Below, one piece after another: positions 1-64,000 of a DNA stretch of 64,000 nt. A program made the position numbers and the translations under genes. Source of the stretch: an uncultured virus (IMG/VR IMGVR_UViG_2061766007_000483) (taxonomy: Duplodnaviria > Heunggongvirae > Uroviricota > Caudoviricetes); the IMG/VR virus record IMGVR_UViG_2061766007_000483. The stretch is one strand, 5' to 3'. The stretch's first letter is position 1; every line of letters starts with the position of its first letter. Under the pieces are notes generated by a model. The model was not told where the DNA came from. It did not search any database and saw only the letters and a program-made list of their open reading frames with translations.

Positions 1-9
1 CCATCCGAT

Positions 10-360
10 ATGGCGGTTGTCTCAATCGGGGAACCGACCGAAAGCGAACATTATTTCAAGGATTCCGAGAATGTCCTGAACATTGACTTCTTTGATGTGA
101 ACGGATATGAGGTTGAGGGAATAAAGGGGATGGACGACAGTCAGGCGGAGGTTGTGTTCAGGTTTATGGAGAACAATATCGGAAAGGACTTCTATATCCA
201 TTGCAGGGCGGGAGTGTCACGCTCACAGGCGGTCGGGAGGTTCCTGTCCGACATCTATGGTTATGAGGTTGTGTCGGTCGCCAATAACGGCGCGTTCCCG
301 AACCAACACGTCCTGTCCCTGCTGAAACAGAAATACAGAGATACGGAATTATCCATTTAG
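10..360 (+). CDS. protein tyrosine/dual-specificity phosphatase-like protein (possibly 5'-partial)
   Basis: CX5R P-loop motif IHCRAGVSRS and an upstream FFD general-acid loop. Confidence 0.8.
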   Translation: MAVVSIGEPTESEHYFKDSENVLNIDFFDVNGYEVEGIKGMDDSQAEVVFRFMENNIGKDFYIHCRAGVSRSQAVGRFLSDIYGYEVVSVANNGAFPNQHVLSLLKQKYRDTELSI

Positions 361-1035
361 TCTTGAAATGACTCTTATAAATATAGAAAANNNNNNNNNN
401 NNNNNNNNNNNNNNNNNNNNNNNNNNNNNNNNNNNNNNNNNNNNNNNNNNNNNNNNNNNNNNNNNNNNNNNNNNNNNNNNNNNNNNNNNNNNNNNNNNNN
501 NNNNNNNNNNNNNNNNNNNNNNNNNNNNNNNNNNNNNNNNNNNNNNNNNNNNNNNNNNNNNNNNNNNNNNNNNNNNNNNNNNNNNNNNNNNNNNNNNNNN
601 NNNNNNNNNNNNNNNNNNNNNNNNNNNNNNNNNNNNNNNNAATCAGAATTGATGGTCAGATAGACTATTCTGATTGGTGCAACAATTTTTCAAAGCGTAT
701 TTTTTACGACTATGACAGGTTCTATAACACCGCAAAGAAATACGGATATGGAAATTGTGATGTGTTCGGTTGTGAGGTTCAGGGTAATATACATTATTTC
801 ATTCCAACAGGTTCTATGCTCGCGAAGTTCCCGATTGCATACGGAGTGAAAGGTGATGCTTCCGCATATATGAGGTTCAAGTATGAATTGGAGAACAAGG
901 TCAAGAGAATTTTAGACAATGTGAACTAATTCCACCCTAAAGGGCGCACCGTACGGATGGTTTCAAAGACACGATTTCAGACCGACAATATTCGATGAAA
1001 AATAAAAAGTAACACACAATAGAAAGAAATATACA

Positions 1036-1063
1036 AAAAGCGGGCAAATTCGCCCGCTTTTTC
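1036..1063. terminator. bidirectional intrinsic terminator
   Basis: aaaaagcgggc-aaattc-gcccgctttttt hairpin between convergent genes. Confidence 0.75.
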
Positions 1064-1120
1064 TTTTTATGGTATCTTATACCATTTTTGAATTAAATGC
1101 CGCAGAATGGCAGAAAATCG

Positions 1121-1393
1121 CTATTCTTGCCTGTGTTCTTCATCTTTCTCCTTCTCGTTTTCATCGGAGAATGTTTCGTCGTCCTGTTCAAGTTCAAGTT
1201 CCTTGTTTTCGTCGGCGAGGTCGTCATAGAAACCGAAGCGTTCAAGACTCGCATAGAAATAGGAGATGAACAGGATTCCGACCAACAGGAGTGAGAACCT
1301 CACGAACGGAGTTGCGAAAGAGAGCGAACCGCAGATGAGTCCGTAGAGCGCGGAAATCGCGGCAAAAAGATAAGGTGTGATTTTTCTTTTCAT
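1121..1393 (-). CDS. small membrane protein with acidic C-terminal tail
   Basis: two hydrophobic segments followed by a D/E-rich tail. Confidence 0.55.
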   Translation of the reverse strand: MKRKITPYLFAAISALYGLICGSLSFATPFVRFSLLLVGILFISYFYASLERFGFYDDLADENKELELEQDDETFSDENEKEKDEEHRQE

Positions 1394-1426
1394 TGTTTGT
1401 GAAATTTAGGTTATTGTAAATGCGAA

Positions 1427-3568
1427 TTATCTCAATACATCATACACCAAGCAGTTGGCGTCCGAGAATGTGCTGTCCGTGCAGGTGAACTCAATTATCG
1501 GTCTGTCGCCCATAAGGTCGTCCGCCGACACGACCACCTCCACGGCGGTCTCGGAATCCTCACCGTCAGAGAGGTTCGTCCTGAATACGATGTTCCTCCC
1601 GTTGAGGTTCTCCAATGTGAGGTTCGGAAACACTACCCTTATGTTCTGACCGTCCCTCCACGAGTTGATGGTGTCAAATGCGTTTATGATTATGTCGTAT
1701 GCCGCATTGGTGTTCGGCATCGTGTAAACCCTCACCATATTGGTCATCGGTTTCAGGTAGAAGTTCACTTTGTTGTCACCTCTTTCACCGCCTGTCAGGT
1801 CAATCGGGTTGCTGATGTCCGTCACGCTCGTGTCGGACAATGTGAGCGGACACATACTGTAACCGCTTGTGCTGTTGCCAATCTTTATTTGGTTCGGTGT
1901 GCTTGTGTCTATGTCGGTCGCATATCCTGCACGGACGACATCCGTGTTGTAGGTCAGTTCAAGGTTCGCCCTGCCGTTCACTATGGAATTGAGCGCGTCC
2001 CAATTCCTTGCGATGAGGTCAACGAGCGTGTTCCTGTCGGAGAACGCGGAGTTCGCATTTTCAAGCGTCTGTTCAATCTCCGCGACCGTATTGACAAGCG
2101 ATTGGTAGTCCGACATAGTGCTTGTGAATGTCTCTATGTCGGTCAGTCTGCTCTCAATCCTTGTCAGTGCGCCTCTAACCCTCGTGAACATATCAGCACA
2201 TTCAATAAGTCTTGTCATAGCGTCCGCAAACAGACTCATTGAAAATGTATTGTACTCATTGACAAGCGTTGTCACGCCCTGCTTGTTTGGTTCTATGTCA
2301 ATCCTCAAATTCAGTTTGAACCCGTAACTGTTTCCGTTTTGAACCCCTGTCACGGGCATATACTTCGGGTATCTTTGCATATAGTCCCAATTCTCGCATT
2401 TCACGTCATCAAGGAAAAGAACCCCATAGAGGTTTGATGTGCGTGTTCCAGATGAGACATCAACGATGTCGTAATAGACAAGCACCGCGTTGAATTGGAA
2501 ACTTTTCGCGTTCTGTGACTTGTTGAAGTCGTCCATCCCCGCGAGACCTCCCATTGTGATTTCCCTATATGAGTTCGCGTCAAAGTCAATGCACAGTCCG
2601 TCAAAGTCGGTCTTGTACGAATAGGACTTCCAATCGTATTCAATGTCGTTCTCGTACACCCTCGTTTTCGGTTCGGTGTTTGAATTGACAAGGTACCTGC
2701 ACTGCGTGTTCCCGTTCCCCCTCGTGTCATAGAGCGCACGGAGGTCAATCGGATATGCGGTGTCCTGCTGTGTCTGTCCGAGAATCCAATCCTGATTGAG
2801 TGCGACCTCATAGTGCGGAGGTCTCATATTCCCGTCAAACTCCTGCTTGAACAGGGTGGTCGGGGTGCAACCCGCTTCGGAAGGGATATGCACATAGATT
2901 TCGGTGTACGCCTCGTTCGCGATGTCCACGTTGTTGGTGATGTCAATGTTGCCGATATAGCGCACCACATTGTTGTAAGTGAAGTCGCTTGTGTCAACAG
3001 TGTCGGTGTAGGTGTCATCGGCATAGACCTCATCTATACCCTCAACATATCGTTTCTCATTCCTGTTGAGAAGGGCGGGTGAGATTTTGTCCTCATCATA
3101 CTTGAAGTTGATTGCACCCATTTCCTGCATAAAGTGCCAAAAGACACGTTCCGCGACCGAGCGGTCTGTTGAGTTGTCGTCCGAACCGTCAATCAGGAGT
3201 TCCTCAAAGTTGAACACATAGTCCTGCAAGAGTTCGGCGAGCATTTGGGATGATGTCTTTATGGAGGTGTTACCGCTGTCTGTCCAATCGTCATAGCACC
3301 TTGTGAGCATATCGTCAATGGCGCACAACTGCATATAGTTCTTGTCGTATATTGACGGGACGACCGAACTGTTGTTGCTCGCGCTGCTGTTATGGTTCCA
3401 ATTCGCCACGTTGATGATGTCAGGGATGTCAATGCAGACGAAGTGTGAGAACACGAACTCCTTTTGTGAGTTGGCAAGACATTTTGACAAGTCCCTCGCG
3501 GCACTTGAAAAAGTGTAGAAAGTCGTTCCCTGTTGGTTTAGCGGTCTTATAAGCGGTGTGAATGCCAT
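1427..3568 (-). CDS. large hypothetical protein, probably virion structural
   Basis: 713-aa ORF, N/D/T-rich, central coiled coil, downstream of a late-promoter gene; no diagnostic motif recognised. Confidence 0.5.
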   Translation of the reverse strand: MAFTPLIRPLNQQGTTFYTFSSAARDLSKCLANSQKEFVFSHFVCIDIPDIINVANWNHNSSASNNSSVVPSIYDKNYMQLCAIDDMLTRCYDDWTDSGNTSIKTSSQMLAELLQDYVFNFEELLIDGSDDNSTDRSVAERVFWHFMQEMGAINFKYDEDKISPALLNRNEKRYVEGIDEVYADDTYTDTVDTSDFTYNNVVRYIGNIDITNNVDIANEAYTEIYVHIPSEAGCTPTTLFKQEFDGNMRPPHYEVALNQDWILGQTQQDTAYPIDLRALYDTRGNGNTQCRYLVNSNTEPKTRVYENDIEYDWKSYSYKTDFDGLCIDFDANSYREITMGGLAGMDDFNKSQNAKSFQFNAVLVYYDIVDVSSGTRTSNLYGVLFLDDVKCENWDYMQRYPKYMPVTGVQNGNSYGFKLNLRIDIEPNKQGVTTLVNEYNTFSMSLFADAMTRLIECADMFTRVRGALTRIESRLTDIETFTSTMSDYQSLVNTVAEIEQTLENANSAFSDRNTLVDLIARNWDALNSIVNGRANLELTYNTDVVRAGYATDIDTSTPNQIKIGNSTSGYSMCPLTLSDTSVTDISNPIDLTGGERGDNKVNFYLKPMTNMVRVYTMPNTNAAYDIIINAFDTINSWRDGQNIRVVFPNLTLENLNGRNIVFRTNLSDGEDSETAVEVVVSADDLMGDRPIIEFTCTDSTFSDANCLVYDVLR

Positions 3569-3579
3569 TTCTGTGTTTT

Positions 3580-5058
3580 TTATTTGAATTTCGGAAGATA
3601 GTTCGGATAGTCAAGGGGCATAATGTTCCCGATGAACATATTCTTGTGTGAAATGCAGGATTGCGTGTCCCAATTTGAAAGGTCTTGGATGAAGTCCCCC
3701 GCCCTCTTGAACATATTGTCCATATTCCTCACATTGCGGACGTCCCACATTGAAATGTTGCAGTTGAAGGACACCGCCCCGTAGAACATATTGCTCATAT
3801 CCGTCACGTTGCTGACGTCCCATTGGGAGATGTCGCAGTTGAACTTCCTGCAACCCTCAAACATCCCGCACATATCTTCAACCCTGCTGACGTCCCATTG
3901 TGAGATGTTTCCGTTGAAGTCGCTCTTGTCCTTGAACAGTTGGTACATAGTAGTCACTCCCGAAACGTCAATGTAGTTGAGGTCTGCCCTGTTCCCGTAC
4001 AACCTGATGCCCTCATCAACGAGTTCTTGGATTGTGTCGTTGGTCGCCTTCACGATTTCGGGGAGCATCTTGGAGTGCGGTTCCAACGAATCCTCAACCT
4101 TCGTGCCTTTCAGCATATCGGTGTCGTCATAGACGTTCCTCATATCCCACTTGGAGAGGTCACAGTCAAAGTTGTCCGCAAAATAGAACATATAGGAGGT
4201 GTCGGTCACGTTGCTGACGTCCCATCGGGAGATGTCGCAGTTGAAGCGTTTGCAGTTCGCGAACATCATACGCATTGACTCAACCTTGCCCACATCCCAC
4301 TTTGAGATGTCGCAGTTGAAGTTGTAGCAACCGTTGAACATATTGCTCATATCAATCACGTTGCTCACGTCCCATTGTGAGACATCAAAGCGGTTGGTCT
4401 TTTTCCAAAACAGGCGGTTCATATCGGTTACGCTGCTGACATCAATGAAGTTGAGGTCATACACCCCAAGCGCGAGATATTTGGAAACGACGTCCTTTAT
4501 GTTTGCGTCGTCAGCGTGTTCACAGACAATCTCAACATAGGGTTCCCTGAACTTCGGGCGGTAGTCGCCGTCAAGACCGCTGCGCAGGAACATAGCGTCG
4601 TTGTTGGTCACGTTCCGCACATCCCACTTGGAGAGGTTGCAGTTCAGTTTGTAGGTCTCGGCGAACATATAGGACATATCTGCCACGTTGCTGACATCCC
4701 AATTTGAAAGGTCTCTCTCAAAGTTGCACGCACCGTCAAACATCCCGTCCATATTCCTCACATTTGATGTGTCCCATCGGGAGATGTCACCGTTGAACTT
4801 CTTGCAGTCCTTGAACATCATAGACATCGTTACCACATTGGAGGTGTTCCATTGGGAGATGTCACCGCAGAAATCTTCAAGACCGTCAAAGATGTTTGAC
4901 ATATCCGTCACGTTGGAGGTGTCAATGTAGTTGAGGTCGGCGTCGTTGCCGCGCAGTTTGATTTCGTTCCGCACAATGTTGATGAGACTGTTCTCACCCT
5001 TGTCGGTGGCGACAATGCCAGGTTCGGATTGGTTCTTTATTTCGGAGAATTTAATCAT
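3580..5058 (-). CDS. DUF285/BspA-type surface-repeat protein with three tandem modules
   Basis: many ~25-aa repeats ISxWDVSNVTDMSxMF; each module opens with DLN(Y/F)IDxSxVTxM; TATAAATA at 5078-5085. Confidence 0.85.
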   Translation of the reverse strand: MIKFSEIKNQSEPGIVATDKGENSLINIVRNEIKLRGNDADLNYIDTSNVTDMSNIFDGLEDFCGDISQWNTSNVVTMSMMFKDCKKFNGDISRWDTSNVRNMDGMFDGACNFERDLSNWDVSNVADMSYMFAETYKLNCNLSKWDVRNVTNNDAMFLRSGLDGDYRPKFREPYVEIVCEHADDANIKDVVSKYLALGVYDLNFIDVSSVTDMNRLFWKKTNRFDVSQWDVSNVIDMSNMFNGCYNFNCDISKWDVGKVESMRMMFANCKRFNCDISRWDVSNVTDTSYMFYFADNFDCDLSKWDMRNVYDDTDMLKGTKVEDSLEPHSKMLPEIVKATNDTIQELVDEGIRLYGNRADLNYIDVSGVTTMYQLFKDKSDFNGNISQWDVSRVEDMCGMFEGCRKFNCDISQWDVSNVTDMSNMFYGAVSFNCNISMWDVRNVRNMDNMFKRAGDFIQDLSNWDTQSCISHKNMFIGNIMPLDYPNYLPKFK

Positions 5059-5094
5059 TGCTTTTGTATGTTTCTTGTATTTATATGTTCTTGT

Positions 5095-5421
5095 TCACAG
5101 TCCTTTCGCGAAGTAGATGTTGTCCGAAAGCGACTTTATGATTTCATCCGTCTTGCGGCAGGTGTCGGGAAAATCCTCAACGTCGTNNNNNNNNNNNNNN
5201 NNNNNNNNNNNNNNGTTCAACGCCAACTTGTTCCTGAACCTGTTGTGGAGCATAAGTTCAAGTCGGTAGGGGTTGTCGCATTTGTAGGTGTGTACCACAA
5301 AAAGTTCTGCGGAGTTCCCTGTCTGCAACTCCTTCAAGCGTTTTGTTATGTCCCGTTTCGTCATCCCAATCTTGTAGGTGTTCGTATCAGGGTCGCATAT
5401 CAGATAAACAATGCCTGCCAT
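5095..5421 (-). CDS. GIY-YIG superfamily (T5orf172-like) protein
   Basis: VYLI..YKIGMT..RLKELQTGN..LE..LH motifs; contains an N gap. Confidence 0.75.
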   Translation of the reverse strand: MAGIVYLICDPDTNTYKIGMTKRDITKRLKELQTGNSAELFVVHTYKCDNPYRLELMLHNRFRNKLALNXXXXXXXXXXDVEDFPDTCRKTDEIIKSLSDNIYFAKGL

Positions 5422-5493
5422 AGTGTTTCGGTTTTGTTCTATATTTATACGGAAACAAAAAAAAGGCGGAGGTTGCCCCGCCTTGTAACTGAT

Positions 5494-5512
5494 GATACAT
5501 CATTGATATATC
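5494..5512. repeat. 19-bp quasi-palindrome GATA(C/T)ATCA-W-TGATA(T/C)ATC; other copies at 15691, 31775 (partial), 31792, 34761, 46424, 57901, 60181
   Basis: near-identical copies read directly, at or near gene boundaries. Confidence 0.8.
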
Positions 5513-5513
5513 A

Positions 5514-5885
5514 CTACATTTTGATGCCGAGATAGGTGCAGATTGCAGTCATCACAATTTTGGAGGTGAGCAGTTGGTAGAGGGGTCCGGTTGTAACACC
5601 CAATGCCTTGCAAATCGCCTTTCCGAGTTTGTCGCCAGCAATCAGTCCGCCGATTCCGCCGACAATCCCGCCGAGCAGACCCTCGTTCTGCATCTCCGCC
5701 ATAGTCTTTTCAATGGCGTCAACATCACAGGGGAGTTCGTTCACGTCAACGCTCTCGTTGATGAACGCACGCTCCTTGTCCGTGAGGTTGAGGTTCTTCT
5801 TGTAGAGTTCCACGAAAAGTTCAAGCGCTTTCTCGTCACTTGCCTTGTCGTTCAAAATGTCATTGTAGGTCTTTATGCTGTCCAT
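5514..5885 (-). CDS. hypothetical late protein with glycine-zipper-like segment
   Basis: ATG start MDSIKTYNDILND; GLLGGIVGGIGGLIAG; TATAAATA at 5907-5914. Confidence 0.55.
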   Translation of the reverse strand: MDSIKTYNDILNDKASDEKALELFVELYKKNLNLTDKERAFINESVDVNELPCDVDAIEKTMAEMQNEGLLGGIVGGIGGLIAGDKLGKAICKALGVTTGPLYQLLTSKIVMTAICTYLGIKM

Positions 5886-5970
5886 TTGTATGATATGTTC
5901 CAATGTTATTTATACAAACAAAAAAATCCTGCTAATAGCAGGATTCCATCTGATGTTGTTTTTTGACAGG

Positions 5971-6489
5971 TTACAATGGGACGTGCAACATAGTTGTCGG
6001 TTTCAATATGGTTGCTATACACGCTTTGAGAAACCCGTCCCACGCTTTTTGGTGTAACACGACAGGCGGATACCTTTTCGGAAATTTCGCAAACGCCCAT
6101 TTCAACTTGTTCCCCCAATTCATCCCGTTCACATTATATGCGATATAGTCGTTCAATGAATTGACCGCTTCCCTGTACTCATCGCTCTTGATGTACTTAT
6201 TGTATTTCCGCATATTCAGGAACTCATCACTTTTCCTGAACTTTGAGAACGCATATTCAAGACTTGTGGTCAGATTTTCCCTGTCATAGAATATGGCGCA
6301 GAGTTTCGGTGTGTCTATATTTTTCCGCTCACAATATCTGTCATCAGCGATTATCAGAATCCAATCCGTGCATTTCTGGTACTCCGCGTCATAGATGTCA
6401 AAACGGAAACATTCATCATTTATCCTACGGGAGTGTTCCACACTGAACGGTTTGTCCGCATCAACAAAATTTGTGTCACTTATCCTCAT
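5971..6489 (-). CDS. MRIS-tag family hypothetical protein, paralog of 61811-62296
   Basis: starts MRISDTN; shares YDRxNLTxSL, FRKSDE and AVxxLNxY with 61811-62296. Confidence 0.65.
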   Translation of the reverse strand: MRISDTNFVDADKPFSVEHSRRINDECFRFDIYDAEYQKCTDWILIIADDRYCERKNIDTPKLCAIFYDRENLTTSLEYAFSKFRKSDEFLNMRKYNKYIKSDEYREAVNSLNDYIAYNVNGMNWGNKLKWAFAKFPKRYPPVVLHQKAWDGFLKACIATILKPTTMLHVPL

Positions 6490-7565
6490 CTCAATGACCT
6501 TACCAATTCTTCCCTCCGTTCGGAGTCTATGTTCAATGTGTAGTTGATTATGTCAATCGGTTTGTAGTCCACAGGAAACATAACACACCTTTCAAGTGAC
6601 TTTATGAGTTCGTACTTCATATAGTTCACGCTTAAATTGTCCTGTGACCAATACTTATTTCCCACAGAAAGAATGACATTTGTGACCTTTTCACCGTCAT
6701 TCGCATAACTTATGTCCGCCATTTGGAACGGAAAGTTCATCCTTATAAGGCAGTCGTCGTCAACACTGCGGTGGCAACCTATGCGGTAACGGACATCGGT
6801 TTGCTCAACACATCCGTTTTTTGTGTTCTCGCACGCCAACCGCATAATAACTTCACACACTGCGTCCTCACAGGGTACCCCGCAGTCGTTCCATCCGCTC
6901 AATGTGTGCCGCCCGTAATCAGAGTCACTAATTTTCATCTTTCGGTTTGTTTTCGTCCTGTTTGATACTGTTTATGAGGTAAACGTAATCAGTGTTCGTC
7001 ACAATGTAGTTTGCGCCCCCATACATTGAGTTCTTTGCTATGCGTTTCGCCGCTTCCAAAAGACTTTTGTTCATCTTCATCTTTTTTGCCTTCAACCTCA
7101 TCTCATCTTTCAGGTTGTCGGTCATCTGCGAGTCAGTCAGTCTCATAACATATTTGGTTTGCTTCAATACAGGAACCTGTAGTTTTCTATTTGGAAATTG
7201 AAGTCGGCGTCTGCGAACACGCTTCCGTTTTTCACAATTATGTAATACTTCAGAAGTTGCGCTATGTTGGATTCCTTGTTTTCCTTGCCGCCCAATTCGT
7301 CTTCCGCCTTTTTGATGAAAAGAATGTCCCCTATGATTCCGCTTCTTACTTTTTTATTGTACGGGTTTCCCCCTATGTAGTGTATTCTCACAAGCAGTCT
7401 TTTGAACGGTGGCGATGTTTCCACACAAAGCACTTCCACGCAACTTTTCACGAAACCAAGCAGACGCGGGTCGTTCAGGTCGCCGTCGTAGATTTCCTCA
7501 ACCACGTCATACTTCCATTCGCCAATGACACTTTCCTTTATTCCTCTTTCGGACAGTCTTGCCAT
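6486..7565 (-). other. three coupled tag-family ORFs: 6486-6938 MKISD, 6928-7146 MRLTD, 7164-7565 MARLSE
   Basis: shared N-terminal motif; overlapping or abutting stops and starts. Confidence 0.6.
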
Positions 7566-7568
7566 ATC

Positions 7569-8663
7569 CTATACCAAAGGTGTGTCTGTTATGTTCACGT
7601 CCTTGAACGCTTTTTTGAACTCTCCAACCCTGTCCATCTCGTCGCAGTGTGTGACCTCAACGACATAGGGGACATTCAAAGCGTTCTGTTCAATGCGCTC
7701 TTTCAGTTTATTTATGTCAAGATGTCCGTATCGGAACTCACCCTGAAACTCGTTCCAATGGTTTGTCCTGTCCTCATCAACAGAGGATGAGATGCCCGAC
7801 CGCAAACTTTCCGACAGCATACCGCCGTCACCGTGCCGTGTCAGATAGGGTCTTGTCACATAATGCGCGGTCAGGATTGTACCCTGATTGGGCGTTCCGT
7901 CAATATGGGCGGCACCCATTTTGTTCAGGATTGACAGTGCGTATGCGATGCCCGTGTTTGACGGGGTGGTGTCATAGGTGTTGAACCCCGTGTCGGAAAG
8001 GAGCAGACCCTGCCCGTTCTCAAACAGGAGGTTGTCGTATTTGAGTTCCTCCACCTCCACAGGTTCTGCTGTGTCAGCAAGAAACTTGCAGTCGGACAGG
8101 AACGCCTGAACGATGGCGTCGGAATCCCACACGTCCCGCCAATGGGTCGGAACCCGCAGGGTTCTCTCATAATAGGACTTGACATTGTGGAGGTGTTCCA
8201 ACTGCATACGGACAGGCAGGGAGACAAACTCATCAAGCGCCATTGTTGAACAGTCTCGGTAGCGTTTGATGGTATTCCAAATGCCCATACCGCAAGTCGC
8301 GTGGGTGCCTTTCTGTTCCTCCGATATTGCGTTCGCCATCATATCGTATGGGGTACTCCATCGGCAGTTTTTGTCACGCATAATCTTCGGTTTCACAATC
8401 AGGGAGTCATACTCAATCCTGAACTGCATAGGGTTCAATATGAAAAAGCACGAATAATAGTTGTCGGCGTTGAGGTGGGATGCCGAACCGAAGTGCTGAT
8501 AGGTGACACTCCCGTTCTTTGTGAGGACTGAATGCCCTCTCTGCGCCCCTCCGTTGGTGAGGATGTTCAATACGGAACCCTCCGCGCTTTTTGCGTATTT
8601 TGCGGTGACAGTCCCTTTGCCCTCGTCACCATAGTTGCTGCCGATTATTATCCGTGCTTTCAT
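7569..8663 (-). CDS. purA: adenylosuccinate synthetase-like protein (divergent PurA family)
   Basis: IIGSNYGDEGKG, NGGAQRGH, TCGMGI, FENGQG, TRPYLTRHG motifs. Confidence 0.8.
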   Translation of the reverse strand: MKARIIIGSNYGDEGKGTVTAKYAKSAEGSVLNILTNGGAQRGHSVLTKNGSVTYQHFGSASHLNADNYYSCFFILNPMQFRIEYDSLIVKPKIMRDKNCRWSTPYDMMANAISEEQKGTHATCGMGIWNTIKRYRDCSTMALDEFVSLPVRMQLEHLHNVKSYYERTLRVPTHWRDVWDSDAIVQAFLSDCKFLADTAEPVEVEELKYDNLLFENGQGLLLSDTGFNTYDTTPSNTGIAYALSILNKMGAAHIDGTPNQGTILTAHYVTRPYLTRHGDGGMLSESLRSGISSSVDEDRTNHWNEFQGEFRYGHLDINKLKERIEQNALNVPYVVEVTHCDEMDRVGEFKKAFKDVNITDTPLV

Positions 8664-8675
8664 ATTGCGTTTTGT

Positions 8676-9533
8676 TTACCAAGTGAGTTCGCCTTCGTTC
8701 ACTGCGGAGCGTTGGCACTCTCCGTTCAATGACTCGTCAATGCAGTCCTCAATGGTCTGTGAGAGCATATTGACGGTTGACACTTTCAGGCGGTTTCCGA
8801 GAATTTCACCGAAGGTCTTTTGGATGTCCTCCTTGTAACCGCGATAGCAGTTCCGTGAGTCGTCAACAGCGATGTGGAAGATGTCAAACTTCTCGCTTGC
8901 GACCCTGTAAAGTTCGGGTGTCTCAACATTTCCCTGTTCGGTTCCGTTCACGCTCTCGTTCAACTCGTCTTTCGGGAGGTAGGGGTTGAGGGGTTCGTCA
9001 CCCATCGTGATGATGATGCCCTTGCGACACTGCTTGTCAAAAGCGTCAAGCGCGGTTCGTTTCAGACCCATATACCACGCGGCGGTGTAACTCTCATAGG
9101 CGTTGCCGCCTCCGCCGTGTTCCATATAGATTTTGTCCAATGCCTCCGCGATGCGGATGTCAGACTCGAACTGCGACATTTGGATGGGGGCGTTGTCATA
9201 GGCGAGGTCGCCGATTCCCATTACGCAGAACTCAATGTCCTTGTACTTCTTGTAGAGGTTCGTCATAATGACGTTGAGAGACTCCGCGCACTCCTGACAG
9301 GACGCACCCATAGAACCCGTCACGTCAAGAGCGAGGATGATGGGGATGGTGTTCGGGTGTTCTTCGGAATTGACACACTCCCTGATGCTGAAAAGTTTCG
9401 GGTCAAGGGACTTGTCAATGTGGTTCTGTGTGAACACCTGACCGCTGACCTTGCGTGTCTTTGCGCAATATGATTTGCCCGCAGACACGCTGTAATCACG
9501 GTATGATGCTTCGTTCCAACTTCCTGCACCCAT
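8676..9533 (-). CDS. VWA (MIDAS) domain protein
   Basis: LALDVTGSMG MIDAS motif, GGGGNAYESY, ITMGDE. Confidence 0.8.
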   Translation of the reverse strand: MGAGSWNEASYRDYSVSAGKSYCAKTRKVSGQVFTQNHIDKSLDPKLFSIRECVNSEEHPNTIPIILALDVTGSMGASCQECAESLNVIMTNLYKKYKDIEFCVMGIGDLAYDNAPIQMSQFESDIRIAEALDKIYMEHGGGGNAYESYTAAWYMGLKRTALDAFDKQCRKGIIITMGDEPLNPYLPKDELNESVNGTEQGNVETPELYRVASEKFDIFHIAVDDSRNCYRGYKEDIQKTFGEILGNRLKVSTVNMLSQTIEDCIDESLNGECQRSAVNEGELTW

Positions 9534-9535
9534 AA

Positions 9536-10195
9536 TTAGTCCTCCTCAACTTTAACTGTTTTCTTTGACTTCTTGACGGGTTTTGCTTCCACCTCGTCCT
9601 CGTCATCGTCATCGCAGTCGAAAATGTCGGTGTCAAGGTCAAAATCAAACATTCCCTCAAAGGGGTTGGCATTGCCTCCGCCCATAAGCATTGACATCGC
9701 CATCATCTGACCGAGACCGTTGCTGCCGCCCGTGAGGGGGTTGGCATTGCCGCCGCCCATCATCTTGGACATCATCATCATCTTCATAATGTTGCCCACG
9801 CCCTTGCCCGATTTGAGGTCGCCGAACATAGAGACAATCTTTCCGTAGAAATAGGTCTTGCCCATAAAGATGTGGCGTTCGGGGACGATGTGCTTGATTT
9901 CGGATGACTTGTAGTCAATGACCGTGATGTCGTTCTTGTCGGCGGCAATCACGCACTTCGGTTCGTCGTTGACGATGATGATGTCACCGACCTTCACCTT
10001 GTTGGTGGGGAGTACGAAGAACATATCCTCGCCCACGTCAAAGCAGAAGTTGCTCACATTGGTGAGGGTTCCTTTCTTCACGTTGTAGGTCTTGTACTTA
10101 TTGTCGCACTTGACCGCGATGTCGCCGTTGAGCGTCAGACGGCACCATCCTTGTTTCACTGTACGGAACATTCCGTTGAATACATTGTCAAACAT
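9536..10195 (-). CDS. hypothetical protein with Met/Gly-rich C-terminal region, operonic with VWA and PurA-like genes
   Basis: 219-aa ORF, MMMMSKMMGGGNANP repeated twice, acidic tail. Confidence 0.65.
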   Translation of the reverse strand: MFDNVFNGMFRTVKQGWCRLTLNGDIAVKCDNKYKTYNVKKGTLTNVSNFCFDVGEDMFFVLPTNKVKVGDIIIVNDEPKCVIAADKNDITVIDYKSSEIKHIVPERHIFMGKTYFYGKIVSMFGDLKSGKGVGNIMKMMMMSKMMGGGNANPLTGGSNGLGQMMAMSMLMGGGNANPFEGMFDFDLDTDIFDCDDDDEDEVEAKPVKKSKKTVKVEED

Positions 10196-10226
10196 AGTTT
10201 TTTGTTTTGGTTAATAAAAAGGTTTC

Positions 10227-10775
10227 TTATAAATTATTCATTTCTGTCGGACATATTTTGTCTAAAAGCGGTTTGATTTGTATGTTGTTGGTATTGGACA
10301 TAAGTTCTATTATTGATGGGACGTCAGTTATGAACGATTCCACATATTTCATCAAATCCGACTTTTCAATCACAATACACTCCTCATTTAATTTCGGAGT
10401 TATTTTCCTGATGATTTTTTGCGGGTTATTATTGCAATCGGATTTATCCCACTCCTGCTCCAATGCCCGTTTGACCATAGAGCGGTTGTTCGCCTTCGGT
10501 TTTGTTTCCATTTCCTGAACATCAACTATTCTTGTTTCAAGTTCACCGCGCCAATGAGGAACGAGTTGCTCATATCCACTATGTTCCGACGCATATTTCA
10601 GCATCACATAATGCGCTGCGATTGTCGTCAGGTGACATCTCAAATAAAGCAGGAAATCCTGACGTTCATACGCCATTTCATTTATTTCAACTCCATTGCA
10701 ATAGTATGTCCCGTCAATCAGTTCCATACCATATTTTTCCGCGATGAAGTCATCAATCTTTTTTATTTTTTTCAT
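10227..10775 (-). CDS. hypothetical protein with capsid-targeting-like N-terminus
   Basis: starts MKKIKKIDDFIAE. Confidence 0.6.
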   Translation of the reverse strand: MKKIKKIDDFIAEKYGMELIDGTYYCNGVEINEMAYERQDFLLYLRCHLTTIAAHYVMLKYASEHSGYEQLVPHWRGELETRIVDVQEMETKPKANNRSMVKRALEQEWDKSDCNNNPQKIIRKITPKLNEECIVIEKSDLMKYVESFITDVPSIIELMSNTNNIQIKPLLDKICPTEMNNL

Positions 10776-10819
10776 ATCTCCATTTAATCAGTCACTCATT
10801 TGAATATAATAAAAAATAA

Positions 10820-11755
10820 TCACTTTTTTAGTTCCTGACGAATTTTTCTCAAATTTTCTCCGATATTTCTCTTGTACTTGTTTATACCCTTGTTCCCGAT
10901 GGTGTTAATCCTGTCGCAGATTGCTTCCACAATTTTCGGGAGGTAGGAGTTGCTGTAGCACTCGTCACCGCTGTAACCCGCCTCCGCATATTGGTCGTAC
11001 ATAACGCCGACACCCTTGCTTTTGCAGATGATGTGGTTGCAAAGCGACATAACCACACTCCACTTTATAGTGGGGTTTGTTTCACGACCGCTATTTTCGT
11101 ACATATTATAATACCTGACGATTGTGTCCGCCACCAACACCCGTTTTCCCAAACCCATTGGATGCGCCATCTTTGTCGTGAACGCATACCTCAACACCTC
11201 ATTGACCACATCCTTTATTGTGAACGTGTCTGTGAGCATAGGGTCGTTGGACAGGTCGCAATCCATCAGGTTCATATCGGACATTATGGAAACGCGGAGG
11301 TTTTCAATGAACTCCCTGTTCTTGCCCTCCATAGCGTGCTTTGAAATCAGGTCGTCTTTTTTGAGCGACAGTTCTGCACTTTCAATCGCCCTGTCAAACA
11401 GTTTGAACACACTCTTGGCGAACTCAACGTCCACAGAAAAGAGGCGTTCCGTGCGCTCAATGTTCACATCATCCACATAATCCTCGCCGTGCATAGCATA
11501 CAGGGTAATGCACCAACTTGCGGAGGTGACGTCATCATAACCGAACTTTTGGATACCTCCGTTGTGGGCGAATGCGTCAACAAGCATAGATGTCAATTCA
11601 CAAAGACGCTCTATGTAGAAGTCATCATCCGTGATGAAGAACGGGTCGTCGCCGACATAAATCTTTGATATGTAGTCACAGTATCTCGGCGCGAAGGTCT
11701 CGTGCAGGGCGACCAATGTGTAGGATGACATAAATTCGGTTTCTGTCAGTCTCAT
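10820..11755 (-). CDS. MRLT-tag family protein, paralog of the next gene
   Basis: MRLTETE start; LHETFAPRY..SKIYVGDDPFF matches IHDAFKERF..SKVFVSDDPYF in 11759-12706. Confidence 0.65.
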   Translation of the reverse strand: MRLTETEFMSSYTLVALHETFAPRYCDYISKIYVGDDPFFITDDDFYIERLCELTSMLVDAFAHNGGIQKFGYDDVTSASWCITLYAMHGEDYVDDVNIERTERLFSVDVEFAKSVFKLFDRAIESAELSLKKDDLISKHAMEGKNREFIENLRVSIMSDMNLMDCDLSNDPMLTDTFTIKDVVNEVLRYAFTTKMAHPMGLGKRVLVADTIVRYYNMYENSGRETNPTIKWSVVMSLCNHIICKSKGVGVMYDQYAEAGYSGDECYSNSYLPKIVEAICDRINTIGNKGINKYKRNIGENLRKIRQELKK

Positions 11756-11758
11756 CGC

Positions 11759-12706
11759 TTAAAATCTTTCGGTGCTGATTTTGTTGTCAATATTCTTTTT
11801 CGCACGCCTCTTGTACCGCTCAACATCCTTCTCGGTGATATGGTCACACATTATACGCATAAGACATTCAATGAAGTTATAGGTATCCATATCATAGTCT
11901 TTGAACGTATATTCCTCCCAACCAAACCCGTCGTTTGCATTATCATCCTCCAAAATGATTTCAATCATATTGTCAAAATCAGTGTTGCGTGAAAGTTGGT
12001 GTACGCACAATGCGCACCGTATGTCACTCCAACAGTCAAACTGCTGCGCATAGTTGTACTTGCCGTCATCCAACCGTGTTATCAGGTGGACAGCGAGTAT
12101 GTTGCGACCTTCTATCGGGTTCCTGATGTATGAGGTGAACACAAGGCGGATGATGTCACGGATAACTTCATCCGCATTCGGTATCAAGTTAAAAACACAT
12201 CTTGTGACAGTGTTTTCCGTGACCGTGTATTTTTTCATAGCACACCTGATTTTCTCATACAGACTTTCAAGGTACTCCTTGTTTTTCCCGCAGATGCCGT
12301 ATCGTTCCATCAGGTTCTGCCTTGCCAAGTCCTTCTCGGCGTTGCTTATCGCCGTGTCAAACAGATAGGCGAGTTCATTTTGCAACGTCTTGTTTTTTTT
12401 GATGACTTCGTTTATGTGTGTGATGTCATCGGGGTGCAGGATGTCGGGTTTGTATATCACTGCGTCCTCAATGTCCCTTAACGTGCTTCTGATGTTCCGA
12501 TAATCGTACGATTTTGGAAAGTACTTTTTCAGAAGTTTGTTGGTGTTCTCGTAGATGTAATTGTCCCTGAAAGAGTGTATGTAAAAGTAGGGGTCGTCGC
12601 TGACGAACACCTTTGACAGGTATTTGTGAAAGCGTTCCTTGAACGCATCGTGGATACTTTCAAGTGTTACCTCCTGTTCAATGATGTTTGTGTCACTGAT
12701 TCTCAT
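11759..12706 (-). CDS. MRIS-tag family protein
   Basis: start reassigned to MRISDTN at 12706, immediately after the stop of the upstream gene. Confidence 0.65.
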   Translation of the reverse strand: MRISDTNIIEQEVTLESIHDAFKERFHKYLSKVFVSDDPYFYIHSFRDNYIYENTNKLLKKYFPKSYDYRNIRSTLRDIEDAVIYKPDILHPDDITHINEVIKKNKTLQNELAYLFDTAISNAEKDLARQNLMERYGICGKNKEYLESLYEKIRCAMKKYTVTENTVTRCVFNLIPNADEVIRDIIRLVFTSYIRNPIEGRNILAVHLITRLDDGKYNYAQQFDCWSDIRCALCVHQLSRNTDFDNMIEIILEDDNANDGFGWEEYTFKDYDMDTYNFIECLMRIMCDHITEKDVERYKRRAKKNIDNKISTERF

Positions 12707-12707
12707 A

Positions 12708-14954
12708 TTATTCGTTTTTGGTTGTGAGGTACACCACGCGGGAGTTGTCCACCGACTTGAAATCTGGGTTGTCATACACACCCCAAATCAGGTTCTTCAC
12801 GTTGTGCGGTTTCGGCACGACCTCATCATACCCGTCGGTGAACATCACCACACATCTTGCCCCGCCGTTCTCGTTCACCCAATCAAGGGCGTTCTTGAAG
12901 TCGGTGCCGCCCGTGATGTGTCCGCCCTTCGCGTGCTTGTCGGCACGTTTGAGCAGCATAACTGCGGCGTCGCTGATTTTGCCAGCGAGACGTGTGTTGG
13001 TGGTCTCAACAAGTTCAACACGGGTGGTGAAGTAGGCGTAGGTCACGTCATAGACGTTGCATTTCTTTGTGATGGCATAGCACTCGGCAAGCAGGTTGCT
13101 CAATGTCTTGTCGGAGATTGAACCCGAACAGTCAACGAGGAACACCACGTCCTTGATTGCGTCGTTGTTTGTCTTGTGCTTCAAGGTCATTGCGTCCCGT
13201 GCGAGACCTCTTTTCTCACCCCACTCGTTTCTGAACTTCAATGAGTTGCTCATAGCACGGTTCATCAGTTTGCGGAGTTCGTGCTGCCAATTATAGCGGG
13301 ATGCCTCAATGTCCTTGATGTGTCGGGTGATGAGTTCGGAACCCTCCTTGCCTGCCATCTGTCCTGCGAGTTCCTCCCACTTGGACTCAATGTCGTCAAG
13401 TTCCTCCTCCTTCGTGAACTCTCCCTTGTAACCCGCTTTTCTTGCGATATTGGCGCCTTCCTGCTGACTGATGATGTCCTCGTTGGAAAGACGCTTGGTC
13501 TTGTCTCCTGTGCCTGCTTTGCCAGCGTTGAGCGTCACCTGATAGTGCGGCGGACGGGGGATGTTCAAATCCTCCGCGTCGGCGGGGATGGCGGGTCTGA
13601 ACTGCTTGCCGCCCATCTGCGAGAGCATACCACCGAGACCGCCCATCGGGTCGCCCGCGATGATTGCGACAAGTTGCTCAATCTGCGAGCAGGCATTGTC
13701 AATGGCGTAGTCCCAACCCTGATTGTAGGTGCGGTAACTCTCCTCAATGTCGCGTGAGGGGTCAAAGTCGTCGTAGTTGTGGACAACCTTGTCAACCACA
13801 TCAAAGAGGTTGTCCGCCTTTTCGTTGACGCTCTCGGTGTCACCATCCTCCTTTGAGATGTGGTCACGAATCCAATCGCGGAGTTGCTTTGCCACGTCCT
13901 CACTCTCAAAGGACATCGTGTCCTGCATAAACCCCATAGTGTTGGTCATAAAGTTCTTCGGAGGAACCTGACTGATTTTCGTGCCGTTCGCCTGTGCGGT
14001 TTTGAGGATGTCGGCGAGCATATTCTTCTCATCATCGCTCAAACCGTTTGTGGCGGTGCTGCCCTTTCCGAACAGTTGGTCAAGCAGGTTCGGCATACTC
14101 GGTTTGGGTTCCTTTCTGATTTTTTGGATTGCCTTCGCGGAGTTTTCAAGCGAGCGGGACACATCGTCCTTCGTGTACTTGTCTCCGAGATTTTTTGACA
14201 TCTTGCGGTAATTGCGTTCAAGGATTTTGTTGATTTCGTGCATAGCGTCCTTGAAACCCTTCTTGAACTCCGCAGATGATGGAACCTGCTCAATGTTGCC
14301 GCCGCCCGTTGACTTCGGCCAAACGATGTCCAACATCGGCGCCTCAAATTTGAGGTCGGGGCGGTTGAGAATGTCATCATAAATCATCTCATACGCCCAA
14401 AGGTCGGTGCTGCCCGTATCGGGGTGCTTTGTGTATTTCTCCGAGTAGTATGCCCCGATGTGGTCAAGTTGCCCCTGATTGACAAACTTGTCAAGGAAGG
14501 CGGCACCGTTAACCTCAAAGTCCGCCGCGATGTTGGCGAGTCGTTTGTCGTGTCCGCGACCCCTTTTCAGGTGGTTGAACACGCAGTGCAACAACTCGTG
14601 AATCATCACGAAACGGATTTCACCGTCCGTCAGCATTGAAGTCCAAGTGGGGTTGATGAACAGTCTCGTTCCGTCAGTCGCCTGTGTGGGGATGTCAAAG
14701 GTGTAGATGAAGTTCACATACTCCAACAACGCTCCGAAACAGGGGTTCATAGCGTGTACGCTTCCGCGTGCCACGTCCACTCTCTCCCTTACGTCCTTGA
14801 TATTCACTTCAAGACCCGTGGCAGGGTCAATGGCGCTGTCAAGTTCGCCGAGCGGTTTGATGGTGTCCTTTACGATTGTGACCTGTGAGGGGTCAATTTT
14901 CTTGATGTCGGGTTTGTTCTCGTTTTCCATTTCTGTATTTTTATTTTTGTTCAT
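12708..14954 (-). CDS. HExxH metallopeptidase + C-terminal VWA domain protein (DUF2201-like)
   Basis: TQATDG, IHELLH, NIAADFEVN; C-terminal FLVDCSGSIS, GGTDF, MFTDGY. Confidence 0.85.
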   Translation of the reverse strand: MNKNKNTEMENENKPDIKKIDPSQVTIVKDTIKPLGELDSAIDPATGLEVNIKDVRERVDVARGSVHAMNPCFGALLEYVNFIYTFDIPTQATDGTRLFINPTWTSMLTDGEIRFVMIHELLHCVFNHLKRGRGHDKRLANIAADFEVNGAAFLDKFVNQGQLDHIGAYYSEKYTKHPDTGSTDLWAYEMIYDDILNRPDLKFEAPMLDIVWPKSTGGGNIEQVPSSAEFKKGFKDAMHEINKILERNYRKMSKNLGDKYTKDDVSRSLENSAKAIQKIRKEPKPSMPNLLDQLFGKGSTATNGLSDDEKNMLADILKTAQANGTKISQVPPKNFMTNTMGFMQDTMSFESEDVAKQLRDWIRDHISKEDGDTESVNEKADNLFDVVDKVVHNYDDFDPSRDIEESYRTYNQGWDYAIDNACSQIEQLVAIIAGDPMGGLGGMLSQMGGKQFRPAIPADAEDLNIPRPPHYQVTLNAGKAGTGDKTKRLSNEDIISQQEGANIARKAGYKGEFTKEEELDDIESKWEELAGQMAGKEGSELITRHIKDIEASRYNWQHELRKLMNRAMSNSLKFRNEWGEKRGLARDAMTLKHKTNNDAIKDVVFLVDCSGSISDKTLSNLLAECYAITKKCNVYDVTYAYFTTRVELVETTNTRLAGKISDAAVMLLKRADKHAKGGHITGGTDFKNALDWVNENGGARCVVMFTDGYDEVVPKPHNVKNLIWGVYDNPDFKSVDNSRVVYLTTKNE

Positions 14955-15411
14955 ATCTTGTTCTTGTCATTGGCATTTCGTCAAAGTTGTACTCTTTGAG
15001 TCCTGCGAGTCCGTCAATGGTGGCGTACCTGCCGTTCTCAATCATAAGTGATGTGATGAAAGTCCCAACATCACCGTCACATCCCTCGCCGCTCACTTCA
15101 CAGATGTCCACCACGAACACCTTCTTGCCCCTTGCGAAAGCGTAACCACCCTCCCAAGCGCACCCTGCGGTTGTGTTCTCGCGACCGTAGTTCAGCAGCA
15201 CCACATAGTCGCAGCGCTCTATCGCGTTAAGGTCGTTTTGGAACACCATCAACCCCCACTCGTTGTTCGGGTAGTCCCAAGCGTTCGTCACGAAGTTCTC
15301 CATAGGGACATAGACCTCAAAGCGCCTGCGGAGGATTTCCGCCGCCTCCATAATGGTCTTTCTGAAACGGGGTGACATTGATGATGCGAGATATACTTTC
15401 TTCTTTTCCAT
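14941..15411 (-). CDS. nucleoside 2-deoxyribosyltransferase-family protein
   Basis: KVYLAS, NDLNAIERCDYVV, GCAWEGGYAFARGK. Confidence 0.8.
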   Translation of the reverse strand: MEKKKVYLASSMSPRFRKTIMEAAEILRRRFEVYVPMENFVTNAWDYPNNEWGLMVFQNDLNAIERCDYVVLLNYGRENTTAGCAWEGGYAFARGKKVFVVDICEVSGEGCDGDVGTFITSLMIENGRYATIDGLAGLKEYNFDEMPMTRTRYEQK

Positions 15412-15416
15412 AGGTC

Positions 15417-15674
15417 TTATTTTTTGAGGGGACACCAAGTCGGGATTTCGCATTTGGCGAAGTTGTTGTATGCGCCTCCGAGAGCAACTTTGCCGTTCTC
15501 GTTGTATTGTTCAAGTTCGGTACCCGAATTGACCGCCTTTTCGTGCGTGCAGAACCAATCGTAGTTCGGTTCGTCAAAACTGTCAAAGCAGACGCTCGTG
15601 TCGGTATGCACATAAAAGAACGGACAGTCGTTGCAGTGCTTGATGCTGATTTTTTTCTCAATCGTTACTTCCAT
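15417..15674 (-). CDS. small Cys-rich hypothetical protein
   Basis: CNDCPF..WFC..PTWCPL; ATTATATTCAAT motif upstream. Confidence 0.55.
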   Translation of the reverse strand: MEVTIEKKISIKHCNDCPFFYVHTDTSVCFDSFDEPNYDWFCTHEKAVNSGTELEQYNENGKVALGGAYNNFAKCEIPTWCPLKK

Positions 15675-15741
15675 AGTTTTCAATTTTTATGATACATCAT
15701 TGATATATCTTTTATTGAATATAATGAAAAAAATCAAAAAA

Positions 15742-18700
15742 TCACCACAAATTTGAAGAAATTTTTCTGATGTCAATGATTTTGATATGCGCATACGCCT
15801 CGCCGAGTTCGCGGTTGTATCTGTAAACAGACCGCTCCCACTTCTTGTCGTTCACATTTACAGCGCATTCCAATTTCCCTATGTGCTTTATCAGGTTGGT
15901 GTGGTACCTCTGTTCGGCGCAACGTATCTTCAAGGACGACAGGTCGTGCCTGACGAACCGCTTGAAACATCTCCAACGGTGTTTCACACGTTCCTTGAAA
16001 TTCTTTTCCGTTTCTGCAACGACAGTGAATGTGAAGTCATACACATCATCCCCGACAAGACAGGTGCCGCTTATGCTCGTACGTCTTGCGTTCAGCATAA
16101 ACATAAACGGAAAGTCGTCACTATACAGTTTGAACTGCAAGCATTCCTTTTTCTCACTCTTGATAAGGTCGGTTTCCGTCAGTCTCATTTTGAACCGCCT
16201 TTCAGTTTTGAGACAAGTCTTTTTGAGTGAAATGTCCAAAACGAGGTGAACAGGACTTCCTTGTTCTCCCCGTCAAGGATTCCGAAGTAGTTGCGCTTCG
16301 GTGTGGTGACGATATACGCCTCATAGTTGAGTTCCTCATACAAGTAGAACTCAATGTGCGACAGTTCGCCCGCCACGACCTCATCCAATATCGCATTGAG
16401 TTTCGCTTCCGAGTTCATACATTTCTTGTAGGTTCTCCACGCCTTCCTGTCAAATATGAACGGCAGGTACTCCATACATAACGACAGGACAAGTGGGATT
16501 GCACATACAAGCAGTGTGATTGCGATTACATAAAAACCATTTTCCATAACTTTTCCTTTTTATTGAATATGATGAAATTTTTTCAATCTTTGACACGTAC
16601 CATAATCAGGTCGTGGCTAATTCCACCCACGAAGTTTTGCCATACAAATCTGAACCTTGTGCTTGAAATCTTGTCCGCTTCATTTTGCAGGTCATCCTTT
16701 GAAAGATTGTTCCTTTGAGTTAGGAGTCCAAGTTTGATGTTTTCACCGACACACTTCACGGACTGTATGTTGTACAGGGTGCATTTCACGTCACCCATCG
16801 GGTGAAAGTCGTCCCCTCTTATGTGCAGGTATGCCGAATTACCGTTTATTGTGCGTGCGATTTCCTCCGAGTCCTTTCCGAAGAATGGCGTCGTGAGTTC
16901 AAACTTGTTACCTATCATCGTGAAGCAGCCACAATGCTGAACATTCTCACCTATATACTCCATATACACAAAGTTCCTGTCGGTAATCCCGTTTGATACA
17001 TTATTGTTATCTGTCAGTCTCATAAATCTCGTACATATTGATTGAAACATAGTCGCCGTTCAGACCGCACACACATACACTGAACTTGGTGTCCGAAATG
17101 AGTTTGGCGTCCGCTTTTGCCACCGTGTCGTTCAGGTACATCTCCGATGACACGCGCATAAGTATTTCGTTGCAGTTGCTCTCCATTGAGTCCACCGTGA
17201 ATATCTTGCAGTCAAGGGAGTCAAGTTTGGATGGTTTGAACCCGTCCCTGTCCTTGTTCACGAACAGGATTATGCCCTTTGCCCGCCCGCCGTTGTCATA
17301 GACCGACCGAACGGTCTCCGCGCTCTTGCTTCCAAAGAAACACGTCCTTAATGTGAAGTTCGCCTTGCTGAAACACGACCTTAATGTGAAGTTCGCCTTG
17401 CTGAACGCGGAGCGTTCAATCCTGTCAAACTCCATCTCAACGGAGGTGTTATCCCTTATTGATTCCGCTATGTCTGTGTTTTCAGTCAGTCTCATAAATC
17501 TCGTACATATTGACGTAAATGAAATCCGCATTTGTCTTTACTATATCAATATCAAACCTTGTTCCTGAAACGACCTCCGCATCATATTGGGCGCACTCGT
17601 GGTCGGGATAGGCATCCGTTGAAATCTGTATGACTATGTTGTCATCGTCCCTGTCTATGGTGTTCACTGTGAATATAAAGGTCTCAAGCGCGTTGAGTTT
17701 TGAGTAGCAGGAGTTCATCCTGTTGATGAAAAGCACCATACCCCTTATCGTGTGAACCCCCATTTGCAATTTATATATCTGTTCAACGACGTCCTTTGTA
17801 TGCACGCCATAGAACTTGCTCCTGACGGTGAATATGTACTTGTCCCTCCGTCCTGTCGGGAACGTGCCGTTGAACTCCATCTCAACGGCGTTCCTGTCCT
17901 CCATCGCCCTTGCCATATCCTTGTTTTCAGTCAGTCTCATATCGCATTAAATATACCTGTTCCTACATAGACATAGTGGATGTTGCAGTTCTTGCCGAGA
18001 ACAACATTGTTCCTGTTGCAGAACTCACAATAATTGTTGATGTACTCACACATCTTGGGATAGTTTCCTGAACGGCAATCCTTCTGCCTATGGCAGAAGG
18101 ATTCCTTCGTAAGGAACGAATCGTTGCCGAACACCTCGCATATCGCGTCAATCAGTCCGACATTCATATCATAGTTGAAACGGACGCCGAAGTTGTTTGG
18201 GATGTACACCCCGTATTTGTTTTTCATAGATGCAAGTGCAAGTACTGTCATACTGTAGTGGTAGGTTATGCCCGTTCCCCTGTCATAGATTGTCCTGTCG
18301 TGACTTGTCGGTCTCAAATCCAATATGTTGCTGTCGGTGATTTTCATTCCTGTTAGTTTTCGTGAATTTCATAGACCTCTATGGTCGGATGGATGAAACT
18401 ATTTGAGAGGACGCACTTCCATCTCGCGTTTGATATGATTTCGGCATCCTTTTTGGCGAACTTTGTTGTCGTGTCAAACGCGACTATCTCCAATGTGTTT
18501 GTTGTCGCCCTTGCCGATTTTATAGCAAAAGCGTACCTATGCAGGTTTTTTGCGATGACACAATCGTATCCCGACGGGTACAGGATGTCAGCAAAGACAA
18601 TGACGGACTGCACGCTTTTGTTCAAGGTGTCCGCAATTCTTGGTGAGTCATTCCCGAAGAAGTTTATTGTGAACACGAACTCCACGCCGTTGCGGTTCCT

Positions 18701-21070
18701 GTCGGTGACCCTCTTTGTTACGACGGAGATTGTGTTACTGTCAGCAATCTGACCCGATAAGTTTTCGTTGTCGGTGATTCTCATAGTATCTTTCCTTTAT
18801 TGAATATAATGAAAATTTTTCAATTTTTCAACTCATACATAGCAATTCCGTTCACGGAGTTGCTGCCGACCGCNNNNNNNNNNNNNNNNNNNNNNNNNNN
18901 NTCTCCGCGTCCTGTTTCTCAAATGGGATGTATGCGCTTGTGCATACAAGGTGGAGCGTGTTGTCAAGCGCGTATGCGGACTCTATTTCAAACACTCTTC
19001 TGAATATCGGGAGTGGAATCTCATTGTAACCGTCATATCTGAAAATCATCAGGTAGTTCACGCCAAACAACACATTGCCTGCGATTTCTGCGGACTTTTT
19101 TCCGAAGAAGTTTATGGTGAACGTGAACTCCGTCTTGACGGGAATCCCCCTGTTGAATATGGTTCTCGTGTACTTCGCGTGGACAAAGTTCCTGTCCTTG
19201 ATTTGGTTTGTTATGTTAGTGTTTTCAGTCAGTCTCATCCTCCTCAAAGATTTCAAGGTTGTAAGTGCAATGGTAGGTCTTGTAAAGGGCGACCCTGAAC
19301 TTCGTGCTGTTTATGATGTCCGCAAATGCGTTTGGGTTATTCGGTGGTGTACAGAAGCACGTCAGGACAAGTTTTCCTGATACGACGGACGCGGACTCAA
19401 TGAGGAATATCGCGGTGCCGATAGTACGGAAGGAGCGGTTGAATGTCAGGCACAGTCGGGAATTTTCAAGCGCGTATATGTAAATGTAGTTGTCTTGTGC
19501 GGAAAGCATCCTTGCCGCCTCTGCATAGTTCTTCCTGTCAATGCCGCAGTCGGGTGCGCTAATTCCACAATCTATGGCGAACGTGAATGATGCTGCGATG
19601 CCACGGTTAGCAAGTCTCCTCAACCCCGTGTATTCCACACGAACACCTTCACCTCTGACTTGTCTTGCTATATTCTCACTGCCCGTTATCCTCATATATT
19701 TCCAAGTTATAGGATTGGTTTATGGACGACGTATATGTTGAACAGTGGAAATTTTTCGTATTGAAGATTTCCACAAATTTATCAGGATTGGGAAACTTTT
19801 TATAACGGCACTTCACAACAAGTTTTCCAACTGTTGAAATAACCTCATCAAATTCAAATGAAATTGCACCAAAGTCTCCTACAAAGTTGTAAAACGACTT
19901 TGGATTGGACTCAAACCCAACAAAAACCATTGACGATTCCGAAAGCAAACAGGAAACCTTGTAGTATCTGTCATCGCGCTTTTTTGCTCTTACACGCGAG
20001 CAGGGTCTGATGTCACATTCTATTGTGAATGTGAACACGGAATAAAATAAACCATCTTTTTTGTTTTTCTTTTTTCCGTTGTATTCAACAGTCACATTCT
20101 CACCCTTGACCTGTCTTGCTATATTCTCACTGTCCGTTATCCTCATAGTTGTTTTATTGAATGTAATGCAAACCGATTATGTTCATATCTTTTCCTTCAT
20201 ATATCACGTTGCATTTCCACTGTGCAATGCTTATCTTTTCCGCGACAACCTCATCGTCGCATTCGTTCTTGGGCGTTGGACAACCCGTACTCCATACACG
20301 CAGGGAGCCGCAGTCGTATTCAACCGACTGTATGGTAAATGATGTTTTTTTTATCCCCGTGCGCCGCATCAGTTCCTTGTCAAGAAGTCCGAAAAGCATA
20401 ATGTATCCGCCGCCCGTTTTTTGGAACGCTTCCGCAATTTCGGACGACCTGCGCCCGAACGACTTTATGGTGAACAGGAATTTTGAGCGCACGGCAGTCC
20501 CGTTGTCAAACACCTTCCCGTAGTATTCGCACCTGACGTTATTTCTGTCAATCTGCTCACGCAGTCCATTGTTGTCCGTTATCCTCATATCGTTCTCTCC
20601 GCTATGTCCAAAAAATAGTTGCCTCCAAAAGTAGAAAGGGAACACTTGAACTCATAATCCCATATCAGTCTCGCGAGAGCGTTCGGGTTGCTGACATTAG
20701 CCATCTCACACAACACATACAGGTTTCCACTGCCTGCAAGGGCGCGTTTGACCAAGAGGTTCCGTATGATGCCTTGACCGCGACTGCCACAAATCGCCTC
20801 ATTCAGGCGGGAACCATATCTTGTGACAAATGTGATGTACGATGGTTTACTTTTAAGAAGTTCCGCCACATAAGATGGCTTGAACTTGCTGTTGCCTAAC
20901 TTCACCAAACCCATCTCCTTGTCATTCTCAATGCTGCCGTTTATGGTGAACACGAACTCGTGCATCGGGGTGTTGTTCTTGTCAACATACAAATTGATGT
21001 ATTTGGCATAGACCAAGTTTCCGTCGCTCTTGATTCCGTTTGTGATTTCCGTGCTTTCGGTCAGTCTCAT
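15742..21070 (-). other. tandem array of tag-family ORFs: 15742-16188, 16583-17023, 17007-17495, 17482-17940, 17937-18347, 18353-18784, ~18830-19238, 19225-19695, 19676-20146, 20154-20588, 20585-21070; plus untagged membrane ORF 16185-16547
   Basis: all start MR/K-L/I-T; most share an F(T/V)I..F(F/Y)G..S.EIA core; many stops overlap the next ATG. Confidence 0.75.
17341..17406. repeat. 33-bp in-frame tandem duplication inside a tag-family ORF
   Basis: cacg(t/a)ccttaatgtgaagttcgccttgctgaa twice, giving FSKANFTLR twice. Confidence 0.85.
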
Positions 21071-21402
21071 CTCTTTCGTTTCAGTTTTGGCAATATCTTC
21101 CTCAACACCCACTCCTTGTACGGGATGGTGTCGTTCTCGCTGTTCATAATCCTGTCTGCATCGGTCTTGTCCATCAGGTGAGTGCCGTCAGAAGGTTCCG
21201 CCCAATCGTCCCGTTTCGGGAGTCTGTACTCATAGATGTGTTCGTCAATCTCCTCGCCCTCATAATGGGTGACTGCATTGCGAACGATGTGGTTGTTCCT
21301 GTTGGACACCTTGCGCCTGCGGTTCTTGTAGAACCTTGTATTCTGACTGCCGAACCCTCCGCAGGTTCCAACTTTCACATATTTCTTGTATGACTTGCTC
21401 AT
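21067..21402 (-). CDS. basic hypothetical protein
   Basis: 111-aa ORF starting MSKSYKK, coupled to neighbours. Confidence 0.6.
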   Translation of the reverse strand: MSKSYKKYVKVGTCGGFGSQNTRFYKNRRRKVSNRNNHIVRNAVTHYEGEEIDEHIYEYRLPKRDDWAEPSDGTHLMDKTDADRIMNSENDTIPYKEWVLRKILPKLKRKR

Positions 21403-21405
21403 CTC

Positions 21406-21885
21406 TTACATCTCCACGTTTACACATATCTTTTTAAGGAGTTCCACAATGCGGTCGTGCCACTCCTTGTTCCAAATGAACCCCCTCGTGTTGTCAAGCG
21501 AGAGGTCAATGCAACCAGCGTATGCGGTGTAGGGTTGCCAATCATTCTTTTCCTCATACGCATAGTTGACGCCCACACGGGAGTTTGTGTTGCCCGCCCT
21601 GTCACCGCGCATACGGATTTCTCCGTCAAGCGTCGGGTAGGTCTTGTGCTGTTGGTAGTATAGTTTGTCCGACAGGAGTTCGGATTTCAGTTCCGTCCAA
21701 AGTTCGTCACCCGCCTTTATTCGGCACCACCTTGTCACGGTTCCGCTCGTGTTGATGCCACCGATGCCTGACGACCCGTCCAATTCTGGTGATGACAGGT
21801 TGTGTTCAAGGCAGAAGTTGACAATCTTTTCAAGGAACACCACGTTCATAGCGATACGTTCCTTCGGTGTGAATATAGGTTTCAT
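21406..21885 (-). CDS. hypothetical protein
   Basis: ATG MKPIFTPKE just downstream of an ATTATATTCAAT motif at 21898-21909. Confidence 0.6.
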   Translation of the reverse strand: MKPIFTPKERIAMNVVFLEKIVNFCLEHNLSSPELDGSSGIGGINTSGTVTRWCRIKAGDELWTELKSELLSDKLYYQQHKTYPTLDGEIRMRGDRAGNTNSRVGVNYAYEEKNDWQPYTAYAGCIDLSLDNTRGFIWNKEWHDRIVELLKKICVNVEM

Positions 21886-21922
21886 AGTTTCTCTTTTATT
21901 GAATATAATAAAAACTCTCCTT

Positions 21923-24192
21923 TTATTGAATATAGTCTGTGATTTTCGGTTCAGTTCGGCAGATGTAGATGCGACCCACGTACATCCCGTCCACATTGAC
22001 GCCGTGCCACTCGGCGTACTTGTGCAGTTTGTTGTTAAGGATACGCTTGTATTTCCACACGGGAAGACGTTTTATGTCACATTGTGGATAGCGACCGAAT
22101 ATCAGCGTATCATAACTTATGAAAACCCCCATATTGACGTCCTTTCTTGTGGCGGNNNNNNNNNNNNNNNNNNNNNNNNNNNNNNNNNNNNNNNNNNNNN
22201 NNNNNNNTCGTCTTTTCCGAATGAGACATATATGGTTGAGTCGGCGTTCACACACCGCTCGTCAAACACGAACTTCCTCCGCTCGTTGTCCCTATAGACA
22301 CGTGGGAGGTTCATTGCCAATGTGTCCTTTATGCTTGTGTCAGTCAGTCTTGCCATAGGTCATAAATTGTAATCTTGTTCAAATGGGTATTCAAATCTCT
22401 GCACGAAATACGGTATCTCCGATTTCGTGTGTACTGTGAAATTCTCAACTTTTATTTCGTCAAGGTTAATCGGGACATACTTGTCAAGATACTTGCGGAG
22501 GTTCTTGTATGCACGCATCGTTATCTCATACTCATAATACTTGTAGTCCTTCATCAATCTGCTGTGCAGTCTGCAAAAAGAGACGTCAATGTTTTTCAGG
22601 ACATTGACATCATCTAATATCACCTTTAAGTCATCCGAAGCGTCATTGTCGCTGTCATAGATGATGCCGATATGGAAATCATAGTGATTGGTGTAGTATT
22701 TTGACTTGAATGTGACATAAAGCACATAGTTGCCCTCAATGCAGGTTTGGTCAAAGAAGTATTTTCGGTATTTACTCTCCTTGAACCCTCTCGGCAGTTT
22801 GGGGAGCATTGTGTTTCCAATATCCGATGTGGTGATTCTCGCCATTTTCTAATAAGTGTTTTTGTAAACTGACAATGGCATAATGTATGTGTGGACAAGG
22901 TAATAGTTGTCTGTGTCAAAGTCAGATATATCATTGATGTATCTCATTATTTGCATTCTCATATCACTTTGGCGAACGAGGTCATAACTGCTTTCAATAT
23001 CATAATAGTTTGCCCGACAATGTATGACTTCATCAATGATTTGTTTAAGTGCGCTTGTCACATTTCTATTGTCATACAATACGCCTATGATGAATGTCTC
23101 TTTGCTGTAAACGTCATCAAAGATGAACCATATTATGTTGTTTGGTTCCGTCACGCAGTCATACAGGTAGGTCGTGTTCTCTGATTCATCCAAAATTTTC
23201 GGAAGGCGGAACCCGTTTCCTTCAATTATGTTCGTTTCGGTCAGTTTTCCCATAGTTTGTGTTCAAAAATTCTCACATAGTCCATATATACAAAGTTGTC
23301 CATAATGGATGACTCAATCAGTTTGAGGTCGTCAACCGCATACTCCCCGCAGTCACACAGGTATTGGCGCACGAGTTTCTCCGTAGTCTTGGCGTTCTCA
23401 CGGGCGGATGTGCTTGCATAATAGGTTTCCAATGTCTCATAGTATATGGAGTCCATAAGCACCCGTCCGCCTGTTTTCTCACTTGACTTGTGCAGGTCAA
23501 TCAGTTTTCTCAAGAGTTCCGACTTTGTGATTGTCGCACTGTCAAACAGCACCCCGCTCACATAGTTCACGCCTTTGTCCGACCTGAACACGCAATACAG
23601 CAGATACCTTCCCCTTTCGGCGTCGGGGTCATACCTGAACTGCCGTAGCGGGGTGTTCTCAAACCCGTCGGGGAGTTTCTTTATGCACCCATCCAAAATC
23701 GTGTCCCCGTTTGTTGTTATCCTTGCCATATCTTTATTTTTACGGAATCATCACTTTCAGTTATCTTTCTATCTTTGCTTGGAACGGTTCGCACATCTCA
23801 TTGATGTCATATTCGTTGCAGGAGATTGACACTCCATAAAGGTACCTTTTCTTCCCGTCAAATTCAATACCTGTTATTTCAGTTATGTAGTCACACAATT
23901 TTTTGCAGGCGAGGTTATAGTCTGTGAAGTTGTACGGGAAGAATACCCCGCCATCCTTGTATTCAATTTCTCCGAACAGACTTGTTATCACATCATTCAG
24001 GTATGATGTCATATCCTCCTTGTTGAACAGGATGCGGATTGTTTTCATCAACTCCTCGTTGTGTTCCACATAGGTCGCATATAAGCAGAAGCGGAAGTTT
24101 GCGCTGCCGTCCGAAATGATGGCGGCGTCAGCATAATATTTCACGTCCTTGCCCAATGCGTCCGATATGTTTTCCGTGTCGCTTATTCTCAT
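21923..24192 (-). other. tandem tag-family ORFs: 21923-22356 (across N gap), 22360-22845, 22849-23253, 23241-23729, 23761-24192
   Basis: starts MARLTD, MARITT, MGKLTE, MARITT, MRISD; first four share LP...E...D..Y..F....G...D. Confidence 0.7.
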
Positions 24193-24328
24193 CAGTTGTC
24201 ATTTAATTGAATATAATAAAAAATCCCGACATTTTTAACATCGGGAAGTTTATAATTGGAAAAAACTGTAAAACTACAAGAGTAAAAGGGAATAATTCAA
24301 TTTTTTTATAAGAGAGTATATACAAGAA

Positions 24329-24868
24329 CTAATAAATTACTGCTTCATACCCGTTGTCTTCATTGATTTCTTCAGTCAGAAACGTATCAGACACAAAATC
24401 CATAAACGCCGAATATACATAGTCCCTCGTTAAAGGTGATTTAATTCTGTTAAAATCCTTTACGAATTTCAAATAATCGCATTTTTCGTCAAAAAAAAGT
24501 CTGAACTGCTCAATGTCGTTTCTGTTATACAAGTCATCGTCATTTATCCAACCTTCCGCATTGACAACTATTTTATATGATGTTGAGTAAAGGTTCATAA
24601 GACTCTTGCTGTTATCGTCATAGTTTTCTATATCGTCCCATTCCTCAAGATTGAACACCGCCTCTTTGCAATACGCCACATCAAGAATCGGGTCATATCC
24701 CTCACCACAATCGTCATAAAGTTCATCAGGATACGGTCTCTCGCTCCCTAACTCATACAATTCAAGATTATTTTTCAATTTTGAATTATTGTCAAGTTTG
24801 GATTTTATCAACCTGTCAAGAACTGTGCTTTCATTGACCATCTCGTCAATCCTCTTAATATGTATCAT
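24329..24868 (-). CDS. late hypothetical protein, HIKRIDE-type N-terminus
   Basis: MIHIKRIDEMVNE; TATAAATA at 24894-24901. Confidence 0.65.
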   Translation of the reverse strand: MIHIKRIDEMVNESTVLDRLIKSKLDNNSKLKNNLELYELGSERPYPDELYDDCGEGYDPILDVAYCKEAVFNLEEWDDIENYDDNSKSLMNLYSTSYKIVVNAEGWINDDDLYNRNDIEQFRLFFDEKCDYLKFVKDFNRIKSPLTRDYVYSAFMDFVSDTFLTEEINEDNGYEAVIY

Positions 24869-24926
24869 AATTTCAAACTTATATTTCAGTATATATTTAT
24901 AACAATACTAAATGGATAACTCCTAT

Positions 24927-25211
24927 TTAATTGGCATAGTATCCGTTGCTGTTTTTAAGGTAGTCCGTAACATCATAGACAACATTGTCGGGGAAGATGT
25001 GCATAACATCAAACAGTTCTCTTGTGCCATCAATATCGGTTGCACCTTCATAAAGGTCATATATTTTCATCCATCTGTCACCAGCGGTGGCAAGGTCGCC
25101 ATCTTCATAGGCATTCATCAGTTCACTTGCAAGTTTAACCGCTTGTTTATGCCTGACTGAATTGAATTTTGTAGGCATATTCATTTCATCCACTCTCTTG
25201 ATATGTGTCAT
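24927..25211 (-). CDS. late hypothetical protein, HIKRVDE-type N-terminus
   Basis: start MTHIKRVDEMN. Confidence 0.6.
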   Translation of the reverse strand: MTHIKRVDEMNMPTKFNSVRHKQAVKLASELMNAYEDGDLATAGDRWMKIYDLYEGATDIDGTRELFDVMHIFPDNVVYDVTDYLKNSNGYYAN

Positions 25212-25221
25212 AGTTCTGTTT

Positions 25222-25791
25222 TTATTCTTCTGCGCAGAAGTCACAGATTGTGTCTATTGCCTTGTCAAGCACCTCCGCGATTATTTTCTCAAAGTTCTGT
25301 TTTCCGAGATTGTCTTCAAGTTCGTCCTTCAACTCCATCCCCGCATATCTCTCGTTCCAAGTTTTCTTTATTGTGTCAGAGAACATCTCCCAATCAAACA
25401 CATCGTTCTCCTCGACCTCCTTCACAACCTTGTTGAGTTCCTCATAGTCATCACAACTGTCAACGGTAATCTCATAGTCATTCCTCTCCATATTGAAGTA
25501 GTGGATTCTCATTCCGACCTTGACGTCACAGATGTCATCCATATAGTTCCCGTCCTCATCGTCCATATAGAACTCAAACTTCAACTCAATGTCAAAGTTC
25601 GTGTTGTTGTTCTGCGGTAGGGATATGAAGTCATCAAGCGTACCTCTTTTCTCCCTGTCAAAATAATGCCATTTCTCTCCGTCCCATTTGCACCTGATGC
25701 CAATTCCCGCAACCTCAATCTGATTGTGTCTTATTCGGGTGATGTGCATCTTTGCCTCATTCACCATCTCGTCTATGCTCAATACTCTCAT
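25222..25791 (-). CDS. late hypothetical protein, paralog of 26469-27014
   Basis: MRVLSIDEMVNE; C-terminal ELEDNLGKQNFEKIIAEVLDKAID; TATAAATA at 25815-25822. Confidence 0.65.
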   Translation of the reverse strand: MRVLSIDEMVNEAKMHITRIRHNQIEVAGIGIRCKWDGEKWHYFDREKRGTLDDFISLPQNNNTNFDIELKFEFYMDDEDGNYMDDICDVKVGMRIHYFNMERNDYEITVDSCDDYEELNKVVKEVEENDVFDWEMFSDTIKKTWNERYAGMELKDELEDNLGKQNFEKIIAEVLDKAIDTICDFCAEE

Positions 25792-25939
25792 AATGTCTGT
25801 TTTATTCTACAACATATTTATACGGCAAGGTTGGAAAGAGGCGCGAGTATTACTGATATAATTAGAATTTTGAGTTTTTCCTTGTATTCATTTGTGATAT
25901 AATAATTTACAGGTTGCGTTTTATTTTTTGAAATTTTTT

Positions 25940-25951
25940 ATTATATTCAAA
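25940..25951 (+). promoter_or_regulatory. putative early/middle promoter motif ATTATATTCAA(T/A); minus-strand copies at 10799, 15714, 16562, 18799, 21898, 21925, 24206, 47857 (variant), 56113
   Basis: recurrent motif about 10-45 nt upstream of operon-leading starts, preceded by T-tracts. Confidence 0.65.
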
Positions 25952-25974
25952 TAGAAACCAATAAATTTACGACT

Positions 25975-26461
25975 ATGATTTACGAGACATTGGACAAGAG
26001 AATCGCGACGGCGATGATGGAGGAGAAGGACTCCAAAGAAAAACTGAAAACAAACTTTTGGAAGTCGGTCAAGACCGAGATGGTCAACGCCGTGCATAAG
26101 GGGGTGAAACTTCCAGATGACGAAAAGGAGGTTGAAATCCTGCGCTCTATGCTGAAACGCTCACGCAACGCGGCGGATGAGTTTGCGAAATCGGACAGCG
26201 AAATTGCCGCCGCCAACCGAAAGGTTTGCGAGTATGAGGCGGGNNNNNNNNNNNNNNNNNNNNNNNNNNNNNNNNNNNNNNCTCATCACGACCAATGCGG
26301 TGCTGAACCTCATCAAGGAAAAGACCGAAAGCGACCCGAACTTCAACGTGAAGATGTTGCAGCGTTATACGAAGGACATCATCGCAAAGGTGAAGGAGGT
26401 CTGTCCGACCGCCAACAACGGAGTAATCGCAAGAGTAATCAAGGAAACATCATCAAAATAA
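25975..26461 (+). CDS. GatB/YqeY-domain protein (frame change across N gap)
   Basis: LDKRIATAM..K....KTE....DDEK..ILRSMLKR...AADEF pattern; C-terminus continues in another frame after the gap (..IARVIKE). Confidence 0.6.
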
Positions 26462-26468
26462 AAGTATT

Positions 26469-27014
26469 ATGAACACAAGTCTGTTGCAACTGAAACGGGT
26501 ATTTGACACCCAACTCAACCTTGAAGACATTGAGTTGGATTGCAAGTGGTTCGGCGTGGATTTCTGCAACTTTGTACCAAGTGGTCTTGACCCAATCGGA
26601 GAGTTCAGAAATCTAAAAAAGAACAACGGTCGCAAGTTCAAGTTCCAAGCGACACTTTGTTTCAACGAGACCTATTCGGAGGATGACACCCACCTTGACT
26701 TTGCGGAGGAGGAACTGACCGTCAGCGGTTTCATACGTTTTGACGATATGTCGTCCGACAGATGGGTGGTGGAGATACAGAGATGCACGAACAGGGACGC
26801 ATTCACGAGACTGTTCAAGACCTGTATCGGAGTAACGCCCGCCGCCTTCGCGGATATGCTGCGCGGTGCGTTCTATGACCTTGATTTCGCCGAGACCCTT
26901 GAATACGAACTTGAAGAACATCTCGGTGAGCAGGACTTCCACCAAATCATCTCTGATGTTGAGGACAAAATCATTGATGAGTTGTCAAAACTCGCCGATG
27001 TGAAAAACGACTGA
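26469..27014 (+). CDS. hypothetical protein, paralog of 25222-25791
   Basis: CKWFG and ELEEHLGEQDFHQIISDVEDKIID match CKWDG and the C-terminus of 25222-25791. Confidence 0.6.
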   Translation: MNTSLLQLKRVFDTQLNLEDIELDCKWFGVDFCNFVPSGLDPIGEFRNLKKNNGRKFKFQATLCFNETYSEDDTHLDFAEEELTVSGFIRFDDMSSDRWVVEIQRCTNRDAFTRLFKTCIGVTPAAFADMLRGAFYDLDFAETLEYELEEHLGEQDFHQIISDVEDKIIDELSKLADVKND

Positions 27015-27016
27015 TT

Positions 27017-27895
27017 ATGAAAATAACCGAATCAGGGCAGTTTTCAGAGAGCATAGGGTTGGATGCAATCCCGAAGCAACACCTCACATTTGAGGAATGG
27101 ATGGGTATGGATGAAGCATCACACAGAAGGTATATGTATGCCGTACGCCGAACGCTCTTTGACGGCAATTCAATGCTTTGCACAAAGAATGAGGCGTGGT
27201 TGGAACTTCATAGGGACGACCTGTTTCTTGAAGGCAGAATAGGTTCGCTTGACAGGGGCGGTCGCAAAGAGGGACTCACCGCAGACCTTCACGACGCCGC
27301 AATCATAGAGGAGACCATCAAATATGTGACAGGCATTGACGTGCGTGTCGCATATTGGGGATGGAAAGGATACACACAGGTTGTGCGGTTGAAATTCCGC
27401 AGCGGGTTCACCGTTCTTGTGTTTGTCGGCGACCATCCCCTACAGCATTCTGTGTCGGTCATCGTCAATTCAACCAACACATTCCTTCTCTATTTGACAA
27501 CCGTCGCCTATGCCGTGACACTAAACCCGAACACAATGAGTGCTGTGAATGGAAGGCGTTTCCGTGTGTTCTTCTATGACGATATGAATGCGAACGAACA
27601 TAGTTCCACCATATACTATCAAGAAGACCAACCGATTTTTGAATATGTGGTCTCACCGAATTGTCACACAGTTCCATCAAAGTTGAATTTGTTGCTGTAT
27701 GGCGACGGAAGTGACATATATGATTACGGTTGGTTTGACTGTGTTGATAAATTTGCCCGTAATGTTATCGGGTTCAAGTCATATCACGAACTGCTTGATA
27801 ATGCTATCATAAAAGAAAAATTACAACGGGAATTTGGTTATGAAGATGCTCCGAAAACGTGGTTGTTCGGACAACAAAAAAATGAATGTTTCTAA
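27017..27895 (+). CDS. tag-family hypothetical protein directly upstream of the Cas effector
   Basis: 292-aa ORF starting MKITES; ends 37 nt before the cas ATG. Confidence 0.65.
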   Translation: MKITESGQFSESIGLDAIPKQHLTFEEWMGMDEASHRRYMYAVRRTLFDGNSMLCTKNEAWLELHRDDLFLEGRIGSLDRGGRKEGLTADLHDAAIIEETIKYVTGIDVRVAYWGWKGYTQVVRLKFRSGFTVLVFVGDHPLQHSVSVIVNSTNTFLLYLTTVAYAVTLNPNTMSAVNGRRFRVFFYDDMNANEHSSTIYYQEDQPIFEYVVSPNCHTVPSKLNLLLYGDGSDIYDYGWFDCVDKFARNVIGFKSYHELLDNAIIKEKLQREFGYEDAPKTWLFGQQKNECF

Positions 27896-27932
27896 TGTAT
27901 TAAAACAATAATTCAATTACAATTTTAAGATT

Positions 27933-30293
27933 ATGGCACAACACAAATCAAACAACGAAGAATCAGCAATCAACAAGACTTTCATTTTCAAGGCAAAATG
28001 CGATAAGAACGATGTCATATCGTTATGGGAACCAGCGGCAAAGGAATACTGCGACTATTATAACAAAGTGAGCAAGTGGATTGCCGACAACCTCATCACG
28101 ATGAAAATCGGCGACCTTGCGCAATATATCACTAACCAAAATAGTAAATATTATACTGCCGTTACTAATAAAAAGAAAAAGGATTTACCTTTATATCGTA
28201 TCTTCCAAAAGGGATTCAGTTCACAATGTGCCGACAATGCTTTGTATTGTGCCATTAAATCAATCAATCCCGAAAACTATAAAGGAAACTCACTTGGTAT
28301 TGGTGAAAGCGATTATCGCAGGTTTGGTTACATCCAAAGTGTTGTCAGTAATTTCCGCACGAAAATGTCCTCACTTAAAGCAACAGTAAAATGGAAAAAA
28401 TTTGATGTGAACAATGTTGATGATGAGACATTGAAAATCCAAACAATTTATGATGTTGATAAGTACGGAATTGAAACCGCCAAAGAGTTCAAAGAGTTAA
28501 TTGAAACACTTAAAACGAGAGTGGAAACACCCCAACTCAATGATACAATCGCTCGTTTGGAATGCTTGTGCGATTATTACTCAAAAAATGAGAAAGCAAT
28601 CAACAATGAGATTGAAACAATGGCGATTGCTGATTTGCAGAAATTCGGTGGATGCCAAAGAAAAAGTTTGAATGCTTTCACAATCCATAAGCAAGATTCA
28701 CTTATGGAAAAAGTCGGGAACACCTCTTTCAGACTTCAACTGCCATTCCGTAAAAAAACATACGTCATCAATCTGCTTGGAAATAGACAAGTAGTTAATT
28801 TCGTTAATGGCAAAAGAGTTGATTTGATTGATATTGCCGAAAACCACGGGGATTTGGTTACATTCAATATTAAGAATGGTGTATTGTTTGTACACCTTAC
28901 CTCACCGATTGTATTTGATAAAGATGTGCGCGACATTAGAAATGTGGTTGGCATTGATGTGAATATCAAGCACAGTATGCTTGCCACGTCAATAAAGGAT
29001 GTTGGGAATGTCAAAGGATACATCAATCTTTATAAGGAACTCTTAAATGACGATGAGTTTGTTTCAACTTGCAATGAGTCTGAACTTGCTTTATATCGCC
29101 AAATGTCCGAAAATGTCAACTTTGGCATTTTGGAAACCGATAGTTTGTTTGAAAGGATTGTGAACCAATCAAAAGGCGGATGTTTGAAGAATAAACTCAT
29201 TCGCAGAGAACTTGCAATGCAAAAAGTGTTTGAAAGAATCACGAAAACCAACAAAGACCAAAACATTGTAGATTATGTGAATTATGTCAAAATGATGCGT
29301 GCAAAATGCAAGGCATCTTACATCTTGAAAGAAAAGTACGACGAAAAACAAAAGGAATACTATGTGAAGATGGGATTTACCGATGAATCAACCGAAAGCA
29401 AGGAAACAATGGATAAAAGAAGGGAGGAATTTCCTTTTGTCAATACTGATACCGCAAAAGAACTTTTGGTTAAACAGAACAACATCAGACAAGACATCAT
29501 CGGTTGCAGAGACAATATTGTGACATACGCATTCAATGTTTTCAAGAATAACGAATATGACACATTGTCTGTTGAATATCTTGACAGTTCACAATTTGAC
29601 AAAAGAAGAATAGCGACACCGAAATCTTTGTTGAAATACCATAAATTTGAGGGCAAGACAAAAGATGAGGTTGAAAATATGATGAAGAGTGAAAAATTAT
29701 CCAACGCTTACTATACGTTCAAATATGAAAACGATGTCGTATCGGACATTGATTATTCCGATGAGGGAAATTTGAGACGTAGTAAACTCAATTTCGGTAA
29801 TTGGATTATCAAGTCAATACACTTCGCCGACATTAAAGATAAGTTTGTGCAACTCTCCAACAACAACAAAATGAACATAGTATTCTGCCCATCCGCATTC
29901 TCCTCTCAAATGGATAGTATCACGCACACCCTTTACTATGTGGAAAAAATCACGAAAAACAAAAAGGGAAAGGAAAAAAAGAAATATGTGCTTGCCAACA
30001 AGAAAATGGTTAGAACACAGCAGGAAAAACATATCAATGGTCTTAATGCCGATTATAATTCTGCTTGTAATCTTAAATATATTGCACTTAATGATGAGTT
30101 GAGAGACAAAATGACTGACAGGTTCAAGGCATCTAAAAAAATCAAAACTATGTATAACATACCCGCATATAACATTAAGTCCAATTTCAAGAAAAATTTG
30201 AGCGCCAAAACAATTCAAACTTTTAGAGAACTTGGACACTACCGTGACGGAAAAATAAATGAGGATGGTATGTTTGTTGAAAACTTGGAATAA
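27933..30293 (+). CDS. cas12: compact phage type V CRISPR effector, Cas-lambda family RuvC nuclease (786 aa)
   Basis: RuvC-I VVGIDVNIKH, RuvC-II LSVEYL, RuvC-III LNADYNSACN; motifs I recall from Cas-lambda (YRRFGY, KFGGC.RK, SLLKYHK, IKSIHFADIKD, SQMDS, EKHINGLNADYN); CRISPR array 127 nt downstream. Confidence 0.93.
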   Translation: MAQHKSNNEESAINKTFIFKAKCDKNDVISLWEPAAKEYCDYYNKVSKWIADNLITMKIGDLAQYITNQNSKYYTAVTNKKKKDLPLYRIFQKGFSSQCADNALYCAIKSINPENYKGNSLGIGESDYRRFGYIQSVVSNFRTKMSSLKATVKWKKFDVNNVDDETLKIQTIYDVDKYGIETAKEFKELIETLKTRVETPQLNDTIARLECLCDYYSKNEKAINNEIETMAIADLQKFGGCQRKSLNAFTIHKQDSLMEKVGNTSFRLQLPFRKKTYVINLLGNRQVVNFVNGKRVDLIDIAENHGDLVTFNIKNGVLFVHLTSPIVFDKDVRDIRNVVGIDVNIKHSMLATSIKDVGNVKGYINLYKELLNDDEFVSTCNESELALYRQMSENVNFGILETDSLFERIVNQSKGGCLKNKLIRRELAMQKVFERITKTNKDQNIVDYVNYVKMMRAKCKASYILKEKYDEKQKEYYVKMGFTDESTESKETMDKRREEFPFVNTDTAKELLVKQNNIRQDIIGCRDNIVTYAFNVFKNNEYDTLSVEYLDSSQFDKRRIATPKSLLKYHKFEGKTKDEVENMMKSEKLSNAYYTFKYENDVVSDIDYSDEGNLRRSKLNFGNWIIKSIHFADIKDKFVQLSNNNKMNIVFCPSAFSSQMDSITHTLYYVEKITKNKKGKEKKKYVLANKKMVRTQQEKHINGLNADYNSACNLKYIALNDELRDKMTDRFKASKKIKTMYNIPAYNIKSNFKKNLSAKTIQTFRELGHYRDGKINEDGMFVENLE

Positions 30294-30420
30294 TTCTGTA
30301 TATACCAATTAGAATTGAAAAAAAAACGCTCTTTGACATATTGTTTTCTACATAAAAACAAGATTTTACACAACGCAATACATCATAAAGTGTTGCGTTA
30401 TAACAAATAACAAAAATTCT
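30294..30420 (+). promoter_or_regulatory. CRISPR leader
   Basis: AT-rich non-coding region between cas stop and first repeat; TTGACA at 30333-30338; hairpin aacgcaatac/gtgttgcgtt at 30372-30399. Confidence 0.6.
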
Positions 30421-31212
30421 ATTGTTGGAATATCACTTTTGTAGGGTATTCACAACACATAATGGAATAGTTTGTGCCAAAATAATATTGTTGGAATATC
30501 ACTTTTGTAGGGTATTCACAACGAAATGCCAAGACCAACACTTACGCCTTTGATTGTTGGAATATCACTTTTGTAGGGTATTCACAACGCAAACCAAATC
30601 GGGGAAAGACCACGCACATTGTTGGAATATCACTTTTGTAGGGTATTCACAACTGTATTGCAGTCTTTTAATGTCGTCAGATGAATTGTTGGAATATCAC
30701 TTTTGTAGGGTATTCACAACCAATGATATGTTCAATGCCAACTACAGCATATTGTTGGAATATCACTTTTGTAGGGTATTCACAACGTGATTTCCTTATC
30801 GAAGTCAAACTTCTCCATTGTTGGAATATCACTTTTGTAGGGTATTCACAACTCGTTCATATACTTGACAAAGGCGGCATTGATTGTTGGAATATCACTT
30901 TTATAGGGTATTCACAACGGACGGGAAAGGAAGATGTCAGACGTTTTTATTGTTGGAATATCACTTTTGTAGGGTATTTACAACGCCGAGGTGGTGAATG
31001 AAATATAAAAAAAGAATTGTTGGAATACCCGTTTTATACGGTATTTGCAACTGCAAGAAGGATGCTAAATGTTTGATGTGTATTGTTGGAATACACGTTT
31101 TTTACGGTATTTACAACGGAGTCAAGGCGCTGTTCAAAATCCACGAAATTGTTGGAATACCCGTTTTATACGGTATTTACAACGAGTGCAAGTTTTACAC
31201 GGCATTTACAAC
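30421..31212 (+). CRISPR. CRISPR array: 12 repeats of 36 nt, 11 spacers of 29-31 nt, plus a degenerate partial repeat at 31184-31212
   Basis: ATTGTTGGAATATCACTTTTGTAGGGTATTCACAAC at 30421, 30487, 30553, 30618, 30685, 30751, 30817, 30883, 30949; variant ATTGTTGGAATACCCGTTTTATACGGTATTTACAAC-type at 31016, 31082, 31148. Confidence 0.99.
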
Positions 31213-31261
31213 ACAAACACCGAATGGACTGAAAAAATAAACCCGACCTTGCAACCGAAGA

Positions 31262-31269
31262 TATAAATA
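31262..31269 (+). promoter_or_regulatory. T4-type late promoter TATAAATA; other copies + 376, 34564, 44114, 45081, 56133, 57244, 57897; - 5078, 5442, 5907, 24894, 25815, 32868, 34539, 35309, 42158, 57191, 57220
   Basis: exact octamer, mostly 20-50 nt upstream of starts and on the coding strand; identical to the T4 gp55 consensus. Confidence 0.8.
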
Positions 31270-31291
31270 AAGCAGTACAAAATTTGAAACT

Positions 31292-31702
31292 ATGGCACAC
31301 ATTAAAAAAATTGACGAAATGGCAAGACAAACTGTTTCACTTCGTTCTGACTCATTGTTCAAAAAAGCGTTTGAGGAATTTGAAAAGGAGTTGGAAGAAG
31401 TTCTCAAATCGCACAACAATATCATTTATTGTGGAGGTGATGATGACTTCAATGACACAATCGCATATTTTCAGTCAAAGGACGACGGACACATTGAAAC
31501 TTCAATGGTGAGCGCAATTCGTCTCAAAAATGATGAAGTTGAAATTCTGTCCTATGATAATTCTGTTCTTACACCCGAACAGGTGTCCGCCGTTGATGAT
31601 GACGATTGGATTCTTCTCAATGATGATTTTTACAGCGACCTTATGCTGTGGGAAACCCTGTTGAGCATCTATACTGATTTGAAATCAAGGAACGACCTCT
31701 AA
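31292..31702 (+). CDS. late hypothetical protein, HIKKIDE-type N-terminus
   Basis: MAHIKKIDEM; late promoter upstream. Confidence 0.7.
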   Translation: MAHIKKIDEMARQTVSLRSDSLFKKAFEEFEKELEEVLKSHNNIIYCGGDDDFNDTIAYFQSKDDGHIETSMVSAIRLKNDEVEILSYDNSVLTPEQVSAVDDDDWILLNDDFYSDLMLWETLLSIYTDLKSRNDL

Positions 31703-31739
31703 AAACATCAGAAAGACCAAATGGATGATTCCGAAAAAG

Positions 31740-31765
31740 AAAAGGACTGCGATGCAGTCCTTTTT
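31740..31765. terminator. bidirectional intrinsic terminator
   Basis: aaaaggactgc-gat-gcagtcctttt between convergent genes. Confidence 0.8.
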
Positions 31766-31829
31766 CATTTTGCCGATATATCATTGATGCCGATACATCA
31801 TTGATATATCTGCGGTTGCCAGGTCGGGT

Positions 31830-32846
31830 TTATTTTTCACTCCATTCGGGGTGTTCTTCAATCATTGCCAATGCTTCGTAGATGTCAATGACCTCATATA
31901 CATTAAGGTTTTCGGCGTCATATTTCGGATTTTCATCAGTGTCAAGGGTGAATGACTTGCCGTTCAGTTTCACGCTTGAAACGCTGCTTGACACATACCC
32001 ATAGTCATTGTTGCTTACCGATACCATAATGGGGTCAATGTATCCGTCATATTCAAATTCTCCGATGTTGATTTCCCCGTTGTGACGTTTGAGAATTTCA
32101 ACGATGTTGGCGGTGAGTTTTTCACGCAACATACCCGCTTGTTTATTAAATGCCGCGATTTCGTTTTCAATTCTTTGGTCTCCGAACTCTTCATTCACAA
32201 GATTCTCATTCATATAACGTGGTGATTTTCTGAAAAACGCTTTTTGTTCTTCGGGGGTCATCACAATCGGGTTTTCGTATCCTCTGCTTTGTATCTCATC
32301 CAAGATTTCCGCATATTCATCGGGTGTGGCGGGAACTGTGTTCATCTTAATCACATTCAGGTCACAGTCGCTGTGCTGACCGATTATGTCATAGCACATC
32401 ACGAAATTTCTCGGTTTATAATCACCTGTCGGGTCGCTTAACAAATCAGGAAACACGGCGGTCACAACACCCTTGAATTTTGCGGGTTTCATAATCTTTC
32501 TGAACATCACCCTGTCATTCACGATACTCTCATTTATAGGTTTATCGGGATTGAAGAAAAACTCTTTGTTGTCCTCATAGTAGTCCCTGTCACCATAGTA
32601 ATCACAAACCTCATCTTTCAATGTTTCTGAAAACAGGGTATCAACTTCAAGTTTCAGTGCCGCTTCGTATGCGTCGTTGAATGACCTGTATTCTTTCGGA
32701 CGGATATTTGAAAAACTTTCAATCGGTCTGTCACTGATGTAAACTTCGTGATAACCTTTGTAAAGGTAGCATTTTTTTAATTCATTGCTGCTAACCCCAA
32801 TTTCACTGGGTGAATTAAACTCGTCAATTTTTTTGATGTGAGCCAT
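31830..32846 (-). CDS. late hypothetical protein, HIKKIDE-type N-terminus
   Basis: MAHIKKIDEF; internal INE, MNE, VNE sites between apparent modules. Confidence 0.7.
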   Translation of the reverse strand: MAHIKKIDEFNSPSEIGVSSNELKKCYLYKGYHEVYISDRPIESFSNIRPKEYRSFNDAYEAALKLEVDTLFSETLKDEVCDYYGDRDYYEDNKEFFFNPDKPINESIVNDRVMFRKIMKPAKFKGVVTAVFPDLLSDPTGDYKPRNFVMCYDIIGQHSDCDLNVIKMNTVPATPDEYAEILDEIQSRGYENPIVMTPEEQKAFFRKSPRYMNENLVNEEFGDQRIENEIAAFNKQAGMLREKLTANIVEILKRHNGEINIGEFEYDGYIDPIMVSVSNNDYGYVSSSVSSVKLNGKSFTLDTDENPKYDAENLNVYEVIDIYEALAMIEEHPEWSEK

Positions 32847-32850
32847 AGTT

Positions 32851-33081
32851 TCAATTTATATTTTCTATATTTATAAGAGTCATTTCAAGACTAAATGGAT
32901 AATTCCGTATAAATCTCTTTATCGCAGGTCTTGACGCAACGGGATAGAACCAATAACCGCCATATTCAAACGGTTGCAAATCTTCGTTGAAATCATATAT
33001 TGAGGGATGGTTGGCGTTCATATACTGCTTGACACCAAGTTGGGTGTTTTGCGCCATCTCATCAATTTTCAATATCTTCAT
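32851..33081 (-). CDS. short late-type ORF, possibly truncated
   Basis: MKILKIDEM; 3' end runs into the promoter of the next gene. Confidence 0.5.
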   Translation of the reverse strand: MKILKIDEMAQNTQLGVKQYMNANHPSIYDFNEDLQPFEYGGYWFYPVASRPAIKRFIRNYPFSLEMTLINIENIN

Positions 33082-33103
33082 ATCTTTGTCTTATATTTTT
33101 CTG

Positions 33104-34516
33104 TTACAAATTCACGGGGTCGGTCACAAGGTAACTTGTGGTCGGGTCTATTGAGACCATATTGCCAATCTGACCGATGAAGGAATTGCCCATAAACACA
33201 TTGTTCTTGTCGCCATCAACGCTCTTGACCTTGAAGATGACGTTCTTGTAGGTCACCTCGTTGAACTCAACCTTCGTCTGCACGAGATAACTCCTTGTCA
33301 TATTGTCGTTCTCAATCATCGTTCCGATGACGGGTTTTGTCACCATCACGTTCCCGATTGCGAACGTCACCTTGTTGTTGCGCTCGTCGTATGCGGCAGT
33401 CCTTGTCTCAATGACACTGATGTCGTTGTTGGTGTCAAACCTCACGTCAGTCACGAAGTCGCCCTCATCAAACTTTATGGTCGCTGATTCGGCGGCACCG
33501 ATGATGGTGGCGTTGTTGTTGATGTACTTGAACTTCTTGAGGAAGTCAAAGATGTAGTCAATCGGAGGGACGTCCGAAACGGAGGTGATGCCTTTGACAC
33601 CAGGTGAGGCGTTGACCTCAATGATGTAGTTGTCACCCGTGTTCTTGTCGGCAATCATATCCACACCGCACCATTTGCACTTCACCGCTGCGGCGGTCTT
33701 GATGGCGAGTTCCTTTTGGTCGTCGCTCAACGTGAAACTCTCAATGGTTCCGCCGAGACTGAAATTCGTCCTGAAATCCCCGTCAATCTTGTTGCGGCGC
33801 ATAACACCGATAATCTCATAGTTCTCTGGGTTGTTGCTCAACCTTCCGTAGGACTTGTTGAAAACGTGGATACGGAGGTCATAATCCGACTCAATCTTGT
33901 TCTGCAAAAGGATTTCCGCGTTCGGGACAAGTTTGAACATCGTTTCAAGTGTTGATTTCAGACTCATATAGGAGTCAATGATGAACACACCGATACCTTT
34001 CTTGCCGTCAAGGATTTTGCACACGACAGGGAAGTTTCCGCCAACCCTGTCAACCTTCTTATGCAAACGGTCAATGTCGTCCGCAGTCACGACGGTTGTG
34101 AGGGGGGTCGGGATGTTCTCCGCCGAAAGCACTTTGTAGGTGGTGTACTTGTTCTCGCAGTTCTCATAACTTTCAAGGGTGTTGAGGACGAAGAAACCGC
34201 GATACTCAAACTCCTTCAAAAAGTTCTTCGTGCGTGAGTTCTTCAAGATGGTGAGTCTTGGCAGGACGATGGTGTTGTCAATGTTCACCTCAAACTCATT
34301 GTCAATGCAGACCACCTTGAAATTCTTGTCGTTAATCTTTTCAAGAACCGCCGTTTCGGGGTCGGCGTACAGGAACTTGATTCCAGTCTCCTTGCATTTT
34401 TCCTTCAACATTTTGCAGAAGGTGGAGTTGGTGATGGAACTCAAATATAACAACTGAACCCCGTTCACCTTCTTTGACTCCGTTATCAACTGATATTGCT
34501 GTGTAAATGATTTCAT
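33104..34516 (-). CDS. RimK-family ATP-grasp ligase with C-terminal RimK-associated protease-like domain
   Basis: NKYTTY..IPTPLT, FPVVCKILDGKKGIGV, YDLRIHV, FRTNFSLGG, CGVDMI, IEVNASPG; C-terminal IIGAAE..RFDTNN. Confidence 0.85.
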   Translation of the reverse strand: MKSFTQQYQLITESKKVNGVQLLYLSSITNSTFCKMLKEKCKETGIKFLYADPETAVLEKINDKNFKVVCIDNEFEVNIDNTIVLPRLTILKNSRTKNFLKEFEYRGFFVLNTLESYENCENKYTTYKVLSAENIPTPLTTVVTADDIDRLHKKVDRVGGNFPVVCKILDGKKGIGVFIIDSYMSLKSTLETMFKLVPNAEILLQNKIESDYDLRIHVFNKSYGRLSNNPENYEIIGVMRRNKIDGDFRTNFSLGGTIESFTLSDDQKELAIKTAAAVKCKWCGVDMIADKNTGDNYIIEVNASPGVKGITSVSDVPPIDYIFDFLKKFKYINNNATIIGAAESATIKFDEGDFVTDVRFDTNNDISVIETRTAAYDERNNKVTFAIGNVMVTKPVIGTMIENDNMTRSYLVQTKVEFNEVTYKNVIFKVKSVDGDKNNVFMGNSFIGQIGNMVSIDPTTSYLVTDPVNL

Positions 34517-34591
34517 TGTTCTTCAATTTGATTTGTTATATTTATACGAGTTCTGACAAGGCATATAAATAATGGGAAGATATTTTCTGCT

Positions 34592-34789
34592 ATGGACAAC
34601 AGACTTGAACGGATAAGACTTTACAAGGGGAACGTGATGGACTTTGACTCCTACATAAAGGACAGGGTTGAACAGACCAAGAAGGAGAACTCCGTCACCG
34701 ACAAGAAAAGAAAGGACAGGTTGAAAAAGAAACTTGACAAGATGAACGAGTCTGACGCAAGATACATCAATGATATATCAGACAAATAA
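34592..34789 (+). CDS. small late hypothetical protein
   Basis: 65-aa ORF after TATAAATA at 34564, followed by a hairpin terminator near 34806-34837. Confidence 0.5.
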   Translation: MDNRLERIRLYKGNVMDFDSYIKDRVEQTKKENSVTDKKRKDRLKKKLDKMNESDARYINDISDK

Positions 34790-34867
34790 GTGACATAATG
34801 ATAATAAAAAAAACCGCCTGAAAAGACGGTTTTTTTTATTCTTGTGAAACAAATGTTATTATTACTA

Positions 34868-35287
34868 TTAAAGAAGTTCACTTGTTTTCATTGACATATT
34901 TTCAAAGAAATGCTCATTCATAAAATCTATGAAATCATCATATATGATTTTTTGTGTTTCTGCATCAAGTTCATTCCATTCCATTTCAGTTGGTATTTCT
35001 ATGTCATTATGGTTGAATAGTACATATAAATCAATAGAATTGTTTTTGTTGTTATATGTTACAATATCGTAATCATCACAGTTGAATTTTTTCTCAATGT
35101 AATCGTTATTCAAACCATCTATTGCAATTTTGTTGTTGTATCCGCTTAAACAAGTTTCAAAAAAATACATTATTGTAATAATTCTTTCAGGAAGTTCAGA
35201 TATTGAAACTTTTGCGTGTTTTCTATGCCAATTAGTTATATATTGACTACTATTTAGCATCTCATCAATTCTCATTATGTGTGCCAT
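34868..35287 (-). CDS. late hypothetical protein, HIMRIDE-type N-terminus, AT-rich
   Basis: MAHIMRIDEMLN; TATAAATA at 35309. Confidence 0.6.
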   Translation of the reverse strand: MAHIMRIDEMLNSSQYITNWHRKHAKVSISELPERIITIMYFFETCLSGYNNKIAIDGLNNDYIEKKFNCDDYDIVTYNNKNNSIDLYVLFNHNDIEIPTEMEWNELDAETQKIIYDDFIDFMNEHFFENMSMKTSELL

Positions 35288-35323
35288 ATTCAAATGTATA
35301 TTTTTCTTTATTTATACGGAAAA

Positions 35324-35352
35324 AAGAAACCCGCCTGAAAAGGCGGGTTTCT
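35324..35352 (-). terminator. intrinsic terminator
   Basis: agaaacccgcct-gaaa-aggcgggtttct with adjacent A tract on the + strand. Confidence 0.8.
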
Positions 35353-35371
35353 CATTTTGTCTTTGTGTGGT

Positions 35372-35830
35372 CTAATCAACCTCCATTTGGTTTTCGGGTT
35401 CGTCGTCATCGTCATCGGCGACTCTCTCCTTCATAATGCTCTCGTGCATATTCTCAATTTTTTCAAGTTTCTTTTCAAAGTCACGGGGAGGTTGTCTTTT
35501 CGCGCATCCGTTCACCACACATCTTGACCATTCAAGGTCGTTTATCACGAGTCTCTGCTGTGACTCAACTTCAACCGCGAGATAGAGTTTGCCTTGAAGG
35601 TCGGCAATCTTTTGGCGGCATCCGTTCAGTTCTTCCTTTGCTTCATTGTAGAGGCGTATCCATTCGTCGCTTGCTGTCTTTTGGTTCTCCAAGTCCTTTG
35701 CGATGACCGCCTTTTCCGCCGCCTCCGCCTCTGCCGCTTTGAGGCGCTTGTTTTGTTTATGGAAAAGAACGCCACCCGTTCCGACGATTAACGCGAGTAA
35801 ACTTGAAAATGCGATTATAACTTCAGTCAT
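35372..35830 (-). CDS. single-pass membrane protein with coiled coil (possible lysis-associated protein)
   Basis: N-terminal hydrophobic helix, coiled coil, C....C..R.PP. Confidence 0.5.
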   Translation of the reverse strand: MTEVIIAFSSLLALIVGTGGVLFHKQNKRLKAAEAEAAEKAVIAKDLENQKTASDEWIRLYNEAKEELNGCRQKIADLQGKLYLAVEVESQQRLVINDLEWSRCVVNGCAKRQPPRDFEKKLEKIENMHESIMKERVADDDDDEPENQMEVD

Positions 35831-35874
35831 TTCCTGTGGGTATATTCTTCAAATACAGGAAATGTTTGCTTGGA

Positions 35875-38034
35875 TTAGTACCCAAGCAAACCTTTCTTTG
35901 TACGTCCGAGAACGCTGCTGATATGGTCGTCCTGTTTGTTCTTGTCTTCCGACCACATCCTTGCGGAATCGGTGTCAACACGTTCTACAACGAGGGTCTT
36001 GTCGCGGAGGTCGCGGGTTGACCAGAAGTATTCAATCTCGTTGGTTGTGTTGATTTTGTAGAATTTTGACTCGTTCAGGATTTCCTGCTTTCTCCTGTCA
36101 GAAAGTGCGTTCCATCTGTCACGATAGATTTCAGGCATATTCTCAACGAGGTCAAGTCCCTTCTTTGACTCATAGACGCTCTTCCAAACGATGTTCGCCT
36201 GTTCCTCGTTTCTGACGTGTGCTGCGTTCATCGCTTCGGTGATGATTGCCTTCGTGTTGTTGTCAAGTGAGTTGAACTCATTCTTGCGACCTTCGGAGAG
36301 GAAGTTCAGGAAGTTGTCAGGTTTCACCTGTTCGCTGTGCTTGTTAAGGAGAGCGTCAAGTTTTTCGGTGATTGCTGACTTATAATCGTCATTGGATTTG
36401 ATACCGCTGCGAATTTGCGCTGCCATCTTGCGGGATTCCGTCACAGATTTGTTTGCCGCGAATGTGTTGCTGCTTTCGTTGATTGCCGCAACCTTGTTCT
36501 CGTTCACAACTTTCACATTGTTGTGCATATTGTTATGCTGCATACCTTCAACAATGCGGTCAGTCCTGTCAAAGTTTTCACCGAGTTTCTCTGCGAGATA
36601 ATCGTTGTGAGCGTAGTTCTCGTTGAGTTTCTCTGCGAGATAGTCGTTATGAGCGTAGTTGCGTTCAAGTTGCTCGGCAAGATAGTCGCTGTGGTCGGCG
36701 GTCTTTTGGAGTTGTTCGGCAAGATAGTCGCTGTGGTCGGCGGTCTTTTGGAGTTGTTCACCGAGATACTCACTGTAATTCATACCCCTCTCCAAGTTCT
36801 CTGCGAGATAGTCAGCATATTTTGCAGTCGTCATAACCTTTTCTGCAACATACTCTGAATATGCGATGCCCTTTTCAAGTTGCTCCGCAAGATAGTCGCT
36901 GTGGTCAGCGGTCTTTTGGAGTTCCTCTGCGAGATAGTCGCTGTGGTCAGCGGTTCTTTGCACCTGCTCGGCGAGGTAGTCGCTGTGGTCGGCAATCTTC
37001 TGCATCTGTTCTGCGAGATAGTCATTGTGACTGATGTTGCCGTCAAGTTTCTCGGCAAGGTACTCACTGTAATTGACACCGTTTTCAATCTGCTCTGCAA
37101 GATAGTCGCTATGGTTGCCCACCTTCTCAATCTGCTCTGCAAGATAGTCATTGTGACGGTTGCTCTTTTCAAGTTGTTCGGCAAGATAGTCGCTATGGTC
37201 GCTCACCTTTTGGAGTTGCTCTGCAAGATAGTTCACATAATCACCGATTTGCTTGTTTTCTGCAACAACTTTCGGGTTCGGCATCTCAATTTTCTGAATC
37301 TTGCTTTCATTCAATGAAATTGTGTTCTTCAGTTCGTTGATGCTCTTTTTGACATTCTCAATGACGCCTGCAATGTATTCGGTGTATTTTTGGAAGTCCT
37401 CTACATTAAGCGTTTTGGATTCGTTGGTGTTCATATTTTTTACTTTATTATTATCATTATTTATATCATCGTCGGAAACGTAGTCACATTCATAGATGTA
37501 AACATTGTCCATATTTCCAAAACCGTATGCCTCGTTCACACGTTTGAGTTCTGCGTTCTCAAATCCAGGGTCGGCAACAAGGTCATAGGTGAACAGTTTT
37601 TCAAGCGTCACCTTTCCCGTTTGTGGGTTAATCTGACCTGCGGCGCGGGATGAGATGTGCAACGGAATACCGTCACGCACAAGTGCCTGTGCCTGCTTTC
37701 CTGCGTCAGTGTTCAAAAGTCGGATTTTTCCGATAACCCTGTCGTTCTGTTCGTCATATTCCAATTTCTCAATGACGTGGGAGGCGTTCTTCAACGACAC
37801 GTCAAAATTGACGGGGTGGTCAAGTTCGCCAAGAAGGGTGTGACCTTCAATCTTCGGGAGCAGTTCGTTCATCTTCGGGATGAAGTCGCTCGCCTCATAG
37901 ATACGCCCGTTGCGGTTTCTCACCTTGAACTCCGTGAAAATGCCTTCAAGATAGATGACATCGGAATTGCCGCCAGACATTTTGAGGTCGCTCATCGCCT
38001 GCTCAACAATCAATAATGTTTTTTTCGGTTTCAT
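35875..38034 (-). CDS. prohead core protease (T4 gp21-like) fused to scaffold-like repeat region
   Basis: YLEGIF..NRNGRIY..LGELDHP..SHVI..ISSRAAG..TYDLVADPGF; then 16 repeats of 14 aa; probable start MKPKK at 38034. Confidence 0.88.
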   Translation of the reverse strand: MKPKKTLLIVEQAMSDLKMSGGNSDVIYLEGIFTEFKVRNRNGRIYEASDFIPKMNELLPKIEGHTLLGELDHPVNFDVSLKNASHVIEKLEYDEQNDRVIGKIRLLNTDAGKQAQALVRDGIPLHISSRAAGQINPQTGKVTLEKLFTYDLVADPGFENAELKRVNEAYGFGNMDNVYIYECDYVSDDDINNDNNKVKNMNTNESKTLNVEDFQKYTEYIAGVIENVKKSINELKNTISLNESKIQKIEMPNPKVVAENKQIGDYVNYLAEQLQKVSDHSDYLAEQLEKSNRHNDYLAEQIEKVGNHSDYLAEQIENGVNYSEYLAEKLDGNISHNDYLAEQMQKIADHSDYLAEQVQRTADHSDYLAEELQKTADHSDYLAEQLEKGIAYSEYVAEKVMTTAKYADYLAENLERGMNYSEYLGEQLQKTADHSDYLAEQLQKTADHSDYLAEQLERNYAHNDYLAEKLNENYAHNDYLAEKLGENFDRTDRIVEGMQHNNMHNNVKVVNENKVAAINESSNTFAANKSVTESRKMAAQIRSGIKSNDDYKSAITEKLDALLNKHSEQVKPDNFLNFLSEGRKNEFNSLDNNTKAIITEAMNAAHVRNEEQANIVWKSVYESKKGLDLVENMPEIYRDRWNALSDRRKQEILNESKFYKINTTNEIEYFWSTRDLRDKTLVVERVDTDSARMWSEDKNKQDDHISSVLGRTKKGLLGY
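36583..37255 (-). repeat. 42-nt / 14-aa coding tandem repeat (QKTADHSDYLAEQL consensus), 16 units
   Basis: read directly from protein and DNA (gcaagatagtcgctgtggtc recurring). Confidence 0.9.
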
Positions 38035-38173
38035 ATTTCGCGCAAAATATTTTTCTTTTTCTTCAAACTGCCGNNNNNNNNNNTCAAAGAGTCGTTTGCT
38101 GAATATGTATGCTTTCATTGTATGTTGAATTTTTTCATCAGGTATTCCCTCTTTTGCTCATACGGAAGTGTAT

Positions 38174-38830
38174 TTATCTCTTATGCCATCCTATGCTGAA
38201 AAGTTTTCCTCCGCGCACGGTGTCGCTCGGCAGGTATTCAACACTCCCGTTCACCTTCCATACGCAATAGTTGAATGTCAGTTGGTCTCTGTGTGTCTTT
38301 CTCGCGAGCATTTGAGTTCCCCATTCCTCACAGATGTTCCTGACGTTTTGTGTGTTCTTGCGGTACATAAGACCCGTTTCTGCAAGTCCTAAATTGTGCG
38401 GGTAGCACTCGCTTTCAAGTTTGTTCCTTATCTCATCCACATTCTCCTTTGTGTCCTTGCTGATTTTTACAACGGCATCACATTCTTCATAAATGCACTT
38501 CCTGTTTGGATGTCTGACCGTATGGAAGTCGGAGGTGCAGTATTGTTTAGTGAAATCGTTGAGGTCGCATTTTATTGTGATGTTGCCGTCAAGGTAGATG
38601 CACTCCTCATATTCGGGTAGATAGATGTGCGGACATATCTTCAACATTCTTTGTTTCTTCACATCGCTCAATCCTGTCAGGACGCTCGGTATAGGCATTG
38701 ATTCCCATATCGGGGATTTTATCGGGGTGTTCGTGAAACAGATGTACCGCCATCCTTCCGAAACGATTAAAGGTTCCTTGATTGAGTCATAATTGCCCGT
38801 TATCACGGTGTAACAGATTTTCTGTGGCAT
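38174..38830 (-). CDS. DUF616-like glycosyltransferase
   Basis: YTVITGNYD, KICPH.YLPEY..IYLDGN, HPNRKCIYEE, RDQLTFNY. Confidence 0.8.
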   Translation of the reverse strand: MPQKICYTVITGNYDSIKEPLIVSEGWRYICFTNTPIKSPIWESMPIPSVLTGLSDVKKQRMLKICPHIYLPEYEECIYLDGNITIKCDLNDFTKQYCTSDFHTVRHPNRKCIYEECDAVVKISKDTKENVDEIRNKLESECYPHNLGLAETGLMYRKNTQNVRNICEEWGTQMLARKTHRDQLTFNYCVWKVNGSVEYLPSDTVRGGKLFSIGWHKR

Positions 38831-38858
38831 TGGATGAAATGGTTAGAGTTGTTTTAGT

Positions 38859-39680
38859 TTATAGTTTTATCATATCACCGAACATCCTGTCAATCTTCGG
38901 GTCTGTCCATTTGATGAACCCTGTTGCTGGTGTGAATGTGAGTTCACCGAGATAGACAATACCATCAACTTCATAGAAATCAACCCTGACAAAATGGAAA
39001 TCCTCTGAAAGTTTCTTTGCATATTCTTTCATCAATTCAAAATGTTCTGGTTTTTTGTCAAGTTTGGATGGGTTACTCCTAACATCAGTTCTTGACATAT
39101 TTACAAAGTTGAAATTCATATCATAATAGTTCAAATGAAAATCTGATGTGTGGCGTCCGTTCAAAACTTGCACATAAGTCGGGTTTCCTTCAAAACAGAG
39201 AAATTTGTAATCGGTGACTTCCAACTGACCGACATTCTCAATAAAAGTTTCAGCATAGCATCTTCTCTCAATTTTCAAATAATGTGGTTCTATTGAATAC
39301 TCTCCGAATGGTGTATTCAACCATTGCTGTAATTTAGATTGACACTCCGTTTGGTTCAATTTTGATTTGTCACGACAAATAATGTTAAATGCGTAACCGT
39401 GATTACACTTGAGAACAAATTTATTAGGAAGTTCGGAAAAATCAACGTCATTTGGATTGTTATAAACTTTTATGATAGGAACACAAATATCCTTTCCGAG
39501 TTTCTCAGCCGAATAGTCGTGTACTTTTATCTTGTCGGCACATTTTGCACGAAGTTCAATATTATCGTTGATTTGCAACCACGCTATTTTTTCGCACCAA
39601 GTTTTAGGATTGTCAATATTGAAATTTTCAAATCCACGATTTTGTGCTTTTTGTTGTAATTTTTGTTTAGTATTATTCAT
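38859..39680 (-). CDS. TupA-like ATP-grasp protein
   Basis: NPKTWCEKI.WL, ADKIKV, LPNKFVLKCNHG, DYKFLCFEG, FVRVDFY, GELTFTP. Confidence 0.85.
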   Translation of the reverse strand: MNNTKQKLQQKAQNRGFENFNIDNPKTWCEKIAWLQINDNIELRAKCADKIKVHDYSAEKLGKDICVPIIKVYNNPNDVDFSELPNKFVLKCNHGYAFNIICRDKSKLNQTECQSKLQQWLNTPFGEYSIEPHYLKIERRCYAETFIENVGQLEVTDYKFLCFEGNPTYVQVLNGRHTSDFHLNYYDMNFNFVNMSRTDVRSNPSKLDKKPEHFELMKEYAKKLSEDFHFVRVDFYEVDGIVYLGELTFTPATGFIKWTDPKIDRMFGDMIKL

Positions 39681-39687
39681 AATGTGT

Positions 39688-42108
39688 TTATCTAAAATTT
39701 GGGTATATTTTATTAAATTTATCTGAAATGTTAAATTTTTTAACTAATAACCTAACGATATTCTCCATATAATTGATATTATCTCTTACTATTTTTTTAT
39801 TTTCTTGCCAAACACCAACATCTTGTGTTCCATCTATTGTTGTAAACCATTTATTTTTTCTATCATTTACTTCAAAAACACTTATGTTATTTTTTAATAA
39901 AATGACGTGAATATAACTACTGTCACATTTTTTTGCAATTTCATTACGAATATCAATGTTATTGAAGTAGTCATCTAATGGAAACATCGTTGGTGGAAAA
40001 CAACAAATACCACCAAGAAAACTATTTTTAACAGATGGGTTTTCTGTAACAGTCATATTCATTCGTTTTTCATTATATTCATATCTACATCCTGTATAAC
40101 ATATTACATTTTGCGGATGGTTTACTGCTGCATTAAACATATCCATTATGTAGTTATTGTCATATAATATATCATCATCTATAATAAAAACATAATCGTA
40201 AAAATGTTCTTTGAAAATTTCGTGTCTTTTGTGACAATATGTGTTTTCTTTAACCCATTTAATTACCAAATACTTTTCATCAATAAATTTTTGTAAGCAA
40301 TATGGTATATTTTCACCATTATATTCATCACTTGATAAGTAACAATAAATTTTATCAGGTTTCAATGTTTGTTTTTTGAAGTGTTCAAGCATTTTTGCAG
40401 CGGATTCTTGTCGTTTTAACCAAGTGGTAAATGAAACAATGATTTTAGGTATATTATTGTATATTTCTGTAAAATTTGTTATTTCGCATTCTATTATAGA
40501 ATTTTGTCTGGATTTTTTTTCAACAAAATCATTTAATTCGTTTCTTAATTTTGAACCCATTTCATATCCATTTGTATTCATCAATGAATTATTATGAGTA
40601 CGTCTATTGTAATATATGTTACGCAATTCTAAATAATGAATTTTGTTACATATCCTATAAATAAAATCATAATCAGCACTAATTTTCCAATTCCTATAAC
40701 CGCCAAAATGATTAAACACTTTATTTTTTACAAGATGTGAACCATTTGCTAATCCACCATTTCCTTGTCTTATGCCAAAATTATGATATTGGTAGCGAAC
40801 CAAGTCTATATTTTTCAAATCATTGGCAAAAATCTTTGCAACCATATCATTCGGCATAGTGTCATCACTGTCAAATCTCAACAGCCATTCGTATCTCGCC
40901 TCTTTCATAATGGTGTTGCAGGTGACATAAGTGCCGACATTCTTGTCCATCATCATCACCTTGATGTTCTTGTACTTGTGCATAATTTCCTTCACCTTCG
41001 CAAGCGTCTCCTCACAACCGTCTATGCCCAACAATATCTCATAATTGTCGTGGTCTTTGAACCAAGTCTGTGCGGCAACGGAATCCAAGCATTCCTCTAT
41101 GTATTCGGCGGTTTTCCACGCCGATATGCACACGCTGACCCCAAAGGGATACACTTTATCATCTTTTGGATTATATGCCGAATTTGGGGCGATTTTGGCG
41201 CTTTCCGTGACAGGTTTGACGGGTCGGGTATTGGCGCCAGGGCAGAATGCCATTGCACCAATGGTTTCATTCGTGTTTGCCGATTTCTTTATCATTGTTG
41301 TTGATGCCTTTGCGTTTTTCAGTTCGTTCATCAGTTGCCTGTAATACCTGACTTTCTCATCAGTCCTTTTGTTGTACTTGAAATAGAAGTCCATTGACAA
41401 CCTTGTCTTGCTTGAACCCTCACACCTTCTTGCCCACTTTATCCTCACATATTCCTCCAAAGACTTTGTGACATAGTGCTTGACGTGCGCAAGTTCATCG
41501 TGTATGCTTGAGTCCTTCGTACTTGTCGTGTAGGGTGCGGGTTTGCCGTCAGGATAGAAGATATATGCCACATTGGTTGAGTAATGCACGTTCACGATTC
41601 GCAGCGTTCCGAGATTGGTTCTGTACATCTGCTTCGTGTGATAGTTCACCTCCACATTTGAACAGGGTTGTGTGAACCTCTCCATAACGGGTCTGTCCTC
41701 GTAATGGAGTTGGTCGTTGTCAGAATAGCACTTCCAATGGAAGCGTATCACGTTCGCCTTCCTCACCCAATTCTGCGCGAGAAAGACCTTTATGTTGTCA
41801 TAGTCCCTGAACCAAAGGAACTCGTCAATGTCAATGAACAGAACCCAAGTGTAGTTCTTCGCGTTCTTGTAACAGTGGTTGTATGCCTCCACCTGCGTCT
41901 CACAGGACTTCTGCTTCTTTCCCCTGAAATCAACGATGTCCACACGCATATCATTGGAGAGGACGTCGGATATTCGCTCCCCTCCCGTGTCATTGTTGTC
42001 ATATATTGTGATATGGTCAAATCCGAGATTGAGGTGGTAGTCCACCCACTCCCTTATGTACTTGTTCTCCTGTTTCGCGATTGCACAAAGTAGGACTTTA
42101 TCTGTCAT
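39688..42108 (-). CDS. multi-domain GT-A glycosyltransferase (three domains)
   Basis: domain 1 AIAKQE..IYDNND..FIDIDEF; domain 2 VSVCISAW..YIEECLDS..RFDSDD; domain 3 IIVSFTT..IIDDDILY. Confidence 0.85.
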   Translation of the reverse strand: MTDKVLLCAIAKQENKYIREWVDYHLNLGFDHITIYDNNDTGGERISDVLSNDMRVDIVDFRGKKQKSCETQVEAYNHCYKNAKNYTWVLFIDIDEFLWFRDYDNIKVFLAQNWVRKANVIRFHWKCYSDNDQLHYEDRPVMERFTQPCSNVEVNYHTKQMYRTNLGTLRIVNVHYSTNVAYIFYPDGKPAPYTTSTKDSSIHDELAHVKHYVTKSLEEYVRIKWARRCEGSSKTRLSMDFYFKYNKRTDEKVRYYRQLMNELKNAKASTTMIKKSANTNETIGAMAFCPGANTRPVKPVTESAKIAPNSAYNPKDDKVYPFGVSVCISAWKTAEYIEECLDSVAAQTWFKDHDNYEILLGIDGCEETLAKVKEIMHKYKNIKVMMMDKNVGTYVTCNTIMKEARYEWLLRFDSDDTMPNDMVAKIFANDLKNIDLVRYQYHNFGIRQGNGGLANGSHLVKNKVFNHFGGYRNWKISADYDFIYRICNKIHYLELRNIYYNRRTHNNSLMNTNGYEMGSKLRNELNDFVEKKSRQNSIIECEITNFTEIYNNIPKIIVSFTTWLKRQESAAKMLEHFKKQTLKPDKIYCYLSSDEYNGENIPYCLQKFIDEKYLVIKWVKENTYCHKRHEIFKEHFYDYVFIIDDDILYDNNYIMDMFNAAVNHPQNVICYTGCRYEYNEKRMNMTVTENPSVKNSFLGGICCFPPTMFPLDDYFNNIDIRNEIAKKCDSSYIHVILLKNNISVFEVNDRKNKWFTTIDGTQDVGVWQENKKIVRDNINYMENIVRLLVKKFNISDKFNKIYPNFR

Positions 42109-42200
42109 CTGATTTTTTTTGTCGGTTAGTAAAAACGTCTCCTGTTTTTGTTATATTTATTTATATGTTAACCGATTTTGTAGATTGTTGATAACTGAAA

Positions 42201-43568
42201 ATGAACGACACGCCAACCAAATTCAAACATCTTGCAGAGTTGCAGAAGTCCCTTGCGGACACATCATCAATCAATGAGAAAAAGGAAATCCTGAATGACT
42301 ACAAGAACCGTTCGGACGACAGTTTCAACATCAGGGTTTTCAACCTCATCGTTGACAATTCCATAAAGTTCTATGTGACATCAAAGAATGTTATGCAGAC
42401 CGTTATGGAGATTGAGGAAAGCACACTGCTGAAAGACTACTCTGTTCCGAGTGTTTGTGATGACGACATCCTGAATGTCTATGACACCCTCTCATCAAGG
42501 AAGGTCACGGGCAATGCCGCGCTCAATTTGTGCGCCGACACCTATCTGAAACTTGAACACATTGACCCTGACATCGCCAAAATCTTCCTGAACATCCTTG
42601 ACAAGGATTTCAGTTGCGGGGTGAACGCGAGCATATTGGGGAGCGTGTTCCCCCTGAAACGAAATTTCGGGGTCGCGCTCGCCAACAAGTATTTTGACCG
42701 AGCGGACAAGGTTGACTTCATAAATGAGTCTTGGTATGCGAGCAGGAAATGTGACGGACTGCGCTGCATCTGTATAAAGGAGAACGGGGTCGTGCGTTTT
42801 TGGTCACGTCAGGAAAAGGAGTTCTTCACACTCGGTGTCTTGAAGGACATTTTTGAGAAATGCGGTGAGGACAATTTCGTCCTTGACGGTGAATTGTGCC
42901 AAATTGACGGAAACGGGGATGAGGACTTCCAAAGCATTATGAAACTTGCACGAAGGAAAGACTACACTATTGAAAAACCGTTCTACCAACTGTTTGATAT
43001 GCTCACTGTGGATGAGTTCTTCGGACGTGAAAAATCCCCAGTGTTGAGCGAGCGGTTCACAAGACTCAAAAACTTCTATGAGAAAAACAAGGAACTCGTT
43101 AAGGACAACACCAAAGTCCTTTTGCAGACAATGGTGTCGGACAACAATATATTCAATTCCCTTTATGATGAGGCGAGAGAGAAAGGTTGGGAGGGTCTGA
43201 TGATTCGCAAGGACGTCCCCTATGAAGGAAAACGCACGAACGACCTGTTGAAGGTGAAGGACTTCCTTGACGATGAGTTCGTCGTCCTTGAATGTGAAAA
43301 CGCCGATATGCGTATGGTGGAGGGCGGTCGTCAGGTTGTAAGGAACGTCCTTGCCAATGTGGTGATTGACTACAAAGGAAATCGGGTCAGTGTCGGCAGC
43401 GGGTTCAGTAGGCAGCAGAGGATATACTATGCCGAACATCCAGAAGAACTTGTCGGACATACCATCACGGTGAAGTATTTTGAGGAGACAACCAACCAAA
43501 AGGGCGGTGCGAGTATGCGGTTTCCTACAGTCAAGTGCATTTATGACAGTGAGGGCAGAGTGATATGA
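42201..43568 (+). CDS. ATP-dependent DNA ligase
   Basis: KCDGLR (KxDG), LDGEL, LFDML, EGLMIR, KRTNDLLKVK, VGSGFS, MRFP. Confidence 0.95.
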   Translation: MNDTPTKFKHLAELQKSLADTSSINEKKEILNDYKNRSDDSFNIRVFNLIVDNSIKFYVTSKNVMQTVMEIEESTLLKDYSVPSVCDDDILNVYDTLSSRKVTGNAALNLCADTYLKLEHIDPDIAKIFLNILDKDFSCGVNASILGSVFPLKRNFGVALANKYFDRADKVDFINESWYASRKCDGLRCICIKENGVVRFWSRQEKEFFTLGVLKDIFEKCGEDNFVLDGELCQIDGNGDEDFQSIMKLARRKDYTIEKPFYQLFDMLTVDEFFGREKSPVLSERFTRLKNFYEKNKELVKDNTKVLLQTMVSDNNIFNSLYDEAREKGWEGLMIRKDVPYEGKRTNDLLKVKDFLDDEFVVLECENADMRMVEGGRQVVRNVLANVVIDYKGNRVSVGSGFSRQQRIYYAEHPEELVGHTITVKYFEETTNQKGGASMRFPTVKCIYDSEGRVI

Positions 43569-44056
43569 GAGAGAACCATAATTTGAGCGGAGACCTGAAA
43601 AGTCTGAAACTTGTGTCCTGTCTTTTGGTGAACAGCGGGTTCATCAGGATTGAGTACGGATTCAGAGGCGATGGATATGACATTCTTGCAATTTCGGAAA
43701 ATGACTGTGTGTACTTGTTCAATGTGAAACAGAGAAAATTCAGGAGTGACAAGTATGGAGACCTCACGTTGGATGAGAGTGATTTTAATTCCTTGCAATG
43801 GGCGAAGAAACGATATGCCGATGAGGGACATAATGTGAAGGCGGTCTATATCCAATTCTTCACTGACGATGTGATGTTCATATCAAACGATGATGGTTGG
43901 TGTGTGATTGAGCGGAACTGTCCGACCACAACGCAGTTCTCCAACAACACCTATATAGATAAACGGTTGAAACAGAAAATGCAGGACGCCGATGGTGTCA
44001 CAAGAATTGACACGAAAAATGTGTCGCTTGACAAGATGAAACTTATTTATTGCTGA
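43565..44056 (+). CDS. hypothetical protein, possible PD-(D/E)xK-like fold
   Basis: YDILA...FNVKQR resembles D..(E)xK with a substituted acid; coupled to ligase. Confidence 0.4.
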   Translation: MRENHNLSGDLKSLKLVSCLLVNSGFIRIEYGFRGDGYDILAISENDCVYLFNVKQRKFRSDKYGDLTLDESDFNSLQWAKKRYADEGHNVKAVYIQFFTDDVMFISNDDGWCVIERNCPTTTQFSNNTYIDKRLKQKMQDADGVTRIDTKNVSLDKMKLIYC

Positions 44057-44140
44057 CGGAATTATCCCTTTTAGTCTTGTAAAAGTTCAATAATCGCTTC
44101 ACAGTTAGTTCCGTATAAATATAACAAATATAAACCCGTT

Positions 44141-45064
44141 ATGAAAATTTACAAGATAGACGAACTGACACGAATACTTGAAAACAAGCAAGAACTCTAC
44201 AATGGGATGACCCTTGATGAGATTGCCGACAAATTTGAGAACTTCAAGGGCAGTGACAGAAGTCTGTTGCGTTCTGTCGTGAAACTGTTTCAGAAGATTG
44301 ACTATACGGAAGATTATCTTGATGTGCTGAACACACTTCTTGATGACAAGCGTGTGCGTACAATTATGCGTAAGGGTTTCGGCGGAATTTTCAGTGACAC
44401 GAAAATCCGTATTTCAAAGAAAACCACGAAAAGGACTGATTTTGTAATCCCGACACAGAACGAGATTGATATGAACAAGAGTCTGAAATGGGGTCTGATT
44501 AACTTCAAGGGGACGGTTGACAAGCAGATTCACAGAGTTCCCTCTATGCTGAAAGGCATTCCGATTGTCACATTCAATGGCAAATACATCATTGACGGGC
44601 ATCATCGTTGGTCACAGATTTATTGTTTCAACAAAGTTAGGGACGGCAAACCGACGGAGTTTGCCGCAATCAACTTCGTGAATGATGAGATGAGTCCGTT
44701 GGATATGCTGAAAGTTGTGCAGACAACAATCGGTTTGGATTTGCACCCGAAGAAGATTGAACCGCACATCGCAGACGAAAATCCAAAGAACAACCTGTTG
44801 AGCGACGCCTGTACGGAGGACGTCGTGATGAAGATGATTGAGGACAATATAACCGATGACACAATCAAGTATATGATTGAGTTTCACGAAGGCGACGGTG
44901 TGAAAGACAAGAACTCTGTGGCAGACTTCATCATCAGCAACTGTATGGATATGAAGAAAGATAACAACTGCATAAAGGACGCTCCTAACAGGGGTGCAAT
45001 GCCGCAGACAGATGATGATGACAAACTGCTCGGAAACCTGAAAAATACAACCGACCTCTCATAG
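44141..45064 (+). CDS. ParB/sulfiredoxin-like domain protein, late, KIDE-type N-terminus
   Basis: PTQNEI..PIV..YIIDGHHRW; MKIYKIDEL; TATAAATA at 44114. Confidence 0.7.
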   Translation: MKIYKIDELTRILENKQELYNGMTLDEIADKFENFKGSDRSLLRSVVKLFQKIDYTEDYLDVLNTLLDDKRVRTIMRKGFGGIFSDTKIRISKKTTKRTDFVIPTQNEIDMNKSLKWGLINFKGTVDKQIHRVPSMLKGIPIVTFNGKYIIDGHHRWSQIYCFNKVRDGKPTEFAAINFVNDEMSPLDMLKVVQTTIGLDLHPKKIEPHIADENPKNNLLSDACTEDVVMKMIEDNITDDTIKYMIEFHEGDGVKDKNSVADFIISNCMDMKKDNNCIKDAPNRGAMPQTDDDDKLLGNLKNTTDLS

Positions 45065-45111
45065 GTTTGGAATTGATTTGTATAAATAATTAAGAAAAAT
45101 ATATAACTGAT

Positions 45112-45468
45112 ATGGTACACATTAAAAGATTAAACGAAAATATGAGCAAGGAATACTCTATGTCCGTGCTTGAAAATTTATTGGACAATACCGACCTTTC
45201 CGTAAGAATCGTTGAGTGCGGCGGAAACACAAAGTACAAAAATGATGAGTTGATTGAATATGTCCGCGACTTCTTTGTTGAGGTGAAAGGAATGCAGGAG
45301 ACTTGCAACGGGTATAATGAACTGAAACTCGGTGACAGAAATATGACTTACAACATAACGGTCTATGATGAAAACGAGGAAGTTTATGGTTGGTTTGATT
45401 TCCAATTCATTTATTTCAATACCGACAGCGAGGAAACATTACAAAGATACCTTGACAATATTCAGTAA
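45112..45468 (+). CDS. late hypothetical protein
   Basis: MVHIKRLNE; TATAAATA at 45081. Confidence 0.6.
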   Translation: MVHIKRLNENMSKEYSMSVLENLLDNTDLSVRIVECGGNTKYKNDELIEYVRDFFVEVKGMQETCNGYNELKLGDRNMTYNITVYDENEEVYGWFDFQFIYFNTDSEETLQRYLDNIQ

Positions 45469-45597
45469 AAACCAATGGAACTGTTTGTAATAATGGTTCT
45501 TATATCATTCGCCGTCGGATTTATGGTCGGTGAAAACAGAAACAGAAAAAAGGATGTCTGATGACATCCTTTTTGTTTCGGAATTATTTATATATGT

Positions 45598-46392
45598 TTA
45601 TACACCATCAATCCACTCTGACAAAACCAAATCGCTCGCACACAACTTGACGGTATTGTCTTTCTTTCCTTTTTGGTAGAAAGGTTCGTTGCAGTGTGAA
45701 CAAAGGTCAGGCGATTCATAGAACAGTAGGTTTTCTATCGTTTCCAAGTCCTGTGTCTTTGTCACATCAACAAAGGTGCCTTCTTCCGTCAATTCATCAA
45801 CCTCATCCTTGAAATAGTTTTTGAGGAGGTGTAGGTTCGCGGAAAGTTGGCACATATAGAGTTTCCCGTATCTGTATTGCACGCACTTTCCGCGATTGCA
45901 TTGCAGGTTGTCAGGGTTCACGACCTGTTTTGAGAGGTGCTTTGAATTGAATTTCACTCTGTTGCCTCTCTCATCATCAAGAGACTTGATATAGAACCTC
46001 TCTATGTAACCGAGTATGTTCGCCGCCTCCTTCACGCGGTTCATATTGTAGTTGGTCATAATGAAATGCACGCCGCTCTTGTTTATGAAGTCACTGTTCT
46101 CTTTGATGAAGTCAAGGTTGATGCCGTTTGTGACCACCCACACGTTGTCAAACCAATTTGCAGCGACCTCTATGAGTTCTTTCAGGTTTTCGTGAAGCGT
46201 TGGTTCACCGCCCGTTATGTAGAATCGGTCTATATGTGGTCTCAAAAAATTGATGAGTTCCAAGTCCTTCCTGAAATCCTCCACACTGACACCCTTGTCA
46301 TCCTGCGGAGCGAGGGGCGCGTAATGACCGCAGGCGATGCAATTCTTGTTGCACCTGTCTATGATATGGTAGTTGATGTCAATTTTTTCCAT
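45598..46392 (-). CDS. radical SAM protein
   Basis: CNKNCIAC (CxxxCxxC), GGEPTLH, VTNG; C-terminal Cys cluster. Confidence 0.88.
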   Translation of the reverse strand: MEKIDINYHIIDRCNKNCIACGHYAPLAPQDDKGVSVEDFRKDLELINFLRPHIDRFYITGGEPTLHENLKELIEVAANWFDNVWVVTNGINLDFIKENSDFINKSGVHFIMTNYNMNRVKEAANILGYIERFYIKSLDDERGNRVKFNSKHLSKQVVNPDNLQCNRGKCVQYRYGKLYMCQLSANLHLLKNYFKDEVDELTEEGTFVDVTKTQDLETIENLLFYESPDLCSHCNEPFYQKGKKDNTVKLCASDLVLSEWIDGV

Positions 46393-46440
46393 AACCGATT
46401 TATGTTTATTTCACTTGAATACAGATACATCAATGATATA

Positions 46441-47403
46441 TCATATCTGCTGTCTCAATGTTTGCTGCATTTCATAGACGCAGGCGAGCAGACACACGCA
46501 GGGGTCAATACAGTTGAACTTTTGGAATTGGTACTTGGCGGCGATGACCGTCAGGTAGGGTATGTACTTGACCAAATCCTGACGTGTCGCTATAATGTAC
46601 TCAATGAACTCGCGTCCAAGTGAGTTGAGCGCCTCGTCAACCTTTGTCGCATAGTTCTCCATAAGTTTCTTGTAGTTGCCAACAGGGTCGTTGGTGTCAA
46701 GCACAAGGTTGAAGATGTCCGTGCATTCGGAATTGTATTTGGCGATGTCACCTTCCTCAATGTATGTTATGCCTTGCAGGATACAAGTCTGTATCTTGTT
46801 CACAATGCTGCGCATATCGGGGAAGTTGTTTTTGATGAGTGACGCGGCGGCGTCCTTTGAGATGCCGACACCCTCGTTGTCGCAAATATACTTGATTCGT
46901 AAAATGCAGTTTCGTTTCACTTCAAGGAGTTCGTCTCCGTCAAAGTCAAAACTGATGCACTCAAACCTTGACTGTATCGGTTCGGGAACCTTTGAGATGA
47001 AGTTGCAGGTCGCCACGAAACGGGTGTTGCAGGCAAACTCCTCAATGCAACCTCTCAACGCCTGATACGCTTGGGTTGACATTCCGTCCATCTCATCCAT
47101 AATGACGACCTTGTGTGTGTTCGTCCCGCCAATCAGGGATGAGGTCATACAGAACTGCGAGATTTTTTCACGAATGGTGTCAATGCCCGTCTCCTTTGAG
47201 CAGTTGATGTAGATATAACTGTGACCGAACTGCTTCACCATAAGTTTGGCGGTTGAGGTCTTTCCTGTGCCTTGTGTTCCATAAAGCAGCAGGTTTGTCT
47301 GTATGCCCCTTGACAACATATCCTTCAACCTTTTCGGCAGGGCGATTTCATCAAGCGACTTCGGTCTGTATTTTTCTGTAAGAAGTTCGTTAAGGTTTGC
47401 CAT
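46441..47403 (-). CDS. sliding-clamp loader subunit (T4 gp44 / RFC small subunit-like)
   Basis: EKYRPKSL, Walker A GTQGTGKT, Walker B IMDEMD, QALR, IQSRF, PDMR. Confidence 0.93.
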   Translation of the reverse strand: MANLNELLTEKYRPKSLDEIALPKRLKDMLSRGIQTNLLLYGTQGTGKTSTAKLMVKQFGHSYIYINCSKETGIDTIREKISQFCMTSSLIGGTNTHKVVIMDEMDGMSTQAYQALRGCIEEFACNTRFVATCNFISKVPEPIQSRFECISFDFDGDELLEVKRNCILRIKYICDNEGVGISKDAAASLIKNNFPDMRSIVNKIQTCILQGITYIEEGDIAKYNSECTDIFNLVLDTNDPVGNYKKLMENYATKVDEALNSLGREFIEYIIATRQDLVKYIPYLTVIAAKYQFQKFNCIDPCVCLLACVYEMQQTLRQQI

Positions 47404-47415
47404 AATGTTTTGCGT

Positions 47416-47826
47416 TTATTTTGTAAATTGTGTATTCAGTTTATGATATTTGGTGTCCAACGCACTCTCACCGAGCGTTATTGTTTGGGTGTTGAGCGGT
47501 TTGTTTGTCAGGTCGTATTCGGGTTCGGTCACCCCATATCTCACCTCCACAATCTCCCACCATACATTTCCTCTCACATAGTTCTCCCTGAATTTGTCAC
47601 CGACCCTGTATTTCGGTTCGGAGTGTTCATCGGTTTTTGTATGTTGCATTTTTTGTGTTTTGTTTTCGTGCTTTTTTTTGGTATGTGGTGTCTGAAAGTC
47701 AAGATATACCAACTTTCCCTTTGGTGCGCCCATCGGTTGCACGGACACAAGGTCAGCACCGATAGTCTGTGTGAACACTCTCTGTGCTGTTGTGAAAACC
47801 CCAGGTTCTTTGCGATGCCGTATCAC
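47416..47826 (-). CDS. small protein with N-terminal segment resembling T4-like major capsid protein
   Basis: QRVFTQTIGADLVSVQPMGAPKGKLVYLDF; GTG start. Confidence 0.55.
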   Translation of the reverse strand: MIRHRKEPGVFTTAQRVFTQTIGADLVSVQPMGAPKGKLVYLDFQTPHTKKKHENKTQKMQHTKTDEHSEPKYRVGDKFRENYVRGNVWWEIVEVRYGVTEPEYDLTNKPLNTQTITLGESALDTKYHKLNTQFTK

Positions 47827-47903
47827 GGAATTATTCTTTTAGTTTTGATATAACCTATTTAATATAACAAAAAACCGCAGGTTTTTTACACTGAAATTAA
47901 AAA

Positions 47904-50900
47904 TTAAGGGATAATATAGAAGAACGCATTCATCACACAGGTCACTTCACCTGTGCTTGTGTCAAACGTGGTGTTCAGAAAGTTGATGATATTGTTGTTG
48001 TCAAGCAGTTTGTACGGTACATTTGCTTTCAGTGTTTTGCTTTCCTTGCATTTGAAAAGTTTGCACGCCTCAATCCATTTCTCAAATGTGGAATATATGC
48101 TTTCACGGACATCAGAATTGAACTTGACCACGAATGTCTTGTGTATGCTGTAACCTATTATCGTGTCAATATACAGGAGAAACTCAAACGGTTCAAACCG
48201 CGTACCGTCCAACAGTATTCGGTTGTCAATAACTATCGGCGGGTTTCTTTTTACTATGTCGGTCTCGGTCAGTCTCATATAAGGCAATCCTCCTTGAAAA
48301 ATTCCGCCCATCGTATGCCAACCACCTTTGCCGCACTCGTGTAAAAGACCTTGTTCAGGTAGTCAACCACTTTTTGCGAATCCTTGTTCTTTTCAGGAAC
48401 ATCAATACTGAACTTTACTTTGTTGTATATTGGATTGAACACGCCGCATACTTCAATCCATTCGCACAGCACCGAACGCAAATCATAACTGATGTTCCTG
48501 TTGAACATTATTTGGAACACCTTATGGTTGTCTGCAACAAGTTCCGCACTTATGACGAGGACATAGGTGAATTTTTTGCAACAGTCCCCGTCAACCAATG
48601 TGTCGTTGTTAACCACAACCTGATTGTTGTTCCTCATTATGTCTATGTTGGCGTCGGTTAGTCGCATAATAGTTCGATTCGTTTCATTTCAATAACCCTC
48701 ACGTCATACACTTCGTACTCATACCACACCGACAGATTGCTGTAATGCCGAAGATATATTTCCACCTGTTTGAACAGTTGCATTTTGTTCTCGCTTGTGC
48801 CTGATTTCATAAATCCATCATAGTCGTTCAAGATTATGTCCATCAACATTGTCCGTATTGACCACCTTGACGAGAACTTAACCACCGCCTTGTACTTTGT
48901 TGATGTGCGCGGTTCACGGATGTAAATGTAAAGTTCGTTCAACACCTCTTTTGGATTCCCAATGTATTCGCCAACACTTACGTCGTTTATCGTGGTCAGG
49001 GTTTCCGCACACTCAAGCGGAACGATGTCTATGTTTGATTCGGTCAGTCTCATATCAAAAGTTTTTCTTATAGAAGCACGCCCACCTTATGTGATGCACC
49101 TTTCCATTCTTTATGTCAAACACATCGTTCAGATACGCGATGACCTCCTGTGAATCTTTGACAAACAAAGGCACATCAGCATTCGTCTTGTTGTTTGTGA
49201 ATATATTGCTCGCTTCAATCCACTTTTCCAACACCGAATACAGGACAGGACTGATGTCCTTGTTGAATATTATTGCAAACTCCTTGAAGTACTGATGACC
49301 GTAATTATTGGTGATTGTTGTGCTTATGTTGAGTGTATATTCATAGTATTCACAATCGCCGTCAAGCAGCGCACGGTTGTCCACTATAATTTGTTTTTTG
49401 TAGTTAAGTAATCCGCTTTGTGTCAGTCTCATCGTTTTTCAATTTCCCAAGATTTCAAAAAATCATCCACACACACCACAGAAGTCCTTGCAAGGTTGTC
49501 CCCGTTATGGAACTCAAACCCGATTTCATAAAGTCGGTCGCGCACACATTTTTCAAGTTCCCATATCTCATAGAGGATGCGTTTCCCGTTCGGGAGGTTC
49601 AGTATGAGCGTAGAGTCAACCCCGTAGATTACGCTTCCTTGTGCCGTGAAGTACCGCTCTACACTTTCCTGCAAGTTTATAAGTTGAGTCATCTTTTTGT
49701 CGCACTTCTCGTACTCAAACGCGATGAACGCATACCTCTGCAATTTGTTGCCGTCTGCATTCTGATTGCAGTAGATGTTGCATTCAAGTATGGTGTCTGG
49801 TATCACGCAGTTCTTGTCATAGTAGAGGTTCAGTTCGGTTCTCGCATACCAATCGTTGTTCCTTTTCCGAAGTTCGCGAACCGCCTCGTAAATTTTGTCG
49901 TTCCTCATTATGTCTATGTTGGCGTCGGTCAGTCTCATATCATATTCTTTTTGCTCCAAATTTCCTTGAACTCATCAATACCCTTCTGATAACTTTTTAT
50001 GACTTCAAATTCGCCCCTCTTGAAAAAGTTTGTGTTCTCACACAGGTATTCTGTCAGTTTTTCTTTCAGGTTCATTATGTCATCTATCGTGATGCCGAAC
50101 GTATAGAAGTATTGCACGCCGTACACAATCCCGTAGTTGTCGGTCAGCGCCTTTTCAAGATAGGAATGTGTGGACACCATTTCTTTCGTCTTTTCGGACA
50201 GGTTGTTTGAGTCAAACACGACAAACGCGATGTCGCTGAACGTGCGTGTTGTGTTATTCCCTATAAGGCACACCACAACCCCGTCCGCAGTCACGCAGTC
50301 CCTGTCATACACAATATGTGCGCGGACTCCCTGCAACATCTCATACTTGTTGTAACGGTCGCACAAGTTCTCAAAGAACTTGTCCTTCGGCGCGATTGTC
50401 TGTGATATTCTGCCCATCTCTAATACTCCTTCAATTTCTTTTCCCAATAGTCATTGAACTCATCAAGTGTGACGATGTGGGTTGCGACGAGATTTGACCA
50501 TACATCTTTGCTCATCTGCAATTTTTCTTGCAGGTATTTGGTGACAGACCTGATTGTCTCGTCTATTGAACTTCTTGCAGTGTCAACTGTTTTTAATGTA
50601 AGGTAGTTGATGAACTCCCCGATGTGGTGGACGCCGACCAAATCACTTTTGTTATGTACGACTTTGTATGTCTTGGTGTGACTTTCAAGAATATGGGACA
50701 TTTGAGATGACAATGAGTTTGAGTCAAACACAACCATAATATAGTAGTGCGAGGTACTGCTTTCAATGGACACTACGCACTGCATCACTTTGTCTGGCAC
50801 GACGCAGGTGTCATCATATACACGGGCAAAACGCGGGGTTGGGTTAAGGGTGTATCTTTTATTGAACACCTCCGACAATCTGTCCATTATGTCCTTTTCT

Positions 50901-53900
50901 TCCAAAAGTCTTTTGTTGTCAGTCAGTCTCATTTTTTTCAATAGATTATATAACACTTATTGTTCTCCACATCTTTCTTAAATTCTTCGTATGGGACCAC
51001 AATCGCAGTGTAGAGGTCAAGTTTTTCATAATTACAGGTGATTATGTTTCCTGTTATGTATTTGAGTATCTCGTTTCGTACGATTTCCACATACTTGTCC
51101 CAAATCCAATTCGTATTTTTCGCACCTGTCTGTGGTTCTTTGATTCCGAGCAGGTATTGGAGCGTCAGGTTTATTGTCTCTATGCTCTTGTCATACGCAT
51201 TGTCATCCGTTATAATCAGGAGAGCGTATTCGCGGAATTGTGAATTGGTGTCCACAAACGTAGTTTGTAAATGCTTGAACCTTATCGCTATCACCCAATC
51301 GCAATGGACGCAGTTTGCGTCATAATTCACAATGAGTTCAATGTCTTTGCGATGCAGTTTTTCAATTAGAGCGTCAATCTCACCGCGCACCGTTATGTTA
51401 CTTTCCGTCAGTTTCATTGTTCTGTTTCGCTTGTTTCGCCCATCCGCCCCATCTTTCAACAAATTTGTCATATTCACTCATCTCTATATACTGGAGTTCG
51501 TGTTCGGTCAGGTCAATTTCAGGTATGTGTTCGCCTATATAGGATGACATACAGTCAATTATTTCAATCGCTTCACTTTGGTAGTCATTGTGTTTTTCTC
51601 TTGACAGGTCAAGAAACTCTTTTCCGTGCTTCTTTTGCAGGAACATTGTGTTCTTATGTATGTGTGATATTTTTTCCGACATATCGGAGGTTGAAATCGG
51701 AATGAATACCGCCCACGACAACAGGTTCAGGAAGTTCGGTAGAGTTTTCTTCTTGTACCCGCACACAATCACCGCGTCAGGCAGTTCGCTCTCCCGTATG
51801 ATGGCGTGTTTCCAAAAATCACGGTTTTCCTCGTTCAGGTGACTGAACTGCTCGCTGATTTCTTGGAACACATCCTCCTTTTTCACTATGTTCGCTTTCG
51901 TAAGTTTCATCTTTATTTCTGTTTTAAGTTTCTGTCAATCCAACCGTCCCAAATTTTGACAAAATTGTCATAGTCGCACAATTCTGTGTGTTTCAGGTTT
52001 ATTCCGCTTATTGCTGTGCTGTGCAGTGTTTTCTTTATGTATGCGACCGCATTTTCAGTCAGGACAGAGATTTCCTCGCCGTCAAATTCTGCATAGTGGT
52101 CAAATTCTATGCTGTTGGTATTCCACTTGTCCTGCATCTTTTTTTGTTGGTCATATAATGCAAAAATGCCGTCTGACATATTCCCTACCTCAAATCCGAT
52201 GAACACAAGTGTTGTGGAATCACTTAAATAGGGTTTCTTATCATTGGTGCGAAACCAACACACAAGAACCTCATCTGGTATCAGGGTGCCGTTGTCCATA
52301 ATGAACTCGGTTTTTGCACCTTGCCCGACTCCTCTGTCTTGGAAGAATTTTTCAATCTTCCCGAATATCTCGTTTTTCGCTATGATGTTGGTGTCTGATA
52401 TTCTCATTTCGTCCAATTCTTTATTGCGTTCTTCCATTCAATCTCAAATGAGTCAATGTCGCTCACCCGCAGCATTGACACTATCATATCGTCTTTATGC
52501 AAATCAACGAACCTCTTGCGCAGGTAGTCGCGGATGCAGTCCCTGCACCAAACAAGTTTCTGTTCCTCACAGTTGCTGCAAGCGATGGCGGGCATTCCTG
52601 TCCGACGGTCATAGGTGACGGCGTTGCTATGGTGTTCCCGCTGAAAGTTCATAAGCAAATCGCACACCCCTCTCATATCATCACAGGCGTTATGCAATTC
52701 AATGGGGATGAATACAATGACGCTGTTCGTGCAGGGTGCGTCCTGCGCGACCATCGCGACCACGTTGTCCACGTTCACGCAACCCTCCTCATACAGGCAT
52801 ATCGGGGTGACGGTATCGAACCCCTGCACCTTGTCAATGAAGTCGCATATCTCATCAAAAATGGTTCGCATTTTTATTATGTTGCACTTGCTTATCTTCA
52901 TAGTTCATTGTATTATTGTCCTTGTCATTCCAATCATAAGGGAGGTGACTGCACCATACAGGGTTTCACACCCCGCCGTTTTCCAAAACTCATTCAACTC
53001 CTTTGAAAGATTGATGATTGTCGGTATCGGAAGTTGTGAGAACTTGTCTTTGGAAAGAACCTCATCAATAATGTCAAGGTGCGTGTTCAGTTGTGTTGAA
53101 GTCTTTCCGTGACGTGCGCACTTCTTCCATCCACTCACCCTGTGTGATGAGTAGTAGAGTACTATCCCGTTATACTCACTCTTGCACCCTTTCTGGGTGA
53201 ACGGAACGGAAGGGATGATTGTTAGTTTCACGTTTGATAATATCCCGTGTGAAACCCACCAATAGTTACATTTCGCGTTCAGTCCGACCCGTTCTCCAAA
53301 TTCAGTGTTGTCGCTTATTCTCATAGTTCAGTGAATTTTTTTCTTATTATATCAAGCATAAGGAATGGCACTCTATGGTACAGGTTATCAAAACCAGCAG
53401 TAAACCAAAACAACTTCAAGTCATTGCAGATGCCTTGAACTTCATTAGCGGGAAGTTTCAAGAAGTCGTTTTTGGAAAGAACCTCATCAATAATGTCAAG
53501 ATGCTTGTTGTTTTGTGTGTTTGCTTTTCCGTTAAACGTGTTTTGCTTCCATCCATTCACCCTGTGGGATGTGTACTGAAGTATTATACCCTTGTATTCG
53601 TCTTCACCTGTAAGGGTGAAGGGTGAAGATGGAAGAATTATCAGTTTGGTGTTTGGATGTGCGTATCCGACAAACCAATATTTGTAATCGTTGTTCAGTC
53701 CGACCCGTTCTCTAAATTCAGTGTTGTCGCTTATTCTCATACTTTTATCACCTCCCATTTTATGTCAGATATTAAGACCTTATCCCCGTCTATTGTCAGG
53801 GACGACTCATCAAGCGCACTCTTCAAAAACGGATAGTAACCAGACAGGACTTTGCAAAGAAGTCTCTCCGCCACCCTTATACGCGCCTTGTCGTTGGAAT

Positions 53901-55522
53901 AGCAAAGGTTCCAAGACCTGCTCATATACTCGTCAAGTTCGTCAAAGAGCGTGCTTTTCTTCGTATTGGCGTCATTTGCCCGAAATGTCCGATAGGGGAA
54001 CGCCCTGTGCGAAGAATACGAAATGATGAACTTGTCGTACATATACCGAGTGTTTGTGTCATAGTCATATATGATGATTTGTGTGATTGGAGTCACCGTA
54101 ATCCTCACATTGGAGGATGCGGAATGCACGATGACAAACTTCTCCTTATGGTCAATGCGCTTGTCAAGACCAACACGTTTTGCAAAATCGCTGTCCAATC
54201 TGTTCTCGCTTATTCTCATAGTTTATACGATGGTTCGTTCTATTGCCTGTATCTCTGTCGGGATGTATTCCAACAGGTTTTTGTAATGCGCTTCCATAAA
54301 GGTTTTGAAAAGACTTTCCGCCATTTCAAGTTTGTCGGGGGTTTCAATCTTTGTCAGGTATTTGTTCCTGTACATAAAGTCGTCAAGCGCGTCAAGTTCC
54401 GACAAAGAAAGTGTCGCATAGTAGTGCGCGGGCAAATACCTGCTGTTTCTTGTCGCCTTGTGTGACGAATAGTTGATGACGATGTTCCTGTAAACACAAG
54501 TGGGGGTTCCGCTGCGGCACACCATAAACACCTCATTTGGCGTGATGGTTAATCTTGTGTTAGCGCTGCCCGATATGAATATGTTGAAATTGTCTGACCA
54601 TTTGACATCTCCCATTTCAAGTCCGACACGACCATCAAATTCAGTGTTCTCGCTTATTCTCATAAGTATTCCTCCGTTGCTTCTTCTATATGTACATCAA
54701 GCACATCATATCTTTCATTCAATGTATCTACTCTGAATTTTGTGCTGCAATACCACCTTAACAATAACACCGCTCTTTCCCTGCGGCGGTCATTAAATGC
54801 ACCCGACCTCAAAAGTTTAAGCAAATCGTGCATATCACCTGAATGGATATTATCAATGTATCTGATTATAAAATCCACACATTTGCAATCAACCTTGTCA
54901 TACGCATTGATAACAAAAATTCTATTCCAAAACCCCTTTGCCGTTGTTGTGTCATAAAGGAACAACTTTGGACATTTCTCTGTGATGGCATCCGTAATTT
55001 GCGTATCGGTTATTCTCATATCCTTTATGATTTTAACGCTTTGTTTTTGCTCGCGATGTAGGTCTCCCACAAAGTGAAGAACTCATCCGTAGTTAACAAC
55101 TGCGTGGAATAAATCTCGAATCCGTACATCGTCCCATCCTCCTCCAACCATTGCAATTCATCATTATTGTCGTGAATGTATTTTTTGATGAGTTTCGCAA
55201 TAGTATGGGTGTTCGGTCCAACCAGTCTATCCTCAAACGGTGATACAAAGCGCAGCACCTTCCCGATACTTCTCATAGAGCAGTGTTCGGTGAATATCGC
55301 CACCATCTCATCGCTTGCGTGATGCAAGTCAAATGCGACAAATGTGATATATTGGTTTGAGTTGTTGCGCATAACGGCGGTAAGGACAAAGTTGGGCATC
55401 ACACACCCGTTGTCGTAGATGTGCGCCGTGATGGTGTTTGACGTATGTTCCGAATAGAACTTTCTGATTCTGTCAAACCTGTCAGTGAGGTCAATAATGT
55501 CCTTTTTGTCTGTTATTCTCAT
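47904..55522 (-). other. array of 17 consecutive tag-family ORFs: 47904-48278, 48275-48667, 48658-49053, 49055-49432, 49429-49938, 49935-50417, 50420-50932, 50938-51417, 51398-51910, 51913-52407, 52404-52901, 52905-53324, 53321-53740, 53737-54219, 54223-54663, 54660-55019, 55025-55522
   Basis: every ORF starts M(G)R/K-L/I-T/S; stops and starts overlap or abut; at least three paralog subfamilies. Confidence 0.8.
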
Positions 55523-55526
55523 AGTC

Positions 55527-55745
55527 TTATCCTAAAGTGAAAAGGATTATGTAACCTGAAATGACGATGATTGACGACAAGATGAACAGGACACACGACG
55601 TGTATATCTTTCTCTCCCTGTTCTTTACCTTTTCGCCATTGTAGTCACAGAAACGGATTTCAAGGTCAATGAACAGGGCGATGAGGTATAGCACACCTCC
55701 GCCTGCCATAAGACCGATAAATAGTTTCAATACAAACTGTTCCAT
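55527..55745 (-). CDS. small two-helix membrane protein
   Basis: two hydrophobic segments. Confidence 0.55.
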   Translation of the reverse strand: MEQFVLKLFIGLMAGGGVLYLIALFIDLEIRFCDYNGEKVKNRERKIYTSCVLFILSSIIVISGYIILFTLG

Positions 55746-55747
55746 CG

Positions 55748-56098
55748 TTATTTCAGTTTATGGTATTTGATTGCGTATTCAATGTCCGCCTCATCCACAC
55801 CCTCGCCATCCTCATAGCAGGCATTGTTGAGCATATAGATTGCCGCCCTGAATGTCTCTGCGGACATCTTGTCCGAGAGGTCGGGGTCAATGAGTCCGAG
55901 TTTTTTGAAAACGTCCTCAATCCTGTCGGGCGCGATGTCCTTCCTGTCAACATAGATTGAGTGCTGACCGTGCGTGTCAAACATAACTACATAGTGGGTG
56001 TGTATGTCACCGCAATAGTGTTTCAGGATTTCATAAACGCAATATCTGCGCCCGTTGAGATTGAAATCTTTTATTTCTTTTAAGTTTTGTGCTTCCAT
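55748..56098 (-). CDS. hypothetical protein leading the array operon
   Basis: 116-aa ORF with ATTATATTCAAT motif at 56113-56124. Confidence 0.6.
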   Translation of the reverse strand: MEAQNLKEIKDFNLNGRRYCVYEILKHYCGDIHTHYVVMFDTHGQHSIYVDRKDIAPDRIEDVFKKLGLIDPDLSDKMSAETFRAAIYMLNNACYEDGEGVDEADIEYAIKYHKLK

Positions 56099-56158
56099 AG
56101 TTTTTTCCTTTTATTGAATATAATGAAAAATTTATAAATAATGAAAGATTTTTTGAAA

Positions 56159-56731
56159 ATGTTGAAAACTTATGATGAATTTGTGGTGGAGATGAACTTC
56201 GCCAAATTTATGAACCACAGGTACGAGGATGAGGTGAAGTCAAGTTTGTGGGACTATGTGGGCGGTTACACATCGGGAGTGAACGACGAACTCCGAAAGG
56301 GGAGGAAAGTTCCTGTTGTGACGGATGCACTTGACAGGGCGTTCACCGAAAAAAGGAAGATTGACGTTTACAGGACGGTTGATTGGATGTATATGAAGAA
56401 CATCTACGGCATAACAAAGAAGAATGTTGAATCCAAAATCGGTGAGGTTCTGACCAACAAGGGGTATATGTCAACCGCGAGCGTTATGACCTCCCCGTGG
56501 TCGGACAAATGGTCATCGGACGAACTCCTGTTCCATATCACGAGCGACTTTCCGTACCCGTGTGTTGATGTGAACTCCGTGTTCAATGCGGATGAGATTG
56601 ACTGCGAGTTCCAACAGGAGGTGCTGCTTCCAAGAAACACAAAGTTGAGGATAGAAGGCGTGTCGTTCAAGAAAGGCGGAAATTTTGCCGCTGACGGAAC
56701 TTGTGTCATTGAGGCGAAGATTGTCGGATGA
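56159..56731 (+). CDS. ADP-ribosyltransferase (VIP2/Alt-like R-S-E clade)
   Basis: VNDELR, VYR, GYMSTAS, QQEVLLPR; start MLKTYDEFVVE after TATAAATA at 56133. Confidence 0.85.
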   Translation: MLKTYDEFVVEMNFAKFMNHRYEDEVKSSLWDYVGGYTSGVNDELRKGRKVPVVTDALDRAFTEKRKIDVYRTVDWMYMKNIYGITKKNVESKIGEVLTNKGYMSTASVMTSPWSDKWSSDELLFHITSDFPYPCVDVNSVFNADEIDCEFQQEVLLPRNTKLRIEGVSFKKGGNFAADGTCVIEAKIVG

Positions 56732-56736
56732 AAACA

Positions 56737-56761
56737 AAAAAGGCGGGAAACTCCCGCCTTT
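56737..56761. terminator. bidirectional intrinsic terminator
   Basis: aaaaaggcggg-aaact-cccgccttt between convergent genes. Confidence 0.75.
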
Positions 56762-56780
56762 GCTTTTTATGTGAGATTGG

Positions 56781-57173
56781 TTACCTGTTGTTGTACTTCT
56801 CTATCAGGTCATAGAGTTTGTTCACGCTTTCGTCGGTGAACGCTGCGAGCGGAAGGACATCTTCCGTTTCTTCAACATAATGTTTATTTTCCAATCTGTT
56901 GTAATGGTCATAGGGCATAACCCTCACACCAATCTTGTCTTTGTTTATCTCAACCGACAACACCGTCCACCTCATACCTTTCAGTGCGGAACTGTCAAGG
57001 ATTATTGGTTCATCTGGCGATATGTCGTCCGAGTACACTCTTGTCACATCCCACTTGATGTCCTTTGATGCCTGACGTATCGCCCGTATGAGTTCTCCGT
57101 CGGTCACGACCTTGCCCCTGATTGGAAGATAGGTCTCATTGATGAAGTCGTCAAACTTTAATATCTTTGTCAT
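56781..57173 (-). CDS. late hypothetical protein with capsid-targeting-like N-terminus
   Basis: MTKILKFDDFINE; TATAAATA at 57191. Confidence 0.65.
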   Translation of the reverse strand: MTKILKFDDFINETYLPIRGKVVTDGELIRAIRQASKDIKWDVTRVYSDDISPDEPIILDSSALKGMRWTVLSVEINKDKIGVRVMPYDHYNRLENKHYVEETEDVLPLAAFTDESVNKLYDLIEKYNNR

Positions 57174-57274
57174 AGTTTTGTATATTGCATTATTTATATG
57201 GAAATTATTCCATTGTTAGTATTTATACGCGCAACTGTAAAACTATAAATATATTGAAAAATAAATTTGAAACT

Positions 57275-57847
57275 ATGATACACATAATGAGGGTTGATGA
57301 AATATGCAATAGCATAAATGAATACAGAGACAACTTTACCGATGAAGAAGCATTTTTAAGCGAAATTGGATTCAGAAGTTTTGAAGATATACAGCGTGCC
57401 TATACGAAAGACTGGTATAGTGGAAGCACATACGGAGGCGGAAGACGAACTTACGTTCCAAACATTATTCCGATGAAAATCATTGCATCGGCGGTCGGCA
57501 GGTATATAAAATCCAACCAAAAAGTAACGGTTCGTCCCAATATGAGTATCTCTGGTGGTGTAGGTAAGCCGTTTTTTACTTTTAGAGTTAAAGAAAATGG
57601 AAAAGAAGTTGTGATTAACTTCAGTGACGGGGAGATAACCCATTATGGAGAAGATATGACGACACCTGCGATTATGGTACATTATGACCGTGGAATGGAA
57701 ACAATTTGGGGTGCGGACAGATACAGAAGAAAGTTCGGAGACACTGATTGGCACGAAAGTGAAATGGCGGGTATGAGCGATAAATTGCTACAAATATTNN
57801 NNNNNNNNNNNNNNNNNNNNATAGATAATAGAAAAGAACGCAAGTGA
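57275..57847 (+). CDS. late hypothetical protein (end uncertain, N gap)
   Basis: MIHIMRVDEI; TATAAATA at 57244. Confidence 0.6.
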   Translation: MIHIMRVDEICNSINEYRDNFTDEEAFLSEIGFRSFEDIQRAYTKDWYSGSTYGGGRRTYVPNIIPMKIIASAVGRYIKSNQKVTVRPNMSISGGVGKPFFTFRVKENGKEVVINFSDGEITHYGEDMTTPAIMVHYDRGMETIWGADRYRRKFGDTDWHESEMAGMSDKLLQIXXXXXXXXIDNRKERK

Positions 57848-57932
57848 ATTTCACTTGCGTTTTGTTTTACAAGACTAAAATATATAATTCCGAAATTATA
57901 AATATATCATTGATAAATCAAATTCATACAGA

Positions 57933-58424
57933 ATGGACAACCCATCACTTTCAAAGAAACCGACAATCAAGACAAAGGACGGGGAGTTTGTTGACATCAG
58001 CGCGCCGACCGTTGACTACAAGAAACTCAATGCCGTCGTGGAGACAATGCACCTTGTCCGTGAGGGTGAGGAGATGAGACTTGACACCATCGCAAACCTC
58101 TATTACGGATGGAGCGACAAACTTGACGCAATCCTGTGGGCGAACAACATCTACAACCCGTTCGCGATTGACGTGAACGAACTGCTTGTCATCCCGAAGG
58201 TGAAGGATTCCAACCACTATGTGAAGAACCCTGAAAAAGTCACTATGCCGAATGAGGGCAAGCAGGGAACATCGTCAAAGATAACGAAGGCGGCGAAAAA
58301 ACTGAACGGACTCACCAATTCCGCAAAGAGCGAGAGGGATTCAGCAAGGAAGGTCTCAACCAACGAACTTCAAGACGGGGAGTCCTCAAAACGCTATGAC
58401 GGCGGCAGTGTGTATCTCGGATAA
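57933..58424 (+). CDS. LysM-like baseplate wedge protein (T4 gp53-like)
   Basis: MRLDTIANLYYG...AILWANNIYNPF...LVIP. Confidence 0.7.
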   Translation: MDNPSLSKKPTIKTKDGEFVDISAPTVDYKKLNAVVETMHLVREGEEMRLDTIANLYYGWSDKLDAILWANNIYNPFAIDVNELLVIPKVKDSNHYVKNPEKVTMPNEGKQGTSSKITKAAKKLNGLTNSAKSERDSARKVSTNELQDGESSKRYDGGSVYLG

Positions 58425-58443
58425 TCTGAAAAACCCAAACGAT

Positions 58444-60180
58444 ATGGCGAACAGGCAATACAAACTTTCAGACCTCAAAATCGGGGTCGTGCGTCAGGCG
58501 ACGATAAAACCCGCCCCGTTAGAAATGCCCAATACCGAAGGCGGAGACAAACCCATCGCAAAGAACTACACGGAATATATGGGCGATTTGAGCAAGATGT
58601 ACGCCCAACTCCCGCTCATCAAGATAAACAACAACTTCACAGTCAACCCAAGCAACATAAAGAAGTTCTCCATCAACTTCACAGGTTGGATGCCCGAAGT
58701 GTCTATGAAGATATGCGACCCGAACTCCGAACTGAAAAGCAAGTATTATCCAACGGACGGTTCGGTCATCAATGTCTATATCGCAACACTCGGTGACGAA
58801 AAGAAATACAGACCGCTGCGACTTGACTTCCTCATCGTCTCCGTGAGTGAGAGCGGAAGTCTCGCGGGAACCGTTATGTCACCTGATATGAGCGAGTTCA
58901 CAATCAGGGGCAAATTGAATGTGCCGAGACTTTACTACAACGCCAATATGTTTGAGTCAGGAACGTCCTATGACTCCCTGAAAAACATAACGGAGGACAT
59001 CGGTCTCGGTTTCGCCTCCAACATTGACAACACGAATGACTCCCAACTGTGGGTGAACGGGTACACGAGGATTGCCGACTTCATTGAAAACATATCCCGT
59101 CACGGGTACCTTGACGATGAGTCATTTTTCGTGTCCTTCATTGACCCCTACTACAACCTCAACTATGTGGAGGTGTCAAGACTTTTTTCGCAGTTTCAGG
59201 AGAACGAGAAATGCACCGTCTATAACACCGCGTTCAGGAACGAGGAGAACTCGGAGGCGAGCGCGGAGGAGGAGACGCAGAAACCCGAAGAACAGGACTT
59301 CAGGGTTTGGTCGGGAAGAAGTCACGAATGGTGGTATGAATTGAACAACAGCAAGCAGTTGAGCGCGTGGAGTCTCTACTATGACAAGTACAATGAGGTG
59401 AACAACGGCAACACGACCCTTGATGACGGATATGTCAAGTACGTCCAATCGTGGAACCACAAGACACGTCAGTACATATCCCTGCCCGTCACTGTGGACA
59501 ATATGGAGACGGAGGGTATGCTTCCTCTCAACAAGGGCAAACTTGAACGAGGAAAACCGTCAGAACTTTCCGCCAACCTGAAAACCTATGAGTATCTTGG
59601 TGAATGTAACGAGCATCAGGACTCCGAATACGCCTATGCTTTCTCACACAACGAGATGAACATAAACGATATGAAAAAGTTCGGTATGACGGTTGACCTG
59701 CCTTGCATCAACCCCGCTGTCACAAGGTATTCAAGGATAAAACTCATCGTGTTTGAGAAAAACGGGTTCGCGAAAGAAGGTATTGCGGAAGATGAAAATA
59801 TGGGTGAGAACGGAGTGATTGAGAACGGGAAGGGTGAGACAAAGAAGTTGTCGGAGATTCCAGGCGCACAGGATGCGAACACCCCACGCTTTGACCTGAC
59901 GACGGAGGAGGGCATAAAGCAGGCGAAGGAGGCGAATGTCTATTCGGAAATCGCAGATGAGGGTGACGTTGATGTGAACGGTGTGTCGGAAAGGATTAAC
60001 GAGTCCCTTTCGGGTTGGTATGTGGTGACGGGATATGAAATCTATATGAAAACTGTCGGCGGGGCGAATGACAATGAGATGGGAACACACCTCCGCCAAA
60101 AGATATACCTGTCAAGGAGGGAATACAAACCCGCCTTGAAAAATGACTACCTTGACACAAGCAAAGATGAGAAAAAATAA
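58444..60180 (+). CDS. probable baseplate hub / tail structural protein
   Basis: follows gp53-like gene; FIDPYYNLNYV; C-terminal SGWYVVTG...LSRRE typical of hub-like proteins. Confidence 0.45.
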   Translation: MANRQYKLSDLKIGVVRQATIKPAPLEMPNTEGGDKPIAKNYTEYMGDLSKMYAQLPLIKINNNFTVNPSNIKKFSINFTGWMPEVSMKICDPNSELKSKYYPTDGSVINVYIATLGDEKKYRPLRLDFLIVSVSESGSLAGTVMSPDMSEFTIRGKLNVPRLYYNANMFESGTSYDSLKNITEDIGLGFASNIDNTNDSQLWVNGYTRIADFIENISRHGYLDDESFFVSFIDPYYNLNYVEVSRLFSQFQENEKCTVYNTAFRNEENSEASAEEETQKPEEQDFRVWSGRSHEWWYELNNSKQLSAWSLYYDKYNEVNNGNTTLDDGYVKYVQSWNHKTRQYISLPVTVDNMETEGMLPLNKGKLERGKPSELSANLKTYEYLGECNEHQDSEYAYAFSHNEMNINDMKKFGMTVDLPCINPAVTRYSRIKLIVFEKNGFAKEGIAEDENMGENGVIENGKGETKKLSEIPGAQDANTPRFDLTTEEGIKQAKEANVYSEIADEGDVDVNGVSERINESLSGWYVVTGYEIYMKTVGGANDNEMGTHLRQKIYLSRREYKPALKNDYLDTSKDEKK

Positions 60181-60215
60181 GATATATCATTGATACATCA
60201 TAAATTAAAAAAACA

Positions 60216-61784
60216 ATGGAACTGATAAACGAGCAGTTGAAAAAGGTGATAAGACACGGGTTCGTTCTGAAATACATAGAGCGTTCGGGGATAACTATGC
60301 CGAAGTTGCCGCAGATACCCAATTTTGAGAAACCCCCGATGCCCGACCTGAAAATGCTTGATGAGCAGATTGCGAGGTTCCAACAGGCGGCGATGAACGC
60401 ATCCAACAACCAATCCCTCTATACGGACGAATACATAGAGGCGTCCAACAAGTACAACGAACTCGTGAAAAAATGCGCGGAGAAATATCAGTCGCAGATG
60501 GATGAGATGGAGGAATCCGAGAAGGACATCGCCCACACGAGTGCGGAGAAAATAATGGAGAACACAATAAAGAGACAGACTGCAAGGAAAGAATATGAGG
60601 ATGGTGTGGCAAAAGCGAAAACGGAGTCGGGTCTGTCGGAGGTGAAGCAGAAGTACAGGAGGATAAGGAAGGAGGACAAGACCAACGCGAAAAAGGCGGC
60701 GGAGAAAGCGAACGAGGCGAAGTTGGCGAACGCCAAGTCCGAAGCGCTTGAATTTATGAAAAAGACCGTCCTGAAAGCATACTATGACTATGTGCTGAAA
60801 GAGATGGACAAACTGAAAACCTTTTCCACAGACATCAAGCGTATGTATGACGATACAGTCAAACTGTTCAAGCACGTCCAACAGAAGGCGAAGGAGTTCT
60901 ACAATTCGGACAGCGGAAAGGAGTTCGTTGACAACGAGTGTGACAAGGTGAACCGCGCTTGGGATGACATCTGCGACTCGTTCACCGAACTTGGGGTTGA
61001 CATCGCTGCGATGGCGTCCAAGATACCGAACCCAGATGTGATTGTCGCGGGCGCCGCCACAGGGATACCGAACCCGTCACACAAGATAACAATCTTTATG
61101 CAGGACTTCAAGAAAGTCCTGAAAGACATCACCCGCATAAAGAACAACATAAAGGTCATCCTGTCAATCATCGCATTTCTCGGCGTTGCCGTTCAGCAGT
61201 TGGGCGAGTTAGCGAAGATGATTGAGGATATGAAAAAGAAGGAGGAGGACGCCGACAAGAGTTTCAAACAAGCGGTTCGTTCGGCAAGGAAACGCAGGAA
61301 ATGGTATTTGGAGTATGACCATCCTGACGAGGAAGGTCAGACCAAACTCGCGGGGTTTATGTACGCAGACCTGCAAGTTGACTACAACACCTATGACATA
61401 ACGGTCAAGGGTTACAAGTGCTACTGCAAGTCAAGGTGCAAACACACATACAAGGATGTGAACGGACTTGTCAGAAACAGTGAGTGGTACGGCGGTTATG
61501 TGAAGAACGGCGGTGACAGCGTTGATGCAAGCGGCAAAAGGTACTACTACCTTACGGAGGAACAGATTGCAAAAGACGGTGAGTTCACCGATGAGGAACT
61601 TGATGAGATGCTCCGTGAAAGTGGTGACCTTTCAGATTATGACACAGGAACTATGTACGACGCTGCAAATAACACGACAACACTTAACCTGTCTGACGGC
61701 AGGACTGTGACCATTGACTATCTTGCAAGTGTCGGCGACACCATAAAACTTGATGACGGAACTGTCCTGAAAGTTGTTGGTTAA
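60216..61784 (+). CDS. hypothetical coiled-coil protein in a structural operon
   Basis: 522-aa ORF, long K/E-rich helical region. Confidence 0.55.
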   Translation: MELINEQLKKVIRHGFVLKYIERSGITMPKLPQIPNFEKPPMPDLKMLDEQIARFQQAAMNASNNQSLYTDEYIEASNKYNELVKKCAEKYQSQMDEMEESEKDIAHTSAEKIMENTIKRQTARKEYEDGVAKAKTESGLSEVKQKYRRIRKEDKTNAKKAAEKANEAKLANAKSEALEFMKKTVLKAYYDYVLKEMDKLKTFSTDIKRMYDDTVKLFKHVQQKAKEFYNSDSGKEFVDNECDKVNRAWDDICDSFTELGVDIAAMASKIPNPDVIVAGAATGIPNPSHKITIFMQDFKKVLKDITRIKNNIKVILSIIAFLGVAVQQLGELAKMIEDMKKKEEDADKSFKQAVRSARKRRKWYLEYDHPDEEGQTKLAGFMYADLQVDYNTYDITVKGYKCYCKSRCKHTYKDVNGLVRNSEWYGGYVKNGGDSVDASGKRYYYLTEEQIAKDGEFTDEELDEMLRESGDLSDYDTGTMYDAANNTTTLNLSDGRTVTIDYLASVGDTIKLDDGTVLKVVG

Positions 61785-61810
61785 TTCCGTTTTTATTGAT
61801 TTTTTACAGG

Positions 61811-62296
61811 TCAGAGAGGAAGTTCACCAAAGCACTCTGTTTGTTGTGACGGGTTCGTATGGTGCCGAAGCACAGGCGCAAATTGTTTAGGATATTTCAC
61901 AAATTGATATTTCGGAACATCTTTCCAATGCCAACATCGGTTTATCGCAAATTCCGCATATTCGTTCAATGCCGAAACCGCCTTTTTGTACTTTTTGCTT
62001 TGGACATACGTCTTATATATGATTTCATTTTGAAGTTCATCGCTTTTTCTGAAATGCGACAATGCAACCATAAGACTTGGCGTGAGGTTGTTTCTGTCGT
62101 AATAGACGGCGAAACCGATTGTTTTCGTATTTTTCTGAATACGGTATTTTTCAGGAAAGACTACGAATACCCTGTCAGTCCATATATCTTCACAGCAGTC
62201 CATTATGGAAAAATATGTGTTGCCAAAAGGAGTTTCTTCCAAACACACATTTTTTGGCAAGTTCTCTTTAATTATGCCGCTGTCAGTCAGTCTCAT
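61811..62296 (-). CDS. MRLT-tag family protein, paralog of 5971-6489
   Basis: MRLTDSG; YDRNNLTPSL, FRKSDE. Confidence 0.65.
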   Translation of the reverse strand: MRLTDSGIIKENLPKNVCLEETPFGNTYFSIMDCCEDIWTDRVFVVFPEKYRIQKNTKTIGFAVYYDRNNLTPSLMVALSHFRKSDELQNEIIYKTYVQSKKYKKAVSALNEYAEFAINRCWHWKDVPKYQFVKYPKQFAPVLRHHTNPSQQTECFGELPL

Positions 62297-62462
62297 CGTC
62301 TTTGTGTTTTTTAGTCGCTTTTTTTATCGCGTCGGCACACCCGCTTCCTACGACTATGTAGGAAGCGCGTCCCCTCACCGCCTTTGTGGTTGCATACTCA
62401 ATGTTCGCCAAATCATTTCTGCGTCCGCATAATTGAACAATGTTATCAACAATGGTTTGACC

Positions 62463-63134
62463 TTACGACAATCTCGCGCCCGTCAGAATATACACAAGAT
62501 TGCGCCATCTTGAAAGTATTGTCTGTGAAGCGACTTTCCTGTCATAGGTGTCAATGAAATTTTTGATTGCATTGATATATTCCTTCATTATGCGGTACTC
62601 ATTGTCGTTCACAACATTGCGCTTGTGCCAATGTTCCATATCCGCATAGAAGACCTCACACAATTTGTCTGAACCGCTTGAGGCGATGAACATACGGAGA
62701 GCATTTTTCAGGTTATCCAAACGGCACCTTCCAATCCTGCACCGCTTTCCGATTTCAAACATCTCTTTCTCCAATTCATCCAACCCGTAGTTGAAGTCAA
62801 AGACAACCACATTCGGTTTTATCTCATCCCATTCCGAATCGGAAAATATGTTGAGGTGGATTAGCATAGCGATACGTGTGACCGCAACATCATTGCTCGG
62901 ATAGGTGTTGTCATACCTGTCAAAGAAATTTTCGTTCGTATTGATGTATTTGATTAAGTTCGGTTTCTCATTCATAAACATTTTACGGATGTTATCGCGT
63001 TCCTTGTTTAGCGTGATGATTGCTGACTTTATCCCAAACGGCGGTTCGTTCATTTCAAATTCCCTCGCCCTGCGTTTCGCATCATCAAACCATTCGTATC
63101 TCTCTATGATACTGCTTTCCGAAAGTCTTGCCAT
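62463..63134 (-). CDS. tag-family protein, possibly interrupted by a premature TAA (frame stays open to 62283)
   Basis: MARLSES start; 59 further sense codons after the stop. Confidence 0.6.
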   Translation of the reverse strand: MARLSESSIIERYEWFDDAKRRAREFEMNEPPFGIKSAIITLNKERDNIRKMFMNEKPNLIKYINTNENFFDRYDNTYPSNDVAVTRIAMLIHLNIFSDSEWDEIKPNVVVFDFNYGLDELEKEMFEIGKRCRIGRCRLDNLKNALRMFIASSGSDKLCEVFYADMEHWHKRNVVNDNEYRIMKEYINAIKNFIDTYDRKVASQTILSRWRNLVYILTGARLS

Positions 63135-63147
63135 AGTCCTGTTGTTT

Positions 63148-63738
63148 TTAGTTCAGTTTTGAAATCTGACCGTTCGTCAGTCTGACCGTGAAGTCATACA
63201 GACTCTCACATCTCATCATTCTCACGCACTTGTTCTCTGATGAAAGTTTGGAGAGGTCAACATTCCTGTTGTATGGTGCGTCAATCATCACACCCGTTTC
63301 GGCGGTGCAGTGTTTGAACTTGTACGGACTGTCGTCAAGAAAGAAGTCAAGACCTCCGATGTGCCACTTGTCCTTGATGAAGCAGATGTCGTCAAAGTTG
63401 AACCCGTTCTTGTGCAACCATTGCAGGGTCAGTTTTTGGTTTTCAAAACCCACCTGATGTGTGATGATGATGGTGTGTCCGATTTCGGACAGGATGTTGA
63501 ACGAGTCAACCGCATTGGGCATCACCCGCGCACCCAACAGGATTTTGTCCCTCCGCCACCCGTTCAGAAAATACTCCGTAGCGTTCGGGATGTCGGGAAA
63601 CGAATCTTTAAGGTCGTATGAGGTGCAGGACTCCCTGTCCTTTATCACCCCCTTCTCCGACCTGTATATGTCAAGACAACCTCCGAGAAAGTCCCGAAGC
63701 ACACCGTCAATGTCAATTCCGAATGTCAGTTTTTTCAT
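63148..63738 (-). CDS. HAD-family 5'(3')-deoxyribonucleotidase
   Basis: GIDIDGVLRDF, IIITHQ, DK, FLDDSP. Confidence 0.88.
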   Translation of the reverse strand: MKKLTFGIDIDGVLRDFLGGCLDIYRSEKGVIKDRESCTSYDLKDSFPDIPNATEYFLNGWRRDKILLGARVMPNAVDSFNILSEIGHTIIITHQVGFENQKLTLQWLHKNGFNFDDICFIKDKWHIGGLDFFLDDSPYKFKHCTAETGVMIDAPYNRNVDLSKLSSENKCVRMMRCESLYDFTVRLTNGQISKLN

Positions 63739-64000
63739 ATCTCTATTTTGTTTGTTCTTCAAATTCGTTTTTGTCCGTCCGTGCGACAAGCAGGGTCATC
63801 CACAAACCGTCCTTCTCAACAAGTGCGATTCCGATTGCATACACATTGTCATCGGTCTCGCCGAGCAGTGTGGTGGTCAGCGACCGCACACCATAGTCAT
63901 AGTTCTCCGCCCACGGTTCCAATACAACGATGTCATTGTAGGAAAGCACCTGATTTGTGATGACCTCAACACCCTCCGACTCCGTGCAGTCTGACACCAG

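Follow-up and report, generated by a model that had tools for sequence, protein, structure and literature searches.

A Cas-lambda-type CRISPR-Cas locus in a large phage from the ruminant gut

The window, by which we mean the whole 64-kb stretch of DNA from an uncultured virus that was analyzed, contains a type V effector gene followed by a leader and a CRISPR array (Table 1) as well as phage genes that include those for a prohead protease, a clamp loader, a DNA ligase, and a Gp23-like fragment. An initial annotation had placed the effector gene 127 nt upstream of an array of 12 repeats with 36-nt repeats and 29- to 31-nt spacers, and we confirmed these coordinates. It had also set the end of the array at 31212; the 12 full repeats end at 31183, and this coordinate thus takes in a partial repeat at 31184-31212, a truncated 13th copy that directly abuts repeat 12. 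Elsewhere in the window, a PurA-like gene at 7572-8663 has only weak adenylosuccinate synthetase matches in the PDB, so a reading as PurZ is possible. A single contig of 260 nt from RNA library X19 maps to 29736-29984 within the effector gene and none maps over the array, though DNA carry-over may explain this contig.

Table 1. Features of the effector gene, leader, and array, in positions of the 64-kb window.
Feature	Position	Strand	Description
Cas-lambda (type V) effector gene	27933..30293	+	ORF with ATG start, 786 aa; phmmer, AF2, Foldseek
RuvC-I Asp342 codon (GIDVN)	28956..28958	+	aligned to Asp324 of Cas-lambda2
RuvC-II Glu548 codon (SVEYL)	29574..29576	+	aligned to Glu526 of Cas-lambda2
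RuvC-III Asp707 codon (NADYN)	30051..30053	+	aligned to Asp680 of Cas-lambda2
A+T-rich leader between gene and array	30294..30420	+	127 nt from stop codon to first repeat
10-bp hairpin inside the leader	30372-30399	+	predicted
CRISPR array	30421..31183	+	12 full copies of the 36-nt repeat; 11 spacers (29-31 nt)
Spacer 8	30919..30948	+	sole spacer common to the arrays of the window and L008 (its spacer 16)
Degenerate, 5'-truncated terminal repeat at the trailer end	31184..31212	+	29 nt

The window effector is a full-length Cas-lambda protein with an intact catalytic triad. No model in Pfam, NCBIfam, PHROGs, or PADLOC matches it, and phmmer against solved chains aligned it in a single stretch both to Cas Lambda2 (9izp_A; E 3.5e-145, query residues 31-747) and to CasLambda (8dc2_A, the structure of Cas-lambda1; E 2.7e-134, query residues 1-748). 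Structure prediction points the same way, to the bilobed Cas-lambda fold, with the best five Foldseek matches of the AF2 model (pLDDT 85.9, pTM 0.75) all being Cas-lambda chains at TM 0.75-0.89. Target-normalized TM values are 0.89 for 9izm_A and 0.84 for 9izr_A, both at E of about 1e-59 to 1e-61, and 0.77 for 8dc2_A, while the next family, Cas12o1, lies far behind at E 3.4e-9. The D-E-D residues first seen in the motifs GIDVN, SVEYL, and NADYN align with the published RuvC active center of Cas-lambda2, formed by Asp324, Glu526, and Asp680 (PMC12141684), and D342, E548, and D707 are each invariant in 29 of 29 sequences of the Cas-lambda family. The D342 column corresponds to residue 334 of the Cas-lambda2 chain, which counts as Asp324 given 10 extra N-terminal residues in that chain, and chain 9izm_A of the D324A mutant shows an alanine at exactly this position. 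A zinc finger of the TnpB type had been reported as lacking, and indeed the 13 cysteines of the protein form no CxxC motif. Among the five PAM contacts published for Cas-lambda2, N102, F131, and Q254 are identical in the window protein, Thr113 is conservatively replaced by S126, and Ile237 is changed to H252. The window residue N644 aligns with Asn625 of Cas-lambda2, the residue that recognizes the G:C pair closing the stem of the repeat (PMC12141684).

The repeats of the array start every 65-67 nt, with spacers of 29 nt (n = 1), 30 nt (n = 8), and 31 nt (n = 2). Repeats 1-7 have the same sequence, repeats 8 and 9 are each one base off, and repeats 10-12 differ at 6-7 bases (counted by eye) yet keep the hairpin (-9 versus -10.1 kcal/mol); two repeat types within a single array are seen in the window and in one relative (L014). 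The terminal remnant follows repeat 12 without an intervening spacer, shares 79% identity with the 29 nt at the 3' end of a variant repeat, and has its homolog in the degenerate repeat that closes the array of the closely related locus L008, where the downstream sequence is also the same. In its predicted fold (dG -10.1 kcal/mol, z -3.66), the 36-nt window repeat shows the G(-33):C(-1) pair, two-part stem, and U-rich loop of the Cas-lambda2 scaffold. Across 34 repeats from relatives, 80.1% of cells pair as compared to 38-51% with the partner slid, both sides change in 9 of 13 pairs, and the covariation score was reached by none of 500 shuffles, in a test that used the structure taken from the window repeat. 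RNAalifold predicted no structure on the raw repeat alignment because of register shifts.

The leader is identical between the window and L008 over the stretch compared, and in an alignment, relatives down to 63% effector identity have a block of sequence and a run of T in common with it. A scan of the leader for sigma-70 promoters found sites no more numerous than in shuffles. As the initial annotation had noticed, no tracrRNA-like anti-repeat accompanies the cassette of gene and array: in 64 kb, the best off-array match to the repeat on either strand covers 22-23 of 36 positions (23 for complementarity), no different from shuffled repeats (20-24 in 30 shuffles). The lack of cas1, cas2, cas4, and transposase genes was borne out as well, with none of these families found among the 87-88 window ORFs that reach 70 aa or more (PADLOC at 1e-3, Pfam at E<=1e-5, 428 N bases masked).

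Any adaptation genes of the window phage could sit outside these 64 kb. Across the whole records of five relatives, Cas1, Cas2, and Cas4 each scored above cut-off in 0 of 5, and these records include one of 339 kb with terminal repeats that is rated 100% complete. The locus belongs to a large phage whose hosts are bacteria of the ruminant gut. Relatives occur on viral contigs as long as 339 kb, with terminal repeats, and separate studies of gut metagenomes from cattle and sheep contain the locus again; the host of the window phage is probably a member of the Bacteroidales. All 26 distinct related contigs with DNA downstream of the gene carry an array, which begins 57-227 nt after it, and one further contig (L016) ends within the gene and is therefore outside this count. 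The flanking genes of the window are conserved in L008 only.

The window protein was not found in IMG/VR, where the closest protein is 69% identical. In a quick tree, the window ortholog falls into a well-populated subclade with 16-17 of 29 database clusters, and it and Cas-lambda2 belong to different ones of two main clades. None of 28 database relatives is close to Cas-lambda1, the best being P0020 at 418 bits. With about 40% identity of the window's subclade to characterized Cas-lambda enzymes and a changed PAM contact, its PAM or activity could differ from theirs. The assignment to the Cas-lambda family made in the initial annotation is what sequence, fold, triad, repeat architecture, phage context, array linkage in relatives, and the lack of an anti-repeat agree on.

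We regard it as likely that this Cas-lambda-type CRISPR-Cas locus of a large ruminant-gut phage serves crRNA-guided interference against mobile elements, with spacers acquired in trans. By analogy to Cas-lambda1 and Cas-lambda2, transcription of the array would proceed from the leader along the + strand, and the effector would bind the repeat hairpin and use its RuvC site to cut the pre-crRNA in the downstream spacer, about 16-18 nt in, by a ruler mechanism that results in a crRNA of roughly 53 nt. The same analogy suggests that the crRNA would guide RuvC cleavage of dsDNA beside a T-rich 5' PAM, probably TTR. From phage biology, we would expect the targets to be rival phages or other mobile elements that share the host, and new spacers may come in trans, most simply through Cas1-Cas2 of the host.

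The strongest competing explanation, which we consider unlikely, is that the effector, while able to bind and process crRNA, cuts DNA poorly or never and would instead silence a rival or block its replication by binding the target. Among Cas-lambda homologs assayed in PMC11576732, five of six processed pre-crRNA and two of six cleaved dsDNA under the assay used, so an intact triad is no guarantee of DNA cleavage, and Cas12 types that bind without cutting are noted in the review PMC11641405. The intact and invariant D-E-D triad argues against a binding-only effector but would fit processing alone equally well, since a single RuvC site carries out processing and DNA cleavage alike. Also against it, dsDNA cleavage is reported for Cas-lambda1, Cas-lambda2, and EphcCas-lambda.

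It is less probable still that the array serves a host takeover by targeting the chromosome or defense genes of the host rather than competing mobile elements; a precedent for a phage-encoded CRISPR system directed at a host element is Vibrio phage ICP1 (cited in PMC12141684). Our spacer searches revealed no target of any kind, which leaves room for such a role, and therefore provided no PAM logo. The 11 window spacers had no protospacer in the window or loci L001-L007 at up to 6 mismatches, and the 155 unique spacers of all arrays had matches of only 15-16 nt anywhere in the loci collected. Searches with the array in the whole records of the five relatives matched repeats and no protospacer, and a 24-nt prefix of spacer 1 had no hit in IMG/VR in a capped scan for exact matches. 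Matches to GenBank phages (8 records, E 0.09, 86-89% identity) were dismissed as chance. Against host targeting, a search of 401 Bacteroidales genomes with the array yielded partial matches only (21-49 nt; E 2.8e-4 or weaker per genome), none of which spans a whole spacer at near identity; the absence of any match in 72,556 plasmids has also been counted against it.

TnpB is a RuvC protein of about 400 aa with a zinc finger that is found beside a transposase or transposon ends and without an array. That the window encodes such a TnpB-type or IS-associated transposon nuclease, or a system in decay whose array is a fossil, can be practically dismissed despite the common RuvC fold (TnpB chain 8iaz_A, Foldseek E 3.4e-5), because at the level of the tests run this reading is refuted by protein size (786 aa with full REC lobes), the absence of CxxC and of a transposase in the window, a TM of 0.21-0.38 to TnpB against 0.84-0.89 to Cas-lambda2, an intact ORF, the array kept in all relatives with downstream DNA, and spacers that turn over between near-identical loci.

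This spacer turnover is most evident from the comparison of the window with L008, which have effectors of 97.6% identity and share one spacer among 11 in the window and 17 in L008. Another pair of loci (L029 and L030; effectors 98.6% identical) has trailer-side spacers in common and different ones on the leader side. Near-identical effectors with few common spacers indicate that the arrays turn over, though the complete 339-kb relative has no adaptation genes, and we therefore infer that new spacers enter the arrays in trans, the simplest source being host Cas1-Cas2, as the initial annotation had proposed. Deletion and recombination contribute too, since near-identical arrays also differ beyond the leader end: on the trailer side, three window spacers are missing from L008 and one L008 spacer is missing from the window. 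A contig in run X4 connects repeat 1 to repeat 8 via spacer 15 of L008, though contigs assembled through 36-nt repeats may be chimeric. The portions of the array that contigs of X1, X4, and X6 leave uncovered were given no weight.

Regarding the source of the integrase, neither the 185,579 species genomes scanned nor IMG/VR contained the window repeat pattern, and a double-repeat pattern that specified only the termini matched three contigs of Bacteroidales MAGs. One of these is itself a Cas-lambda locus of 47% identity (L034), and its MAG encodes a Cas1 that accompanies an unlike 30-nt repeat. The second (L033) is an array of a Bacteroidales Cas9-Cas1-Cas2 system with a 36-nt repeat, a 30-nt spacer, and palindromic GTTG...CAAC repeat ends, but this likeness is limited to the ends demanded by the search pattern and is thus only a lead. 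The third (L035) is an array at a contig edge that adjoins a gene for a WYL protein. Taken together, no host adaptation module with matching repeats was found in species genomes, IMG/VR, or the Bacteroidales MAG contigs. We tentatively propose, as a scenario that is possible rather than probable, that the arrays keep gaining spacers via a host integrase, with a Bacteroidales Cas9-Cas1-Cas2 system perhaps as donor, and that mixed repeats record recombination. The phage leader and repeat would then serve as substrates of the host integrase, the module of L033 would represent a candidate donor class with the same geometry and repeat ends as the window array, and the two repeat types in the arrays of the window and L014 would stem from phages that infected the same cell and whose arrays recombined. 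Should this scenario be true, the CRISPR system of a phage would rely on one particular CRISPR type of its host and would be shaped by it.

The locus adds little to basic biology given that Cas-lambda was described in 2022 and that structures, editing data, and dozens of members are already at hand. The window ortholog could be a reasonable candidate for a screen of compact editors in view of its divergent subclade and changed PAM contact. Beyond that, near-identical loci with different spacer sets constitute a natural system for studying spacer acquisition without phage adaptation genes, and because the locus recurs in gut metagenomes of cattle and sheep, public time series offer a way to pursue this question.

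Among known systems, Cas-phi (Cas12j) effectors are proteins of about 750 aa from huge phages, encoded in loci without adaptation genes. They resemble the window system in being compact phage effectors whose loci lack such genes, and they process their own crRNA by RuvC without a tracrRNA (in part from PMC12141684). We nevertheless rejected Cas-phi as the identity of the window protein, which belongs to a different family: phmmer against solved chains found no Cas-phi chain at E<=10, and there is none among the Foldseek matches listed.

The Cas-lambda family, by contrast, had rightly been named as already described in the initial annotation. It was introduced in 2022 (Al-Shayeb et al. 2022 Cell, as given in citing papers), comprises 55 members by the count of the review PMC11641405, and is represented by five or more solved structures in the PDB, covering both Cas-lambda1 (PDB 8DC2, titled CasLambda [Cas12l]; the family is called Cas12n in some reviews) and Cas-lambda2 (PDB 9IZM and 9IZP-9IZS; Omura et al. 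2025, PMC12141684). A search with CHOOSER reported 11 IMG/VR Cas-lambda homologs of 735-798 aa on viral contigs, and EphcCas-lambda, which cleaves dsDNA, comes from bovine rumen contigs (PMC11576732); the window system is like these in its viral contig, its size range, and repeats that resemble the published ones. Cas-lambda1 is reported to use a TTR PAM and to process pre-crRNA within the spacer in a RuvC-dependent manner without tracrRNA (PMC12141684), and the window protein aligns with it over nearly its whole length at a Foldseek identity of 32%. The closest agreement is with Cas-lambda2, to which the window effector is similar in full-length alignment, matched RuvC triad, model TM, three of five PAM contacts, and a phage or ruminant-gut origin, with no signs of a tracrRNA in either. 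Its repeat likewise shares the published Cas-lambda scaffold of a 36-nt stem and stem-loop with U-rich loop and G(-33):C(-1) closing pair, described as free of a pseudoknot (PMC12141684). The window system differs from Cas-lambda2 in an identity of about 38-40% (38% by Foldseek; 40% to the Cas-lambda2-like P0022), in a length of 786 rather than 741 aa with around 40 extra C-terminal residues (748-786), in the histidine in place of the PAM contact Ile237, and in one unpaired A in its predicted repeat fold as opposed to a two-adenine stem junction. The locus thus is a new ortholog of the already described Cas-lambda family and not a new kind of system.

The window carries an intact Cas-lambda effector with a cognate array and leader. 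We indeed recovered the 786-aa ORF described in the initial annotation together with its three RuvC motifs, which carry D342, E548 and D707, and none of its 13 cysteines forms a CxxC motif, in agreement with the claimed lack of a TnpB-type zinc finger. The effector matches no model of Pfam, NCBIfam, PHROGs or PADLOC. Among the sequences of solved structures, it aligns in one stretch each with Cas Lambda2 (9izp_A, E 3.5e-145, query 31-747) and CasLambda (8dc2_A, E 2.7e-134, query 1-748), both aligned ranges ending before its ca. 40 C-terminal residues (748-786). The RuvC centre of Cas-lambda2 is given as Asp324, Glu526 and Asp680 in its structural report (PMC12141684), a numbering relative to which the deposited chain has 10 additional N-terminal residues. 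D342, E548 and D707 of the effector fall into the alignment columns of these residues, the Cas-lambda2 D324A mutant chain (9izm_A) places its alanine directly beneath D342, and all three are invariant in an alignment of the window protein with 28 database relatives.

An AlphaFold2 model built from the family alignment (pLDDT 85.9, pTM 0.75) finds its best structural matches in Cas-lambda chains (target-normalised TM 0.89, 0.84, 0.77, 0.77 and 0.75 in Foldseek), followed by Cas12o1 as the next family (E 3.4e-9) and a TnpB chain at E 3.4e-5; no Cas-phi chain appeared in this list or among the sequence matches to solved chains. Sequence match, model and repeat form thus bear out the early assignment to Cas-lambda. 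In sequence the effector is distant from the characterised enzymes, with 38% identity to Cas-lambda2 and 32% to Cas-lambda1 (Foldseek) and 40% (BLASTP) to database protein P0022, itself close to Cas-lambda2 (1217 bits). A quick maximum-likelihood search placed the Cas-lambda2-like sequences in a clade of 8 rows and the window protein in the other, of 21 rows (SH-aLRT 99 on both). Three of the five residues with which Cas-lambda2 reads its TTR PAM are identical in the effector (N102, F131 and Q254), and the remaining positions hold S126 for Thr113 and H252 for Ile237; judged from sequence, our best guess is a T-rich, TTR-like PAM.

The array begins 127 nt past the gene and comprises the expected 12 full repeats, separated by 11 spacers of 29 nt (1), 30 nt (8) or 31 nt (2). 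Its orientation, its conserved leader and the degeneracy of the distal repeats together place its reading on the + strand, repeat first. No anti-repeat was found, as first noted: outside the array, the best match in the 64 kb to the repeat or its complement covers 22-23 of 36 positions, compared with 20-24 for shuffled repeats. The crRNA of Cas-lambda2 is described as a 36-nt repeat-derived scaffold whose 5-bp stem, with G(-33):C(-1) as its closing pair, is joined by a distorted stem-loop and a U-rich loop, without a pseudoknot (PMC12141684). Like this scaffold, the window repeat has 36 nt and a predicted two-part hairpin (dG -10.1 kcal/mol, z -3.66) with outer pair G4:C36 and a U-rich apical loop. 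Across 34 distinct repeats of the window and its relatives, the GUUG/CAAC outer stem is nearly invariant and the inner stem covaries: pairing holds in 80.1% of cells versus 38-51% with slid partners, both sides are changed in 9 of 13 pairs, and the covariation score was reached by 0 of 500 shuffles, in a test whose structure was taken from the window repeat and therefore somewhat favours it. RNAalifold predicted no structure from the unrefined repeat alignment. Arg271 and Asn625 of Cas-lambda2 reportedly read G(-33):C(-1) base-specifically (PMC12141684); Asn625 aligns with effector N644, invariant among relatives, and the invariant outer repeat pair fits such a reading. Relative to repeats 1-9, repeats 10-12 are altered at 6-7 positions, with compensation in the stem that retains the hairpin at -9 kcal/mol, and one relative's array also mixes repeat types (L014, table). 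This suggests either that arrays have recombined with one another or that the effector broadly tolerates variation in the solvent-exposed stem-loop.

The effector family is small, with only 29 clusters among 5.8 billion proteins, the closest 98% identical and none carrying a name from its source, and no relative occurs among GenBank phages. In viral and metagenome contigs, scans recovered 31 loci, which represent 26 distinct contigs, and a genome scan added one further locus at 47% identity (L034), on a contig of 45 kb assigned to a Bacteroidales MAG. One of these contigs stops within the effector gene, and each of the other 26 carries an array of 36-nt repeats with a period of ca. 66 nt that starts 57-227 nt past the gene. 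Flanking genes are common only to the window and its 98% relative L008, so gene and array move together as a self-contained cassette that lacks a conserved accessory gene. Sequence words sampled from the locus are present at a share of at least 0.20 in 15 runs, drawn from 11 studies whose labels are bovine, sheep or other gut metagenomes, and among four runs examined, contigs of X4 and X6, from two different studies, hold the effector gene at ca. 98% identity. We note a mini-array in the 236-kb record of one relative (G002), at about 201.1 kb and roughly 120 kb away from the Cas-lambda locus of that record; the window has no second array of Cas-lambda type.

The window is phage DNA, with a T4-type prohead protease, a clamp loader, an ATP-dependent DNA ligase, a Gp23-like fragment and nucleotide-metabolism genes, and no tRNA genes in its 64 kb. 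As the initial annotation had it, no cas1, cas2, cas4 or transposase gene was found, with no match among the 87-88 window ORFs of at least 70 aa. Cas1, Cas2 and Cas4 each scored above the cut-off in none of five whole viral records of relatives, one of them a 339-kb record with direct terminal repeats rated 100% complete, and the lone sub-threshold Cas2-like stretch in these records is interrupted by three stops.

Spacers nonetheless vary among close relatives. Near-identical loci have identical arrays in most cases, with two pairs differing. The window (11 spacers) and L008 (17) have effectors 97.6% identical and leaders identical across the stretch compared, yet share a single spacer on the trailer side (window spacer 8, L008 spacer 16), with 7 and 15 unique spacers, respectively, on the leader side; on the trailer side, 3 are unique to the window versus 1 to L008, and deletion or recombination must therefore have acted too. 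L029 and L030, at 98.6% identity, have three trailer-side spacers in common, in the same order, along with two mid-array spacers in swapped order, and their differences lie mostly at the leader end. In both informative pairs, spacer content turns over much faster than the effector and is newest at the leader, a pattern that ongoing acquisition would be expected to leave. Because a complete relative lacks adaptation genes, the simplest reading is that acquisition would occur in trans. An X4 contig joins repeat 1 to repeat 8 via a 30-nt insert equal to L008 spacer 15 and would be a third array arrangement, in an assembly through 36-nt repeats of a kind that can be chimeric.

No spacer has a convincing protospacer in the relatives' loci and whole records, GenBank phages, Bacteroidales genomes or plasmids, nor does a 24-nt prefix of spacer 1 match in IMG/VR, and the window repeat is absent from 185,579 species genomes. 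The pattern of the family's repeat ends alone matched three Bacteroidales MAG contigs. On one of them, the repeats of a Cas9 locus (L033, table) share geometry and palindromic GTTG...CAAC ends with Cas-lambda repeats, the ends being imposed by the search, and little else is alike; in the MAG containing L034, Cas1 adjoins an unrelated 30-nt repeat. We regard a Bacteroidales link and a Bacteroidales donor as leads only.

Other features are listed in the table. The head-to-tail small ORFs (ca. 125-190 aa, without Pfam or PHROG match) form paralog families of 7, 7, 4 and 3 members plus several pairs at 21-53% identity. If this phage makes a modified purine, that would matter for how its own nuclease tells self from non-self.

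Features of the window and of compared database loci
Source	Coordinates	Strand	Feature
Window	7572-8663	-	Divergent adenylosuccinate-synthetase-like gene; PHROG 1211, annotated PurZ-type, E 6.8e-34; Pfam Adenylsucc_synt 2.5e-19; PDB only weak PurA matches, E 2.9e-7
Window	15745-25791	-	Long head-to-tail run of small ORFs
Window	27933-30293	+	Cas-lambda effector
Window	30372-30399		10-bp hairpin in leader, ca. 20 nt 5' of first repeat; possible gene terminator or leader element
Window	30421-31183	+	Array, full 36-nt repeats, period 65-67 nt
Window	31184-31212		13th repeat, degenerate, 5'-truncated, abuts repeat 12
Window	31292-31702	+	ORF 3' of array, kept in L008; N-terminus MAHIKKIDE- or MKILKIDE-, near-same in this and next two ORFs, rest unlike
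Window	31830-32846	-	ORF, as above
Window	32851-33081	-	ORF, as above
Window	33107-42108	-	RimK-like and TupA-like ATP-grasp enzymes and glycosyltransferases around prohead protease gene
Window	35878-38118		Prohead protease gene
Window	45601-46392	-	Radical-SAM protein; first 100 residues similar to prokaryotic viperin models of PADLOC, E 9.6e-13
Window	47907-55522	-	Long head-to-tail run of small ORFs
Window	56141-56728	+	Small ORF, ADP-ribosyltransferase exoenzyme-type domain; Pfam E 1.4e-9, PHROG 3895
Window	391-640, 5187-5214, 18874-18901, 22156-22207, 26244-26281, 38074-38083, 57799-57820		Seven N runs, 428 bases; one in an ORF 1.7 kb 5' of effector
L004	9271-9362		Adjacent near-identical spacer pair
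L008	6283-6380		Adjacent duplicate spacers, 9 = 10
L014	10463-11145		Mid-array switching between two quite different repeat types
L033	4032-13000		Bacteroidales MAG scaffold; Cas9 (1318 aa)-Cas1-Cas2 locus, 55 repeats of 36 nt, 30-nt spacers
L036	6055-6227		G002 mini-array, 2-3 Cas-lambda-type repeats, opposite strand

By analogy with Cas-lambda1 and Cas-lambda2, the effector would bind each repeat hairpin, its RuvC site would cut the pre-crRNA within the next spacer, at 16-18 nt, so that the other 12-14 nt of every spacer of 29-31 nt are discarded, and the same site would then cleave TTR-flanked dsDNA, with phage biology pointing to rival mobile elements as probable targets. As a caution on this scheme, five of six new homologs in one study processed RNA and only two of six cut dsDNA (PMC11576732). 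Cas-lambda was first published in 2022, and structures have been solved for two orthologs. Twelve members stand in CasPEDIA, to which 11 of 735-798 aa from IMG/VR were added (PMC11576732), and a review counts 55 (PMC11641405). The supplements of the Cas-lambda papers might already list the window ortholog or its 98% relative; the locus is a further member of this already described family.
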